IMG/VR virus record: IMGVR_UViG_3300032327_001079
Coordinates: 1-62,864 of that record
Source of the DNA: a virus
Lineage: Duplodnaviria; Caudoviricetes
Strand: one strand, 5' to 3'
DNA: 62,864 nucleotides
How positions within the stretch are numbered: position 1 is the stretch's first letter; every line of letters begins with the position of its first letter. Of the stretch, positions 1 through 62,864 are shown piece after piece. The position numbers were made by a program, and so were the translations under genes. Under the pieces are notes generated by a model that saw only the letters and a program-made list of their open reading frames with translations, was not told where the DNA came from and ran no database searches.

Positions 1-1
1 T

Positions 2-682
2 ACATTAGATACAGCATCATTATTAACTTTTTGTGGAGTTGGAAACGGATTTATTACTACATGGTATGATCAAAGTGGGAATATTAAAAACGCAACACAG
101 GCTACTGCAACAAATCAACCACGAATAGTAACATCAGGTTTATATTTAGGTTATTTAATTTTTGATGGTAATGATGATAATTTAATTTCAACAACCGGTT
201 CTTCAATACCTTGGAATGGCTCAACAGGCGCACACATTGTTACAGTTACTTCTCCGAATGTTGGACTTGTAAATGGTGCATTTGACTTTGCAGCAACAGT
301 AAATGTTCCTTTTACAGGTGCGTGGGGAATAATATATCATACTGTTGGACCAACATTTTTAAAATGGAGGTTTGGTACAGGTGAGGTTAATAATGCTGAA
401 CTTTATACAAGAACAAGCTCAACTGCTTTTTGCATAGTTAACACAAATAAAAATAGTTCAACAGAAACACTATACTTAAATAATTCTCTTGTGAAAACTG
501 TAACAGGAAAATTAACTACATTAGCAAATAATTCTCCTACAACTATACACATTTCATTTGCACCATCTGCAGGTGGTTATTGGGGTGGTTTTCAAAAAGA
601 AATAGTAATGTATAATATTAATCAAAGTGCAAATGTTGATGGTATAAATACTAACATCAATTCATTTTACACAATATATTAA
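2..682 (+). CDS. 5'-truncated virion lectin/ConA-like protein (alpha-L-arabinofuranosidase B catalytic-domain-like), paralog of 683..1591
   Basis: Frame 2 is open from the window start (TLDTASLLTFCGVGNGFITTWYDQSGNIKNATQAT...) to TAA at 680-682; the 491..682 track ORF is only its 3' end; ends GINTNINSFYTIY like the next gene. Confidence 0.8.
   Translation, partial: TLDTASLLTFCGVGNGFITTWYDQSGNIKNATQATATNQPRIVTSGLYLGYLIFDGNDDNLISTTGSSIPWNGSTGAHIVTVTSPNVGLVNGAFDFAATVNVPFTGAWGIIYHTVGPTFLKWRFGTGEVNNAELYTRTSSTAFCIVNTNKNSSTETLYLNNSLVKTVTGKLTTLANNSPTTIHISFAPSAGGYWGGFQKEIVMYNINQSANVDGINTNINSFYTIY
4..108 (+). repeat. 105-bp exact direct repeat, copy 1 (copy 2 at 928..1032)
   Basis: attagatacagcatcattattaactttttgtggagttggaaacgg...acaggctactgc is identical at offset 924. 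Confidence 0.95.
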
Positions 683-1591
683 ATGGGAATCGTAATAAGA
701 AATACTAATCAAGGAGGAAGAATAACTTTTAGAGGTTTAGGACTAGGCGGTCGTATTACTTCTGGTTGGCCTGTAGCTTCTACAAGTGCATTATTATTAG
801 ATACCTATCCTGGAGCTGCTGCAGCTTATTCATTAAGAAAATTAAGAACGGCTTATAATGGTTCTGCTATTAGAGTAAGACGCAGTTCTGATAATACTGA
901 GCAAGACATTGGGTTTGTAAACAATGAATTAGATACAGCATCATTATTAACTTTTTGTGGAGTTGGAAACGGATTTATTACTACATGGTATGATCAAAGT
1001 GGGAATATTAAAAACGCAACACAGGCTACTGCTGGAGCTCAACCACAAATAATTAACGGAGGTGTAATTTATACAAAAAATACAAAGCCAAGTATTCTTA
1101 ATAGTTTTACTACATTTTTAGCTTTGCCTTCAACTATTACAGGAACATCTGGAACTTTAATAAATTTATCAGCAACACTTGCTGACCCACCAACTGGTGA
1201 TAATGGCTCTCCATTTGGTTTTTGTACAACTTCAAATGATTCAAGTTATCAACCATTTTCAAACGGTATAATTTATGAAAATTTTGCTTCTACAACAAGA
1301 CAAACAGTAGGAAATCCTACAAATAATACAACTAATTTATATTTATACAATGTAATATCAGATATAAATTTATATAATGTTAAAATTAATAATTTAACAT
1401 TTTTTAATACTACTACAAATAGTGTTGGTTATGGAATACAAAGTCCACGTATAGGTAGGAGTTTTTCTAGCACTTTCGGAAATCAAGGTTTTGTTGGATA
1501 TATAACAGAAATTGTAGTTTATACTAATAATCAAAATTCAAATATTTCAGGAATAAATACAAACATAAACTCATACTATACAATATATTAA
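683..1591 (+). CDS. Virion lectin/ConA-like protein with arabinofuranosidase-B-catalytic-like N-terminal motifs (putative receptor-binding/decoration protein)
   Basis: AAAAYSLRKLRTAYNGSAIRVRRSSDNTEQDIGF and WYDQSGN motifs; LamG-like C-terminus (RIG...GYITEIVVY); T/N/S-rich. Confidence 0.6.
   Translation: MGIVIRNTNQGGRITFRGLGLGGRITSGWPVASTSALLLDTYPGAAAAYSLRKLRTAYNGSAIRVRRSSDNTEQDIGFVNNELDTASLLTFCGVGNGFITTWYDQSGNIKNATQATAGAQPQIINGGVIYTKNTKPSILNSFTTFLALPSTITGTSGTLINLSATLADPPTGDNGSPFGFCTTSNDSSYQPFSNGIIYENFASTTRQTVGNPTNNTTNLYLYNVISDINLYNVKINNLTFFNTTTNSVGYGIQSPRIGRSFSSTFGNQGFVGYITEIVVYTNNQNSNISGINTNINSYYTIY
928..1032 (+). repeat. 105-bp exact direct repeat, copy 2
   Basis: Identical to 4..108. 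Confidence 0.95.
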
Positions 1592-1592
1592 T

Positions 1593-1853
1593 ATGCAATA
1601 TTTAATCTACCCATCACACGAATTAGCAGATCAAAGATCATATGACATAGCAGATGAACAAGGCTGTACAAATGATGTAACAACTCATTGGTTTGGAATT
1701 GTAGATCATCCAACTAGTGGAGAATCAGCAATGCAAATATCAGATGGTGAAGAAGACAAACTTACCTTAGAAGAACAATCTCAACTAGTATCACAACAAT
1801 TCATGGATGATAATGGATGGTTTCCTCCAATATCTCCATTTGGATTAAATTAA
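1593..1853 (+). CDS. Small acidic hypothetical protein (possible fibre-associated protein)
   Basis: 86-aa ORF tightly coupled to the upstream gene. Confidence 0.6.
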   Translation: MQYLIYPSHELADQRSYDIADEQGCTNDVTTHWFGIVDHPTSGESAMQISDGEEDKLTLEEQSQLVSQQFMDDNGWFPPISPFGLN

Positions 1854-1860
1854 TATTTAT
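1853..1860 (+). promoter_or_regulatory. ATATTTAT box (putative phage late promoter)
   Basis: One of 15 exact copies located just upstream of gene starts. Confidence 0.55.
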
Positions 1861-1867
1861 ATAAGAC

Positions 1868-2917
1868 ATGCCAATAATACAAAAAAGAAGTCTCACATCA
1901 GGATCAATACCTACTACAGCATCTTTAGCTGTTGGAGAAATAGCTATGAATATTCCTGATGGTAGGATATATCTTAGAAAATCAGGAAGTGGATCAGACA
2001 CAATACAATCTGCAATAACTACTGGAGCTCAAAACTCTGGAAGTATATTTTTAACTGGATCTTTAAGTATATCAGGAACCGGAAGTGTGTTTGATGTAGC
2101 AGGAGATGTTTTAGAATTCTCTGGAGATCAAATGGAATTTACAGGATCATTTATAACTACTGGATCTTTAAGAGTAATAGGAGATACTACAATAACTGGA
2201 TCATTAAGAGTTTCTGGAAGCATTACTGGTTCTTTACTAGGAACTGCTTCATTTTCAACTTCCTCTTCATTTGCAAATACAGCATCATTTGCAACATCAG
2301 CTTCTTGGTCAACTTCCCAATTCCCATACACAGGCTCTGCAATTGTTTCAGGTAGTTTAATTGTGACTGGATCAGTTAATATTACAGGATCTCTATTATT
2401 AAATGGATCACCTGTTGTAACAGGTCAAATAATACTAACTGCAGGTGGTGGATGGCCGTCTGTTACATCAGGATCTAATATACCAGTAATAACAGAAACT
2501 ACAACTAATAGAGTTAACTTCTATTATATAGGTTTTCCTGATACTATTCAAACATTTGCAAACTGGTCAATGCCAATGCCATCGGATTACAATGGTGGTA
2601 CAATAACTGCGGTATTCTATTGGGTAGCAGGTAATGCATCAACAAATAGTGTTCGTTGGGGATTGCAAGCTAGGGCATTTGCTGATGGTAACCTTATTGA
2701 TCAAGCATTCGGAACTGCTCAAGAGGTTACAGACGCAAATCAAGCAAATGATTCTGTTAATATTTCCGCAGCAACTCCGGCAATTACAATTGGGGGTACT
2801 CCTGCTGCAAGTAACTTCGTACAATTTAGAGCTTATAGAAACCCGGGAGATGCTGCTGATACCTTAGCAGCAACAGCAGAATTACTATCAATAAGAATAA
2901 CATATACAAGAGCTTAA
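1868..2917 (+). CDS. Tail/capsid fibre-like structural protein with TGS/SGS repeats
   Basis: N-terminal KRS..G..P...L..GEIA.N..DG.IY fibre attachment-type motif; about 15 [S/T]GS repeats; beta-rich C-terminal domain. Confidence 0.65.
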   Translation: MPIIQKRSLTSGSIPTTASLAVGEIAMNIPDGRIYLRKSGSGSDTIQSAITTGAQNSGSIFLTGSLSISGTGSVFDVAGDVLEFSGDQMEFTGSFITTGSLRVIGDTTITGSLRVSGSITGSLLGTASFSTSSSFANTASFATSASWSTSQFPYTGSAIVSGSLIVTGSVNITGSLLLNGSPVVTGQIILTAGGGWPSVTSGSNIPVITETTTNRVNFYYIGFPDTIQTFANWSMPMPSDYNGGTITAVFYWVAGNASTNSVRWGLQARAFADGNLIDQAFGTAQEVTDANQANDSVNISAATPAITIGGTPAASNFVQFRAYRNPGDAADTLAATAELLSIRITYTRA

Positions 2918-2920
2918 AAT

Positions 2921-4213
2921 ATGGCATTAGATTTTGCACATGGTTCGGTTCAATGGTTAACAACAGACGCACTTTTAGTTAGTAAAGTTGTTACCGGATT
3001 AGGATTTACACCTAAAGCATTAAGGTTTTATTGGGTTGGTTTACAATCTAACTCACCAACAAATGGTGTTTCAGGTGCTGTAAATGAAAGAAGAGGTGTT
3101 GGATTTGCGGTAAGTAATACGAGTAGAAGATGTGTTGGTACTTTTGCAGAGGATAATAACAATGCTGCTTCTAATGATGGTTCAGTTGCTGCAAATGATT
3201 GTGTTGTTATAACTGTTGATGGAGCTGGTGTCATTGATGGAAAATTAGACATATTTAGTTTTGACGCAGATGGATTTAATTTAATTGTAAGGGACGTAAC
3301 ACCAGCAAACATTACAGTATTTTGGGAAGCTTGGGGCGGTCAAGATATTACAGCTGCGGTGGTAGGAGACATTGCAGAACCGGCAGCCACAGGAACACAA
3401 AACTATACCGTGACTGGTTTTACTAGCGACGGACTAAATCAATGTGTTATGTTTGCCGGAGTACAATCCGTAAGTGCACTTAATACAGGTGAAGGTCAGG
3501 ATTCTGGTTTATGCGTGGGTTTTGCAAGTTCTACTTCATCAACAAATAATGTTGTTGTAGTTGGAAACGCAGATGATAACTCTGCTACAGGTGATACAGA
3601 CGGATATTGTATACAAGGAGAATGTTTAGCGCAAATTGTTATTGCTGGTGGTAACCCAAATGCAAGGGCCACCCTTTCAGCATGGGGAACGGATTTATTT
3701 ACTCTTAACTGGCTTGCAAGGGCAACTACAAATAGAAGAAATATATTTTTAGCAATAAAGGGTGGAAGTTGGAGAGCATCTTCATATACAATTGCAGGTA
3801 ATACATTAAATTCAACTACTACAGTTTCTGAATTACCTTTTTTCTTAAGAGGTCTATCTCTTATTGGTAGGATGACAGTACAAAACACTGCTGGAGTTTC
3901 AACAGCCCAAGATAGAATTAGTTTCGGAAGTGGATTATCAACCACTTCAAGAAATTCTGCGGGAATTTTAGATAATGATCTCGCAGACCCATCGGAAATA
4001 GGTACAATTGTGCGATATGATTCTGTTCTATCTTTTCCAACTAATGTTGGAGCTGTTCAAGCAACTTATGATATAAATGCGTTTAATGTAAACCAATTTC
4101 AAATTATTGTTGATACCGCTGGTGGTGTTGCAAATGAGTTTCACGGATATTTAGCATTCGGTGATACAATGTACCCAAGAATTCAAGGTGTTGGACATCC
4201 ATTTACGATTTAA
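2921..4213 (+). CDS. Putative virion structural protein (beta-rich, G/T/A/V-rich)
   Basis: 430-aa ORF in the fibre cluster; VTGLGFTPKA-type motif; composition. Confidence 0.5.
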   Translation: MALDFAHGSVQWLTTDALLVSKVVTGLGFTPKALRFYWVGLQSNSPTNGVSGAVNERRGVGFAVSNTSRRCVGTFAEDNNNAASNDGSVAANDCVVITVDGAGVIDGKLDIFSFDADGFNLIVRDVTPANITVFWEAWGGQDITAAVVGDIAEPAATGTQNYTVTGFTSDGLNQCVMFAGVQSVSALNTGEGQDSGLCVGFASSTSSTNNVVVVGNADDNSATGDTDGYCIQGECLAQIVIAGGNPNARATLSAWGTDLFTLNWLARATTNRRNIFLAIKGGSWRASSYTIAGNTLNSTTTVSELPFFLRGLSLIGRMTVQNTAGVSTAQDRISFGSGLSTTSRNSAGILDNDLADPSEIGTIVRYDSVLSFPTNVGAVQATYDINAFNVNQFQIIVDTAGGVANEFHGYLAFGDTMYPRIQGVGHPFTI

Positions 4214-4225
4214 AAATATAACAAT

Positions 4226-4501
4226 ATGAGTTACACTACAAATGATTTTATTTACATTAGAACAGAAGAATATCCTGAAGATTTTACAAAAGAGGTATTT
4301 TTTGAGTATATGAATTTTGTTTATTCTGTTAGATGTTTTGAAAACATAATTCAATATATAGGAGGACAAAGACATAATGAACTATTAACAAATGGAGACA
4401 TTCCTACCTATGAACAAGGCTTAGAACATGACCTCAGAAGAGAACTCTATAATGGAGATCATCAACCACTACAAGAATGGATAGATAGAAATAGTTACTA
4501 A
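4226..4501 (+). CDS. Hypothetical protein
   Basis: 91-aa ORF with A-rich leader. Confidence 0.6.
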   Translation: MSYTTNDFIYIRTEEYPEDFTKEVFFEYMNFVYSVRCFENIIQYIGGQRHNELLTNGDIPTYEQGLEHDLRRELYNGDHQPLQEWIDRNSY

Positions 4502-4544
4502 TGAAATAATTGTATATGTATATCTGATACAATAAAATCATATA

Positions 4545-6617
4545 ATGGGACAATCCGTTAATTTAATTAGATACGGTGGTAATGCTGTTTTAAATACACT
4601 ACAAGTAAATCTTACATCAAGCAACTCGGCAACTCGAGTTGTTGTTGCAGATAACAATGGTAACTTTTTCTATACCTCTTCATTTAGTGGAGGTGGTGGT
4701 GGTGTAACTACATTATCTGTAGTAAACGCAAATGGATTTGCAGGATCTGTAGCTAATCCAACAACAACACCTGCGATTACATTATCAACAACCATTACTG
4801 GATTATTAAAAGGTAATGGTACTGCAATATCGGCAGCAACATTAGGAACAGACTATATATCATCAACTGTTGGAACGGCATCTTGGTCTCAAAATGCAAT
4901 AAACGTTTTAGGAGGTTCTGCAAACTATATTACTAGGTGGTCTAGTTCAACAACATTAACTACCGGATCTATTTATGATAATGGAACTAATGTTGGTATA
5001 GGTACTATAACACCAAGTGCTAAATTAGATGTAGTAGGAATTACTAAAATTACAAAAAATGCTGCTAATCTTCAATTATCAGGTAGTGACCATGTATATA
5101 TAGAATTCTACCCAACAAATTCACTTAATAGACAAGCATATTTTGGTTTTCCTAGTCCTGGATCTAAGGATTTTTATATGACTAATGAATCTACAAACGG
5201 TCATATAGTATTAATACCGGGCAGTAGCGGTAATGTTGGTATAGGTGCTACAGCTCCTGCTGCTAAACTTGAAATTAAATCATCAGCTGCAAATAATTTA
5301 GGCGGATTATTATTACGAGCTACTTCAACATCTAATTTTCCTGCACTACTATATGAAAATTCAAGTAATGGTGGAACATTAGATCTTTATAATGTTGCCT
5401 CATTAACAACAAGAATTAATTCTAATGGGGGTTCTTATTTTAATGGTGGTAATGTTGGTATAGGAACTATTACTCCTTCTTATAAACTTCACGTCGCTGA
5501 TTCTGCATTTCCTGCAATGGGGATATTTCGTGATGTGGATGTTACTTCTGTTGGACCAGCAGGACAAATTATAGAAATTGGAGCTAGAAGTGGTTCTAAT
5601 TTTATACCTGCGGTTTCTATTATTGGAGGATTAGACAACCCAGGATCAACTGGTAATTTAACTTTTCAAACTCGTACTGCTAATGTACTTACTTCAAAAA
5701 TGTTTATTTCTACTAATGGAAATATTGGTATAGGTAATACAAGTCCTTTACAAAAACTTCATATAACACAAGCAGTAGATACTTCTAATCCAACTCTAGG
5801 TATAGGTAAAGGGGCTTTATTTATTGCCGGAGATACAAATCTTTATGGTCTTTATGTTGGAATAAACACATTAACAGGCAATACATATTTTCAAGCAATG
5901 CGTAACAATGCAGCTACCGCTTATGATATATTATTAAACCCAGTAGGAGGTAATGTCGGTATAGGTACTACATCACCATCAGTTAAACTAGAAATAAGTG
6001 GAAGTACTAAAATTAATAAAGTTGTAAGTAATTCAAATCCAACACCTATACTTAGTGTAACTGGAAGTTTTAATACTACTGGAGAAGCTACAGCATTAGA
6101 TATAGATGTCTATAATTTAGTTAGTTTAACTTCTTCTTTAATGAATGTTAAAGAAAATGGAGTTAGTGTATTTAGAGTAAGATCTGACGGCCCAACATTT
6201 TTAAGTTCGGAATTAGAAGTTGCTAATAATATAATAATAAAATCACCCGGTTCTTATCTATGGCTCAATGACACAGTTTCAAGCAATAAAGGATATTTAA
6301 TCTCAACTGGTAATTCAGTTTTTTCGATATATGAGGATGAAACTTATGGAGGTTTACAATTAGATTCTCTAGCAAATTTATCAGTAGGTGGTAATATAAC
6401 AGGGTCAAACTTATTAGCACAAAATGGAGGAGTAAAAACATCGGCTCCTATAGGAGGATATACCGCAAAAGTTTGGAAACTTGGTGATCCCACAACAGGT
6501 ACTTGTATACCTAGTAATTTTGCCGAATTTAGTAGTTGGTTTACGGGTACGGTAATATCAATAGAAGTAGATGGAAATACATATCTTATCCCAGCAGTAA
6601 CTCCAAATTATTGTTAA
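4545..6617 (+). CDS. Tail fibre-like protein with five GNVGIGT..P..KL repeats
   Basis: Five N[VI]GIG.T.P..KL[DEH][IV]-type repeats separating variable beta modules. Confidence 0.7.
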   Translation: MGQSVNLIRYGGNAVLNTLQVNLTSSNSATRVVVADNNGNFFYTSSFSGGGGGVTTLSVVNANGFAGSVANPTTTPAITLSTTITGLLKGNGTAISAATLGTDYISSTVGTASWSQNAINVLGGSANYITRWSSSTTLTTGSIYDNGTNVGIGTITPSAKLDVVGITKITKNAANLQLSGSDHVYIEFYPTNSLNRQAYFGFPSPGSKDFYMTNESTNGHIVLIPGSSGNVGIGATAPAAKLEIKSSAANNLGGLLLRATSTSNFPALLYENSSNGGTLDLYNVASLTTRINSNGGSYFNGGNVGIGTITPSYKLHVADSAFPAMGIFRDVDVTSVGPAGQIIEIGARSGSNFIPAVSIIGGLDNPGSTGNLTFQTRTANVLTSKMFISTNGNIGIGNTSPLQKLHITQAVDTSNPTLGIGKGALFIAGDTNLYGLYVGINTLTGNTYFQAMRNNAATAYDILLNPVGGNVGIGTTSPSVKLEISGSTKINKVVSNSNPTPILSVTGSFNTTGEATALDIDVYNLVSLTSSLMNVKENGVSVFRVRSDGPTFLSSELEVANNIIIKSPGSYLWLNDTVSSNKGYLISTGNSVFSIYEDETYGGLQLDSLANLSVGGNITGSNLLAQNGGVKTSAPIGGYTAKVWKLGDPTTGTCIPSNFAEFSSWFTGTVISIEVDGNTYLIPAVTPNYC

Positions 6618-6636
6618 CAATTAAAAATAAATAAAA

Positions 6637-6987
6637 ATGGCATTAGACATTACTTACAATTGGAATTTTAATCCCTTAGAATCTTACCCCACAGCATCCG
6701 GAGAAACAGATGTAGTATTTTTAGTGCATTGGCAACTGTATGCATCTACAGGATCATATAGTGCCTCTAATATTGGTGTTCAATCTATTGCTACCCTAGA
6801 ATCAGGATCTGCATTCATTCCATTCAATGAATTAACTAAAGATATTGTATATGGTTGGGTTACTTCATCTATGGGTTCTGAAAGTATAGATAGAATGTAT
6901 GCTGGATTAGCTGCAAGTATTGAAAATCAAATTAACCCTCCTGTATTAGTGCAACAAGCACCGTGGCTACCAACAGGTTCAATCTAA
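6637..6987 (+). CDS. Small fibre-associated phage protein
   Basis: ITYNW...VVFLVHW...FIPFNELT...V.GWV...IENQINPP...PW pattern typical of small genes following phage fibres. Confidence 0.55.
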   Translation: MALDITYNWNFNPLESYPTASGETDVVFLVHWQLYASTGSYSASNIGVQSIATLESGSAFIPFNELTKDIVYGWVTSSMGSESIDRMYAGLAASIENQINPPVLVQQAPWLPTGSI

Positions 6988-6991
6988 TAGT

Positions 6992-7180
6992 ATGTATAAA
7001 GTTATAATGCAATTTATCCCTGGTAACGACCAGATTTGGGTATCTAGATTATCTCCTGATGATCCTGAATATATTTACGATATAGAACAAGAAGCTATAG
7101 ATAAAGCAGCTGAATTACAGGCTGCTGATTCAACAGGAAGACAATATAAATCTACTGAAATAAATTTGGTTGTTTTATAA
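6992..7180 (+). CDS. Hypothetical protein
   Basis: 62-aa ORF, coupled to neighbours. Confidence 0.55.
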   Translation: MYKVIMQFIPGNDQIWVSRLSPDDPEYIYDIEQEAIDKAAELQAADSTGRQYKSTEINLVVL

Positions 7181-7197
7181 AAATATTATATATTTAT
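7165..7197 (+). promoter_or_regulatory. Bacteroidota-type -33/-7 promoter overlapping an ATATTTAT box
   Basis: TTTG 7165-7168, 20-nt spacer, TATATTTA 7189-7196. Confidence 0.5.
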
Positions 7198-7222
7198 ATA
7201 TATAAAACAAAAAATAAAATTT

Positions 7223-7471
7223 ATGACATTTCTTATTAGTGCGATCGTTATTATTTCCGCTGTCGCTGCATTTGTATTAATTAAAAAACAACCTAAAGCA
7301 GTTGTAGAACAACCCGCTACCCCTACTGTAGTAGAACCCGTAGTAGAAGTAGAGCCCGTAGTAACAGTTGAAGAAGTAGAACCAACTGAACCCGTAGCAG
7401 ATTTACAAGAAGTTAAAGCTGAACCTAAAAAGAAAAAAACCGCTACTAAACCAGTAAAAAAAGATAAATAA
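7223..7471 (+). CDS. Small membrane-anchored protein, P/V/E-rich with Lys-rich tail
   Basis: N-terminal hydrophobic helix, VVEP repeats, KKKK tail. Confidence 0.65.
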   Translation: MTFLISAIVIISAVAAFVLIKKQPKAVVEQPATPTVVEPVVEVEPVVTVEEVEPTEPVADLQEVKAEPKKKKTATKPVKKDK

Positions 7472-7474
7472 TAT

Positions 7475-7936
7475 ATGGAAAAAGTTACATTAAAGTTACA
7501 AGAATTTTATCAATTAAATACTGAATTAAACGGTTTTGTAAACCAACAAACAGGAGAAACATTATCTGCGGGTTTATTAACGGAGCGAGTAAAATTAACT
7601 ACTAAGTATTGGTTAGCTGATTTAGCTAAAAAAATTGCAGCTGAAAAAGAATCAATCGATAAACTTAGAGAAGAACTTGTTAAAAAGTACGGTGTAGAAG
7701 AAAATGGCAATATTAATATTCCTATCTATATCAACGAAGTAATCGATGATGAAACTAAAGAAGTAGTTTCTCGTGAAATAAACCCTAATTTCATCTCATT
7801 TCAAACTGATTTTAATACCTTACTTCAAGAAGAACGCGAACTAGAATACCACCCATTCAAATTAGAAGAATTTGAAAACGTAGAAACAGAAGATGTTTAT
7901 GTTACATTTTTTAAACTAATTCAAGTAGGTGAATAA
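7475..7936 (+). CDS. Hypothetical phage protein (DUF1617-like helical)
   Basis: 153-aa acidic helical ORF; resemblance by eye only. Confidence 0.5.
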   Translation: MEKVTLKLQEFYQLNTELNGFVNQQTGETLSAGLLTERVKLTTKYWLADLAKKIAAEKESIDKLREELVKKYGVEENGNINIPIYINEVIDDETKEVVSREINPNFISFQTDFNTLLQEERELEYHPFKLEEFENVETEDVYVTFFKLIQVGE

Positions 7937-8162
7937 AATATCCGAAATATTTAAGTCGTGGGTAACTGCGGCTAATCCCTCCCCTGAAGAACAAGCGATA
8001 GCCCAATATAGGGCTAACGTTTGTGATTCATGTGACAAAAAAACACACGCCCCTGTACTTAACACATTTATATGTGGTGAGTGTGGATGTCCTTTAAGTC
8101 GCAAAGTATTTAGTCCTAAACCAGGTAAAGAAGCTTGCCCATTAGCTAAATGGGAAATATAA
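7929..8162 (+). CDS. Small Cys-rich putative metal-binding protein
   Basis: CDSC...CGECGCPL...CPLAKW; GTG start. Confidence 0.65.
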   Translation: MNKISEIFKSWVTAANPSPEEQAIAQYRANVCDSCDKKTHAPVLNTFICGECGCPLSRKVFSPKPGKEACPLAKWEI

Positions 8163-8171
8163 AATAACGTT

Positions 8172-8438
8172 ATGGCACAATTAACTCCTGAAGAATTAAA
8201 GTCAATTAAAGACCTTCAATCAAAGTACAACCAAACCATATTTGAAATTGGTGTAGCTGAAGCGCAACGTATCGCTTTGCAAGAGCAAGTTGATAAACTT
8301 CAAAGCAACAAAGTAGAATTAGTAAATGATCTAGCTACAATCGAAAAGCAAGAATCTGATCTAGTAACATCACTCCAAACTAAATATGGTAATGGGGCTA
8401 TCAACCCAGAAACTGGGGACATAACACCGGCCCAATAA
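8172..8438 (+). CDS. Coiled-coil phage protein
   Basis: Heptad pattern ending KYG.G.INPETG. Confidence 0.65.
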   Translation: MAQLTPEELKSIKDLQSKYNQTIFEIGVAEAQRIALQEQVDKLQSNKVELVNDLATIEKQESDLVTSLQTKYGNGAINPETGDITPAQ

Positions 8439-8465
8439 TACTCTGCGGTTTGTAATTATTTTTGG

Positions 8466-8473
8466 ATATTTAT
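8466..8473 (+). promoter_or_regulatory. ATATTTAT box upstream of tail sheath
   Basis: Recurrent motif; followed by small hairpin ATAGG-ttaat-CCTAT. Confidence 0.55.
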
Positions 8474-8516
8474 CGATAGGTTAATCCTATTAAATTTTTA
8501 AAAACAATTATACAAA

Positions 8517-10619
8517 ATGGCAGAAAAAATTTTAAGTCCTGGCGTATTCCAAAATGAATCTGACCAATCGTTAGTTCAAAGAGGTATTCAAGGGACGTCA
8601 ACAGCAATCGTTGGCCCTACCGTATTAGGCCAACCATTAGTTCCAACTTATGTTACCTCATATAGTGAGTTTGTATCTAAGTTTGGTGAAACTTTTAAAA
8701 GTGGTAGTTACTACTACGAATATCTTACATCATTAGCAGCTAAAGATTATTTTAACAATGGTGGTCAAACATTATTAGTTACTAAAATAATTAGTGGTTC
8801 TGCAAATGTTGGTACATATGCTCAATCCGCTATTTACGATGTATCTGGACTTTCTGCTACTGCAAGTGTTAATATTAGTGCTTCTAAAGTAGATGGAGCT
8901 ACATTTCAACTTACTGGATCTGCAGATTTTACTACTTCTGCCTCTTTTGGTTTATTTTTTATTACCTCTAGTACAACTCAAATAGATGCTCCTCCCACAT
9001 ACTATATAATTAGTGGTTCTACTATTGCTGATAATGTTTCTAATATAGTAGCTAAAATTAACACATTAACCTCTAGATTTAATATTACTGCTTCTGTACT
9101 TGCTACAACAAGCATGTCTTTATCAACTACATTGTATAATGATAGTGAAATATTAGGTAATGGATTTAAATTTGTAAGTGGTGGTTTAACAACTAATTTA
9201 GGTGGTGCTAGAAACGCTTCTACTACATTTACTCTTGAGACAATAGCTTGGGGTGACCAAATGAATAATAGTGGTGGTGCTGTATCTGGTTCGTTTACTA
9301 ATGGTGCCTTACCAAGTGGTAGTTCACTTAATGTTCGTTGGGAAATTACAAATGTAAATACAGGAAGTGGTTTATTTAGTTTAGCCATCCGCGCAGGTAA
9401 TGACAATAACTCTCAGCCTAACTATCTTGAAACATGGCCTAATCTATCATTAGACCCAGCATTACCTAACTTTATTTCTCGTGTAATTGGAGATATTAAA
9501 CCCGTTTATCGTTTAGATAGTGATGGTGCTCCTTATATTGATACTGTTGGTTCATATGCTAATGCTTCTAAATATGTTCGTATTAAATCTATAACTACTC
9601 CTCAAGTAGATTCTATTGATAATAACGGTAATTTTAAAGCATCACAATACAGTAGTAGTCTACCTACAAGTGCTATAGTATCCTCAAATGGTTCATTTGC
9701 TGGAGGTGTTGCTACAACAACTGCAACTCAATTAATGAATGAAAGTATTACAGCAACAAACGTTCAAGGATTCGCTGCTGCTGATTATCAAGCTGCATTT
9801 GCTCTATTATCAAATAGCGACGAATATCAATTCAATGTATTACTAGCACCTGGTGTTACTTTAGATAATGCTGCTTCTGCATATATGATTTCTACTTGTG
9901 AAGGTAGAGGTGATGCCATTGCAGTTGTAGATACTAAATTATATGGTCAAGTAGTAACAGCTGCTGCTCAAGCTGCTGCTGGTCAATCAAGCAACTATGC
10001 TGCTACATATTGGCCTTGGGTTCAATTATATTCAAGCGCATTAGGTAAAGCTGTATGGGCTCCTGCCTCTACAGTGATGGGGGGTGTGTTCGCATTTAAC
10101 GATCAAGTTGGGGCTGAATGGTTTGCTCCTGCAGGGTTAAATCGTGGAGGTGTACCTTCAGTATTAAAAGCTGAGCGTAAATTAACCCAAAACGATCGTG
10201 ATGTATTATATCAAGCAAATGTTAACCCATTAGCTACATTCCCTGGAGAAGGTGTTGTAGTGTTTGGTCAGAAAACATTGCAGCGTAAAGCAACAGCACT
10301 TGATCGTGTAAACGTTCGTCGTTTGTTGATTGCTCTTAAAGGATATATTGGTCAAGTTGCTAATAACTTAGTATTTGAACAAAATACTAACGTAACACGC
10401 AACCGTTTCTTATCTCAAGTTAATCCATATCTTGAATCAGTAGTACAACGTCAAGGCTTATATGCTTATAAAGTTGTAATGGATGATACAAATAATACAC
10501 CTGATGTAATAGATAGAAATCAGTTAGTAGGTCAGATTTACATCCAACCAACTAAAACTGCTGAATTTATTATATTGAATTTTAACGTATTACCAACTGG
10601 CGCTACATTCCCTGCATAG
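8517..10619 (+). CDS. Tail sheath protein (T4 gp18-like)
   Basis: N-terminal SPGV..E.D.S; C-terminal WFAPAGLNRG, VNP, GQKTL, DRVNVRRL, FEQN, P.KTAEFI. Confidence 0.95.
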   Translation: MAEKILSPGVFQNESDQSLVQRGIQGTSTAIVGPTVLGQPLVPTYVTSYSEFVSKFGETFKSGSYYYEYLTSLAAKDYFNNGGQTLLVTKIISGSANVGTYAQSAIYDVSGLSATASVNISASKVDGATFQLTGSADFTTSASFGLFFITSSTTQIDAPPTYYIISGSTIADNVSNIVAKINTLTSRFNITASVLATTSMSLSTTLYNDSEILGNGFKFVSGGLTTNLGGARNASTTFTLETIAWGDQMNNSGGAVSGSFTNGALPSGSSLNVRWEITNVNTGSGLFSLAIRAGNDNNSQPNYLETWPNLSLDPALPNFISRVIGDIKPVYRLDSDGAPYIDTVGSYANASKYVRIKSITTPQVDSIDNNGNFKASQYSSSLPTSAIVSSNGSFAGGVATTTATQLMNESITATNVQGFAAADYQAAFALLSNSDEYQFNVLLAPGVTLDNAASAYMISTCEGRGDAIAVVDTKLYGQVVTAAAQAAAGQSSNYAATYWPWVQLYSSALGKAVWAPASTVMGGVFAFNDQVGAEWFAPAGLNRGGVPSVLKAERKLTQNDRDVLYQANVNPLATFPGEGVVVFGQKTLQRKATALDRVNVRRLLIALKGYIGQVANNLVFEQNTNVTRNRFLSQVNPYLESVVQRQGLYAYKVVMDDTNNTPDVIDRNQLVGQIYIQPTKTAEFIILNFNVLPTGATFPA

Positions 10620-10641
10620 GTTAATATAGTAATAAAATAAT

Positions 10642-10672
10642 AAAGCTGCAACGAAAGTTGCGGCTTTTATTT
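10642..10672 (+). terminator. Rho-independent terminator after sheath
   Basis: AAAGCTGCAAC-GAAA-GTTGCGGCTTT followed by T-rich tract. Confidence 0.8.
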
Positions 10673-10710
10673 TCTTCATATATTTATATTTGACGTAAAT
10701 GAAATAATAT

Positions 10711-11373
10711 ATGAAAACATGTACAAAATGTAATGTGGAACAACCACTAGATAACTTTTCAAAAGACAGTAAAGGTAAATTTGGCGTTAAGAGTCGATGT
10801 AAAGTATGTATTAAAGAATATGATACTGAATATAATAAAGCAAATATAGATAAAGCGCAACAATATTATATTAATAATAAAGAGCGTATAAATGAACAAT
10901 CTAAACAATATTACATTTTAAATCAAGAATACCATAATGAAAAAAATAAAACATATGGGAAAGATAACCCTGAAGTACGCCGTAAAGCAACAGCAAAATA
11001 CCTAAAAAACAACCCAGAGTATTATAATAGCTATCGTAAACAACGCTATAATAACGACCCACAATTTAAATTAAGGATAATATTAGGTAATAGATTAAAT
11101 GAAGTATTAAAAAAGAATAAAACATATAAAACATCTAATATCATTGAATTATTAGGATGTTCATTAGATGAAGTAAAAGAGTATTTAGAAAAACAATTTA
11201 CTGCTGATATGAACTGGAAAAATCATGGTATTTATTGGGAGGTAGATCATATTTTACCTTGTGATTATTTTAATTTATCTGATATAGAACAACAAAAACA
11301 ATGCTTCCATTATACTAATCTTCAACCACTAACTAAAATAGATAACCGAATCAAATCTAATAAAGTATTGTAG
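10711..11373 (+). CDS. Free-standing HNH homing endonuclease
   Basis: N-terminal CxxC...CxxC; C-terminal WEVDHILP...CFHYTNLQPL...N..K. Confidence 0.85.
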   Translation: MKTCTKCNVEQPLDNFSKDSKGKFGVKSRCKVCIKEYDTEYNKANIDKAQQYYINNKERINEQSKQYYILNQEYHNEKNKTYGKDNPEVRRKATAKYLKNNPEYYNSYRKQRYNNDPQFKLRIILGNRLNEVLKKNKTYKTSNIIELLGCSLDEVKEYLEKQFTADMNWKNHGIYWEVDHILPCDYFNLSDIEQQKQCFHYTNLQPLTKIDNRIKSNKVL

Positions 11374-11437
11374 CTTTCTAACATCTCACATATTTATACC
11401 CAGAATAATTTAATAATAAAATTAAAATTTAAACGAT

Positions 11438-11926
11438 ATGCCTGTTCTAGATAGCAACGAGATTATGTTTACTGCTTTTGAACCCAAAGTTCCAAATCGC
11501 TTTATCATGTATATTGATGGTATCCCATCATATTTGATTAAGAAAGCGTCGGCTCCTGGATTTGAAGCTGGTGAAATTATATTAGACCACATTAATGTTT
11601 ACCGTAAAGTTAAAGGTAAAGTAAAGTGGAATGACATGACTTTAGAATTATACGATCCCGTAACCCCATCTGGCGCACAAGCCGTAATGGAATGGGCTCG
11701 TCTAGCACACGAATCAGTAACTGGTCGTGATGGATATTCCGATTTTTATAAGAAAGATTTAACATTAGATATTTTAGGACCTGTAGGTGATGTAGTAGGT
11801 GAGTGGATTATCAAAGGTGCTTATTGTAAAACCGCTACTTTTGGGGATTATGATTGGTCATCTGGTGATGCTGCAATTACATTATCATTATCAATTGCTA
11901 TGGATTATTGTGTATTGAATTTCTAG
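11438..11926 (+). CDS. Tail tube protein (T4 gp19-like)
   Basis: FEPK..NRF, W..M.L.LYDP, GY..FYKKD, W.IKGA motifs; position after sheath. Confidence 0.9.
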   Translation: MPVLDSNEIMFTAFEPKVPNRFIMYIDGIPSYLIKKASAPGFEAGEIILDHINVYRKVKGKVKWNDMTLELYDPVTPSGAQAVMEWARLAHESVTGRDGYSDFYKKDLTLDILGPVGDVVGEWIIKGAYCKTATFGDYDWSSGDAAITLSLSIAMDYCVLNF

Positions 11927-11947
11927 TTTAATTGTATTTATTTTAAG

Positions 11948-11976
11948 AGACGTTTGCTTCGGCAAGCGTCTTTTTT
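11948..11976 (+). terminator. Rho-independent terminator after tail tube
   Basis: AGACGTTTGC-TTCG-GCAAGCGTCT followed by T run. Confidence 0.85.
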
Positions 11977-12031
11977 GTTTGTAATATGTATTGCAAACGA
12001 TGAAAGGAAAATCATTCATGTTTATAAAGAT

Positions 12032-12060
12032 AGGTGTCTACTTTGGTAGATACCTTTTTT
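12032..12060 (+). terminator. Second terminator-like hairpin
   Basis: AGGTGTCTAC-TTTG-GTAGATACCT followed by T run. Confidence 0.7.
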
Positions 12061-12096
12061 CTACATATATTTATATATACACAAATAAAATAGTTT

Positions 12097-12855
12097 ATGG
12101 CAGAATTAAAAATCCCAACAGAAACAGTTACATTACCATCAAAAGGCTTACTGTATCCCGAGACATCACCACTAGCTAAAGGTGAAATTGAAATGAAATA
12201 TATGACAGCTAAGGAAGAAGATATTCTTTCCAATAGCAACTATATTAAAAACGGAACCGTAATTGATAAATTACTTCAAGCTCTAATTATCACCCCTATC
12301 GATTATAGTGAATTGTTAGTAGGTGATAAAAATGCAATATTAATTGCAGCTCGTGTATTGGGATATGGTAAAGATTATAGTTTTAAATACACAAATACAG
12401 ACCGAAATGAAGTAGAAGTAAATGTTGATTTATCTAAATTAGAAGATAAAAAAATAGACGAAACTCTATATAAAAGAGGCTTAAATGAATTTAATTTCAC
12501 CTTCCCTCACTCAAACAATTTAATTACATTCAAGTTATTAACACACGGTGATGAACAAAAGATTGAAGCTGAAATTAAAGGATTGAAAAAAATCAACCCA
12601 AATGCTACTACTGATGTTACAACACGCTTAAAACACATGATCACCTCAGTAGAAGGTAAACGTGATCAAAAAGATATTCGTGAATTTGTAGATAGTTATC
12701 TTATTGCAAAAGATGCAAGAGCACTTCGTGAATATTATAATAAAATATCACCAGATGTCAATATGGTATTTATACCTGAAGATGAAAATTATACAGGGGA
12801 GGGTATAAATATTCCTATTTCTCTTAACTTTTTTTGGCCTGACTCCGGAGTATAG
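12097..12855 (+). CDS. Baseplate hub assembly / tail assembly chaperone (T4 gp26-like)
   Basis: LPSKG..Y, MTAKEEDIL, GDKNAILIAAR..GYG, C-terminal FFWP; lies between tube and tape measure. Confidence 0.75.
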   Translation: MAELKIPTETVTLPSKGLLYPETSPLAKGEIEMKYMTAKEEDILSNSNYIKNGTVIDKLLQALIITPIDYSELLVGDKNAILIAARVLGYGKDYSFKYTNTDRNEVEVNVDLSKLEDKKIDETLYKRGLNEFNFTFPHSNNLITFKLLTHGDEQKIEAEIKGLKKINPNATTDVTTRLKHMITSVEGKRDQKDIREFVDSYLIAKDARALREYYNKISPDVNMVFIPEDENYTGEGINIPISLNFFWPDSGV

Positions 12856-13111
12856 ATTACATTTATTCAAACAAATACATGAAATAGTATTTCATGGTGG
12901 TGGTGGGTACGATTGGAACACAGTATATAATATGCCTATTTGGCTTCGTCGCTTTACGTTTGAAATGCTAAGAGAACATTTTGAAAAACAAAATGAAGAA
13001 GCAGAGAAACAACAAAATATGCTTAAAAACAATGGTAAAAGCAAAGGTGAATTATCACGACCCAATATAGCTCCAAAACCGACATATACAACAAAGGCGC
13101 CACGAAAGTAG
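12830..13111 (+). CDS. Downstream tail-assembly chaperone segment (gp51-like/GT-type), probably reached by frameshift from 12097..12855; not in ORF track
   Basis: +1 frame open 12809-13111: FFGLTPEYRLHLFKQIHEIVFHGGGGYDWNTVYNMPIWLRRF...; first ATG only at 12932. Confidence 0.65.
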   Translation, partial: FFGLTPEYRLHLFKQIHEIVFHGGGGYDWNTVYNMPIWLRRFTFEMLREHFEKQNEEAEKQQNMLKNNGKSKGELSRPNIAPKPTYTTKAPRK

Positions 13112-13118
13112 GCGCCTT
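13094..13118 (+). terminator. Hairpin / possible terminator
   Basis: AAGGCGCCAC-GAAA-GTAGGCGCCTT; weak T tail. Confidence 0.5.
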
Positions 13119-13146
13119 CAATATTTATATGATGTAACATTATATT

Positions 13147-15411
13147 ATGGCCGAACTAACACCGGAACAGATAAAATTAGAACAACAGCGACTCGATTTG
13201 CTTCAAAAGCAAAATACGGCTGCTAAAGAACTAGAAGGAACCTATAAAAGCATTGAAAAGTCAGGAAGACGATTAACAGATGATGAAAAGGAATTACTAG
13301 AATTTACTAAAGATATATCTAGCTTTTCTTCTACTATAGAAAAATCAATTCAAAAAAGAGTATCAGGTACTGCTACTTCTAAAGATTTATCTAAATCTAT
13401 TAAAGAATTAGAGTATGATAAACTCCAAAATGAGAGAAAATATCAAGATATTACTCAAAAGATTAATACTCAAAAAGCCACTGCTCTAACACAAGCAAGA
13501 GAATTAGCTAGAAAAGAAAGAAGTATTCAATCTACATTAACAGAGGAATTAAGAGCACAAGATGATATATTAGATGAAATAGATAGATTAAAAAGAGCAG
13601 GAGGCCCCACAGCTGCTGCTGCTATATCAGCAAAAAGAAATGAATTAAAACTTAATAAAGAAGCTATATCTGATCTTCAAGCTGGTTTAAAAAAAACAAT
13701 AGAACAAAAAAATCAACAAAAAGAATTAGTTAGAAATCTAAAAGCATCTGAAGAAGCTCATAGAAAAATTATAGAAGAACAAGAAAAAGAATTAGTACTA
13801 GCAAAAGAAGCTCTAAAACAAAAACAAAAAGAAGAATTACTTAACGAAGTAAAAAAACAACTTAGACTAGATGAGCTAAAAGAAATGTTTACCTTAGCGG
13901 GTATATTTAAAATGATAATAGATGCTGGTCTTCGTTTTAATAAAACTTCTGTAGAAATAGGTAAAAACTTAGGTTACGGAGCATACAATGCCAATAGAGT
14001 AACTGAAAGTCTAGTTGATATAGCAAACCATTCAGACAATGTAAATGTTACTTTGAAGAATGCTGCTGAAGCTATGAGTGAACTAAATACAGCAACTGGA
14101 GGAGTAGCAGAATATTCAGCTGATACTTTAGAAACTCAGATATTATTAACTAAGCAATTTGGATTAACTGGAGAAGAGGCAGCAGGAATATATAAGTTTT
14201 CTACTTTAAGTGGTAAAGCATCTTCTCAAATTAATGAGGAAATGGCTGGAGCTTTTGCTTCAACTAGAAACATGGTTAAGGGATCAGCTAATTTTAAAAC
14301 AACAATGGCTGAGGTGTCTAAAACATCAGGTCAATTAGCAGCCAATTTTCAAAACAATCCAGCTGAAATAACTAAAGCTGTAGTTCAAGCTCAAGCATTA
14401 GGCACTTCTTTAGAACAGGTAGCAAAACAAGGAGAAACTCTTCTTAATTTTGAATCATCAATTGAAAATGAATTAAAAGCAGAATTATTAACAGGTAAAC
14501 AACTTAATCTAGAAAGAGCCAGAGCGGCTGCTTTAGCTGGGGACCAAATTGCCTTAGCTGAAGAATTAAATAAAAATGTAGGTACATTAGAGGATTTTCA
14601 AAAAATGAATGTACTACAACAAAAATCTTTAGCTGAGGCTATGGGGCTAACTGCCGATCAACTAGCTGATCAATTAAGAAAGCAAAAAATAGCTCAAGAA
14701 CAAGGTAAATCATTAGTAGAAATAACTAAAGAAGAAGCATTAGAAGCAGAAAAAAGGCAAGCAATACAAGACAAATTTAACGCGGCTATTCTTAAATTAC
14801 AAGATTTTATAGGTAATTTAGTAGCAGGTCCTGTTGCTATACTTTTAGAAATGCTTACTGATGCTTTGGTTGTTGTAGGAAAAATTTTATATCCAATACA
14901 ACTTCTATTTGATCTTACTAAAGCTATAGGAAGCACTATTGGTGGGTGGATGGATAAATTGGGAATTATAGGAACAATATTAAAAGGAATAGCAAGTATA
15001 GCTATTATATTTGCTGCATATTCCGCCTATGCTTCTTTAGCTGCAATTCCTGTAGTAGGACCCGTATTGGGAGGAGTAGCAGCTGCTGCTATTACTGCTG
15101 GTGGTTTTGCTATGTTAAACTCTAAAAAAGGAGATGATATATTATCTGAAGGGGGGTATGGCAAACGTACCCTATTATCACCCGAAGGTGCTATTAAATT
15201 AAATGATAAAGATACTGTAATAGCTGGTACTAATTTAGGTGGTAGTAGCGGTGGTGTATCAATGCCTCAAATTGACCTCACACCAATGATAGCAGCAATT
15301 AATGAAGTTAGAACAGCTATTGATAGACTATACAGTAAAGATCAATCTATCAACATGGATGGTAAAAAAGTAGGCACTACATTAGTACAAGGCTCATATA
15401 AAGTAGCATAA
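13147..15411 (+). CDS. Tape measure protein
   Basis: 754 aa, coiled-coil N-terminus, A/L/E-rich helical core, hydrophobic C-terminal segment; canonical position. Confidence 0.85.
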   Translation: MAELTPEQIKLEQQRLDLLQKQNTAAKELEGTYKSIEKSGRRLTDDEKELLEFTKDISSFSSTIEKSIQKRVSGTATSKDLSKSIKELEYDKLQNERKYQDITQKINTQKATALTQARELARKERSIQSTLTEELRAQDDILDEIDRLKRAGGPTAAAAISAKRNELKLNKEAISDLQAGLKKTIEQKNQQKELVRNLKASEEAHRKIIEEQEKELVLAKEALKQKQKEELLNEVKKQLRLDELKEMFTLAGIFKMIIDAGLRFNKTSVEIGKNLGYGAYNANRVTESLVDIANHSDNVNVTLKNAAEAMSELNTATGGVAEYSADTLETQILLTKQFGLTGEEAAGIYKFSTLSGKASSQINEEMAGAFASTRNMVKGSANFKTTMAEVSKTSGQLAANFQNNPAEITKAVVQAQALGTSLEQVAKQGETLLNFESSIENELKAELLTGKQLNLERARAAALAGDQIALAEELNKNVGTLEDFQKMNVLQQKSLAEAMGLTADQLADQLRKQKIAQEQGKSLVEITKEEALEAEKRQAIQDKFNAAILKLQDFIGNLVAGPVAILLEMLTDALVVVGKILYPIQLLFDLTKAIGSTIGGWMDKLGIIGTILKGIASIAIIFAAYSAYASLAAIPVVGPVLGGVAAAAITAGGFAMLNSKKGDDILSEGGYGKRTLLSPEGAIKLNDKDTVIAGTNLGGSSGGVSMPQIDLTPMIAAINEVRTAIDRLYSKDQSINMDGKKVGTTLVQGSYKVA

Positions 15412-15441
15412 CAATTAAATATTTATATTAAACGATAAACC

Positions 15442-15741
15442 ATGGGATTATTAGACAAATTAAAAGACAGTATCTTAGGATTGGGTGGAAATAAACCACA
15501 AAATTTTGGAGTTAACCCTGCACCACCAAACTCATTACATAATTTATATTCAGTTGATGGTGAACCCAACGTAACCTGGAGACCAAGTAACGGCTCTGGA
15601 TTTAAACCACAACCCTCTAAATTAGATGAGTTAGATACTCAAGCACCTAATCTAAACCCTGTTGGCATTGTATCACAAGTATACAAATCCAAAACAGGCC
15701 GTAGATACAAAGACCTAGGACCAACCGAAGGACGTTACTAA
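15442..15741 (+). CDS. Hypothetical tail-region protein
   Basis: 99-aa P/G/N-rich ORF preceded by ATATTTAT (15419-15426). Confidence 0.65.
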   Translation: MGLLDKLKDSILGLGGNKPQNFGVNPAPPNSLHNLYSVDGEPNVTWRPSNGSGFKPQPSKLDELDTQAPNLNPVGIVSQVYKSKTGRRYKDLGPTEGRY

Positions 15742-15742
15742 T

Positions 15743-17806
15743 ATGTCACTACTTGATCTAAAAACCGACTTAAAATCACTTAAGTACGGAAGTGATCGAC
15801 CCGGTGGAGGTAACAGCGGTCAACCATACCAAAAAGTTGATATCAACACTGTTGATAGTGGCTTTAATCGTCTTCGAATGACTAAATTTGACGACGGTTT
15901 AGTAAGAGGTGGGGTTGTAGGCGCTGCTAATGCTGCTGTTGTTGATACACTCCGTATCGGGAAATTTCTTAAAGATTTTCCTAAAGGACCGTTATTCATA
16001 GTAAAACAAGTCGGTTTACAGCTATCAAATCCCGCTTTAGAAACTAAGAAAATTACCATAGGTAATGGTAGAGGTATTTTAGGATTTATAGGCAATACTT
16101 TAAGTGCTATAAATAATGCTTTAGGCCCCACTCGCATATATAATTTAGGCATCAATACAATTGCTCAAGTTCCTGTTGGAGCTTTTGGTATTCACTTCAA
16201 TAGACATGGTCTCCTACCAATTCAAGATGATCAAACCAAATATCTAGCTGTTGCCCAATTTAATAATGAAGGAGGAGGATCTCCTAATAATAGATTAGTA
16301 GGTTATAAAAGCAAATTTAAGTTAGGTGATTTTCAAGTTAATCAAAATAAAAATATTAACATACCGGGTATTGGAACTAGAGTATTTAACATTATACGTT
16401 CTTTAGGAGTTAATATTCCTAACCCGGCTAAGGATCCAACTCAACTCATAATAAGTAAATATATTGGTGGTCCTGGATCTGTTTATGGCATAGGAAATAC
16501 TATTATACAAAGATATAATTTTACTGATGATAGTGATAAAAGAACTAAAGCACTTGAAAAAAGTAAAGCTGTAGCTGGTAATTCATACCTTACTCTTAGG
16601 CCTATAGAAATTAACAATAACGCCAATCTATATCCTATATCATCAAAATATACTGGATCTATATTTATTTCATCTTTACTTTTTGATCAAAATGAAAGGC
16701 TTAATGATGATGGTAATTTAAGATCTACCTTAAATGATTTTATTGGATCTATTAAAGATTATCATGGAATAAATAAGGATAAGCAACAAAAAGTTAATAA
16801 ATATACTGATTTAGGATTATCTACCTTAACCACAGGTGATAGAGAAGACATTGATGTTACTGATTTTACTACAAAAGATGAAACCACCATAGCCTACTCT
16901 CCGTTAGCAACCGGTAATGTAGCAAAATATGCTGAGTTAAGAAAAAAAGTAGATGCCGGAAATAATATTCAACAAAATTATTTTAATACGGTTCCTGCTA
17001 TTAAAATAAATAAAAAAGCAAAAAAATATAATGCAATTGAACTTAACCGGACAAATGATATTGTTGTTGATGATGATACTTTAGCTTTACAATTTATACC
17101 TTTAGATCCATTTACTGGTGGTGCGTTACGTACATTAAAATTTTTAGGATATATAACTGACTATAGTGAAAATTATGACAGTAGTTGGAATAGTGTAAAA
17201 TATGCTGGCCGAAATGAAAATTTTTATATATTTAATGAATTTAAACGTACCGCAACTGTAGGATTTAATATTCCCTGTTTTAATGCTAAAGAATTAGAAC
17301 AAAAACATTGCGATATGAGTGAGCTAGCCTCTGTATTAGCAGGTAAATATCAAGATAATTTATTATTAGGTGGTATCATTACTAGGTTAAAAGTAGGAAG
17401 ATATATCAATGATCAACCCGGTATAATAACTAATTTAAATTTTTCTCCTATTCAAGATTCATCTTGGGATCTAGATAGGCAGTTAGCTTTTTATTTAAAA
17501 GTTAGTTTTGGATTTACTTTAATTCATAACTTCCTACCTCAATATGGTAAATGTGGATTTATTGATAGACAACCTGACCCAATCCCAGAAACAGTTCCTG
17601 AAGAGGATGATAATAAAAAAGAAGATACTAAAACTACTATAACAATTAAAGATATTGCTCCAACTTTTATAGATAGTACATTAAATGCTAATATAGCTGC
17701 AACTGAACAAAGAGCTGAGTTTGATAAAGATAAATACATAACGCCAACAAAGGCCCAAGTAGAAACTCAAAGAAAATTACTTAATAGTTTACCTTCTTCT
17801 AACTAA
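15743..17806 (+). CDS. Baseplate/tube-initiator-like structural protein
   Basis: C-terminal F.GYIT..SE.Y.SSW..VKY.GR.E.FY....F.R...F tube-like fold pattern; context. Confidence 0.6.
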   Translation: MSLLDLKTDLKSLKYGSDRPGGGNSGQPYQKVDINTVDSGFNRLRMTKFDDGLVRGGVVGAANAAVVDTLRIGKFLKDFPKGPLFIVKQVGLQLSNPALETKKITIGNGRGILGFIGNTLSAINNALGPTRIYNLGINTIAQVPVGAFGIHFNRHGLLPIQDDQTKYLAVAQFNNEGGGSPNNRLVGYKSKFKLGDFQVNQNKNINIPGIGTRVFNIIRSLGVNIPNPAKDPTQLIISKYIGGPGSVYGIGNTIIQRYNFTDDSDKRTKALEKSKAVAGNSYLTLRPIEINNNANLYPISSKYTGSIFISSLLFDQNERLNDDGNLRSTLNDFIGSIKDYHGINKDKQQKVNKYTDLGLSTLTTGDREDIDVTDFTTKDETTIAYSPLATGNVAKYAELRKKVDAGNNIQQNYFNTVPAIKINKKAKKYNAIELNRTNDIVVDDDTLALQFIPLDPFTGGALRTLKFLGYITDYSENYDSSWNSVKYAGRNENFYIFNEFKRTATVGFNIPCFNAKELEQKHCDMSELASVLAGKYQDNLLLGGIITRLKVGRYINDQPGIITNLNFSPIQDSSWDLDRQLAFYLKVSFGFTLIHNFLPQYGKCGFIDRQPDPIPETVPEEDDNKKEDTKTTITIKDIAPTFIDSTLNANIAATEQRAEFDKDKYITPTKAQVETQRKLLNSLPSSN

Positions 17807-17812
17807 AATAAT

Positions 17813-18121
17813 ATGGATCGCTACGATAATGCCACAATATTAAAAACAGAATTTACAAATAGGCCCTACTACAAAGGAAAACAATATCCAAATATTCCTT
17901 TGTCAGAGTCTGATGTGTATGTTATCACTACTGTAGGTGATAGATTAGATTCGTTAGCTTATAGTTATTATGGTGATTCTACATTGTGGTGGATGATAGC
18001 AGCAGCTAATAATAACGCCACTAAAGGCGCTTTATTTCCTATCCCCGGTACTCAATTAAGAATACCAACAAATGTAAATAGCGTTTTACAACAATTTAAT
18101 CAATTTAATAAAGCAAGATAA
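17813..18121 (+). CDS. LysM-like baseplate wedge protein (gp53/tail X-like)
   Basis: GDRLDSLAYSYYGDSTLWWMIAAAN...PGTQLRIP. Confidence 0.85.
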   Translation: MDRYDNATILKTEFTNRPYYKGKQYPNIPLSESDVYVITTVGDRLDSLAYSYYGDSTLWWMIAAANNNATKGALFPIPGTQLRIPTNVNSVLQQFNQFNKAR

Positions 18122-18126
18122 ATGTT

Positions 18127-21006
18127 ATGTCAATATTTAAAGATACGTTTAAAGAGGGAGTTAAAAATCAATTAAAAGCTAGACAAAAAGCCATATTTGA
18201 ACGTACTCCTGACGCTATTCAATATTTTAATGCTCGTAACTCATGGATTAGACTTACATCTAGTGTTAACGTAGGGGTAGATGATGGTAGTTTAACACCT
18301 GGGGTATCTACTTTAGCTAAAAATTATGTCTTATTAGGAGGAACACTATATAACGGAAAATTAAGATCAGGAGTAGGAAATGATAATAAAGCATATAGCT
18401 TAAATTCTACAACAGTAAATGCTGATGGTACTGTAAAACAAGAAAAAAATAGACTAGGAATACGACCAATGCCTGGTATTACATCTATTGATGTTAAATC
18501 AAAATCCGCTTATGGCTCACTAAGAGAAGTAGTTGTAAATTTTAATTGCTGGGATATGAGGCAATTAGAAGAATTAGAACTATTATATATGCGTCCTGGA
18601 TATAGTGTATTAGTAGAGTGGGGTTGGGCTCCTTATCTTGATAATAATGGAAAATTACAAAACAATATTTCATTTATTGATGATGTTTTAAATGGAGGAG
18701 TACCTAAAGAACAAATATGGAAAAACATATTTACAAAAGCCTCTAAAGATGGTAATTATGATGCTCATTATGGTATTGTAAAAAATTATAGCTGGTCTGC
18801 TAGACCCGATGGTGGATATGATTGTACTTCTACTATTATTTCCATAGGTGAGATTCTTGAATCTTTAAAAGTAAATTATACTCCTGCTGATACTAACATA
18901 CCAACTAAGGGTCTTTTTAAAACATTACCCACTCCTTTTAAAAAAGATTCAAATGTACAAAAATCATATTCACAAAATAAAATAGCAGGAATATGTAATG
19001 AATTATATCTTACTCTATTAAAAGAAGGAATAGAAAATCAAAAAGAAAAAATATTTAATGGATGGACATTCTTTAGATTTAATGTAGATATAAGCAATTC
19101 TCCAAATACAGACAGTGACTTTGATGATTCAGCTCAAATATATATTTTATTAAAAGATTTTGTTGATATTCTTAATAAACATGTAATATTACATGATCAA
19201 AATGAAAAACCAATACCTGAGGTATCAGTAAATGAAGGGGACCATATGGGAAAAGGAGAAAATAAACCTTTATTATGTTTAGCCCATCCACTCCAATTAT
19301 CTATAGATCCATCTGTTTGCTTAATTAAAAACAACGCTTGGCTTACTCCTTCAAATTTAGGATTTGAAGAAGGATTTACTGATGATTTTGATACTTTAAC
19401 TAATATATTAAACGGATTAAAAACTAGTTATTGGTATGGCAGTAACAATAATAGCTTTACCTATGATGATAAGAATCCTACTCCTCAATTAGGAGTTATA
19501 GGAAATATATATGTTAATTTAGGTTATATATATTCATTAGTTAATAATAAAAACTTAGAATCCCAAGATAAAAAGGAAAAAAACGACATTGTATTATTTG
19601 ATTTTCTTAAAAATCTAATGTCTGGTATCTCTAATGCAACCGGAAATGTAGCTACTTTTGATATATTTTCAGACCCAATTGATTCAGCTGCTAGAATAAT
19701 AGATGTAAATTATGTTGACGATCAGAAAAGACAAGAAGCGTATGATAATGCTTTTATGTTTGAATTACAAAATACTAAATCGGTAATTAGGAGTTATAAA
19801 TTCGAATCTCAAATATTTACAGATCAAACAACTATTGTTGCTATCGGAGCTCAAGCTAAAGGAGGTGCTTTAGGAGCAGATGTTAACACACTAATTGATT
19901 TTAATCAGAACTTATTTGATAGGGTAATACCTAAAAAAGAAGCCCCTGATACTCCTTCAAACACAGATTCTATAAAAGAACTTGAGGAAAAAGTTAAAAA
20001 TTTAAAAGAAAATATTAACATTATTGTTAGTTTTATTAATGAGATTGACCCTGCTTGGTATAGTTTTACAGGTAATGGAAATTACGATACAAGTAATGCT
20101 AGTAAATATAATAATGCTTTAAAAGATTTAATTAACTTTTTTAAAACATTTATAAAAAACGATAATAAAAACAGAGCAATTATTCCTACTAAATTATCTA
20201 TAGAAACAGATGGTATTGGGGGGATTGTAATAGGAAATCTATTTAAAATCCCTAATGAACTGTTACCTAGAGGGTATAGAGGAGGAGGAGTGGGACCTGC
20301 TAAAATAGCGTATACTGTTAATGGATTAGGACATTCACTTCAAGGTAATGATTGGGTAACTAATATTGATTCTCAATTTATAATTTTAGATGAACCTAGA
20401 GGTGGTATATCTTTACTCGATATGAAGAATATTAAAATTATTATTGAAACGGTTTCTGAAAATACCGTAGCAAATGCTATTAAAAAGATAGGAAATATAA
20501 AAGCAGGTGGTGATACTAAAATGATAAATGGAGTAGTAAGAAAAAATGGAGATATAGAAGACTTACTAGTATCCATAAAACCAGATTTATATAACAAACA
20601 CTACAGTAGTATAAACCAAAGTGATAAAAAGAATATTACAGATACTAAAGGAAGAATAAGGCTTCAATTCAAAGCAATGCAAAGTCTAGAAGCATTACTA
20701 ACCGATGCCTATAACAATAAAATATATATTAAAGTAAATTCAGCTTATAGAACTAGAGAAGATCAAGAAAGAATTAAAACAGATTCAATAGGAACAAAAA
20801 TTGATGCTGCAACCCCTGGAACTTCAAATCATGGTTTTGGTTTAGCAGTAGATTTAGCTAATTCTAGTGGAGGTAGAATTAATCCTATTACTACTCCTAA
20901 AGAATGGAAATGGATTCAAGAAAATAAAGGTAAATATGGATTTGAAAATATTCCTGGTGAGGAATGGAATACTAGTGAGTCTCACCACTATAACTTTATA
21001 ATATGA
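18127..21006 (+). CDS. Baseplate hub-like protein with C-terminal M15 (VanY-like) Zn peptidase
   Basis: RPMPGITS, YMRPGYSVLVEWGW in N-terminus; C-terminal SAYR...Q, PGTSNHGFGLAVD, ESHH. Confidence 0.8.
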   Translation: MSIFKDTFKEGVKNQLKARQKAIFERTPDAIQYFNARNSWIRLTSSVNVGVDDGSLTPGVSTLAKNYVLLGGTLYNGKLRSGVGNDNKAYSLNSTTVNADGTVKQEKNRLGIRPMPGITSIDVKSKSAYGSLREVVVNFNCWDMRQLEELELLYMRPGYSVLVEWGWAPYLDNNGKLQNNISFIDDVLNGGVPKEQIWKNIFTKASKDGNYDAHYGIVKNYSWSARPDGGYDCTSTIISIGEILESLKVNYTPADTNIPTKGLFKTLPTPFKKDSNVQKSYSQNKIAGICNELYLTLLKEGIENQKEKIFNGWTFFRFNVDISNSPNTDSDFDDSAQIYILLKDFVDILNKHVILHDQNEKPIPEVSVNEGDHMGKGENKPLLCLAHPLQLSIDPSVCLIKNNAWLTPSNLGFEEGFTDDFDTLTNILNGLKTSYWYGSNNNSFTYDDKNPTPQLGVIGNIYVNLGYIYSLVNNKNLESQDKKEKNDIVLFDFLKNLMSGISNATGNVATFDIFSDPIDSAARIIDVNYVDDQKRQEAYDNAFMFELQNTKSVIRSYKFESQIFTDQTTIVAIGAQAKGGALGADVNTLIDFNQNLFDRVIPKKEAPDTPSNTDSIKELEEKVKNLKENINIIVSFINEIDPAWYSFTGNGNYDTSNASKYNNALKDLINFFKTFIKNDNKNRAIIPTKLSIETDGIGGIVIGNLFKIPNELLPRGYRGGGVGPAKIAYTVNGLGHSLQGNDWVTNIDSQFIILDEPRGGISLLDMKNIKIIIETVSENTVANAIKKIGNIKAGGDTKMINGVVRKNGDIEDLLVSIKPDLYNKHYSSINQSDKKNITDTKGRIRLQFKAMQSLEALLTDAYNNKIYIKVNSAYRTREDQERIKTDSIGTKIDAATPGTSNHGFGLAVDLANSSGGRINPITTPKEWKWIQENKGKYGFENIPGEEWNTSESHHYNFII

Positions 21007-21521
21007 GAATACCAGCAAACATAATAACAGAAAATAAGTATACTATTGGTAAAGAATATATTGATAAAAAAACACATAAACTTTATCAAGGATATTATTA
21101 TGAATTAAATAATAAATTTTTTGCTGGAAAAGAATTTAATAATAATGCTCCTGAACTTATAAAAATAAAGTCTAGTCAAGTTAATAATTTACTTCTTCAA
21201 GCTGCTACTTATGTTTTCGGTAGTTTATCTAAAGTAAAATTAACTGATCAAAAAATACCATCTTTTTTCTTTAAATATGAAAGTAATGTTAGATATTTTA
21301 CAGCTAAATTCAACGCAAAATCATTAATTAAAGAAATAAGTAAAGAAACCTTTGATCAAATCCAAAATAATCCTTTATATTTATCTGTTTCTTTATCATA
21401 CGATGGGGGTTTTAGTGATAAAGAATTAAATGAAGCTGAAATTAAAATACCGGGAATAAAAACATTCGTTAATACTTCTTATACTAATCCTTCTGTAGAA
21501 GAAAGTGGTTTGATAGGCTAA
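21003..21521 (+). CDS. Hypothetical protein
   Basis: 172-aa ORF, YT.G.EY...YQGYY motif. Confidence 0.6.
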   Translation: MRIPANIITENKYTIGKEYIDKKTHKLYQGYYYELNNKFFAGKEFNNNAPELIKIKSSQVNNLLLQAATYVFGSLSKVKLTDQKIPSFFFKYESNVRYFTAKFNAKSLIKEISKETFDQIQNNPLYLSVSLSYDGGFSDKELNEAEIKIPGIKTFVNTSYTNPSVEESGLIG

Positions 21522-21539
21522 ACTTTTATCTTATATTTA
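21509..21539 (+). promoter_or_regulatory. Bacteroidota-type -33/-7 promoter
   Basis: TTTG-N19-TATATTTA upstream of PolA-like gene. Confidence 0.55.
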
Positions 21540-21557
21540 ATTCAAAGGTTATGAAAT

Positions 21558-22859
21558 ATGTTTTATATTATAGAAAGATCCGATCAACTACAACAGCTAA
21601 AATCGTTTGATGATTGCTTTATTAGTTTTATTCCTAAAAACAATAACTATCATCCCTCACTTACATCATTAAGTTTAATCTATATTAGACCTATTGATGG
21701 GAAGAAAGGTTATATGTTATGTTTAGACCACAACGAATCATTTAGTTTAAATCAAACTGAAGTATTTAACTGGTTAGTAAATAACACTAATAAGTTATGG
21801 GTGCTAGATAAGAAAGAATCAATGCATTGGTTCCTATATCCCGAAAAGTTATTTGATATTCATTTAATAGAATTTGTTGATTTAACAGAAGCATTAAGTA
21901 ATAGTTGTATTAATTATTATTATACTAATCATACTAATTTACCTAATGTAAATTGTTTAATTCCAATTAGTAAACATTATGAGGAGTGTGAAGCCATATT
22001 CAAAGCATCACTTCCAACAATACAAAAATACACATTAACTAATACACAATTCCAATTTCAAAATTTTAGAACAACAGAAGTATTCTATCAAATTGAAAAA
22101 AACGGCATTAAATTAGATAAAAACTGCTTTATAAACTACTATAAAGGTAAGTTACAATATCCCGAATTTAATCTATCTAGGAGCAGAATATATACTCAAT
22201 ATAATTTATACAATACCACTTCGCGCCCATCTAACACATATAATAGTATTAATTTTGCAGCATTAAACAAAGAAGACGGCGAGCGTATCTGCTATAAGCC
22301 CGACAATGACATGTTTATAGAAATTGACTTTCAAGGTTATCACCCACGTTTAATAGGTGAAATGATTGGGTTTGAATTTCCTAAAGACCGTAACACATAT
22401 GAAGTATTAGGTGAATTGCTAGGTGTATCTCAACAAGAGGCTAAAGAATTAACATTTAAACAATTATATGGTGGTATATGGTCTGAATATCAAGATAAAC
22501 CATTCTTTAAAGAAGTAGCAATGTATATTGATGATATGTGGGACACGTACCAACATAGTGGACACGTTAAAACTGAAAATAAAACATTTATACGTGACCA
22601 ACTTGATAAAATAACACCACAAAAATTATTTAATTATATAGTTCAAAGTAAAGAAACATCAACTAATGTTGAATTATTAGAATTAGCATTGAATTATTTA
22701 AAAGATAAAAAAACCAAAATAGTACTATATACCTACGATGCATTTTTGTTTGACTATGCTGAAGAAGATGGAAATATACTACCAGAATTAATAAATATAC
22801 TGGAATATCCGGTAAGTATCAAACAAGGAACATCATATCACGGTTTAACTAAAATATAA
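21558..22859 (+). CDS. Compact, divergent family A DNA polymerase-like protein
   Basis: TTSRPSN, motif A IEIDFQGYHPRLI, motif B AKELTFKQLYG, NY.VQ, motif C LYTYDAFLFD. Confidence 0.75.
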   Translation: MFYIIERSDQLQQLKSFDDCFISFIPKNNNYHPSLTSLSLIYIRPIDGKKGYMLCLDHNESFSLNQTEVFNWLVNNTNKLWVLDKKESMHWFLYPEKLFDIHLIEFVDLTEALSNSCINYYYTNHTNLPNVNCLIPISKHYEECEAIFKASLPTIQKYTLTNTQFQFQNFRTTEVFYQIEKNGIKLDKNCFINYYKGKLQYPEFNLSRSRIYTQYNLYNTTSRPSNTYNSINFAALNKEDGERICYKPDNDMFIEIDFQGYHPRLIGEMIGFEFPKDRNTYEVLGELLGVSQQEAKELTFKQLYGGIWSEYQDKPFFKEVAMYIDDMWDTYQHSGHVKTENKTFIRDQLDKITPQKLFNYIVQSKETSTNVELLELALNYLKDKKTKIVLYTYDAFLFDYAEEDGNILPELINILEYPVSIKQGTSYHGLTKI

Positions 22860-22865
22860 ATATTT

Positions 22866-23282
22866 ATGACGGACAATATATTTTTCGATTTGAATAAGCT
22901 ATTCTGTACTTTTACCACTCCAGACGAATTAGATACGGTTCTTGCCGATATCAATCGCCGATATACAATAATGTATAATAAAATATTCGTGCTTGAATCA
23001 CCTCAAAGCAAAGAATTAATATGTACATATAATATTGATATGGGCAACACATCAGATAGTCCATTAAATAACACAATATTACTTCATCGTAAGAAGGAAT
23101 CAAATACATTATATACAATCAATGCTCTCAATGCATTAATTAGAACATTAAATGACGGTATATTAGATACTAGATTTATTGTTAATTGGTCTGACTATAA
23201 AAATTGTATACTACTCAATAATGGTCCTGAATTACGCCGTTTAGATACTGCTATTTATAAAATTATAGATCTCAATAAATAA
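22866..23282 (+). CDS. Hypothetical phage protein (true start possibly TTG at 22890)
   Basis: NKLFCTF, LHRKKESNTLYTINALN; the ATG overlaps an ATATTTAT box (22860-22867). Confidence 0.65.
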   Translation: MTDNIFFDLNKLFCTFTTPDELDTVLADINRRYTIMYNKIFVLESPQSKELICTYNIDMGNTSDSPLNNTILLHRKKESNTLYTINALNALIRTLNDGILDTRFIVNWSDYKNCILLNNGPELRRLDTAIYKIIDLNK

Positions 23283-23314
23283 TTTGGCGGTCTAAATTAA
23301 GGTTCTTATATTTA
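23283..23314 (+). promoter_or_regulatory. Bacteroidota-type -33/-7 promoter
   Basis: TTTG-N20-TATATTTA upstream of SSB. Confidence 0.6.
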
Positions 23315-23332
23315 ATTCTAAAATAAACAGTT

Positions 23333-24166
23333 ATGGATTTAAACATCGCAAAACAGAAGCTTGCTGCTTCACAAAACAAAGGTGGTCAACAACGCGAGCG
23401 TATTGATTACACCAAAATTTTCTTTAAACCTAAAGCGGGTAAGTACCAAGTACGTATTCTACCAAGCAAATTTGACAAATCATGGCCTATCCGTGAAGTA
23501 CAATTTCATTATGGATTTGCTAAAGGACCAATCTTGTCATTGACAAACTGGAATGAAGCTGATCCAATTGCTGACTTTGCAAAACAACTTCGCAAATCAG
23601 GTGATAAGGAAGATTGGCAATTAGCAAACAAAATTTCACCTAAATCACGTTTCTTTGCTGCTGTAATCGTACGTGGTGAAGAGCATTTAGGTGTTCGTTT
23701 ATGGGAATTTGGTAAATTAACTCACGATCAACTTCTTGGTATTGCTGCTGATGATGATTATGGTGATTTTACAGACATCACAGATGGTAGAGATTTCACA
23801 ATTGAAGCAACTGAAGACGTCATTGCTGGTAGGAAAGGTATTAAGTGTAATCTTCGTATTAAACCTAAAACCACCCCAATTTCAGAAGACGGTGCTTTAG
23901 TAACTAAATTGCTTGAAGAACAACCAGACATCTTGGGTATTAATCGTAAGTATTCTTATGATCAACTTAAAGATGTATTAGCTAAATGGTTGAATCCTGA
24001 AGAAGAAGCCGCTGCAACTGAAACCCCAATCGCATCTAAAGATGAGGATGAAGAAGACGATTTTATTACTGAAATGAACAAACCAGTAACACCAGCTTAC
24101 TCACTCGAAACGCCTGCTGCTAAAACTAGCAATGCAGACAAATTTAATGACCTATTTAACGATTAA
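23333..24166 (+). CDS. Single-stranded DNA-binding protein (T4 gp32-like)
   Basis: FKP..G...VRILP, FHY, W.FGK, D.TD...GRDF, acidic tail ending DLFND. Confidence 0.85.
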   Translation: MDLNIAKQKLAASQNKGGQQRERIDYTKIFFKPKAGKYQVRILPSKFDKSWPIREVQFHYGFAKGPILSLTNWNEADPIADFAKQLRKSGDKEDWQLANKISPKSRFFAAVIVRGEEHLGVRLWEFGKLTHDQLLGIAADDDYGDFTDITDGRDFTIEATEDVIAGRKGIKCNLRIKPKTTPISEDGALVTKLLEEQPDILGINRKYSYDQLKDVLAKWLNPEEEAAATETPIASKDEDEEDDFITEMNKPVTPAYSLETPAAKTSNADKFNDLFND

Positions 24167-24168
24167 TA

Positions 24169-25278
24169 ATGGCAAAAAGTAAAGACAGTTTAACGTCAGT
24201 AGTATCTGAATCACTTAAAAAGTCTTTTGACATTGATGCCTTTAAGAAATCTAAATTTCTAGATCAAGCATCAAAGTTTAAAAAGCAAAGATGGATTCCG
24301 TTTTCATCTGCTGTAGCTGATGCTCTATCCATTCCTGGAATTCCAATGGGACATGTTTCCATTGCCCGTGGAGGATCTGATACTGGAAAAACCACATTGA
24401 TGATTGAGACAGCAGTAGCTGCTCAGAAGATGGGTGTATTGCCCGTCTTCATCATCACTGAGATGAAATGGGATTTCGATCATGCTCAAAAAATGGGATT
24501 TCAACTCGATGCAGTTCCAGATGAGGAATCAGGTGAAGTAGTAAATTATAAAGGATTCTTCCTATATGTTGATAGATCATCTCTTAACACAATTGAAGAT
24601 GTATCTGCTTTTATTGCAGATATCCTTAACGAACAGTCAAAAGGTAAACTACCATATGATCTGTTATTCCTTTGGGATTCAGTAGGCTCAATTCCATGCG
24701 ACATGAGTGTTAAACAAAATAACAACAATCCAATGTGGAATGCTGGAGCAATGGCTACGCAGTTTGGTAATTTTATCAACCAGAAATTTCCAATGTCTCG
24801 TAAGGAAACATACCCTTATACAAATACATTCTTTGTAATTAATAAAACAGGTGTACAACCAGCATTAACTCCTATGAGTCAACCTCGTATGACAAATAAA
24901 GGTGGTAATGCAATGTATTGGGATGCTTCAATTGTAATTACATTCGGCAACGTAACTAACAGCGGTACTTCTAAAATCCACGCACAGCATAAGGGTAAAA
25001 AAGTAGAATTCGCTAAACGTACCAAAATGTCGATTGATAAAATCCACGCTGATTGTGGGGTAGCAACCACTTCAACTGTGATTGTAACACCTCATGGTTT
25101 TATCCCTGATGATAAGGATGAAGAGAAAGCATACAAAGCAGCTCACGCATCCGAATGGTTTGGAACTAACGTTAATGTGGATGAAATTCAAATCACAGAA
25201 GATAATAGCGAATGGGAAGAAAGTAGAAGCATATCCCCTATGATAGAGATAGATAATGATGAGGTAGAAGTTAAATAA
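24169..25278 (+). CDS. uvsX: RecA/UvsX-like recombinase
   Basis: Walker A GGSDTGKTT, Walker B LFLWDSVG, KGG.A motif. Confidence 0.85.
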   Translation: MAKSKDSLTSVVSESLKKSFDIDAFKKSKFLDQASKFKKQRWIPFSSAVADALSIPGIPMGHVSIARGGSDTGKTTLMIETAVAAQKMGVLPVFIITEMKWDFDHAQKMGFQLDAVPDEESGEVVNYKGFFLYVDRSSLNTIEDVSAFIADILNEQSKGKLPYDLLFLWDSVGSIPCDMSVKQNNNNPMWNAGAMATQFGNFINQKFPMSRKETYPYTNTFFVINKTGVQPALTPMSQPRMTNKGGNAMYWDASIVITFGNVTNSGTSKIHAQHKGKKVEFAKRTKMSIDKIHADCGVATTSTVIVTPHGFIPDDKDEEKAYKAAHASEWFGTNVNVDEIQITEDNSEWEESRSISPMIEIDNDEVEVK

Positions 25279-25283
25279 ACAAA

Positions 25284-26309
25284 ATGAAGAGTAAATATGA
25301 ACACTTACTCTCTAATGTACAACCAGATTTTCGCAAAGAATTAAGTTCAATTTTAATCATAGACGGCCTCAATACATTTTTGAGGTCGTTTACTATGATT
25401 AATCATTTAAATCCTGATGGTCACCATATTGGCGGCCTTACAGGATTTCTTAAATCTATCGGTTATGCTATACGCATGTCTGATCCAACTAAAGTGGTTG
25501 TAATATTTGATGGTATTGGAGGGTCAAACGCAAGACGAAATTTATATCCTGAATATAAGGCAAATCGTAATTCTAGCCGTATAACTAATCACAATATCTT
25601 CTCATCTAAAGATGAAGAGAGTGAAAGTATTAACAATCAAATATCACGTTTGATTCAATACTTACAATGTTTACCTGTTACAGTTATTAGTATTGATGGA
25701 TTAGAGGCAGACGATATTATTGGTTATTTAGCTAATAAATTTCAGGCACATGATGAAACCCAAAAGGTAACTATTATGTCTGCTGATAAAGACTTCCTAC
25801 AACTAGTATCAGATAAAGTTCATTGCTATTCTCCTACTAAAAAAAAAATATACACACCTAAAGATGTGTTAGAAGAATTTGGTGTTAGTAGTAGTAATTT
25901 TCTTAATTATAAAATACTAATGGGAGATACATCTGATAATATTCCTGGTATTACTGGTTTAGGTCCTAAAAAACTAATTAAGTTATTTCCTGAATTAATA
26001 AGTAATACTAAAGTAGAATTAGATGAAATTATTAGTTCGTCAGCAGATAAGATAGATGAAAATAAACTATATCTGTCAGTTGTAGAAAGAAGACATCAAC
26101 TACTAATTAATCATCAGCTGATGTCTTTAAATGGTAGTTTCTTATCACCAGAGAATAAACAATTAGTTAAAGACGCATTTAATAATTCATACGAATTAAA
26201 TATACCGATATTTTTGCAGTTGTATCACAATGATAAATTAGGTGAAAGTATTCCTAATACTTCGTCGTGGTTAACTCAATTATTTGGTTATCCAAATTCT
26301 TTCAAATAA
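25284..26309 (+). CDS. 5'-3' exonuclease / RNase H (FEN family)
   Basis: IIDGLN, FDG, YKANR, EADDIIG, SADKDFLQL, GDTSDNIPGITGLGPK. Confidence 0.92.
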   Translation: MKSKYEHLLSNVQPDFRKELSSILIIDGLNTFLRSFTMINHLNPDGHHIGGLTGFLKSIGYAIRMSDPTKVVVIFDGIGGSNARRNLYPEYKANRNSSRITNHNIFSSKDEESESINNQISRLIQYLQCLPVTVISIDGLEADDIIGYLANKFQAHDETQKVTIMSADKDFLQLVSDKVHCYSPTKKKIYTPKDVLEEFGVSSSNFLNYKILMGDTSDNIPGITGLGPKKLIKLFPELISNTKVELDEIISSSADKIDENKLYLSVVERRHQLLINHQLMSLNGSFLSPENKQLVKDAFNNSYELNIPIFLQLYHNDKLGESIPNTSSWLTQLFGYPNSFK

Positions 26310-26318
26310 ATTTAGGTT

Positions 26319-27695
26319 ATGACAACATTAAGCAAATTAAATCAGTACGGACCGGTATTCCAAGTAAAAGTATTAGGAGCTCTACTAACACAACGACAAT
26401 TCCTAATTAATATTATCGATTCACTTGATTCCGAATATTTTGAATCATCAGCACATAAGTGGATTGTAGAGTACATTCAAAAGTACTTTGCACAATATCA
26501 TACTACACCAACAGTAGAAACACTATCAATTGAGGTAAAGAAGCTAGAAAATGAAGTACTAAGAATATCAATTGTAGAAGCACTTAAAGAAGCCTACAAA
26601 ATGGCTGATCAAAGTGATCTAGAATGGGTTGAATCTGAATTTAGCTCATTCTGCAGAAATCAACAAGTAAAGTCAGCTATCCTTAATTCAGTACAGCTAC
26701 TTGAAATGAATGATTTCGATAGTATCCTTCAACTAATTAGTAAAGCTGTAAAATCAGGTGAGGATAAAACAATCGGTCTTGATTATAATTTAGATATTGA
26801 AGCTAGATATCGTGAAGATGATAGAAATACTATACCATTTCCCTGGCCTGTATTTAATGAAATAACACAAGGTGGATATGGTAAAGGTGATCTAGTATTA
26901 GTGTTTGGTAATCCTGGTGGTGGTAAATCATGGGCTGTAGCTGCTATGGGCGCTTACGCTGCATCATTAGGTTTTAATGTAGTACATTATTCACTTGAAT
27001 TAGGTGAAGGATATGTAGGTAAACGTTATGATGCTATATTCTCTGGTATTGATGTGGATAAATTAAAAGATCATCGTACAGAGGTAGATGAAATAGTGGG
27101 TAAAGTCAAGGGCAAAGTAATTATTAAAGAATACCCACCTAAAAGAGCATCATTTGACACGATAGAAGCACATTTACAGCAGTTAGAGCATCAAAACGAT
27201 TTTAAACCGGATATGATCATTATAGACTATCTAGATTATATGCGTACTAAAGGTAGAAAAGATCGTAAAGATGAAATCGATGATGTTTATGTTGCAGCTA
27301 AAGCATTTGGTAAAGAACGCGGTATACCTATTATATCACCATCACAAGCAAACCGTACAGCAGCTAAATCTGATATTATTGAAGGTGATAATGCCGCTGG
27401 TTCATATGACAAAATTATGATTGGAGATATTATCTTATCATTAGCACGTAAACGTAAAGACAAAATCGAAGGTACAGGAAATTGGCATATAATGAAAAAT
27501 AGGTATGGAGCCGACGGAATGACGTTTAGATCTAGAATAAATACATCAAATGGATATATTGATATAGATGATAGTCCCGTAGATGACGACAACATTGAGA
27601 CAAGCTCCAACAACAAACCTGTAAATGATTTTTCAGGAGTAGGAATTGAAGATAGACAAATGCTTCATAAGAAATTCTTTAAACTTGAAGGTTAG
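26319..27695 (+). CDS. DnaB-like replicative helicase (T4 gp41-like)
   Basis: GNPGGGKS, SLEL, IIDYLD, SQANR, KNRYG. Confidence 0.9.
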   Translation: MTTLSKLNQYGPVFQVKVLGALLTQRQFLINIIDSLDSEYFESSAHKWIVEYIQKYFAQYHTTPTVETLSIEVKKLENEVLRISIVEALKEAYKMADQSDLEWVESEFSSFCRNQQVKSAILNSVQLLEMNDFDSILQLISKAVKSGEDKTIGLDYNLDIEARYREDDRNTIPFPWPVFNEITQGGYGKGDLVLVFGNPGGGKSWAVAAMGAYAASLGFNVVHYSLELGEGYVGKRYDAIFSGIDVDKLKDHRTEVDEIVGKVKGKVIIKEYPPKRASFDTIEAHLQQLEHQNDFKPDMIIIDYLDYMRTKGRKDRKDEIDDVYVAAKAFGKERGIPIISPSQANRTAAKSDIIEGDNAAGSYDKIMIGDIILSLARKRKDKIEGTGNWHIMKNRYGADGMTFRSRINTSNGYIDIDDSPVDDDNIETSSNNKPVNDFSGVGIEDRQMLHKKFFKLEG

Positions 27696-27748
27696 TTAAG
27701 ATATATACTATATTTATAACTACAACAATAAAATTTAAAATAAAAAAA

Positions 27749-29971
<2,223 letters not shown>

Positions 29972-29982
<11 letters not shown>

Positions 29983-30187
29983 TTTTGAAACAGCAGGTGC
30001 AATTATAGGAGTTATAGGTAGTATATGTATGATACTATTAATACTAGGATACCCAGTTATGTGGTTATGGAATTGGCTAATGCCTACTGTATTTAATTTA
30101 CCTGAAATTACATTCTGGCAAGCAATAGGGTTAAATTTACTATCAACTATCTTATTTAAATCAACAACAACAAAAAATAAAGATTAA
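29972..30187 (+). CDS. Small membrane protein
   Basis: Hydrophobic; LWNWLMP..F.LPEITFWQA. Confidence 0.65.
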
Positions 30188-30188
30188 A

Positions 30189-30656
30189 ATGTTTCAATCA
30201 ACAAAACTATTTGATGGTTTTAGTTGTGTGTTTCGTCAATGGAAAGCAGAAGGAACACACTGCCGCTTCCTCCACGGTTATGGAGTATCATTCAGAGTAT
30301 GGTTCGAAGGTGAACTAGACGAACGTAATTGGGTTTGGGATTTTGGAGGTATGAAACGTGCTAATGGTACTATTGACGGTAAGAATCCTAAAGCATGGAT
30401 GGATTATATGTTTGATCATACTACAATCATTGCTGAAGACGATCCGGGAATGGGTGGTTTTAAAACAATGGATCAACTAGGTATAATTCAACTTAGAATT
30501 ATTCCTGCTGTTGGAGCAGAACAATTTGCTAAGTATATCTTTGAAAAATTAAATGCGTTTATTCAAGAAGAAACAAGTGGTAGAGTTAAAGTAGCGAGAG
30601 TAGAATTTATGGAACACGCTAAAAATACTGCCATATATGAAGAAAAAAATAATTAA
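30189..30656 (+). CDS. queD: 6-carboxytetrahydropterin synthase (QueD)
   Basis: CRFLHGY, WVWDFG, FDH, AE motif, C-terminal E..KN.A. Confidence 0.85.
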   Translation: MFQSTKLFDGFSCVFRQWKAEGTHCRFLHGYGVSFRVWFEGELDERNWVWDFGGMKRANGTIDGKNPKAWMDYMFDHTTIIAEDDPGMGGFKTMDQLGIIQLRIIPAVGAEQFAKYIFEKLNAFIQEETSGRVKVARVEFMEHAKNTAIYEEKNN

Positions 30657-30816
30657 AAAAAAACATGATTTAGTAGCTCCACCTCCATACACTGAAGGTC
30701 ATTGGGAAGATGAGTTTGAATATTATACAAACTATCAACCAACAAGTAATAATGGAAAATGGTGGGCTACAATTCAAATAGAAAAATTAAAGAAGAAATT
30801 AAATCGTTGTAAATGA
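30637..30816 (+). CDS. Small hypothetical protein (59 aa; not in ORF track)
   Basis: MKKKIIKKKHDLVAPPPYTEGHWEDEF...; fills the queD to TGT-like gap with ATGA overlap at 30813-30816. Confidence 0.55.
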   Translation: MKKKIIKKKHDLVAPPPYTEGHWEDEFEYYTNYQPTSNNGKWWATIQIEKLKKKLNRCK

Positions 30817-31631
30817 AAATATCACATGAAGTACCTTTATGCTTTTTAAAGGAAAGTTTAGAATGGAATGACTACCAATATATACTTCCACACCTAATAG
30901 ACCAATATCCTCAGTATAAAACTCATATGATGGGATATAGGCAAAAGCTTAATTCATTTATAATTTGTGATAATGGATTATTTGAAGGAATAGATCATAC
31001 AATTGAAGATTTACTTGAAAAAATCTACCTAATACATCCAAATATCTTTATCGTTCCTGACGCTTGGAATGATTCAATATCAACTATTAGAAGTGCAAAA
31101 CACTGGATGATAAACTACGGTAATAAATTAAAAGAAATTGATGTTAATTTAATGGCGGTATGTCAAGGTAAAACTCTAGGTGAATTAATAACCACATATC
31201 AAACATTAGTTGATTTAGGCTACAAACACATAGCATTTAATCACTCCAGTATTGCTTACCAAGAAGAATTTGGTGGTGAATATGGACTATCACCATTAAA
31301 AGCTCAAATGTATGGTAGAATGGAGTTTATTAGATGTTTAGTAGCAAATAATACTATTAGAGATACATACTATCATCATCTACTTGGTTGCTCCTTACCT
31401 CAGGAATTTATGGTTTATGATGATTGGAAGTTTATTAAATCAGTTGATACATCTAATCCTATTCTAGTAGGAGCTGAAGGAGTAAGATACACTGATAGTG
31501 GGGTAAATTTTAAACCTAAAGAAAAACTCGCCCATTATTTTGAAAAGGATTTGAGCGGTCAAAAAGAAGATATTATCTTCAATGTAAACAAATTTAAAAG
31601 TTATGTCAGAAAAAATGTTATCACTGTATGA
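30813..31631 (+). CDS. dpdA: TGT/DpdA-like TIM-barrel transglycosylase (putative DNA 7-deazaguanine insertase)
   Basis: ICDNG, VPD, MAVCQG, HHLLG, SVDTSNP motifs in TGT-like order; embedded among que genes. Confidence 0.6.
   Translation: MKISHEVPLCFLKESLEWNDYQYILPHLIDQYPQYKTHMMGYRQKLNSFIICDNGLFEGIDHTIEDLLEKIYLIHPNIFIVPDAWNDSISTIRSAKHWMINYGNKLKEIDVNLMAVCQGKTLGELITTYQTLVDLGYKHIAFNHSSIAYQEEFGGEYGLSPLKAQMYGRMEFIRCLVANNTIRDTYYHHLLGCSLPQEFMVYDDWKFIKSVDTSNPILVGAEGVRYTDSGVNFKPKEKLAHYFEKDLSGQKEDIIFNVNKFKSYVRKNVITV
31550..31581 (+). promoter_or_regulatory. Bacteroidota-type -33/-7 promoter
   Basis: TTTG-N20-TATCTTCA. Confidence 0.45.
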
Positions 31632-31845
31632 TTATTTAGGTAAAGCAGCTGGTTCTGTTCTTGGAAAGCAAGTAGCAGAGTGTGCTGCAAAGAAAAAAGT
31701 AAAACATGAGACCCGCTTTGTATCAAATTCTAAGTATACAGGGGAAATAATGTTGTATCCTGAGACATTTTTAAAAAAATATTTTGGTAAAATATCGCTT
31801 GAACGGAAGGTAAGCGAATTACAAAACAATACTCTTCCATTTTAA
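31603..31845 (+). CDS. Hypothetical phage protein
   Basis: SLYDYLGKAAG...Y.GEIMLYP. Confidence 0.65.
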   Translation: MSEKMLSLYDYLGKAAGSVLGKQVAECAAKKKVKHETRFVSNSKYTGEIMLYPETFLKKYFGKISLERKVSELQNNTLPF

Positions 31846-31856
31846 TCTAAATAAGA

Positions 31857-32747
31857 ATGAGAAAACAAGCAGTACTATCGCTATCAGGTGGAATGGATTC
31901 ATCAACATTACTTCTCCACCTCTTAGCAAACGATTACGACGTAACAGCTTTAGGTTTTGATTACGGTCAAAAACATAAAGTAGAATTAGAACGAGCACAA
32001 TCACTAGTTGCTTATGTAAATGAAAAAAATTGTGGTTGTGGTGGTAAACCAATTTATGGCAATGTAACTCACCAAATTATTAAGTTAGATGGATTATCTC
32101 AACTACTCAATTCATCACTTGTTGAAGGTGGTGATGACGTTCCTGAAGGGCATTACGAACAAGACAATATGAAAGATACTGTTGTTCCTAATCGTAATAA
32201 GATTTTTGCTTCTATTATTCAAGCAGTAGCACTATCAATCGCTACTAAACCTATTACCGACGATTGTAGTGTAGGTCAAGAAGTAGCTATTGCAATGGGA
32301 ATTCATGCTGGTGATCATGCTATTTATCCTGATTGCAGACAAGAATTTAGAGATGCTGATTTTGAAGCATTTAGGATTGGTAACTGGGATTCTAATTTAA
32401 TATCAATTTATACTCCTTATCTTGAAGTGGATAAATTTGATATTTTAAAAGATGGAGAGCTAGCTTGTCAAAAACTTGGTCTTAACTTTGATGAAGTTTA
32501 TAAACGTACAAATACAAGTTATAAGCCAATTTGGATTTCAAGTTCATTTGATAATGAAGGAAATGTAACAGAATTTGGAGGGTGGTACTCTGATTATAAA
32601 TCAGCAGCATCAGTAGAGCGTATTGAAGCATTTATTAAATTAGGACGTCCTGATCCTGTAGCTTATGCTGATTTAGAAAATGGACCAGTAAGTTGGGAAA
32701 CAGCTCGTGATCATGTTTTAAAAGTTCTAGAAGAACATAATAAATAA
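31857..32747 (+). CDS. queC: 7-cyano-7-deazaguanine synthase (QueC), variant lacking the C-terminal Cys cluster
   Basis: SLSGGMDS PP-loop, DYGQKH, TVVPNRN, HAGDHAIYPDCR. Confidence 0.92.
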   Translation: MRKQAVLSLSGGMDSSTLLLHLLANDYDVTALGFDYGQKHKVELERAQSLVAYVNEKNCGCGGKPIYGNVTHQIIKLDGLSQLLNSSLVEGGDDVPEGHYEQDNMKDTVVPNRNKIFASIIQAVALSIATKPITDDCSVGQEVAIAMGIHAGDHAIYPDCRQEFRDADFEAFRIGNWDSNLISIYTPYLEVDKFDILKDGELACQKLGLNFDEVYKRTNTSYKPIWISSSFDNEGNVTEFGGWYSDYKSAASVERIEAFIKLGRPDPVAYADLENGPVSWETARDHVLKVLEEHNK

Positions 32748-32748
32748 T

Positions 32749-32798
32749 TTATATTTTGGTCCGGTTTTAATATATTTATTACCGGACCCAAAATATAA
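32749..32798 (+). promoter_or_regulatory. 17-bp hairpin enclosing an ATATTTAT box and covering the HNH translation start region
   Basis: TTATATTTTGGTCCGGT (32749-65) pairs with ACCGGACCCAAAATATAA (32781-98), one bulge; ATG at 32802. Confidence 0.7.
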
Positions 32799-32801
32799 TA
32801 T

Positions 32802-33233
32802 ATGGAAACTAAAATATGTTCTAGCTGTAGTGAAGTTAAATTTATAAATGAGTTTTATAAAGGTGGAGGTAAATGCAAAATATGCCAACACGCCTACAAT
32901 AAAATTCATAATGAAAAAAATAAAGATAAGTATAGGAAATATCAACGCAAAGCAAACAAAAAATCCTATGATAGGGGACAAGAGTTTATAAATAAACATC
33001 GTGCTTTGTGTGGGTGTCAAAAATGTGGAGATAAAAGATATTGGGTTATAGATTACCATCATTTAGATCCTAGTGAAAAAGATAATCCTATTACTTACTA
33101 TAAGACATCTACATTAGATGTTTTAAAAAAAGAAATAAAAAAATGTATTCCGTTATGTAGAAACTGTCATACTGATTTTCACTATCAAGAAAAACAAAGT
33201 AGGATTAGCATAGAAGAATATTTAAATTTGTAA
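32802..33233 (+). CDS. HNH endonuclease (homing-type)
   Basis: CxxC...CxxC, CQKCG...DYHHLDP..K, C..LCRNCH. Confidence 0.85.
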   Translation: METKICSSCSEVKFINEFYKGGGKCKICQHAYNKIHNEKNKDKYRKYQRKANKKSYDRGQEFINKHRALCGCQKCGDKRYWVIDYHHLDPSEKDNPITYYKTSTLDVLKKEIKKCIPLCRNCHTDFHYQEKQSRISIEEYLNL

Positions 33234-33252
33234 ATAATAAACAATTATAGTT

Positions 33253-33483
33253 ATGAGTTATCAAACAAGAGTTCGTGCTAATTACATGAACAAAACAGCA
33301 AAGTTAGCTTTTTTTAAAGCTCGCAAACGCACAGGCGACACAACCCGCATTGCAGAAGAAACCGGTTATTCAGTTAGCCATATTTCTAACATGACAAGCG
33401 GTACCCGTCGAGTAACAAATCCCGTTGCAAACGCAATGTATATGTTAACTCGTCGTCGCACTAAGAACAGTGAATTAGCTTAA
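33253..33483 (+). CDS. Small basic helix-turn-helix protein
   Basis: TTRIAEETGYSVSHISNMTSGTR (Cro/XRE-like HTH). Confidence 0.7.
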   Translation: MSYQTRVRANYMNKTAKLAFFKARKRTGDTTRIAEETGYSVSHISNMTSGTRRVTNPVANAMYMLTRRRTKNSELA

Positions 33484-33494
33484 TTTCACACCCT

Positions 33495-33530
33495 AATGTC
33501 CCTCTACTTTTCGGTAGGGGGACATTTTAA
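33495..33530 (+). terminator. Rho-independent terminator
   Basis: AATGTCCCTCTAC-TTTTCG-GTAGGGGGACATT followed by T-rich tract. Confidence 0.8.
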
Positions 33531-33538
33531 TTTTAATT

Positions 33539-33670
33539 ATGATACATATTATAGAACATACATTAGGATTATGTGGTGAAAAACACATTAGTCTTATTGC
33601 AGTTGCTGAGTGGCAAAATTTAGTCTATATATTTAATTACATAAAAACATGGAGGATTTACAACCAATGA
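33539..33670 (+). CDS. Small hypothetical protein (43 aa; not in ORF track)
   Basis: MIHIIEHTLGLCGEKHISLI...; its TGA overlaps the ATG at 33667. Confidence 0.5.
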   Translation: MIHIIEHTLGLCGEKHISLIAVAEWQNLVYIFNYIKTWRIYNQ

Positions 33671-33897
33671 AATGTCTTAGAAATTTAAAAACAGGAAACA
33701 TTATTAGGGTAACAGAAAAACAGGCTGACCAAATGATAGGTAAAGAGTGGCAGTATACCTCCAAAGTAGAGTGGAAAACGGCTACGCGCATACCAGAACC
33801 AATAGTTCAGGCTGCAAAAACTATTTCTGATAGTGTTATTAGAGGTCATCAAGGAGAAACAATTTCAGAAAAACAATTAAAACGTAAGAAAAAATGA
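33667..33897 (+). CDS. Hypothetical basic protein
   Basis: MKCLRNLKTGNIIRV...; start moved from 33649 to the ATGA-coupled ATG. Confidence 0.6.
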   Translation: MKCLRNLKTGNIIRVTEKQADQMIGKEWQYTSKVEWKTATRIPEPIVQAAKTISDSVIRGHQGETISEKQLKRKKK

Positions 33898-34754
33898 GTA
33901 AAATAGATTCAAATAAATTATTAATAAGTTCTGATTTCTACTCTGTCCAAGGTGAGGGTATCTCATCAGGAGTACCCTCTTACTTTGTTCGTTTAGGTAT
34001 TTGTAATTTGACTTGTGGTATGAGTAGAGCATTTGCTAATAATCTCCTTAAAGAAGCATCACTAGAAGATGGTGAAATATTCATAGGTGATCTTCAAGCT
34101 GAGGGTAAAGCAACTTGGACTTGTGATTCTACATCTCAATGGCTATGGAGAGGTGAAGATAAAGAATTCCAATATTTGATTGATAGATGGAAAGAACAGG
34201 GTGTATATGATGATATTAGAAATGGTACTATTCATATTATATGGACTGGTGGTGAACCTACTATTAAAGGACATCAACAATCAATTGTTAATTTCCGTAA
34301 GTATTGGTATGATCAAGAAAAGAAAACATTGAGAGAAGTTGGATATATAAGTGACTTTATGCCGTATGATGAAATAGAAACAAATGGTACAATTAAAATT
34401 GATGACGAGCTATTCACTATACTTGATCAAATCAATTGCTCGCCTAAGTTATCTAATTCAGGCCTAGAAGCAAAGCAACGTATAAACGAAGCTGCTATTA
34501 GACGTGTAATGCAACATAAAAATTATCAATTTAAATTTGTAATCAGCAATGAAGAAGATGTTAAAGAATTATTCCGTGACTTTGTCGTACCATTTAGCAT
34601 ACCTCTTACCAACGTGGTTTGTATGCCCGGACTAGATGATGTAGCTAATTTTGAAGAACGTACACAATTTGTACTTGAAATGGCTAAAAAATACAGATTT
34701 AGAGGATTAACACGTTTGCATATTGCCGCTTGGAATAAAACATTAAATGTATAA
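33894..34754 (+). CDS. queE: 7-carboxy-7-deazaguanine synthase (QueE, radical SAM)
   Basis: FYSVQGEG, FVRL..CNL.C...CDS, TGGEP, IETNGT, SPKL, KFV. Confidence 0.88.
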   Translation: MSKIDSNKLLISSDFYSVQGEGISSGVPSYFVRLGICNLTCGMSRAFANNLLKEASLEDGEIFIGDLQAEGKATWTCDSTSQWLWRGEDKEFQYLIDRWKEQGVYDDIRNGTIHIIWTGGEPTIKGHQQSIVNFRKYWYDQEKKTLREVGYISDFMPYDEIETNGTIKIDDELFTILDQINCSPKLSNSGLEAKQRINEAAIRRVMQHKNYQFKFVISNEEDVKELFRDFVVPFSIPLTNVVCMPGLDDVANFEERTQFVLEMAKKYRFRGLTRLHIAAWNKTLNV

Positions 34755-34755
34755 T

Positions 34756-34878
34756 ATGGAAAATAATACTGAAGAACCAATTACTATTTGTATTCCTGTT
34801 GCTTTAATATGTGATATTTCTAATGATATTGAATTAGGAGAAAAAGTTAGACAACTTTATTGGGAAAGTAAAAAATAA
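34756..34878 (+). CDS. Small hypothetical protein (40 aa; not in ORF track)
   Basis: MENNTEEPITICIP...NDIELGEKVRQLYW. Confidence 0.45.
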   Translation: MENNTEEPITICIPVALICDISNDIELGEKVRQLYWESKK

Positions 34879-34904
34879 TTATTATCTTTATTAAAATAAA
34901 TAAC

Positions 34905-35153
34905 ATGAGAGATTACGAAAGAAAAACAGAACCAGTACCAGTAGACCAACCACACGAATACAGACCAAGTAACCAAGAAGTATTGCAAGAGTATGAAATA
35001 AGACTACAGTTTCTTAGTCTTGGATGTGTTGTGCATGTAGGATGTAAAGCTATAGCATTTGAATCAATAGAATCGGCTATGACAGAACTAAATGAATATG
35101 TAAACAATACATATGAAACTCAAAAGAAATGGAGAAAGATATTATCTAGCTAA
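34905..35153 (+). CDS. Hypothetical protein
   Basis: 82 aa; GCVVHVGCKAIAF. Confidence 0.6.
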   Translation: MRDYERKTEPVPVDQPHEYRPSNQEVLQEYEIRLQFLSLGCVVHVGCKAIAFESIESAMTELNEYVNNTYETQKKWRKILSS

Positions 35154-35176
35154 CCATAAAACAAATAAATAAAAAT

Positions 35177-35809
35177 ATGGAATTACTAAAAAAATCGAAC
35201 GGTAATTTGCCTCGTACAGAAGAGGAAATAGAATATATGATACTTAAAGCATCTGAGGCGTATGCCGATTTTCTTAATGCTGTGGGTTTTGATTATAAGG
35301 CAGACAGACAAACAGAAGATACACCTCGTCGTGTGGCTAAAGCATGGCTTAAAGATCTTATTGTAGGTTCAATTACAGATGAACCTAATATTACAGTATT
35401 TCCTAACGATGAACATTATGACGGATTAGTAATCCAATCAGGTATCCCTATCGTTAGTATGTGTGCTCACCATAATTTAGCATTTACAGGTTATGCTACT
35501 GTAGCATATGTTCCTGCTGAAAATGTTATTGGATTAAGTAAATTGAATCGTATTGTTGAATGGTTTTCTCGTAGACCACAAATGCAAGAATCACTCACAC
35601 AGCAAATTCATGATTATATTGCTGATAAAATGTCTTGTAATAATGTAGCTGTGAGTATTGCTTGTAAACACACTTGTTGCTCACATAGAGGTATTAAACA
35701 TCCATCTGTAATGACTACAAATAAGTTTAGTGGTTTGTTTATGGAAAAGGATAATTTAATTCGTGAGGAATTCCTTCACGCAATTGAAGTAAATGGTACT
35801 AAATTCTAA
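35177..35809 (+). CDS. folE: GTP cyclohydrolase I (FolE)
   Basis: TPRRVAK, SMCAHH, GLSKLNR, RRPQMQE, H.C...RG. Confidence 0.93.
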   Translation: MELLKKSNGNLPRTEEEIEYMILKASEAYADFLNAVGFDYKADRQTEDTPRRVAKAWLKDLIVGSITDEPNITVFPNDEHYDGLVIQSGIPIVSMCAHHNLAFTGYATVAYVPAENVIGLSKLNRIVEWFSRRPQMQESLTQQIHDYIADKMSCNNVAVSIACKHTCCSHRGIKHPSVMTTNKFSGLFMEKDNLIREEFLHAIEVNGTKF

Positions 35810-35811
35810 TA

Positions 35812-36225
35812 ATGGAAAAAATATACTTAAGCTGGGATGAGATTGAAGATGCTATTGAAAGTCTAGCACACCAAATTAAACAAAGTGGTAAAAAAATAGG
35901 TTCAATGGATGGTCTTGCACGTGGAGGTCTCATTCCAGCAGTAATGTTATCTCATAAATTGGGAATACCATTTATGAATGAAAATAATAATGATGAAGGA
36001 TATATTTTAATTGTAGATGATATTTGTGATACTGGAGAAACATTAGAGTATTATGACATACACGACTATATTTTAACAGCAACTATTCATCATAAACAAA
36101 CAGCAATAGTTAAACCTGATTTCTATTATAGTTTAGCCCCTCAAGATAAATGGATAGTATATCCTTGGGAACAAAAAGATTCAAAAACAATTCAAGATTA
36201 TAAAGATGCAACAAAAGGAGAGTAA
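35812..36225 (+). CDS. Purine (xanthine/guanine-type) phosphoribosyltransferase
   Basis: GLARGG, PRPP-binding LIVDDICDTGETL, WIVYPWE. Confidence 0.85.
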   Translation: MEKIYLSWDEIEDAIESLAHQIKQSGKKIGSMDGLARGGLIPAVMLSHKLGIPFMNENNNDEGYILIVDDICDTGETLEYYDIHDYILTATIHHKQTAIVKPDFYYSLAPQDKWIVYPWEQKDSKTIQDYKDATKGE

Positions 36226-36376
36226 AACAAATTGGCATTTTAATGTTAGTATGGTTAAATCAATAACTAGAATATTTGCTGCAATAGCACTACTATTTGC
36301 TGATCAGTGGTATTTTAATGCTGCCGGAGGGTTATTGATTGGAGCTGAAATACTTGGAATAATAGAAGAATTTTAA
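36206..36376 (+). CDS. Small membrane protein (56 aa; not in ORF track)
   Basis: MQQKESKTNWHFNVSMVKSITRI...AGGLLIGAEILGIIEEF. Confidence 0.6.
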   Translation: MQQKESKTNWHFNVSMVKSITRIFAAIALLFADQWYFNAAGGLLIGAEILGIIEEF

Positions 36377-36379
36377 AAA

Positions 36380-36400
36380 AAGCCCTCATATAGAGGGCTT
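36380..36400. terminator. Hairpin / possible terminator
   Basis: AAGCCCTC-ATATA-GAGGGCTT flanked by A runs. Confidence 0.5.
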
Positions 36401-36404
36401 AAAA

Positions 36405-36494
36405 GAGCATAGTACTAATTCTCCAATAAGTGAATGTTGTAGAGGAGTAAGAAAAACATATAAAGGATATATTTGGCAATATAAAGAAAAATAA
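36405..36494 (+). pseudogene. Remnant 3' end of a NUMOD1-containing homing endonuclease
   Basis: Translates EHSTNSPISECCRGVRKTYKGYIWQYKEK*, compare ISACCNGKQKTAYGFKWVFKD in 44545..45330; no start codon nearby. Confidence 0.7.
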
Positions 36495-36503
36495 TTAAAT
36501 TTA
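36472..36503 (+). promoter_or_regulatory. Bacteroidota-type -33/-7 promoter
   Basis: TTTG-N20-TAAATTTA. Confidence 0.5.
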
Positions 36504-36517
36504 AATAAAATAAAGTT

Positions 36518-37045
36518 ATGCTTAATTCATCTCAAATTTTAGATGAAGGATTACTCCTTCTAGAACACACAAAAGGAAAACCAGCTCAAGTTGGTTATGA
36601 TCTTAGTCTTAAAGCATTACAAAAAGTAGGCAATAGTATAGGTAATGGGATGTATGCTCAAGGTAATATAGGTAAAATATTAAAATATAAAACTGAACTT
36701 ACTACCTACACCCCTAAAGATACAATTCAATTAGATGGGGTTGAAGGATGGTTGCTACATCAGGGGGTGTATGATATTACATTTAATGAAGGATGTAATA
36801 TACCAGACAATCGAGTAGCATTTATTAAACAACGTTCATCTCTCTATCGCAATGGTGCTATAATTAACAGTCCTGTATTTGATCCCGGCTTTAAAACCGA
36901 TAATATGGGTACTTTACTTTATATATCCGAACCTATATTCATCGAGATTAATGCTCGAGTAGCACAAATCTACTTCCATGAATGCACCCCCGCAGACCTG
37001 TATGATGGGCAATGGCAAGATGATAAGCAGAGAAATTCATTATAA
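36518..37045 (+). CDS. dCTP deaminase / trimeric dUTPase family protein
   Basis: GYDL, QRSSL.R.G, DPGF, RVAQI, Y.GQWQ. Confidence 0.8.
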   Translation: MLNSSQILDEGLLLLEHTKGKPAQVGYDLSLKALQKVGNSIGNGMYAQGNIGKILKYKTELTTYTPKDTIQLDGVEGWLLHQGVYDITFNEGCNIPDNRVAFIKQRSSLYRNGAIINSPVFDPGFKTDNMGTLLYISEPIFIEINARVAQIYFHECTPADLYDGQWQDDKQRNSL

Positions 37046-37051
37046 ATAAAA

Positions 37052-37069
37052 GGGGGTGTCAAAACCCCC
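37052..37069. terminator. GC-rich hairpin before polB
   Basis: GGGGGT-GTCAAA-ACCCCC. Confidence 0.45.
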
Positions 37070-37084
37070 ATCTTACATTTAAGT

Positions 37085-39820
37085 ATGTATCAATCAATCT
37101 ATTACGACGGGAAACCGAATTACAAATTTCATCTACGTGATGATAAAACAGGTTGGAGTGAATTTAGCTATACTCTACCTCGTTTTCAAATCGATCCTAA
37201 CGGCCAATATTCAACTCTAGATGGTAAACGAGTTAAAGCCGTTACCAAATATGATTGGAATGATAATCATCTATATGAATCAGATATTGATCGTCTTACA
37301 GCAGTATTAATTGATAAATACAAAGATAGTGATGATACTCCGGAATGGCAAAATGTAGTTTACTTTGATATTGAGTGTGAAATTGGAGGCGCTCTTACTA
37401 CAGAGTACATCAAAACAGCACCGATGAAAATTACCTCAATAGCATTATATGATGCTACAGGTAAAAAACATTATTGCCTTATATTAGATGAGAAAAAGCA
37501 ACTACAATCAATTAATGAAGAAAGTAGACAAGTAATACCTTGTGATGATGAATTTCAATTGTTATCATTGTTTCTTGAATTATGGGAAACAGTAGATCCA
37601 ACTATCATCACAGGATGGAATAGTGGATTCTTTGACGTTCCTTATCTATATTATAGATTATGTAATGTATTAGGTAAAGATGAAGCTGCTCGTTTATCTC
37701 CACTTCGTAAATTTAAATTTACTGAATGGGATCAAAGTCAACCAATTGAAATAGCAGGTATAAATCATCTTGATTATCTACTACTATATAAAAAATACAA
37801 TCCTAAAAACGAACCATCCTATAAACTAAATGATATAGGAACTAAATATGTTAATTTAGGTAAAGTAGAGTATGAAGGTAACCTAGATAAATTATTTAGA
37901 GAAGATGTAAATAAGTTTATCGAGTATAATATTCGTGACGTAGAAATTATCATTGAACTAGAAAAGAAGTTTAAATTTATTGAATTAACAGTTGCTATTT
38001 GCCATCTATGCCATGTACCTTATGAACAAATATATCTATCAACTGTATTAAACGATGGAGCTATTCTTACCTACCTTAAACGTAACAATATAGTTTCACC
38101 AAATAAACCTACCACTACTAATCCAGCACTAAAACCAAATGTATTTGAAGTAGAAGATGAAGTAAAAAGTAAATCCGGTACTGGTAAAAAATGGACTGGG
38201 TATATAAAAAATATAAAAGGTAATGGACTAATAGATGTATTTGTATATGAAACACAACATGTAGCTCAATTTTATATATCAAATGTAATAAAAAATGAAG
38301 AATATGCAGGTGGATATTTAAAAGATCCAGTACCTGGATTGTATGAATGGGTTATTGATTTAGACTTTACATCCCTATATCCATCTATTATACGTTCGTT
38401 AAATATAGGTATTGAAACATTTGTAGGTCGTATTGTAAATAAAGATAAATATGATAACAGCTGGACATTAGATGATCTAAAACAAATGGATCCTGAATCT
38501 ATAATTACAATTGAAAAATTAACTCCTAAACAAACTACACAACAAACGAATGTAAAAGTGGGAACATTAATTGCCATAATTGAAGACAATGATTGGCTAA
38601 TATCAGCACCTGGTGTTATGTTTAGGACGGATAAATCATCAGTGGTATGTGAAGTATTAACTGATTGGTTTAATAAGCGTGTTGAATATAAAAACGCAAT
38701 GAAAAAAGCATACAAATCGGGTGATGCTATTAAAGGCGAATTTTATAATAGACGACAACATGCATATAAAATTAAACTAAATGACGTTTACGGTTGCTAT
38801 GCTATTAATAGCTGGCGCTATACTGATGGACATAAAATGATATCTAAAGCCATTACATTATCAGGACAGCGATTAATTCAAGAATCAATTAAATTCTGCA
38901 ATGAATGGATGAATAAACAACTCAATACTGAAGATAAAGATTATGTTGTCACTTCAGACACTGACTCATTATTTATTCAAGTTAAGGATTTAGCACTATT
39001 ACGTCATCCTGAATTAGCTACTGCTAATAAAGAAGAATGGACTAAAGTAATTCTAATAATTACATCCGAAGTACAAAAAGCAGCAAACGAATATATAAAT
39101 ACATTTGCTAGAAAGGCATTTAATATTAAAGATAGAGAACATTACTTAGAATTAAAACAAGAAGTAGTATTAGAACGAGGTTACTTTGCAGGTAAACGTC
39201 GTTACGCAATGTATATTGTAAATAAGGAAGGTGTTACTGTTGATGAATTGGATATGAAAGGATTAGATTTGATGAAATCAAATATGACTCCAATGTATTC
39301 TAAATTTGGAGAGCAACTAATCAAAGATATTATGTTTGGTAAACCTAAACCCGAAATTGATCAACAAATTATTGATTTTAAAAAACATGTTAAAGATATT
39401 CCTATTGAATTACTAGCTAAACCAACAGGAGTAAAAAATGTAGAATCATATATTGAACGTACCCCTAAAGCAAGTGAGATATTTAGTTCATTAAAATTAA
39501 AATGTCCTATTAATGCTAAAGCAGCAATTTATTATAATGACCTACTTAAATTTAAACGAGTACAAAAACAATACCCACTATTTACTGCTGGTGATAAGAT
39601 GAAATATATTCAATTAAAAACTAATCCATATAATATTGATGTAATAGGGTTTACAGGTAATGATCCTGATTTTATCAATAAACTAATTGATGAGTTTGCT
39701 GATAGAGAGGAGGGATTTGAATCATCACTACTAAATAAGCTAAAAGGTATATATGAAGATTTAGGATGGGCGTTTCCATCACTAAATGATAAAGTAAATA
39801 AATTTTTTAAATTTGTATAA
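37085..39820 (+). CDS. polB: Family B DNA polymerase (T4 gp43-like)
   Basis: ExoI FDIE, ExoII GWNS..FD, ExoIII YNIRD; DFTSLYPS, K..LN..YG, SDTDS, KRRY. Confidence 0.95.
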   Translation: MYQSIYYDGKPNYKFHLRDDKTGWSEFSYTLPRFQIDPNGQYSTLDGKRVKAVTKYDWNDNHLYESDIDRLTAVLIDKYKDSDDTPEWQNVVYFDIECEIGGALTTEYIKTAPMKITSIALYDATGKKHYCLILDEKKQLQSINEESRQVIPCDDEFQLLSLFLELWETVDPTIITGWNSGFFDVPYLYYRLCNVLGKDEAARLSPLRKFKFTEWDQSQPIEIAGINHLDYLLLYKKYNPKNEPSYKLNDIGTKYVNLGKVEYEGNLDKLFREDVNKFIEYNIRDVEIIIELEKKFKFIELTVAICHLCHVPYEQIYLSTVLNDGAILTYLKRNNIVSPNKPTTTNPALKPNVFEVEDEVKSKSGTGKKWTGYIKNIKGNGLIDVFVYETQHVAQFYISNVIKNEEYAGGYLKDPVPGLYEWVIDLDFTSLYPSIIRSLNIGIETFVGRIVNKDKYDNSWTLDDLKQMDPESIITIEKLTPKQTTQQTNVKVGTLIAIIEDNDWLISAPGVMFRTDKSSVVCEVLTDWFNKRVEYKNAMKKAYKSGDAIKGEFYNRRQHAYKIKLNDVYGCYAINSWRYTDGHKMISKAITLSGQRLIQESIKFCNEWMNKQLNTEDKDYVVTSDTDSLFIQVKDLALLRHPELATANKEEWTKVILIITSEVQKAANEYINTFARKAFNIKDREHYLELKQEVVLERGYFAGKRRYAMYIVNKEGVTVDELDMKGLDLMKSNMTPMYSKFGEQLIKDIMFGKPKPEIDQQIIDFKKHVKDIPIELLAKPTGVKNVESYIERTPKASEIFSSLKLKCPINAKAAIYYNDLLKFKRVQKQYPLFTAGDKMKYIQLKTNPYNIDVIGFTGNDPDFINKLIDEFADREEGFESSLLNKLKGIYEDLGWAFPSLNDKVNKFFKFV

Positions 39821-40158
39821 TGAATATATTTAAAGGAATACTATATAATGTAATAGCTCAAGTATTTACATTTTTGCAATTACAAGGACAATTAAAATAT
39901 GAGTTTTTAAAAAACCATACATTGCTTATAGCTTTACTAGGAGCCCCCCTTTCATTATTATATATGCTTTCTGTTAGACATCTAACTACAGCCTATAATG
40001 GACAATTATGGCCTAGCAGATTAATTGGATTCGGAACAGGAGTAATAATATTTACAATTATGTCTTATTTTATGTTTAAAGAACCTTTAAGTCTTAAAAC
40101 ACTTACTTGTTTGAGCCTAGGAGTTTGTATAATTTTAATTCAAATATTTTGGAAATAA
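39820..40158 (+). CDS. Small multi-pass membrane protein (SMR/DMT-like)
   Basis: 112 aa, four hydrophobic segments, FKEPLS motif before last helix. Confidence 0.6.
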   Translation: MNIFKGILYNVIAQVFTFLQLQGQLKYEFLKNHTLLIALLGAPLSLLYMLSVRHLTTAYNGQLWPSRLIGFGTGVIIFTIMSYFMFKEPLSLKTLTCLSLGVCIILIQIFWK

Positions 40159-40159
40159 T

Positions 40160-40891
40160 ATGGAAAAACAACTATTAACATCAGTAATCGAAAAGTATTA
40201 CTTAGGTGGAATACACGAAAAGGTAAAGTGGACAATTAAAGACAAGAAAATAACAATCTTATTTACATCTGCAACTAAAGATCTAGCAGGATCGATCGAA
40301 GCAGATGGATTTGATTTAGATGATTGCGTTATAGGAGTATATGATACAAATAAACTACTCAAATTAATTAACATCACTAATCAATTCGTTCAATTGAGTG
40401 TTGAAACTAAAAACGGAACAGCAACTAAACTATCAATTGCTGATAACGAGTATGATTTAGTTTATCATTTAGCTGATTTAAGATTTATATCTACCGAAAC
40501 AATGGTATTAGATGAGTCACAAATTGATTTTAATTACTCATTCACTATTGATTCTGACTTTATAGAACGATATAATAAAGCTAAAAAAGCATTAGGTAGT
40601 GATGAGGTAAGAATACAAGCACTATTCAATGAAGAAGGTGATAAAGGTATTTACTTCACATTAGGAGGTAAAACATCACACGACGATAAAATTAGCTTCC
40701 AATCTACTGATTCTGTATTTAGTATTCCATCTAGTGAATATCAATTTAATGCTAATTATTTACTAGAAATATTCACGGAAAATAAAGGTGCAGACGGAAC
40801 AGGTAAGTTTGATGAGAACGGAATATTAAAATTAGAGTTTATAGATGAAAGAAATATTAAAAGCCTATATTATCTCCCACCTAAAAACTAA
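40160..40891 (+). CDS. Sliding clamp (T4 gp45/PCNA-like)
   Basis: 243 aa, GVYD..KLL, two-domain beta/alpha pattern; located between polB and clamp loader. Confidence 0.7.
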   Translation: MEKQLLTSVIEKYYLGGIHEKVKWTIKDKKITILFTSATKDLAGSIEADGFDLDDCVIGVYDTNKLLKLINITNQFVQLSVETKNGTATKLSIADNEYDLVYHLADLRFISTETMVLDESQIDFNYSFTIDSDFIERYNKAKKALGSDEVRIQALFNEEGDKGIYFTLGGKTSHDDKISFQSTDSVFSIPSSEYQFNANYLLEIFTENKGADGTGKFDENGILKLEFIDERNIKSLYYLPPKN

Positions 40892-40918
40892 TCCGTATAT
40901 ATTTATTACCGAAGATAC

Positions 40919-40930
40919 ATGACAGGTCTT
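40919..40930 (+). repeat. 12-bp inverted repeat, left arm (partner 41574..41585)
   Basis: ATGACAGGTCTT is the reverse complement of AAGACCTGTCAT. Confidence 0.85.
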
Positions 40931-40978
40931 TACCTATTAATTAACCGCATACCTTAGGGGTGCACAAATAAAAACAAA

Positions 40979-41560
40979 ATGAGTAAAACTACAGACGTGT
41001 TCGTAGTAACGAACGGAACAGGTAACTTAACCGGCACAAGCACATTTACAAACGGACTTACCTTATCAGGTAACACATCCATTTTTACCACAGGAGGAGG
41101 ATATACAGCATCTAATACCTTCGCTAATTACCCTACCTATAATGACTTTTGGCAATTTGATGAAGAATTTGATCTTCTTTGGAAATCATTCTTCTCAAAT
41201 GATGGTTATAGACCAATTAAAGAAAAAGTAGCAGGTGTACCTTGCGACATTCAAGAAACAGATAACGGCCTACTTATTGAACTTGCAGCAGTAGGTCTTG
41301 AAAAATCAGATATTGATATTATTGTTGATTCAGAAACGCTTCGTGTTGCTTATCGCAAAAGTGATAAGGAAGAAGAAGCAGAAAACAACGAATATAGATA
41401 TCTATTGCGTTCAATTAAAAAATCAAGTTTTGATATTGCTTGGAAACTTTCAAGTAAATATAATCTTCAAGAGCTAGAAGCTAAATTAGAAAAAGGATTA
41501 TTGACTTTAGATATTCCATTTGCAAAAGAAAATAAACCAACAAAGGTTACGATTAAATAA
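40979..41560 (+). CDS. hsp20: Small heat-shock protein (Hsp20/alpha-crystallin)
   Basis: P.DI.E....IELAAVG..K.DI.I, F...W.L, A.LEKGLLTLDIP. Confidence 0.9.
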   Translation: MSKTTDVFVVTNGTGNLTGTSTFTNGLTLSGNTSIFTTGGGYTASNTFANYPTYNDFWQFDEEFDLLWKSFFSNDGYRPIKEKVAGVPCDIQETDNGLLIELAAVGLEKSDIDIIVDSETLRVAYRKSDKEEEAENNEYRYLLRSIKKSSFDIAWKLSSKYNLQELEAKLEKGLLTLDIPFAKENKPTKVTIK

Positions 41561-41562
41561 GT

Positions 41563-41593
41563 TTTGAAAACCGAAGACCTGTCATTATCTTCA
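41563..41593 (+). promoter_or_regulatory. Bacteroidota-type -33/-7 promoter for groES-groEL; spacer holds the right arm of the inverted repeat
   Basis: TTTG-N19-TATCTTCA. Confidence 0.5.
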
Positions 41594-41611
41594 ATTTAAA
41601 CAAAGTTATAT

Positions 41612-41908
41612 ATGAAAATTAAACCGTTACATAATCACATTGTGATTAAACAGCAAGATGAAACAGAAACAATGTATGGAAACATTGTAGTACCTGATAT
41701 GGGAAAAGAAAAACCACTAATGGGTGAAGTAATAGCAGTAGGACCTGGAGTATATTCTATTACGGGGCAACTATTTTTTGAAACTAAAATTAGAATAGGT
41801 GAAATTGTAGTATTTCCTTCATTCGGTGGAACTAAAATGACCATTGATGGTGAAGAGTATATCGTTATGAAAGAAAATGATTTATTGGCAGTTTTAGAAA
41901 AAGAATAA
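41612..41908 (+). CDS. groES: Co-chaperonin GroES
   Basis: IKPL, G.IVVPD..KEKP..GEVIAVGPG, DGEEY.VMKE.DLLA. Confidence 0.95.
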   Translation: MKIKPLHNHIVIKQQDETETMYGNIVVPDMGKEKPLMGEVIAVGPGVYSITGQLFFETKIRIGEIVVFPSFGGTKMTIDGEEYIVMKENDLLAVLEKE

Positions 41909-41909
41909 T

Positions 41910-43547
41910 ATGAGTAAAATAATTAAGTTTGATCGTGAAGCAAAAGAAAAGCTTCAAGCAGGCATCGACAAGGTAAATAAAGCAGTATCAGTTACGATGG
42001 GTCCTTTTGGACGTAATGTATTGATTGAAAAAGAACACGGGCAAGTAGTATCTACTAAAGATGGAGTTACAGTAGCTAAAACCATTACATTGGAAGACCC
42101 AATTGAAAATATGGCAGCAACTGTAATTAAGCAGGCAGCTCAAAAAACAGTTGATGCTGCTGGTGATGGTACAACTACATCAACGGTATTGGCTCATGCT
42201 ATTGCATCTCAAGCATTAGAGACAACATCGTATGCTTCAACAAATGCTACTCAAGTAAAACGTGGTATTGAAGAAGCAGTAAAACAAGTAGTAGCAGAAT
42301 TGAAAGTACTATCTACAGATATTACAGATGAAAAACAAATTAAACAAATTGCTACTCTCTCAGCTAATGGTGATACTGAAATCGGTGAACTAGTAGCTAC
42401 AGCAATTGATAAAGTAGGAAGAGACGGAGTAGTAACAGTAGAAGAGTCTCGTTCAGGTGAAACCTCACTTGAGGTAGTAGAAGGTCTTCAATTTGATAGG
42501 GGTTATAAGTCACCTTATATGGTTACAGATAACAATACAATGCAGGCTATTCTTAATGATGCTTTAATTTTATTATTTGATGGTAGGATTAGTGCTGTAA
42601 AAGATATACTTCCAATTTTAGAAAGGGTATCACAAGAAAATAAGTCATTGCTTATCATTGCTGAAGATATCGATGGTGAAGCATTATCTACTCTTATTGT
42701 AAATAAGATGAGAGGATCCTTAAAAGTAGTAGCTGTTAAAGCACCTGACTTTGGTGAACGTAGAACACTTATTTTAGAAGACATTGCTACTGTAACTGGC
42801 GGTACTTTAATTTCACCTACTAAAGGTATGAAATTAGATAAATTTAATATAACTTGGTTTGGTAATGCTAGAACGGTTACTGTAGGTAAAGAAACAACCA
42901 CAATCGTTGATGGTAAAGGTGATAATGAAGCAATTGATGCTCGTATTGAAGAACTTAAATTCCAAATTGACCAGGCTAACTCACCATATGAAGTAGAACG
43001 TCTACAAGATCGTCTTGCTAAGATGATTGGTGGTGTAGCTATTATTAATGTAGGTGGTGGTACTGAGATTGAAATGAAAGAAAGGAAAGATCGCATTGAT
43101 GATGCTTTACAAGCAACTAAAGCAGCACTTGAAGAAGGTATTCTACCGGGTGCTGGAGTAGCATTGCTTCATGCTAGAACTGCTATTACTCAAGCTAAAG
43201 TTGATGGTATTGACTTTAATAAAGGTAAACAAATAGTATATAAGGCTTGTATTTCACCATTTAAACAAATACTTGGTAATGCTGGTACAGACCATAATGA
43301 AGTATTAATGAGTCTTAGAATTTCAGCTAATACTATTGTATCCAATACTATCGTTCCAAATATTGCTGAAGAAACATTAGTAGATGCCTTCGAATCAGGT
43401 ATTATTGATCCAACTAAAGTAGTTAGATGTGCTTTAGAAAATGCAGCAGCAGCTGCCGTTACACTCCTAATGACAGAATGTGTTATTTATGATAAACCAA
43501 CTGATAAAAAGAAAGAAGAAGTTGATTTGTCACAATTTGGAATGTAA
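41910..43547 (+). CDS. groEL: Chaperonin GroEL
   Basis: TMGPFGRNV, TKDGVTVA, AGDGTTT, FDRGY.SPY, KAPDFG, GIIDP.KV. Confidence 0.97.
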   Translation: MSKIIKFDREAKEKLQAGIDKVNKAVSVTMGPFGRNVLIEKEHGQVVSTKDGVTVAKTITLEDPIENMAATVIKQAAQKTVDAAGDGTTTSTVLAHAIASQALETTSYASTNATQVKRGIEEAVKQVVAELKVLSTDITDEKQIKQIATLSANGDTEIGELVATAIDKVGRDGVVTVEESRSGETSLEVVEGLQFDRGYKSPYMVTDNNTMQAILNDALILLFDGRISAVKDILPILERVSQENKSLLIIAEDIDGEALSTLIVNKMRGSLKVVAVKAPDFGERRTLILEDIATVTGGTLISPTKGMKLDKFNITWFGNARTVTVGKETTTIVDGKGDNEAIDARIEELKFQIDQANSPYEVERLQDRLAKMIGGVAIINVGGGTEIEMKERKDRIDDALQATKAALEEGILPGAGVALLHARTAITQAKVDGIDFNKGKQIVYKACISPFKQILGNAGTDHNEVLMSLRISANTIVSNTIVPNIAEETLVDAFESGIIDPTKVVRCALENAAAAAVTLLMTECVIYDKPTDKKKEEVDLSQFGM

Positions 43548-43567
43548 TTTAAAATAAAATAATAGTT

Positions 43568-44494
43568 ATGAAGCAACACACTCTCTGGATTGAAAAATAT
43601 AGATCACAAACACTAGAACAATACATCGGCAACGATACGGTTAAAACCCGTATCGCCGATTGTATTACTAAAAACGATATCCCCCATTTCTTATTTGCTG
43701 GTACAGCAGGTACTGGTAAAACAACATTAGCTAAATTAATTGTTAATAACATTAAATGTGATTACCTTTACATTAATGCTAGTGATGAGAATGGAATTGA
43801 TATGATTAGAGAAAAAGTAAAGGGATTTGCCTCTACATCAACATTTCAACCTCTTAAGATTGTTATTTTAGATGAGGCTGATTTCTTAACTCAGCCAGCA
43901 CAAGCAGCGCTTCGTAATTTAATTGAAGAGTATTCAATCACAACGCGCTTTATACTTACTTGTAATTACATTGAACGTTTGATTGAACCTATTCAATCAC
44001 GCTGTGAAACTCATCTATTAACACCTCCATCTAAAGGTAATGTTGCAAAACACATTTGCACTAATATCCTTGATGTTGAAGGAATCCAATATGAAATGAT
44101 AGATGTAGCAACTATAATTAAAGAATACTATCCTGATGTTCGTTCTATTATTAAAGTATTACAACAGAATGTTGAAGTTGGTAAGTTATCTGTAACTACT
44201 TTAGATACTAATTGGATTAAACAACTAATTTTAATATTAAATAAACGCGATAAGAATGCTTGGTACCAAGTTCGCCAACTTGTAGCTGACAGCCAAGTAG
44301 ACGATTTTCAAACCGCTTATCGATATATGTTTGAGCATCTAAATGAATTTAGTTATGGAAATGATGCTAGTATTATAATATTGTTGGATGAATATTCATA
44401 TCGAGCTAATGTGTGTCCTGATAAAGAGTTAAATTTTGCAGCCTTTATAAATTCATTATTAAATATAACAACAAAAAATGTAATTAAAGGTTAA
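43568..44494 (+). CDS. Clamp loader large subunit (T4 gp44/RFC-like AAA+)
   Basis: WIEKYR, GTAGTGKTT, INASDE, ILDEAD, QSRC. Confidence 0.92.
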   Translation: MKQHTLWIEKYRSQTLEQYIGNDTVKTRIADCITKNDIPHFLFAGTAGTGKTTLAKLIVNNIKCDYLYINASDENGIDMIREKVKGFASTSTFQPLKIVILDEADFLTQPAQAALRNLIEEYSITTRFILTCNYIERLIEPIQSRCETHLLTPPSKGNVAKHICTNILDVEGIQYEMIDVATIIKEYYPDVRSIIKVLQQNVEVGKLSVTTLDTNWIKQLILILNKRDKNAWYQVRQLVADSQVDDFQTAYRYMFEHLNEFSYGNDASIIILLDEYSYRANVCPDKELNFAAFINSLLNITTKNVIKG

Positions 44495-44544
44495 ATATCG
44501 GGTGAGAAACTAGTTCTCCATATATTTATTGGAAATAATAAATT

Positions 44545-45330
44545 ATGATAGGAATATATAAAATAGTTTCTCCTTCTGGTAGAACGTATATTGGGCAGAG
44601 TACTAATATAGATAAGCGTAAGATTGATTATAATCAAAATGGTTGTTTAAAAAATCAACCTAAAATTTATAAATCAATAACTAAATATGGTTGGGAAAAT
44701 CACACTCATGAGATTATAGAAGAGTGTAATATTGAACAACTCAATGAACGTGAAACCTATTGGAAACAAGTAGAATTAGATAAAGTTAATAATGATTGGA
44801 GTAAAGTATTATTCTGTGGTTTATATGATACTGGAGGAGGACCAAAATCTAAAGAATGGAAACAAAATATTAGTAACGGACATCCTACTAAAAAATCAAT
44901 AATTCAACTTTCTTTAGAAGGAGCAAAGATAAATGAGTATATTTCAATAAACGAAGCAGCAAGGCAAACAGGTGTTAGAGTAGGAGATATAAGTGCTTGC
45001 TGTAATGGTAAACAAAAAACAGCTTATGGTTTTAAGTGGGTATTTAAAGATGAAAATTTAAGGCCGTTACTAAAACCAAGAAAAGCAAAAGTAATGACTG
45101 TAAAAGGATCTTATAATCTTTCTCAAAAAATGAAAGGAAATAATTATAAAACAGGTAAAGGAAAACCTATTGAACAATATGATTTAAATAATAATTTTAT
45201 TAGAGAGTGGATAGGAGGTGCTACTGAAGTTGAAAAGGAATTAGGATATAATCATAAAGCTATACACGAAAATTTAAAAAATAGATGTAAAACAGCATTC
45301 GGCTATATATTTAAATTTAAAAACAAATAA
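44545..45330 (+). CDS. GIY-YIG homing endonuclease with two NUMOD1 domains
   Basis: GIYKI...YIGQS...R; QLSLEG...SINEAAR...ISACC...TAYGF.W and a second repeat. Confidence 0.9.
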   Translation: MIGIYKIVSPSGRTYIGQSTNIDKRKIDYNQNGCLKNQPKIYKSITKYGWENHTHEIIEECNIEQLNERETYWKQVELDKVNNDWSKVLFCGLYDTGGGPKSKEWKQNISNGHPTKKSIIQLSLEGAKINEYISINEAARQTGVRVGDISACCNGKQKTAYGFKWVFKDENLRPLLKPRKAKVMTVKGSYNLSQKMKGNNYKTGKGKPIEQYDLNNNFIREWIGGATEVEKELGYNHKAIHENLKNRCKTAFGYIFKFKNK

Positions 45331-45333
45331 ACC

Positions 45334-45612
45334 ATGGCACAATACAGAAAAAAACCAGTTGTAATAGAAGCATTTAAGTATGGAATAGATTATAGACCAG
45401 ATTGGTTTAACGATAAAGTCACCACAAATGAGATAATAACTTTTGTTGGCTATAATTTAAAAAACCCAGAAGAATATTATTGTGAAATAAAAACTTTGGA
45501 AGGAGTTATGAGAGGTAATTGTGGAGATTATATTATTAAAGGAGTTAAAGGAGAAATTTATCCATGTAAGCCAGATATTTTTGAAGCAACTTATGAAATT
45601 GTAAACAACTAA
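45334..45612 (+). CDS. Phage protein (YRKKPVVIEA / GDYII family)
   Basis: YRKKPVVIEA, TLEG.M...GDYIIKGV.GE.YPCKPDIF..TY. Confidence 0.75.
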   Translation: MAQYRKKPVVIEAFKYGIDYRPDWFNDKVTTNEIITFVGYNLKNPEEYYCEIKTLEGVMRGNCGDYIIKGVKGEIYPCKPDIFEATYEIVNN

Positions 45613-45627
45613 AAAACAAGTAATATA

Positions 45628-45867
45628 ATGGAACAACAATTAAACATTAGTTTAGATAAAACTACAGGAGTAGTATGTGAAGAATGTGATAACCAAGTAT
45701 TTCGAGAAGGAGTAATGCTTAGAAAAGCATCTCGATTCCTAACAGGTACAGCACAGGATGCTATAGTCCCTATCCAGGTATTCTCTTGCACTAAATGTGG
45801 TCATGTAAATGAAGAATTCCTCCCATTACAATTAAGATCAAATAAAGAAGAAGATAATGTTCTTTAA
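45628..45867 (+). CDS. Zinc-ribbon protein
   Basis: CEEC...CTKCGH. Confidence 0.7.
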   Translation: MEQQLNISLDKTTGVVCEECDNQVFREGVMLRKASRFLTGTAQDAIVPIQVFSCTKCGHVNEEFLPLQLRSNKEEDNVL

Positions 45868-46096
45868 AAAATACAAAATGCAAATAGAACAACTACAACA
45901 AGAAAACGAACAACTTAGAGCACAAATTTCAGGACTTGCTTTTAATCTTAAAACAGCAGATGATAAGATTAAGCAATATGAAATGCAGATAGATAATCTC
46001 TATAAACAAAATATGGGGTTATCTAGTGAGGTAAAACACCTCAATATGCTTGCTATGACTTCTAACTATAATAAAAACGATTCAAGATTATACTAA
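45857..46096 (+). CDS. Coiled-coil hypothetical protein
   Basis: Heptad pattern. Confidence 0.55.
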   Translation: MFFKKYKMQIEQLQQENEQLRAQISGLAFNLKTADDKIKQYEMQIDNLYKQNMGLSSEVKHLNMLAMTSNYNKNDSRLY

Positions 46097-46467
46097 TGAC
46101 AATATTTGATCATATTAAGAATATCACAACTAATAAAGGACCCTACTTAGGCGATGAAGGTTGGAATAACTGGATGATCAATCGTTATCTAAGTATGGAT
46201 CCTGATTATTGTGAAGTAGTAAATATAGTACAAAAGAATACTTGGCAGATGAAAGGTGAGTATCTTTATAATTTATATAAGGATATTATTCCCCAACAAT
46301 ATAAGTATCTTAAATATATTAAAGCTAAGAATAAAAAGGAACACAAAGCAGATCAAGTAGAAGCAGTTGCTATCTATTATGAAATAAGTAAAAGCGAAGC
46401 TAAAGAATATATTGACATGCTTCCTAAAGAAGAATTAGAAAACATAATACTACAAATCAATGGATAA
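46096..46467 (+). CDS. Clamp loader small subunit (T4 gp62-like)
   Basis: FD....I, WMINRYLS, YLKYIK, YYEIS..EAKEY. Confidence 0.75.
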   Translation: MTIFDHIKNITTNKGPYLGDEGWNNWMINRYLSMDPDYCEVVNIVQKNTWQMKGEYLYNLYKDIIPQQYKYLKYIKAKNKKEHKADQVEAVAIYYEISKSEAKEYIDMLPKEELENIILQING

Positions 46468-46672
46468 ATTAGATTCAATTGTTACTTCAATTATAGATCA
46501 ATTTAAAAGTCGTGCTGCCCAAGGTAAAGCAAAATACGGTGTTGATTTAGATCGTACCGATTTATCATTATTAGAGTGGATTGAACACGCTAAACAAGAA
46601 CACATGGACGCCATTTTATATTTAGAAAAAATAAAACAAGAATTTATTGGCGACGAAGAAAAAATATTCTGA
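46460..46672 (+). CDS. Small all-alpha protein, possible MazG-like/dNTP pyrophosphohydrolase-related
   Basis: R...G..KYG..L.R.DL...W..H..QE.MD..LY. Confidence 0.45.
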   Translation: MDKLDSIVTSIIDQFKSRAAQGKAKYGVDLDRTDLSLLEWIEHAKQEHMDAILYLEKIKQEFIGDEEKIF

Positions 46673-47591
46673 CATTGAATTAAAGATTAAAAATCATCAA
46701 CTCCCTATAGTTCATCCTGTCTTTCAAAAAAGTGTTTCTTATTCTCAATACTCGATGTGGGCTAAATGCCCACATCAGTGGTATCTCACATACGTAGAAA
46801 AGAAACAACCATATCAAGCTAGCATTCATACTGTATTTGGAACAGCATTCCATGAAACACTACAATCATATATTACAACAATGTATGGAATAAGTGGAGC
46901 GGCAGCTGATAAAATGGATTTAGAAACACTATTTCAAGAGCGATTCAGAGAAGTGTATGCTAAAGAATATAAGGCAGCAGGTTCACATTTTACTACTGCT
47001 GATGAAATGGGTGAGTTTTTTGATGATGGAATAGCAATATTAAGATGGCTTAAAACAAGACGAAATAAGATATTTACCCTTCGTAAAATGAAGCTATTAG
47101 GTATAGAATTACCTTTAGTTTTATGTTTATCAACTAACTTATATTATAAGGCATTTATTGATTTTGCATTATATGATGAAGATTTAAATAAAGTTTACAT
47201 ATATGACATTAAAACATCGACACGTGGATGGAATGACAACGAAAAAAGAGACGATCAAAAAACTGCTCAAGTCTTATTATACAAAGAGTATTTCTCAAGA
47301 CAATATGGGTGGGACGTTGATCAAATCGAAGTCGAATTCTTCATCGTTAAGCGCAAAATCTATGAACAAGCTGAATACCCTATTCCCCGGCTTCAGTCCT
47401 TTAGACCCGCTAGCGGAAAAAACAAACGAAAACAAGCAATAGATAATTTTGAAGCCTTTACTAAGGATTGCTTTAGTAAAATTGGAGAACCACAAATAAA
47501 GTCTTACCTTAAAAATGTAGGTGAGAGTAGTTGCAAATGGTGTCCATATAAAGACAATCAAGAACTTTGCGACAAGATTATATCTTCCTAA
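46647..47591 (+). CDS. PD-(D/E)XK nuclease (RecB/Cas4-like exonuclease)
   Basis: SYSQ...CP, GTAFH, FID, IYDIKTS, Q..LY, CKWCPY...C; TTG start. Confidence 0.85.
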   Translation: MATKKKYSDIELKIKNHQLPIVHPVFQKSVSYSQYSMWAKCPHQWYLTYVEKKQPYQASIHTVFGTAFHETLQSYITTMYGISGAAADKMDLETLFQERFREVYAKEYKAAGSHFTTADEMGEFFDDGIAILRWLKTRRNKIFTLRKMKLLGIELPLVLCLSTNLYYKAFIDFALYDEDLNKVYIYDIKTSTRGWNDNEKRDDQKTAQVLLYKEYFSRQYGWDVDQIEVEFFIVKRKIYEQAEYPIPRLQSFRPASGKNKRKQAIDNFEAFTKDCFSKIGEPQIKSYLKNVGESSCKWCPYKDNQELCDKIISS

Positions 47592-47624
47592 TAATCGTAT
47601 ATATTTATATGCAAATATATTATT

Positions 47625-47819
47625 ATGGGAAACAAAATGCAATTAACAAGTGTAAAAGTTCCTGAAGATTTATTTGAGCAATTTAAAATTGCCTGTGTAA
47701 GATACAAATTCAGCGTACAAAAATTAACAGAACGCTCTATGTTCTTATACTTAACAAATGAAGACTTTAGAAAAACAATGCACAATCAATTAGACACAGA
47801 ATTTACTGGAAGTATTTAA
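47625..47819 (+). CDS. Ribbon-helix-helix-like small DNA-binding protein
   Basis: TSVKV strand followed by two helices; preceded by ATATTTAT (47601-47608). Confidence 0.55.
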   Translation: MGNKMQLTSVKVPEDLFEQFKIACVRYKFSVQKLTERSMFLYLTNEDFRKTMHNQLDTEFTGSI

Positions 47820-47829
47820 AAACAGTTTT

Positions 47830-49290
47830 ATGAAAGAAGGTTATATTCCTAAGGAACAACGTAAGAAAATCTTACTACTTTGCGATGACATTAGAATGAC
47901 AAGTGGTATTTCCACTATGGCAAGAGAAATCGTTATTGGTACTGCTCATCACTACAATTGGGTGAATGTAGGAGGGGCTATTAATCACCCGGATAAAGGC
48001 AAACGATTTGATTTAAGTGGAGACACAAATCAAAATGCTGGTATAAATGATTCTAATATTTTTCTTTATCCCATTGATGGATATGGTTCCCCAGAGTTAA
48101 TTCGTCAACTAATTCAATTAGAACAACCAGATGCTATTATGTTCTTTACAGATCCAAGATATTGGGTTTGGTTATTTCAAATGGAACATGAGATTAGAAA
48201 AACAATGCCTATGATTTATCTTAACATATGGGATGATTTGCCTTACCCAATGTATAATAAATCATTTTATGAATCATGTGATACATTATTTGCTATTAGT
48301 AAACAAACAGAAAACATTAACAGATGTGTTTTAGGAGCAGAAATATCAGATGAAAAAACTATTAAATATATTCCACACGGAATAAATGAAAATATTTTCT
48401 TCCCTATTGATTCATCTCATCCTGAATATCTTGCATTACAAGATTTTAAGAAACAAGTATATGGTAATAAAGAGTATGACTTTAATCTTCTATACAATGC
48501 AAGAAACATTCGCCGTAAATCAGTTCCTGATTTGATGTTAGCTTGGAAGATATTCGCCGATACACTATCTGAAGACAAAGCTAAAAAATGTGCTTTAACA
48601 CTTCATACTCAACCTATAGATGAGAATGGAACTGATCTATATGCCGTACAGCAGATGTTATTCGGTAACGATTCTAAATACAATATCATATATTCAAATA
48701 GCCGTTACCCAGCAAACGTAATGAATTTACTTTACAATTCAGCTGATGGTGTTGCTCTAGTTTCATCTAATGAAGGTTGGGGATTATCACTTACAGAAGG
48801 AATGATGTGTGGTAAACCAATTATAGCTACCGTAACAGGCGGAATGCAAGATCAAATGCGTTTTGAAGATGAAAATGGTGAATGGATTAAATTTACCCCT
48901 GAATTCGGTTCAAATCATAGGGGTAAATATAAAAAACATGGTAAGTGGGCTTATCCCGTATTCCCAAGTAATATTAGCTTAATTGGTTCTGTTCCTACAC
49001 CTTATATATTTGATGATAGAGCCGATCCACATGATATAGCTAATCAAATAGGAGTTATGTATGATGTAAAAGTAAATTTTCCTGAGATCTACCAGGAGGA
49101 ATGCAAAGCAGCTCGTGAGTGGGTAACATCAGACGAATCAATGCAATCAGCAAAAAATATGTGTAAGAATGTAATTGATGGTATTGATGAAACATTTGAT
49201 AAATGGGAACCAAGGTATGCTTTTGAATTAATTAAAGTAGAACCACTAGAACAACCAAAACATTTTGTAAAACAAGTTATAGCACAGTAA
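47830..49290 (+). CDS. Glycosyltransferase, GT-B fold (GT4-like)
   Basis: IPHG, RNIRRK, S.NEGWGLSLTEGM.CGKPII. Confidence 0.88.
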   Translation: MKEGYIPKEQRKKILLLCDDIRMTSGISTMAREIVIGTAHHYNWVNVGGAINHPDKGKRFDLSGDTNQNAGINDSNIFLYPIDGYGSPELIRQLIQLEQPDAIMFFTDPRYWVWLFQMEHEIRKTMPMIYLNIWDDLPYPMYNKSFYESCDTLFAISKQTENINRCVLGAEISDEKTIKYIPHGINENIFFPIDSSHPEYLALQDFKKQVYGNKEYDFNLLYNARNIRRKSVPDLMLAWKIFADTLSEDKAKKCALTLHTQPIDENGTDLYAVQQMLFGNDSKYNIIYSNSRYPANVMNLLYNSADGVALVSSNEGWGLSLTEGMMCGKPIIATVTGGMQDQMRFEDENGEWIKFTPEFGSNHRGKYKKHGKWAYPVFPSNISLIGSVPTPYIFDDRADPHDIANQIGVMYDVKVNFPEIYQEECKAAREWVTSDESMQSAKNMCKNVIDGIDETFDKWEPRYAFELIKVEPLEQPKHFVKQVIAQ

Positions 49291-49291
49291 T

Positions 49292-50578
49292 ATGAAACCA
49301 TTAATAGTTATAAGCTGCCCAATTGATACATTTTCTGGCTATGGAGCTAGATCAAGAGATATTGCCTTAGCAATTATCAAATCAGACAAATATGAAGTAA
49401 AAATATTACCACAACGCTGGGGGGCAACCCCATTTGGATTCCTTCAACAAGACAATCCAGACCATAAATTAATGCTTGATTGTATTTGGAGTCAACCTCA
49501 ACTTCCTAAACAACCTGACTGTTGGATTCAAATTACAGTACCCAATGAATTCCAGCCTATAGGTAAATTTAATATTGGGATGACAGCAGGTATTGAAACT
49601 ACAATATGTGCCCCTCAATGGATTGAAGGTATGAATAGAATGAATTTAAATTTAGTCTCTTCAGAACATGCTAAGAAGGTATTTGAAACTAGTGCTTTTG
49701 AAGAAAAAAATGAACAAGGACAAATACTTAGGTCTATTAAACTAGAAAAACCAGTAGAGGTATTGTTTGAAGGAGTAAATACAGACATCTATAAAAAATT
49801 AGAATCAACAAATACATTAAATGAATTAGATATTATTAAAGAAGATTTTAATTATCTATTTGTAGGACATTGGCTACAAGGAGAAATAGGACAAGATAGA
49901 AAAGATACAGGTATGTTAGTTAAAACATTCCTAGAAACATTTAAAAATAAAAAGCAACGTCCTGGTCTTATTCTTAAAACATCTGCTGGAAACTATTCTA
50001 TAATGGATAGAGACAATATGCTAGAAAAAATTAGGCAAATTGAATCATCTGTTGATGGTGATTTACCAAGTATCTATTTAATCCATGGTGAATTAAGTGA
50101 TGATGAAGTAAATGAATTATATAATCATCCTAAAGTAAAAGCACACATATCATTTACTAAAGGGGAAGGATATGGCAGACCATTACTTGAAGCTACCCTA
50201 TCTCAAAAACCAGTAATAGCAAGTAACTATAGTGGTCATTTAGATTTTCTTGATCCTGAAATGTCGATTTTACTACCGGGAGAAATAACTCAAATACATC
50301 CGTCAGCAGCAGTACAAGATATGTTAATTCCTGAAAGTAGTTGGTTTACTATTAATTATGATAAGGCATCTGAAACTCTTGAAGATGTTTATAAAAATTA
50401 TAAGAAATATGGTGATGGAGCAAAGAGACAAGCGTATCGTTCACGTACTGAATTTAGTTTAGAGAAAATGTCTGAAAGATTAGTTAATATATTAGAAGAA
50501 AAAATACCTAAACAGGTTCAACTTAAATTACCTCAATTGAAAAAAATTGAATTACCTAAACTTAAAAAAGTAGACTAA
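49292..50578 (+). CDS. Glycosyltransferase, GT-B fold (GT4-like)
   Basis: SGYG, RK, TKGEGYGRPLLEA...KPVIA. Confidence 0.88.
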   Translation: MKPLIVISCPIDTFSGYGARSRDIALAIIKSDKYEVKILPQRWGATPFGFLQQDNPDHKLMLDCIWSQPQLPKQPDCWIQITVPNEFQPIGKFNIGMTAGIETTICAPQWIEGMNRMNLNLVSSEHAKKVFETSAFEEKNEQGQILRSIKLEKPVEVLFEGVNTDIYKKLESTNTLNELDIIKEDFNYLFVGHWLQGEIGQDRKDTGMLVKTFLETFKNKKQRPGLILKTSAGNYSIMDRDNMLEKIRQIESSVDGDLPSIYLIHGELSDDEVNELYNHPKVKAHISFTKGEGYGRPLLEATLSQKPVIASNYSGHLDFLDPEMSILLPGEITQIHPSAAVQDMLIPESSWFTINYDKASETLEDVYKNYKKYGDGAKRQAYRSRTEFSLEKMSERLVNILEEKIPKQVQLKLPQLKKIELPKLKKVD

Positions 50579-50973
50579 TGCAAGAATCATTTACAGTATG
50601 TCCTCGATGTGAAGGAAATGCATGTCACGAGATATCAAATGATAAACTTACTGTTTGGAGTTGTTTTGGATGTGGCTTCACATCCAATTCAACTTTAATA
50701 GAAGATAAATTAGAAGAAGTTGAGTCTGTAATTCCTCAACTATATAAAGATCTTCGATTTAAAGACGATAAAGGTTATTACTGGTATCCTAATAGCGTAA
50801 TGCTAGAAGATAAATCATTAGTATTTGCTGACGGTAAGACATCAAAAGAATGGAAGTGGGCCGGTGTGTTATCTAAAGATAGTAAAGCAGATATGACAAC
50901 GGTAAAATATTTTGAAGAAAAAGAATTTATGGAAGCTCTTGACTATATAGGCTTCTTTGAAAAACAAAAATAA
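50578..50973 (+). CDS. Zinc-ribbon hypothetical protein
   Basis: CPRC...C...CFGCG. Confidence 0.65.
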   Translation: MQESFTVCPRCEGNACHEISNDKLTVWSCFGCGFTSNSTLIEDKLEEVESVIPQLYKDLRFKDDKGYYWYPNSVMLEDKSLVFADGKTSKEWKWAGVLSKDSKADMTTVKYFEEKEFMEALDYIGFFEKQK

Positions 50974-50977
50974 TATT

Positions 50978-51592
50978 ATGCCTTCAATTAGTTATGCAAT
51001 TACAGCATGTAATGAACATGCTGAGTTAGAACGTTTATTAGACCATTTAGAAGACTGGATTAGAGAAGAAGATGAAGTAGTAATTCAATTAGATATTACT
51101 GCTACTGAAGAAGTAAAAGCATTATGTTTTGATTATATGCGTAGTAATTGGAATGTTATTGAGTTTGGACTAAATAAAGACTTCGCATCCTTTAAAAATA
51201 ATCTAAAAAACCACTGTACTAAAGACTATATATTTCAAATAGATGCAGATGAGAATCTTTCTCAAGATTTAATACTTAATCTCCCTGAAATATTAGAACT
51301 TAATCCTGAAATTGAATTATTTGCTGTTCCTAGAATTAATATAGTAGAAGGATTAACTCAAGAACATATTCAAAAATGGGGATGGAGTGTTAATAAAAAT
51401 GGATGGGTTAACTATCCCGATTATCAAACACGTATATTTAAAAATATACCTGAAATAAAATGGATAAATAAAGTTCATGAGCGTTTAGTTGGAGCTAAAA
51501 TAATAGTTTCATTACCTGAAGGATATGATTTAATTCATTCTAAGACAATAGAAAGACAAGAAAAACAAAACGAATATTATAATACATTATGA
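50978..51592 (+). CDS. Glycosyltransferase family 2
   Basis: ISYAITACNE, DFA.FKN, IDADE, PD.Q.RI, VHE; start moved from 50957 to ATG 50978. Confidence 0.85.
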   Translation: MPSISYAITACNEHAELERLLDHLEDWIREEDEVVIQLDITATEEVKALCFDYMRSNWNVIEFGLNKDFASFKNNLKNHCTKDYIFQIDADENLSQDLILNLPEILELNPEIELFAVPRINIVEGLTQEHIQKWGWSVNKNGWVNYPDYQTRIFKNIPEIKWINKVHERLVGAKIIVSLPEGYDLIHSKTIERQEKQNEYYNTL

Positions 51593-52401
51593 AAATAAAA
51601 GTAAATCATTTTGATTTAGAAGTATTCAAAAAAAAATTATCTCATCTTAAAGATATAAATTTTTCCCTGTTTATAGATGCCACTCCAGAAACACAAAATG
51701 AACTATCCGAAGTTAATATATTAGTACTTCAAGAACCAAATGAATATTTCGGATTACATGACTGGGCTATCCATAACAAACATTTATTTTCAATTATATT
51801 AACATGGGATGATAAAGTAATTAATAACTGTGATAATGCTATCTTTTTACCTTTTGGGCATACTTGGTTTAAACCTGATCAATATCAAAGACACCACGAT
51901 AAAAAATTTCAAATTTCTCATTTAAGAGGTAATTTATTAAAAACATATGGTCAATCTTTAAGACATGAATTATTAGATAGAAAAAATGAAATTACAATAC
52001 CTACTAACTTTTATGATATTTTTGGAGATAGACATAATATTGAAGATGCTAGAATAGGTAAAGAAACTGTATTTAGTAATTCAATGTTTGGTGTAGCTAT
52101 AGAAAATACATCTCATAATGGTTATTTTACTGAAAAAATATTGGATTGTCTCCTATTAAAAACAATCCCAGTTTATTGGGGTTGTTCTTCAATAACAAAT
52201 TTCTTTAGGCAAGATGGTATTATTACATTTAATAATATTGATGATTTAATTGTTAAAGTTAATAAATTAGATGAATCCTATTACAATGAACGTAAAGATA
52301 TTATAGAGGAAAATTATAATTTAGCTCTACAATTTGTTGATTATGAGCAAAATATTGTTAATACTATAACAGAAATATTCAAACTAAATAATATAATTTA
52401 A
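51589..52401 (+). CDS. GT10 (fucosyltransferase)-like glycosyltransferase
   Basis: F.VAIEN...GYFTEKI.DC....TIPVYWG. Confidence 0.75.
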   Translation: MKIKVNHFDLEVFKKKLSHLKDINFSLFIDATPETQNELSEVNILVLQEPNEYFGLHDWAIHNKHLFSIILTWDDKVINNCDNAIFLPFGHTWFKPDQYQRHHDKKFQISHLRGNLLKTYGQSLRHELLDRKNEITIPTNFYDIFGDRHNIEDARIGKETVFSNSMFGVAIENTSHNGYFTEKILDCLLLKTIPVYWGCSSITNFFRQDGIITFNNIDDLIVKVNKLDESYYNERKDIIEENYNLALQFVDYEQNIVNTITEIFKLNNII

Positions 52402-53714
52402 TGCAAGAAATACTTAAACTAATAGATGAATACATCCAGAAAAAACATTCTGAAAAAACATGGACAGCAGGTAAAGACTGGGTTCAATATGCAGGTCCAT
52501 ACTTTGATTCACAGGAGTATGTTGCTGCTGTTAGATCACTATTAGGTGAATGGCTAGTGTTAGGTGCTGATGCAATTAAATTTGAATCTAAGTTCCCTAA
52601 GTTATTCGGTAAAGAATATGGCTTATTAACCAATAGTGGATCAAGTGCTAATCTATTAATGATGGCTGCTATGACCTCTAAACGCGGTTATAATCTGCCT
52701 AAAGGAACAAAAGTAATTACTCCAATAGCTGGTTTTCCAACTACTGTAGCCCCAATTATCCAATTAGGATTCACCCCTATATTCATTGATATCGAGCTTG
52801 AAACATTAAACCTTAATCTAGATCAGGTTGAACAAGTATGTATTGATAATCCGGATGTTAAAATTATTACATTTGCTCACGTATTAGGTAATCCACCTAA
52901 CATGAATCGTCTAATGGAAATAGTTAAAAAATATAAACTAATACTGTTAGAAGACTGCTGCGATGCTTTAGGTTCTACATTTGAAGGTAAACCATTAGGA
53001 TCATTTGGTGAAATGGCTAGTTGCTCATTCTACCCAGCACACCACATGACAATGGGTGAAGGTGGATTCGTAGCAATGAATAATCAAAATACAGAACGTA
53101 TTGTTCGTAGTTTTAGAGAGTGGGGTAGGGGATGTTATTGTGTTGGTAAACAAAATCTATTAGAGAATGGAGCATGTAAGTGTCGTTTTAATAATTGGTT
53201 ACCATCACTTCCAAATGAAATATTTGATCACAAATATGTTTATGAGGAAATAGGATATAACGTTAAACCAATCGAACTACAAGCATCAATTGGTTTAGTT
53301 CAAATGGAAAAATTAAAGGAAATAGGAATTAAACGCAAAGAAAATTATAAAAATTTATTTGCTGCATTTAGTAAATACAAACAATATTTCCACTTACATG
53401 AAGCACAACCTGGAGCGGATGTTGATTGGTTTGCCTTTCCAATAACAGTTAAAGATGGAACCTCATTCAAACGTTCTGATATATGCCAGTTCTTAGAAGT
53501 ACATAAAATACAAACACGCCCCTACTTTGCAGGTAATATTATGCTACAACCAGCATATACTCATTTAATGGATCCTAAAGAAGTGATTGAAAAATATCCT
53601 GTAGCTAGAAAAGTTACAACAGACACATTTTTCTTAGGTACATCACCTGTAATTAATAAGGAAAAAACAGATTATATAGAAACAATTTTAGATAAGTTTA
53701 TATCTACTCTATAA
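52401..53714 (+). CDS. rfbH: NDP-4-keto-6-deoxyhexose 3-dehydrase (DdhC/RfbH, E1; DegT family)
   Basis: NSGSSANL, EDCCDALG, SFYPAHHMTMGEGG (His in place of the PLP Lys), WGR.CYC...C Fe-S loop, DHKY...IGYN. Confidence 0.88.
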   Translation: MQEILKLIDEYIQKKHSEKTWTAGKDWVQYAGPYFDSQEYVAAVRSLLGEWLVLGADAIKFESKFPKLFGKEYGLLTNSGSSANLLMMAAMTSKRGYNLPKGTKVITPIAGFPTTVAPIIQLGFTPIFIDIELETLNLNLDQVEQVCIDNPDVKIITFAHVLGNPPNMNRLMEIVKKYKLILLEDCCDALGSTFEGKPLGSFGEMASCSFYPAHHMTMGEGGFVAMNNQNTERIVRSFREWGRGCYCVGKQNLLENGACKCRFNNWLPSLPNEIFDHKYVYEEIGYNVKPIELQASIGLVQMEKLKEIGIKRKENYKNLFAAFSKYKQYFHLHEAQPGADVDWFAFPITVKDGTSFKRSDICQFLEVHKIQTRPYFAGNIMLQPAYTHLMDPKEVIEKYPVARKVTTDTFFLGTSPVINKEKTDYIETILDKFISTL

Positions 53715-54547
53715 TGAAACCATTTGTAATATACACTTATGATTATAGCCCGGGGGTAGGTGGTATTAAAGTAATGCACAAATTATGTGACATGCTTAAT
53801 AAAAATAAGTTTGAGGCTTATTTAATGCCAATCCATATTAGAGATGATTTCTATACTTGTGCAGACTATAATACTCCTCTAATTACTCAGGAAGTATATA
53901 ATAATATAGAAAATGCTATTGTTATTTATCCTGAAGGTATTCATAATAATCCATTAGGTTCCAAAAACGTAGTTAGATGGATATTAGGTCCTTCTCATCA
54001 ACATGATGCTGAAACATACTCTAAAGAGGATTTAATATATTGGTATATGGATTATTATTATACTGATTATTTAGGTCAAAAGGAAAATATACTTCATATT
54101 CCTGAATTTCATAGTGATATATTCAAAGATATGAATTATAACAGAATAGGTAGTTGTTATACTATTAGAAAAGCTAACCCAACAACATTAATTCATCCCT
54201 CTGATTCTATATTTATATCTTTTGAAGCAGCAGGTAATTTAACAAGATTAGCCGAATTATTTAACAAAACTAAAAAATTCTATTGTTATGATACTTATAC
54301 TTTCCTATCAGTTCAAGCGGCAATGTGTGGTTGTATTAGTATAGTAGTACCTGATCCTAATGTAACTAAAGAACAATGGTTAGTTGGGTCACGATTAAGT
54401 AAGTATGGAATGGCATATGGGGAAGAAGATATTCCTAGAGCATTAGAAACATTACCTTTATTGTTTGAGGAAATAAACAAAATGAATTTGGAGATGGACG
54501 AACAGGTTATTAAATTTATAGAACACTGTCAAAATTATTTTAAATGA
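53714..54547 (+). CDS. WavQ-like / putative glycosyltransferase
   Basis: GGIKVMHKLC, IYPE...NPL...VVRW.L, YDTYTFLS..AAMCGC. Confidence 0.6.
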   Translation: MKPFVIYTYDYSPGVGGIKVMHKLCDMLNKNKFEAYLMPIHIRDDFYTCADYNTPLITQEVYNNIENAIVIYPEGIHNNPLGSKNVVRWILGPSHQHDAETYSKEDLIYWYMDYYYTDYLGQKENILHIPEFHSDIFKDMNYNRIGSCYTIRKANPTTLIHPSDSIFISFEAAGNLTRLAELFNKTKKFYCYDTYTFLSVQAAMCGCISIVVPDPNVTKEQWLVGSRLSKYGMAYGEEDIPRALETLPLLFEEINKMNLEMDEQVIKFIEHCQNYFK

Positions 54548-55491
54548 AAGTAGTATATATAACAGGATGTTTAGGATTTATAGGATCTTACATCACTAGA
54601 GAATGTCTTAAAAAAGGATGGTATGTTAAAGGTATAGATAAAATGACATACGCTGCTAATGAGGAATTATTATGGGAGTTTAATGATTATGAAAATTTCT
54701 CATTTGTTAATTCTGATATTAACGATTTGAAATTCTTATATGAATGTGACTATATTATCAATACAGCTGCCGAAACACACGTTGGTAATTCAATAGCTAA
54801 CAGTGATGAATTTATTCATTCTAATATTAATGGTGTTCACCATTTATTAGAATTAATTAAAAATTATAGACAAGAAACCTCTAAAACACCAATACTACTA
54901 CATTTTAGCACGGATGAAGTGTATGGTGATATAGATAAAGGCACCCATACAGAAACAGATCTACTTAAACCATCAAACCCATACTCAGCAACTAAAGCAG
55001 CAGCTGATATGCTAGTTTTAGCTTGGGGTAGAACTTATAATTTACCTTATATTATAGTTAGACCAACTAACAATTATGGTATGGGACAATATGTTGAAAA
55101 ATTAATTCCTAAAACTTGTAAATATCTAATGTTAGGGAGAAAAATACCACTTCATAATAATGGTACTCCAATTCGCAATTGGCTACATGCTCAAGATACA
55201 GCTAATGCTGTTGTTAAGATTATTGAAACAGGAGTGCAAAATGAAATATATAATATAGCAGGTGGATTTGAGCAAAGTAATTATATTACCGTTAAGAAGG
55301 TAATTGAAGGATATAATGGTAATGATGATATAGAAGCATATCTTGATTTATCTTATTCTAGAATAGGACAAGATGTTCGATATGCTTTAGATGATTCTAA
55401 ATTAAGAGCACTAGGATGGGAACCTAAAAAAGTATTTGATAATGAATTAAAAAATATAGTACAATATTATAAAAATAAATTTATATGGTAA
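54544..55491 (+). CDS. rmlB: NDP-glucose 4,6-dehydratase (RmlB/RfbB-like)
   Basis: TGCLGFIG, DK.TYA, AAETHV, STDEVYG, PYSATK, NNYG..Q..EKLIP. Confidence 0.88.
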   Translation: MKVVYITGCLGFIGSYITRECLKKGWYVKGIDKMTYAANEELLWEFNDYENFSFVNSDINDLKFLYECDYIINTAAETHVGNSIANSDEFIHSNINGVHHLLELIKNYRQETSKTPILLHFSTDEVYGDIDKGTHTETDLLKPSNPYSATKAAADMLVLAWGRTYNLPYIIVRPTNNYGMGQYVEKLIPKTCKYLMLGRKIPLHNNGTPIRNWLHAQDTANAVVKIIETGVQNEIYNIAGGFEQSNYITVKKVIEGYNGNDDIEAYLDLSYSRIGQDVRYALDDSKLRALGWEPKKVFDNELKNIVQYYKNKFIW

Positions 55492-56042
55492 AAAAAGCAC
55501 TTATTATTACTTGGGAAAAATTTCAAGATCATGAATTAATTTATCCCTATTATAGTCTAAAAGAAAATGGCTATGAAGTAACATTGATGGCCAATCGAGT
55601 AGGCAAAATTTGGGGATCATTAGGTACTCATATGCCTTGTGATGTTGAAACTTCTATATTTGAAGATGAAATAATAAGACAACAATATCTAAAAGAATAT
55701 GAAATCCTATTAATACCCGGTGGAGTTAAAGCACTTGAAAAAGTAAGACAAGAACAGGGTGTACTTAAGTTTATTCAGGAATGGAATACATCTAATAAAA
55801 CAATATTCTCAGTCTGTAATGGAGCCCAACTACTAATTTCAGCTAAAATATTACAAGGTAGAACTATATCTGGTTATTACTCAATTAATACTGATATTGA
55901 AAATGCAGGAGCTATTTATAATAGAGGTCCAGTAGTAGTAGATAGTAATATTATTTCTTGTCCTCACTATGATTTTATGGCTGAATGGATGAGAACAGCA
56001 TTCCAAGTACATAACGAAAGAATAAAAAATGTCCAATCATAA
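55485..56042 (+). CDS. DJ-1/PfpI family protein
   Basis: FQD.E, IPGG, nucleophile elbow SVCNG, AGA...VVVD.NIIS. Confidence 0.85.
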   Translation: MVKKALIITWEKFQDHELIYPYYSLKENGYEVTLMANRVGKIWGSLGTHMPCDVETSIFEDEIIRQQYLKEYEILLIPGGVKALEKVRQEQGVLKFIQEWNTSNKTIFSVCNGAQLLISAKILQGRTISGYYSINTDIENAGAIYNRGPVVVDSNIISCPHYDFMAEWMRTAFQVHNERIKNVQS

Positions 56043-56712
56043 TATTAATATTGTTAAAAAACCTTGGGGATACGAATACCTAGCCTATGAAAACGAAAAT
56101 GTAGGCTTGTGGTTTCTCTACATAGCTCCTGATCAAAGTACCTCAATGCACTGTCATCCTAAGAAAACAACAGGATTAGTGCTATTAGATGGTGAAGCTG
56201 AAATATCATTTTTAGCTGATAAACGTCAATTAAAATCATTAGATAAAGTAATGATTAGAAGAGGTTTATTTCATTCTACAAAAGCAGCATCTGATAAAGG
56301 GGCATTTATATTTGAAATCGAAACACCAGTAGATAAACAAGATTTAGTTAGGTTAAACGATCAATATGGACGTGCTTCTAAACCATATGAGGATGATACA
56401 TTTGAGGAAGCTAAAACTAATGACTGTTTATGGATACAAGAACCAGAATTAGGTAAATGTATAATATATTCATTTGCTGACTGTGTTTTAAAAATTGAAA
56501 CAATAGATGATATTAAAATAATCAACAATAAAGAAGATAATGATTTAATTATATTTCTTAAAGGTGGAATGGTACGTAATATAGATGGTATATCTCATTG
56601 TGTTACTATTCCTGGTGATGTTGGATTTGCTAATATTATTAAGCAAGTATCAAAACAATTAGATGGAGTAATTCCTGGAACAATCATAATGACAATTATT
56701 AAAAATGGCTAA
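56029..56712 (+). CDS. Cupin protein (mannose-6-phosphate isomerase type II-like)
   Basis: KPWGYE, SMHCH..K, H, EIETP...DLVRL.D.YGR. Confidence 0.75.
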   Translation: MSNHNINIVKKPWGYEYLAYENENVGLWFLYIAPDQSTSMHCHPKKTTGLVLLDGEAEISFLADKRQLKSLDKVMIRRGLFHSTKAASDKGAFIFEIETPVDKQDLVRLNDQYGRASKPYEDDTFEEAKTNDCLWIQEPELGKCIIYSFADCVLKIETIDDIKIINNKEDNDLIIFLKGGMVRNIDGISHCVTIPGDVGFANIIKQVSKQLDGVIPGTIIMTIIKNG

Positions 56713-57091
56713 TTTTTACCCTCCTGGATATGAAGAACAATTAACTGTAATTGCTGTCGATTTTGACGGTGTATTACATAATGCTGATAAAGGTTGGGGT
56801 GATGGTACCTGTTATGGAGACCCCTTACCTGGATCTATAAATGCTATTAAGGAATTGTCTAAAAAATATAAAATTGTTATCTTTACAGCTAAAGCAAAAC
56901 CAGATCGTCCATTAGTAAATGGTAAAACAGGAACAGAATTAGTACAAGAGTGGTTTAAAAGGTATAATATTTTAGAGTACATTGATAGTATTACAAGTGA
57001 GAAACCAAGAGCAGAATTATACATTGATGATAATGGATATCGCTTTGAAAATTGGAACGATACATTAAACTTTATAGAAAAACTACTATGA
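56705..57091 (+). CDS. HAD-superfamily phosphatase
   Basis: VDFDGV, FTAK, KP.A..YIDD. Confidence 0.8.
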   Translation: MANFYPPGYEEQLTVIAVDFDGVLHNADKGWGDGTCYGDPLPGSINAIKELSKKYKIVIFTAKAKPDRPLVNGKTGTELVQEWFKRYNILEYIDSITSEKPRAELYIDDNGYRFENWNDTLNFIEKLL

Positions 57092-58821
57092 TAAAAGTTT
57101 CAGATTATATATTTGACTTTTTACAATCTAAAGGAATAGACACTATATTCTCAGTATCTGGGGGAGCCGCAGCTCATTTACTTAATTCAGTTAAGGAAAA
57201 AAATTTTAAATATATTTGTAACTATCACGAACAAGCTTGTGCTATGGCAGCTGAAGGATACGCTCGTATAGCCAACAAACCAGCTTGTGTTTTAGTTACT
57301 AATGGACCTGGATCTACTAATACTCTTACAGGTGTAGTTGGAGCCTATCAAGATTCAATCCCAATGATCATAATTTCAGGACAGGTACCAGTAGATCAAT
57401 CATTAGGTAGTTTAAAAGATATTACATTAAGGCAATTAGGAGTACAAGAATGTGATATAATTAGTATGGTAAAACCAATTACTAAATATGCTATTCAAAT
57501 AACTAATCCTAATAATATAGTATCATGCCTTGAAAAAGCTTACCAAGAAGCAACTACTGGTAGAAAGGGTCCTGTTTGGTTAGATATTCCTTTAGACGTC
57601 CAGAATGCAAAAATAGACCCAAAAGAATATTTTGTAGATGACATTATAAATATTATACTCAAATCTAAAAGACCAATAATAGTAACAGGAAACGGAATTC
57701 ATTTATCCAATTCAGAAAAAGAATTTTTAGAGATAAAAGATAAATTACAAATACCTATAGTATCAACTTGGACTTCTAAAGATTTATTAAATCATAATGA
57801 TCCTTTATTTGTGGGAAATTTTGGATTATTGGGTGAAAGAGCAGGTAATTTTGCAATTCAAAATGCCGATTTATTATTAATATTAGGGAGTAGAATGTCT
57901 ATTCCTAATGTAGGATATCAACACCAATCTTTTTCTCCTAATTCTATTAAAATAATGGTTGATATAGATGAAAATGAATTAAAAAAACCAACTATTAAAA
58001 TAGATTATCCTATTAATAGAGATTTAAAATTTTTTCTATCTGTACTTAAAACAAGGCTAAAAAATCAAAACATACCTGATTGGACTAATTGGATTGACAA
58101 AACCCAATCATGGAAGAAAAAATACCCAGTATTTCAACCTGAATATAAAATAAATGATGGGAAAATAAATTCATTTTATTTTATGGAAGTATTATCTAAT
58201 AAATTAACAGATAATAATATTGTAGTAACTGATATGGGTACAAGTTATACATGTACAATGCAATCACTACAAATGAATGGTAAAGCTAGATTATTTACAT
58301 CTAGTGCTTGTTGTTCAATGGGATTTGGGTTACCTGGAGCTATTGGAGCTTACTTTGCAGATCCAAGTAAAGATATTTTATTAATAGCAGGAGATGGAGG
58401 TATACAAATGAACATTCAAGAATTACAGACAGTAATTCATAATAAAATACCTCTAAAAATATTCTTACTTAATAATAATGGTTACCTTGCTATTTCCTTA
58501 ATGCAAGATAACCTATTTAAAAGCAACTATATAGGCTCAAATCCAGATAGTGGAATTAGTAACCCTAATTTTGTTAAATTAGCTGATGCATATGGGTTTA
58601 AAACATACATCTTTAATAATAATATTGAACTAGAAAAAGGAATAGATGAAGTATTAAGTACAAAGGGACCCGTATTATGTGAAATTAAAATGATTGAAAA
58701 TCAATTATTAATTCCTCGTGTTCAATCATCTAAAGATAAAAATGGTAAAATTATATCCAATTCATTAGAAAATATGTTTCCTTATTTAAATGATGAAGAA
58801 ATGAAAGAAATTATGTTATGA
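57088..58821 (+). CDS. Thiamine-pyrophosphate-dependent enzyme (acetolactate synthase / YerE-like)
   Basis: HEQ...MAAEGY, TNGPG.TN, GPVWLDIP.DVQ, SMGFGLP, GDGG.QMNIQE...NN; start at ATGA overlap 57088. Confidence 0.9.
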   Translation: MIKVSDYIFDFLQSKGIDTIFSVSGGAAAHLLNSVKEKNFKYICNYHEQACAMAAEGYARIANKPACVLVTNGPGSTNTLTGVVGAYQDSIPMIIISGQVPVDQSLGSLKDITLRQLGVQECDIISMVKPITKYAIQITNPNNIVSCLEKAYQEATTGRKGPVWLDIPLDVQNAKIDPKEYFVDDIINIILKSKRPIIVTGNGIHLSNSEKEFLEIKDKLQIPIVSTWTSKDLLNHNDPLFVGNFGLLGERAGNFAIQNADLLLILGSRMSIPNVGYQHQSFSPNSIKIMVDIDENELKKPTIKIDYPINRDLKFFLSVLKTRLKNQNIPDWTNWIDKTQSWKKKYPVFQPEYKINDGKINSFYFMEVLSNKLTDNNIVVTDMGTSYTCTMQSLQMNGKARLFTSSACCSMGFGLPGAIGAYFADPSKDILLIAGDGGIQMNIQELQTVIHNKIPLKIFLLNNNGYLAISLMQDNLFKSNYIGSNPDSGISNPNFVKLADAYGFKTYIFNNNIELEKGIDEVLSTKGPVLCEIKMIENQLLIPRVQSSKDKNGKIISNSLENMFPYLNDEEMKEIML

Positions 58822-59582
58822 AAATTCTAATTACAGGAACTAATGGTTATATAGGTAAATCATTATATAATGCTTTAAAAGATAAGTATGAAGTAACTAC
58901 TATTACTAGACAAGACTTTGATTTAACAGCAATTCAACCAATGATTGAATTTTTTAAAGATAAATATTTTGATGTTGTTTTACATTGTGCTATAGTAGGA
59001 GGAAGTAGATTAAAAGAAGATAATTGGGAAGTAATGGATATTAATTTGTGCATGTATTATAACTTAATACAATGCCAAGCACATTATAATAAATTAATTA
59101 ATTTTGGTTCTGGGGCTGAAACATATGCATCTAGTACTCCTTATGGTTTGAGTAAATTAGTTATTAAAAACTCAATAGCCAATATACCTAATTTTTATAA
59201 TTTAAGAGTATTTGGAGTGTTTGATGAAAATGAATTAGATACTCGTTTTATAAAAGCTAATATTAAAAGATATATTAATAAAGAACCAATAATTATTTAT
59301 CAAGATAAATATATGGATTTTATTTATATGCTTGATTTAGTTAAAATAGTAGAATATTATATTAATAATAAAGGACCTAAAGAAATAAATTGTAATTATA
59401 ATAAAACTTTTACTTTAAAAGAAACAGCAAATGTAATTAATAATTTAAATAATTATAAAGTAGAAATAAAAATAGAACAAGAAAACTTTGGAGACAACTA
59501 TATAGATAATTATCTTCATCTAGAAATTGATTTTATTGGATTAAAACAAGGAATTATAGAAACTTATAAAAAACTAAAATGA
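58818..59582 (+). CDS. NAD-dependent epimerase/reductase (extended SDR)
   Basis: TGTNGYIG, GSGAE, YGLSK. Confidence 0.85.
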   Translation: MKILITGTNGYIGKSLYNALKDKYEVTTITRQDFDLTAIQPMIEFFKDKYFDVVLHCAIVGGSRLKEDNWEVMDINLCMYYNLIQCQAHYNKLINFGSGAETYASSTPYGLSKLVIKNSIANIPNFYNLRVFGVFDENELDTRFIKANIKRYINKEPIIIYQDKYMDFIYMLDLVKIVEYYINNKGPKEINCNYNKTFTLKETANVINNLNNYKVEIKIEQENFGDNYIDNYLHLEIDFIGLKQGIIETYKKLK

Positions 59583-60502
59583 ACGTAACTATCATATATC
59601 ATATAATGCCCTGGGAGATAGATTATGCTCTACTAGCATTCACCCAATTAAAAAAATCTAAATACTACATACCAGAAGAAGTAAATATCACAATTAAATC
59701 AGCTCTTAATTTATCAAATTATTTAATCGATTGGAATAAAAGTAAACTACCTAAAGAATATTTTATTGAAAAATATAAAACATTATCTATTTTACTTAAA
59801 GATTATAATCATGATAGTTTTATATATGACGGAGATGAATTATGGGGTCATCTAGATTTGCAACGAGATGCTATATCATCTGAAACCAATTACTATATTA
59901 GTACATGTCCTGACATGTATTTTAGTGAGTATTTATTAAGCTACATGATTCAAGCAGCAATGTCAATTTCTAATAAGTACTTTATATTAACACCCCAAAT
60001 CTGCAGAATGTGGGATGAAAGCTGGGAAGTATTAATTCATCCTCAATTTGCTGTTGGACCTCACTATGGATGGGAAAAAACAACAGACATATTTGATGTA
60101 GATTATTATTTACATACATCTGAAGAAGAAATAAATATAACTCCTACTGATCAGCTTAAGTGGGCGGGGTGGTTTGATTTATATAATAAAGAGTTTTATG
60201 AGGATTTAGTTCAAATTCCTAATGAATGGAAAGGATATGGAGGGTTAGATAGTTACGGATTAAACATATGTGCCTATGCAAAACACATAGGGTTAGATTT
60301 TCAACAATATCGTTTAGATGGTCAGATAATATTTGAATATTCTGTTGGTCCTTTACGAACAGATGAAGTACATGGTTTTTCTAATTATTATAAAAATCTA
60401 TTAGTTAGAAAAGATGTCTCTGAACAAAGAGAGGAATTTAATAAAAATTTACCTACATTTATAGAGAAAAAAATAAAAGAACTACATGATAGATACAAAT
60501 AG
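59579..60502 (+). CDS. Putative glycosyltransferase (GT-A-like)
   Basis: CPD.YF, GW F.L...K, GYGGLD motifs; operon context. Confidence 0.5.
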   Translation: MNVTIIYHIMPWEIDYALLAFTQLKKSKYYIPEEVNITIKSALNLSNYLIDWNKSKLPKEYFIEKYKTLSILLKDYNHDSFIYDGDELWGHLDLQRDAISSETNYYISTCPDMYFSEYLLSYMIQAAMSISNKYFILTPQICRMWDESWEVLIHPQFAVGPHYGWEKTTDIFDVDYYLHTSEEEINITPTDQLKWAGWFDLYNKEFYEDLVQIPNEWKGYGGLDSYGLNICAYAKHIGLDFQQYRLDGQIIFEYSVGPLRTDEVHGFSNYYKNLLVRKDVSEQREEFNKNLPTFIEKKIKELHDRYK

Positions 60503-61160
60503 ATTAGAAAAATATTGTGATCCCTCTAGCTCTATATTTGTGAAAACACAAAGATGGGAATTAATGAATCATTTGATTGATAAATATAAATTAATAAATT
60601 ATCTAGAAATTGGAGTTAATGATGGTCTTTGTATAAGACAAATTAATGCTGAACATAAAGATGGAGTTGATCCACATCCTGGATCTGAAGTAGGTGGGAT
60701 GTATGTTCCTGAAATTAATTATCCCGTCACATCTGATAGTTTTTTTGAATTAATAAAAGACCATGATATTAAATATGATATGATCTTTATTGATGGATTA
60801 CATCATGCTAACCAAGTAGATAAAGACATCCAAAATGCACTAAACCATATTGTTGATGGGGGTTTTATAATAATGCATGATTGTAATCCACTTGAATATC
60901 ACATGCAGTTAGTTCCAAGAGTAACAGGATTATGGAATGGTGATGTTTGGAAATCAATAGTTAAATTAAGATGTACTGAGCCTGAATTAGAAGTAATGGT
61001 TATAGATGCTGATTGGGGAGTTGGATTAATAAGAAAAGGTAAACAAAAACTATATACTAAAGCATCTTTAGAAGAATGTTTAACATGGGATTATTTTGAT
61101 ATAAACCGAAATGAACTTATTAATTTAATAACAGTAGAAGAATTTTATAAAAAAATTTAA
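60486..61160 (+). CDS. Class I SAM-dependent methyltransferase (Methyltransf_24-like)
   Basis: YLEIGV..G, GVDP, DMIFIDGLH, G.IIMHD. Confidence 0.85.
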   Translation: MIDTNRLEKYCDPSSSIFVKTQRWELMNHLIDKYKLINYLEIGVNDGLCIRQINAEHKDGVDPHPGSEVGGMYVPEINYPVTSDSFFELIKDHDIKYDMIFIDGLHHANQVDKDIQNALNHIVDGGFIIMHDCNPLEYHMQLVPRVTGLWNGDVWKSIVKLRCTEPELEVMVIDADWGVGLIRKGKQKLYTKASLEECLTWDYFDINRNELINLITVEEFYKKI

Positions 61161-62309
61161 ATGGAAAGTAAAATATCACTATTAGCAGCTTTAAAAAATA
61201 ATTTAGACTATAATAAACATTTCTATAAAACTACTAGAGCAATATATCCTGAAATAGAAATATGCTTTAGTAGTTATAGTAGTACCGATGGTACCCATGA
61301 GTGGTTAGATTCATTAAATGACCCATTTACTAAAATATTCCATTCAGATAAATATGGTAATTTTTCTGATAATTTTAATAAGGCCGCTTCAATGGCAACT
61401 AAAGAATATATTGTGTTCGTTCACAACGATATTGTATTAGCCCCTGGATTTATTGAAAATTTAGAAAAATATTGTAACCCGGATACAGTAATATCTTACA
61501 CTACAATCGAACCACCTATATTTGCTGGACACGAACGCCCAGGTAAAATTATTAAGGACTTTAGCGCTGACTTAGAAACATTTAATATAAATGGATTTTA
61601 TCAATTTGCAGCTGAAACTGTAGAAAAATATAAAGATAAAATTGAGCCGGGTGTTGTGTTCTTTATGTGTATGCCTAAAGACAAATATCTTGAAATTGGA
61701 GGTTTAGATAATTTATACAATCCAATGTTCTGTGAAGATGATGACTTAATATTAAGATGGAAATTAGCAGAATTAAATATAATTACTTCATTAGATGCTA
61801 TTACTTATCATTTTGTATCGAAAACCTCTCGTTTCTCCGAAGAATATCAACAACATACTCAACAAATAGAACTACAATCAAATCGTAATTTTATTAGAAA
61901 GTGGGGTAATAAAGATTTTAAAACAAAATATGATATAGGATATATTATTAAAAATTGTAACACTCAACTTATCCCAACATTAGAATTATTTGCCTCTACA
62001 ATTTATGTTGATTGTCCTTATCAAGATTACATTGAAGCAGAACAACCCAATACTAAGTTTGATTTAAATAAACGTATTAAAAACATAAATGAATCTAAAA
62101 CTAATCAAATATTAGTTGAATTTGATGCTACACAATTAAATCAAAATAATTTTCAACTATTACAACAATTACCTCAAATTATACTAGAATCTGAAGGATT
62201 AGGGATATTTGAATTAGACGTATTTAAAATAGACATATCCGGAATGGATCGTTTAGAAAAACATTTAATCGAAATAAATTCCCCATATTACCAATCTCAG
62301 CTTTTGTAA
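61161..62309 (+). CDS. Glycosyltransferase family 2
   Basis: STDGT, HNDIV, EPP, GGLD..Y...CEDDD...R, YHF. Confidence 0.85.
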   Translation: MESKISLLAALKNNLDYNKHFYKTTRAIYPEIEICFSSYSSTDGTHEWLDSLNDPFTKIFHSDKYGNFSDNFNKAASMATKEYIVFVHNDIVLAPGFIENLEKYCNPDTVISYTTIEPPIFAGHERPGKIIKDFSADLETFNINGFYQFAAETVEKYKDKIEPGVVFFMCMPKDKYLEIGGLDNLYNPMFCEDDDLILRWKLAELNIITSLDAITYHFVSKTSRFSEEYQQHTQQIELQSNRNFIRKWGNKDFKTKYDIGYIIKNCNTQLIPTLELFASTIYVDCPYQDYIEAEQPNTKFDLNKRIKNINESKTNQILVEFDATQLNQNNFQLLQQLPQIILESEGLGIFELDVFKIDISGMDRLEKHLIEINSPYYQSQLL

Positions 62310-62334
62310 TTATATTTATGAGAAATCTAAATAT

Positions 62335-62864
62335 ATGGCTGGTAAACGCTCTGATAAGCAACCTCAACTAAGCAGAACTATAATATTAGGAGAAATTAAT
62401 TCAGAATCAGCCAATGATATAATTCAATTAATATATGAAATTAATGATGAGGATATTGGAAAAACGCAAGTAGAGCCGATTAAACTAATAATTAATTCAT
62501 TTGGTGGGGAAATATATAGTGGATTAGCCTTAATAGATACAATTGATAATTCGCCAACTCCAATCTATACAATATGTCATGGCTCTGCAATGTCTATGGC
62601 TTTAATAGTATATGCTACTGGGCATCAACGATACGCTAGTAAAAATGCTACATTCATGTATCATGAAGCTACATATCCAATTGAAGGCAAAGTAGTACAT
62701 CATAAACAAGAATTAAAAGAAGTAGAACGTATTGATAAGATATGTGATGATTATTTACTATCTAAAACATCATTCACTCAAAAACAATTCAATGATGTTA
62801 AAAAAACACAAGGAGAATGGTATTTTGATGTAGAAATAGCACAAAAATACGGATTAGTAAACGA
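62335..62864 (+). CDS. clpP: ClpP-like protease, 3'-truncated (not in ORF track)
   Basis: MAGKRS...IINSFGG...G.AMSMA (catalytic Ser)...FMYHE (catalytic His); open to window end; ATATTTAT at 62312. Confidence 0.85.
   Translation, partial: MAGKRSDKQPQLSRTIILGEINSESANDIIQLIYEINDEDIGKTQVEPIKLIINSFGGEIYSGLALIDTIDNSPTPIYTICHGSAMSMALIVYATGHQRYASKNATFMYHEATYPIEGKVVHHKQELKEVERIDKICDDYLLSKTSFTQKQFNDVKKTQGEWYFDVEIAQKYGLVN

Follow-up and report, generated by a model that had tools for sequence, protein, structure and literature searches.

Does the gene for a predicted "acetolactate synthase" in this phage serve branched-chain amino acid synthesis, or does it belong to a route that builds a branched deoxysugar? 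The gene is located on a viral contig 62,864 bp long, analysed here in full and referred to as the window, for which CheckV estimates a completeness of 37%. With its genes for a tail sheath, a gp19-like tube, gp32, UvsX, DnaB, PolB and a ClpP-like prohead protease, the window comes from an aquatic, T4-like myovirus, of whose genome it is a fragment.

A 16-gene glycan island

The gene in question lies within a glycan island of 16 genes, all on the + strand (47830–62309). Since the intergenic gaps across the island only range from +1 to -17 nt, these genes look like one operon. Membrane segments are not convincingly predicted for any of the island proteins (KD19 no higher than 1.61), which fits cytoplasmic glycosylation. 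Loci with related ThDP genes were compared as L001–L037 (23 viral and 14 top bacterial loci), and 66 lower-scoring, AHAS-like bacterial loci served as the comparison set. The genes of the island are:

47830..49290, +, GT4-type (GT-B) glycosyltransferase (PF00534 4e-10; phrog_2170 glycosyltransferase)
49292..50578, +, second GT4-type glycosyltransferase (PF00534 6e-7; phrog_2170; copies in L001 and L002 73-77% identical)
50578..50973, +, protein of 131 aa whose N-terminus has a four-Cys motif resembling a zinc ribbon (weak Zn-ribbon Pfam matches; kept in L001 and L002)
50957..51592, +, GT2 glycosyltransferase (PF00535 4.1e-9)
51589..52401, +, GT10-like (fucosyltransferase-like) glycosyltransferase (PF00852 1e-7; in L002, not in L001)
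52401..53714, +, E1/RfbH/DdhC-type PMP- and [2Fe-2S]-dependent NDP-4-keto-6-deoxyhexose 3-dehydrase (NF011936, 3bcx, His/Cys residues)
53714..54547, +, member of a viral protein family, 277 aa, outside the core gene set (weak lead to GT-B)
54544..55491, +, RmlB-type NDP-glucose 4,6-dehydratase, dTDP-glucose type (TIGR01181 versus TIGR02622; PDB matches)
55485..56042, +, DJ-1/PfpI family protein (PF01965 8.1e-33; adjoins the bicupin gene in L001-L003)
56029..56712, +, bicupin (weak PF01050/PF07883; predicted structure; Foldseek)
56705..57091, +, minimal HAD-superfamily phosphatase (phrog_1238 3.5e-13; motifs)
57088..58821, +, predicted YerE/JanthE-like ThDP-dependent carboligase, auto-annotated as acetolactate synthase (domains, cut-offs, PDB ranking, tree, residues)
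58818..59582, +, short extended-SDR reductase (PF01370 2e-21; GxxGxxG and YGLSK motifs)
59579..60502, +, GT-A-fold glycosyltransferase outside any Pfam family (predicted structure, Foldseek; kept in L001 and L002)
60486..61160, +, class I SAM-dependent methyltransferase, Methyltransf_24 (PF13578 1.1e-10)
61161..62309, +, GT2 glycosyltransferase (PF00535 1.8e-11)

Within 52401–59582, stops and starts overlap on the same strand, and the E1/RfbH-type, RmlB-type, three-domain ThDP and short SDR genes lie exactly where a first-pass annotation had placed a 3-dehydrase, a 4,6-dehydratase, a TPP enzyme and an SDR. That annotation passed over the four genes situated between them, which encode the 277-aa protein, the DJ-1/PfpI protein, the bicupin and the HAD phosphatase.

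The ThDP-dependent enzyme

The open reading frame of the ThDP enzyme spans 57052–58821, with the ATG at 57088 as its likely start, giving a protein of 577 aa that matches the metagenome homologues and contains all three ThDP domains. Acetolactate synthase is its top name in Pfam and NCBIfam as well as the name given to the metagenome homologues by their sources, and the catalytic Glu of the HEQ motif and the GDGG motif for ThDP are retained. These points would suit a real acetohydroxyacid synthase (AHAS), encoded as an auxiliary metabolic gene that raises the production of branched-chain amino acids during infection. We regard this reading as extremely unlikely, because the protein stays under the cut-off of every AHAS model shown, including the best one (TIGR00118, 367.8 bits, cut-off 538.35). 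When compared to solved structures, it matches JanthE (8rph) with 382.2 bits over its full length including the C-terminal tail, while 5ahk, which we take to be PpYerE, and E. coli AHAS I score lower (258.2 and 248.5 bits, respectively). A profile of the sugar clade, made from 27 other members with the window and L001–L005 left out, gives the same ranking (8rph 597.4, 5ahk 504.6, best AHAS 443.9). The nearest solved structure is hence JanthE, a characterised enzyme that two reports describe as a YerE-like aldehyde-ketone carboligase (PMC12188165, PMC12247030) and whose physiological substrate is not known.

The first-pass annotation had proposed a phylogeny as the test of its view that this enzyme is a sugar C-C ligase. 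In a tree of 59 rows, 22 on the AHAS side (18 of them ilvN/ilvC-linked) are split from 37 sugar-cluster rows by a long branch with an SH-aLRT of 100, and the window enzyme groups with the other 36 sugar-cluster enzymes, away from bona fide AHAS. Its own clade of 19 rows, with a support of 100, also contains its five phage relatives along with E1-linked enzymes from bacteria. The tree was calculated without the characterised YerE, ErwE and MMAR_2332, so that the YerE-like anchor is provided by the PDB ranking only. The residues follow the same division: the Trp of AHAS is present in 63/63 AHAS rows and 0/37 sugar-clade rows, with Met472 at this position in the window, the Phe and Asp of the AHAS motif RFDDR are replaced in the window enzyme, and all 37 sugar-clade rows share Arg115 and Gly118. 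Also the neighbouring genes speak against an AHAS. While ilvN and/or ilvC accompany the gene in 59 of the 66 lower-scoring bacterial loci, neither does so in any of L001–L037; the window harbors no homologue of ilvN, ilvC, NeuB, HpaI or PanB (best E 0.052), and its ThDP gene is surrounded by sugar genes. Taken together, cut-offs, PDB ranking, tree, residues and neighbouring genes support the earlier view, and by these sequence criteria the product of 57088–58821 is a predicted sugar-branching enzyme and not an acetolactate synthase.

Predicted 3,6-dideoxy-4-ketosugar genes

The E1/RfbH protein (437 aa) exceeds the cut-off of NCBIfam NF011936 (453.2 bits, cut-off 423) and aligns over its full length with Yersinia pseudotuberculosis E1 (PDB 3bcx, 334.7 bits; ColD, 171.3). 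It retains the sequence FYPAHH, in which His takes the place of Lys (H214/H215), and four cysteines in the arrangement C187-X57-C245-X-C247-X11-C259, the last spacing differing from the X7 of Yersinia E1. The replaced Lys and the four Cys agree with its first-pass designation as a DdhC/RfbH-type 3-dehydrase. The linkage of such enzymes to the ThDP gene is conserved: a DegT-family gene neighbours it in 20/23 viral and 9/14 top bacterial loci and in 0/66 AHAS-like loci. As His occupies the catalytic position in each of the 29 neighbours, they are all His-type C3-dehydratases by sequence; 20 keep the four Cys, the one in L009 keeps three of four, and eight are Cys-less and ColD-like.

No E3-like gene with Fer2 or NAD_binding_1 domains was found in the window, which represents about 37% of the genome, or in the records of four relatives, one of them 80% complete, so the absence of DdhD noted previously holds within the available sequence. 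A published precedent for such a 3-dehydrase without its own reductase is SpnQ, which works with ferredoxin or flavodoxin reductase pairs of a general kind (PMC8987622). The electrons for the phage enzyme may likewise come from host ferredoxin/flavodoxin systems, or from a reductase whose gene lies outside the sequenced portion of the genome. The same report describes that SpnQ acts as an aminotransferase when no reductase is present, which, together with the lacking E3, would allow the phage protein to be a C4 aminotransferase with a 4-amino-4,6-dideoxyhexose as product. This is very improbable, since the conserved ThDP enzyme would have no keto group to act on if the product were a 4-amino sugar, and E1 itself showed no aminotransferase activity under similar conditions (PMC8987622). 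Moreover, the conservation of the Fe-S cysteines among the 29 neighbours argues that electron transfer is in use.

The 4,6-dehydratase (315 aa) expected at first pass is present, but it is not of the CDP type. It reaches 303.4 bits with the dTDP-glucose 4,6-dehydratase model TIGR01181 (under the cut-off of 365.1) versus 67.6 bits with the CDP-glucose model TIGR02622, and each of its 10 PDB matches with E<=1e-30 is a dTDP-glucose 4,6-dehydratase. This RmlB-like character makes dTDP (or UDP) the more likely nucleotide than CDP. A nucleotidyltransferase gene was found neither in the window nor in the records of five relatives, one of which is 80% complete.

The proposed branch, its reduction and the transfer of the sugar

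Since the ThDP enzyme is separate from AHAS and 29 of 29 DegT-family neighbours are C3-dehydratases, the logic of the yersiniose pathway is supported, in which YerE and YerF act together with deoxy-keto-sugar genes (PMC9306805). The window differs from that pathway in the dTDP type of its dehydratase, in that no nucleotidyltransferase or E3 was found, and in the additional DJ-1, bicupin and HAD phosphatase genes directly upstream of the ThDP gene. The first-pass proposal of a yersiniose-like sugar stands in its pathway logic, with the C2 branch from pyruvate as one possible outcome. No description of a YerE-like pathway in a virus was found in the literature.

As the donor keto acid sets the branch length, the three extra genes bear on the product. 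It is possible, but on balance doubtful, that they produce or liberate an alpha-keto acid which is longer or functionalised, for instance through removal of the phosphate group from a phosphorylated 2-oxo or ulosonic acid. The product would in that case be a new sugar with a long branch, comparable to erwiniose, caryophyllose or gastriose. JanthE prefers 2-oxobutyrate and 2-oxovalerate to pyruvate (PMC12247030, Table 1), and ErwE rejects pyruvate (PMC9306805). The bacterial clusters closest to that of the window carry a donor-supply enzyme beside the ThDP gene, either of the NeuB family (L024, L028, L029 and L036, with a NeuB-cupin fusion in L036) or an HpcH/HpaI aldolase (L025, L027 and L035), and a PanB homologue occurs in the flanks of eight viral loci, directly beside the ThDP gene in both annotated ones (L006 and L010). 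The bicupin and HAD genes of the window are found at this donor-supply position and accompany the ThDP gene throughout L001–L005, joined by the DJ-1 gene in L001–L003 only. The bicupin (predicted structure with pLDDT 90.6; His41, His43 and His82 in the N-terminal barrel; 1583 relatives, mainly viral) resembles the bicupins YxaG, BacB, AerE and OxdC in Foldseek, and its structural neighbours include the keto-acid enzymes BacB, AerE, KdgF and OxdC. On the other side, its matches tie across many cupin functions, the window itself lacks an aldolase, NeuB or PanB, and a second phage group (L017, L020, L022 and L023) has E1, ThDP enzyme and SDR without the three genes. The HAD phosphatase (DFDGV ... 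T61 ... K100 ... DD108-109, invariant in 6/6 aligned copies) is represented in L014 by a homologue that takes the place of GmhB in a nucleotide-heptose route, which points to sugar-phosphate rather than keto-acid chemistry.

The bicupin could also be considered together with the SDR. The latter (254 aa, Epimerase/RmlD-like fold) is 29-36% identical to the SDR homologues of viral loci and of L025 and is weakly related to RmlD-type and CapF/WbjC-type reductases (NF047837, 1.4e-5), and the bicupin has its top tie in the VIA comparison with the cupin epimerase domain of CapF (Z 14.2, rmsd 2.1, 107 residues) and PMI (Z 14.1). Given these relationships and the short length of the SDR, both proteins could act on the ring (C3/C5 epimerisation, C4 reduction) and not on the branch. 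Extended to the whole block, this would yield an ordinary unbranched 3,6-dideoxyhexose, made by E1, a cupin epimerase and the SDR as C4 ketoreductase after the model of the abequose, paratose or ascarylose routes or of a split CapF, with the ThDP reaction being unrelated. We consider that outcome improbable, given that the ThDP gene is translationally coupled in the operon and remains linked to a His-type C3-dehydratase across very divergent clusters. An SDR homologue is furthermore found in the fetched flanks of 17/23 viral loci, often immediately 3′ of the ThDP gene as in yerE-yerF. Based on these comparisons, the SDR is a candidate either for reducing the branch carbonyl in the manner of YerF or for a role as C4 ketoreductase, and the modelled bicupin a candidate NDP-4-keto-sugar epimerase/isomerase or keto-acid-handling enzyme.

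For the transfer of the new sugar, the GT-A enzyme is a candidate by its predicted structure (pLDDT 95.2), with LARGE1, chondroitin polymerase, GalNAc-T and hyaluronan synthase as best Foldseek matches and 323 representative relatives at E<=0.001. For the 277-aa protein, Atlas gave a lead (0.84) to clusters resembling T4 glucosyltransferase; it has no match in Pfam, NCBIfam or PHROG and no homologue in any related locus.

The block probably encodes a phage route to a rare C4-acyl-branched 3,6-dideoxyhexose and its transfer to a target. In the order of steps that we infer, the host would supply NDP-glucose, most likely dTDP-glucose, which the RmlB-type dehydratase would convert to NDP-4-keto-6-deoxyglucose before the E1-type dehydrase, re-reduced as proposed above, removes the C3 hydroxyl. 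The JanthE/YerE-like enzyme would then decarboxylate an alpha-keto acid and transfer the resulting acyl anion to the keto group at C4 to form a tertiary alcohol. Its donor may be pyruvate, which would give the C2 branch of a yersiniose-like sugar, or an acid that is longer or functionalised. A YerF-like reduction of the branch carbonyl by the short SDR would follow. Together with the remaining soluble glycosyltransferases, the GT-A enzyme encoded next to the SDR may finally build a glycan containing the branched sugar, for which virion proteins would be favoured as the target over the host envelope or DNA.

Gene content of the glycan island and of the phage fragment

The first-pass annotation had read four genes of the window, encoding an RfbH/DdhC-type 3-dehydrase (E1), a 4,6-dehydratase, a ThDP enzyme and an SDR, as a pathway for a yersiniose-like branched 3,6-dideoxy sugar, and all four were indeed found. 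They are part of an island of 16 genes on the + strand (47830–62309) that follow each other with a spacing of +1 to -17 nt, and the genes for E1, the 4,6-dehydratase and the SDR share an overlapping gene string with that of the ThDP enzyme. The rest of the island encodes two GT4, two GT2 and one GT10-like transferase, a methyltransferase, a 131-aa protein with four cysteines, a 277-aa protein and a trio of DJ-1/PfpI, bicupin and HAD phosphatase proteins. The sugar-synthesis genes and the trio are as follows:

52401–53714, + strand: E1/RfbH-type dehydrase, 437 aa (NF011936, 453.2 bits, cut-off 423)
54544–55491, + strand: RmlB-type 4,6-dehydratase, 315 aa (dTDP model 303.4 bits; CDP model TIGR02622 67.6 bits, cut-off 278.45)
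55485–56042, + strand: DJ-1/PfpI protein
56029–56712, + strand: bicupin, 227 aa
56705–57091, + strand: HAD phosphatase, 128 aa
from 57088 (ATG, the start as in homologues), + strand: ThDP enzyme, 577 aa, with three ThDP domains
directly after the ThDP gene, overlapping it by 4 nt, + strand: SDR, 254 aa, with GxxGxxG (GTNGYIG) and YGLSK motifs (PF01370)

Judged from its motifs and position, the SDR is a candidate YerF-like reductase of the branch, being an NAD(P)-binding SDR with a YxxxK motif that is encoded directly 3′ of the ThDP gene. A 307-aa island protein was modeled (pLDDT 95.2) and adopts a glycosyltransferase fold of the GT-A type; its top structural matches are LARGE1, chondroitin polymerase, GalNAc-T and hyaluronan synthase. 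The 131-aa protein (50578–50973), which is kept in L001 and L002, two of the five loci of the closest phage relatives (L001–L005), carries two CxxC knuckles near its N-terminus and might form a zinc ribbon; a role as a small redox protein is speculative. The gene of the 277-aa protein (53714–54547) is wedged between the E1 and 4,6-dehydratase genes in the window phage only; these two genes abut in L002, and another gene occupies the gap in L001. Between the window, L001 and L002, the set of glycosyltransferases likewise varies around a constant core of sugar-synthesis genes. A PADLOC analysis of 12 island proteins gave a single match of 18 bits.

The contig of 62,864 bp is viral and 37% complete according to CheckV, has a GC content of about 31% and carries nearly all of its long ORFs on the + strand. 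Pfam matches in the window comprise a tail sheath, a gp19-like tube, a T4 baseplate protein, gp32, a RecA/UvsX-like protein and DnaB, and further a class II RNR, PolB, a clamp loader, a GroEL-like chaperonin, Hsp20 and 7-deazaguanine genes, with a ClpP-like prohead protease at the right end. For the tail sheath, the nearest isolate is Flavobacterium phage vB_FspM_immuto with 45% identity, and no phage record exceeds 33% identity for PolB. The set of structural and replication genes, together with the distant tail sheath and PolB, therefore identifies the contig as part of a T4-like myovirus genome whose lineage has been sampled poorly. Concerning the host, the tail sheath with its 45% identity hints weakly at Flavobacterium phages, and a search with the prohead protease gave no host clue. 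No tRNA genes were found in the window, and neither the promoter scan (99 compared to 116.7 in shuffles) nor the terminator scan (5 compared to 5.6) exceeded shuffled sequences. Genes for 7-deazaguanine synthesis (QueD-like PTPS, QueC and GTP cyclohydrolase I) are located between 30189 and 36225, interspersed with unassigned ORFs and adjoined by a phosphoribosyltransferase-like gene, a content that suggests a modified guanine in the phage DNA. The region 40979–45330 encodes Hsp20 and the GroEL-like chaperonin, followed by the clamp-loader ATPase and a NUMOD/HmuI-like homing endonuclease.

Relationship of the ThDP enzyme to acetolactate synthases and YerE-like carboligases

The ThDP enzyme contains PF02776, PF00205 and PF02775 and keeps both the catalytic glutamate of the HEQ motif and the ThDP motif GDGGIQMNIQE. 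The best model for acetohydroxyacid synthase (AHAS, the acetolactate synthase), TIGR00118, gave 367.8 bits at a cut-off of 538.35, and the other AHAS models shown likewise remained under their cut-offs. When PDB entries were ranked, the window enzyme matched 8rph over its full length with 382.2 bits, followed by 5ahk (258.2 bits) and E. coli AHAS I (248.5 bits). A profile built from 27 members of the sugar clade, with the window group left out, scored 8rph at 597.4, 5ahk at 504.6 and the best AHAS at 443.9. We take 5ahk to be PpYerE; a literature search on this entry found no paper. The entry 8rph represents JanthE, a YerE-like enzyme that, in the available excerpts of PMC12188165 and PMC12247030, couples keto-acid donors to ketones.

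Relatives of the enzyme were collected from 23 viral (L001–L023) and 80 bacterial loci (L024–L103), each of which was labeled by its neighboring genes. Among the lower-scoring bacterial loci (L038–L103), ilvN and/or ilvC occur in 59 of 66, and a DegT-family gene is absent from all of them. By the same labels, the 14 top bacterial loci (L024–L037) are devoid of ilvN and ilvC, and nine of them possess an E1-like gene. In the viral loci, ilvN and ilvC are equally absent (0/23), and the fetched flanks hold a DegT-family gene in 20, a 4,6-dehydratase homolog in 19 and a short-SDR homolog in 17 of the 23 cases, the latter often directly 3′ of the ThDP gene. In a sample of 15 AHAS-like loci, a Pfam scan of the genes 3′ of the ThDP gene detected the ALS small subunit and/or ketol-acid reductoisomerase in nine, and a tblastn search of the window with ilvN and ilvC seeds found neither gene (best E 0.052).

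The scan of genome contigs behind the 80 bacterial loci returned no locus from Yersinia, Pectobacterium, Janthinobacterium, Pseudomonas protegens or Mycobacterium. Because no characterized YerE-family sequence is among its rows, the tree was read with gene-context labels and the PDB ranking instead. It was calculated in a quick IQ-TREE run from 59 rows, namely the window, 22 viral, 14 top bacterial and every third of 64 full-length AHAS-like enzymes; L016, L082 and L098 were left out as partial. A branch with a length of about 1.9 and an SH-aLRT support of 100 parts 22 AHAS-side rows from 37 sugar-cluster rows, and the window enzyme groups with L001–L005 (support 100) inside a clade of 19 rows (support 100) that includes the bacterial E1-linked enzymes. 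The claim of the first-pass annotation that the apparent acetolactate synthase is a sugar C–C ligase is thus supported by phylogeny, with the enzyme on the sugar-cluster side and apart from the ilvN/ilvC-linked AHAS at a support of 100.

Residue columns were compared over 63 AHAS and 37 sugar-clade rows. A tryptophan present in all 63 AHAS rows is found in none of the 37 sugar-clade rows and corresponds to Met472 in the window enzyme, in which the phenylalanine and an aspartate of the RFDDR motif are replaced by Met270 and Ile272, respectively. We assume that this tryptophan and the RFDDR motif are acceptor-site residues of AHAS. Arg115 and Gly118 occur in each of the 37 sugar-clade rows. When compared to AHAS (IlvB/IlvG/IlvI with IlvN/IlvH), the window enzyme shares the three-domain ThDP fold at about 30% identity but differs in its separate clade and other acceptor-site residues, and comes without a small subunit or ilvC; its scores below the family cut-offs, the absence of ilvN/ilvC and the Trp/RFDDR replacement speak strongly against its being the large subunit of a biosynthetic AHAS. 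Its domains, its nearness to JanthE and its sugar-gene context instead argue for a YerE-like carboligase, for which a ketone acceptor is predicted.

JanthE from Janthinobacterium sp. HH01 (8rph, 8rpi, 8rpj) is the best full-length solved relative, and both enzymes have the segments LRxxGVQ, (S/T)R(M/L)xIPxxGY and LFKS(N/D)Y(I/V)G as well as the C-terminal tail in common. Presuming that the PDB numbering is shifted by one, the JanthE hot-spot residues named in the excerpts of PMC12188165 are identical in the window enzyme for V121, P293 and Y297, while K567 is replaced by arginine and Y268 by leucine. The ThDP motif is the canonical GDGG in the window enzyme and CDG in JanthE. With 5ahk presumed to be PpYerE, the window enzyme is placed in the JanthE-like and not in the PpYerE-like part of the family. 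JanthE has no known physiological substrates or pathway, whereas the gene of the phage enzyme clearly lies among sugar genes.

Isolate phages were considered as a source of close relatives, but none of the 59 matching among 50,697 records holds a close ThDP homolog; the best reaches 33% identity, and most are bacterial-looking ilvB. Among metagenome homologs, the best 120 of 7,998 scored are all at least 73% identical and lie on contigs of up to 197 kb, many of them under the source name 'acetolactate synthase'. The window family matches the unannotated PHROG phrog_11199 with 371.5 bits.

Acceptor and donor of the predicted branching reaction

The E1 of the window aligns end to end with E1 of Yersinia pseudotuberculosis (3bcx, residues 2–434, 334.7 bits) and scores 171.3 bits with ColD. 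It keeps the FYPAHH motif, the first histidine of which, H214, aligns with the residue that is a lysine in the 3bb8 variant. In the alignment, C187, C245, C247 and C259 match the cysteines of E1, with a last spacing of X11, which in the Yersinia enzyme is presumably X7. Histidine in place of lysine and four cysteines around PMP are the marks of E1 and SpnQ in the excerpts of PMC8987622, in which ColD is described without the cluster. The catalytic-position histidine is present in all 29 DegT-family neighbors of the ThDP relatives. Four intact cysteines, as in E1 and SpnQ, were found in 20 of these 29 proteins, L009 has three of the four, and eight are of the Cys-less ColD type (L006, L007, L010, L011, L013, L018, L019 and L021). 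Two mechanistically different types of C3-dehydratase thus each pair with sugar-clade ThDP enzymes, as would be expected if their common need were an NDP-4-keto-3,6-dideoxy sugar as acceptor. This pairing agrees with the scheme published in PMC9306805 for yersiniose, erwiniose, caryophyllose and gastriose.

At E ≤ 1e-30, all ten PDB matches of the 4,6-dehydratase are dTDP-glucose 4,6-dehydratases. A nucleotidyltransferase (PF00483) was seen neither in the window nor in the records of five relatives, one of which is 80% complete (144 kb). The phage pathway is probably fed by NDP-glucose from the host. The window (37% of the genome) and the records of four relatives contain no Fer2 or NAD_binding_1/FNR-type domain, and L027 is the only one among the bacterial E1-linked loci scanned with an FNR-like gene beside E1. 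SpnQ, the TDP-sugar 3-dehydrase of spinosyn biosynthesis, has no dedicated E1 reductase (E3; DdhD/AscD) and works with general ferredoxin or flavodoxin reductase pairs, as stated in the excerpts of PMC8987622. By description, SpnQ and the window E1 are alike in the E1 type, the histidine, the [2Fe-2S] cluster predicted for the window E1, the probable dTDP-sugar and the apparent lack of a dedicated E3, but the substrate of SpnQ is a 2,6-dideoxy sugar and its pathway makes an antibiotic in an actinomycete. The yersiniose A pathway of Y. pseudotuberculosis (DdhA-D, YerE, YerF) is bacterial, whereas the predicted pathway of the window is viral. Moreover, its dehydratase DdhB is of the CDP type and that of the window of the RmlB (dTDP) type, its DdhA nucleotidyltransferase and DdhD/E3 have no counterpart found in the window, and the window adds the DJ-1, bicupin and HAD genes.

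JanthE favors C4–C5 donors over pyruvate, according to the excerpts of PMC12247030, and therefore the branch made by the phage enzyme may not be a C2 unit. Long-branch sugar clusters are those of ErwE/ErwF/ErwI in Pectobacterium atrosepticum, MMAR_2331-2333 in Mycobacterium marinum and MyGE in M. gastri, and they resemble the window in combining a YerE-like enzyme, a reductase and deoxy-keto-sugar genes in one cluster. They also carry aldolases, as do the nearest bacterial relatives of the window enzyme (aldolase or NeuB-family), whereas the window is without an aldolase. In these bacterial clusters, the gene beside the ThDP gene encodes a NeuB-family protein (L024, L028, L029, L036) or an HpcH/HpaI aldolase (L025, L027, L035), and eight viral loci possess a PanB homolog, the gene of which adjoins the ThDP gene in both annotated ones, L006 and L010. 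NeuB-family, HpcH/HpaI and PanB proteins are 2-oxo-acid-making enzymes and in this respect comparable to ErwI for ErwE.

The gene order in L024–L036 is nucleotidyltransferase, CDP-type dehydratase, E1, ThDP enzyme, NeuB-family or HpaI aldolase, SDR, GT2 and often GtrA, with a NeuB-cupin fusion in L036. From this gene content, we predict that Clostridia, Bacteroidales, Arcobacteraceae and Acidobacteriaceae make long-branched sugars that have not been described. A second type of viral cluster (L006, L007, L010, L011, L018, L019, L021 and also L015) comprises the ThDP enzyme, a Cys-less His-type (ColD-like) dehydratase, an SDR, a 4,6-dehydratase and the PanB homolog, a possible source of a hydroxymethylated 2-oxo acid for use as the donor.

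If the window has a donor-supply module at all, it would be of a different kind and consist of the DJ-1, bicupin and HAD proteins. Genes for the latter two accompany the ThDP gene throughout L001–L005 (ThDP identity 54–93%), the DJ-1 gene does so in L001–L003, and the trio as a set was not found in the other viral groups. The HAD homolog alone recurs in L014, and its setting there speaks against the trio as a keto-acid donor module, because it takes the GmhB position of the nucleotide-heptose route, between a GHMP kinase and a nucleotidyltransferase and downstream of a SIS isomerase. The full order in L014 (826–6587) is SIS isomerase, GHMP kinase, small HAD (37% identical to that of the window), nucleotidyltransferase, ThDP enzyme, SDR and E1-type dehydrase, an arrangement resembling a nucleotide-heptose route that delivers its product to the same branching chemistry. 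The model of the bicupin (pLDDT 90.6) places His41, His43 and His82 in the first barrel. Its structural ties include the cupin epimerase domain of CapF (Z 14.2), phosphomannose isomerase (Z 14.1), KdgF, BacB, AerE and oxalate decarboxylase, and thus fold searches spread over many cupin functions and singled out none. A PDB sequence search gave a single match for the bicupin (E 0.011) and no useful match for the HAD protein.

Glycan target and implications

The island proteins lack a convincing membrane segment, and no flippase, polymerase or polyprenyl-phosphate transferase was found in the island. GtrA, on the other hand, adjoins the GT2 gene in several of the bacterial relatives' clusters scanned, and the missing membrane step of the island therefore favors a soluble target that is glycosylated in the cytoplasm. 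The island directly precedes the head-maturation gene. Virion proteins are our first guess for the target, with a chance somewhat short of even; the host envelope is somewhat less likely, and DNA is unlikely. To our knowledge, the known phage systems for virion or DNA glycosylation use common sugars made by the host, whereas the window phage probably also encodes the synthesis of a rare branched sugar. Precedents for cytoplasmic, phage-borne glycosyltransferase sets that act on virions (mycobacteriophages) and on DNA are cited in the excerpts of PMC12619734.

Tentatively, and with low confidence in the proposal as a whole, we suggest that a widespread aquatic T4-like phage lineage makes its own C-branched 3,6-dideoxy sugar, with analogous clusters in other phages and in giant-virus MAGs. 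The donor in the window phage would come from an undescribed DJ-1/bicupin/HAD module, so that the sugar would have a structure not yet described, and six or seven soluble phage glycosyltransferases would build it into a virion glycan. No account of a viral YerE-like pathway came up in a literature search on YerE/yersiniose and on branched sugars or acetolactate synthase in phages or viruses. Hence, this would be the first viral ThDP-dependent C-branching of a sugar in the literature searched, and a seemingly common one in metagenomes. It would also raise the questions of what such rare sugars decorate (virion, host surface or DNA) and of how this affects host range and defense.

In a paper on Micromonas viruses, viral ALS genes have been placed under amino-acid synthesis (PMC5454428, Table 2). 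L013 and L015, two GVMAG contigs from giant-virus MAGs, encode ThDP relatives with 35–37% identity beside sugar genes. The viral acetolactate synthase of that table may be a case of the same mis-annotation, and the present analysis corrects a systematic one of viral and metagenome 'acetolactate synthases'. For the JanthE-like enzymes used in biocatalysis, it offers a natural pathway context. If the tentative proposal above is true, the orphan enzyme JanthE would gain a physiological role, and viral 'acetolactate synthases' in general would be sugar-branching enzymes and not amino-acid genes.
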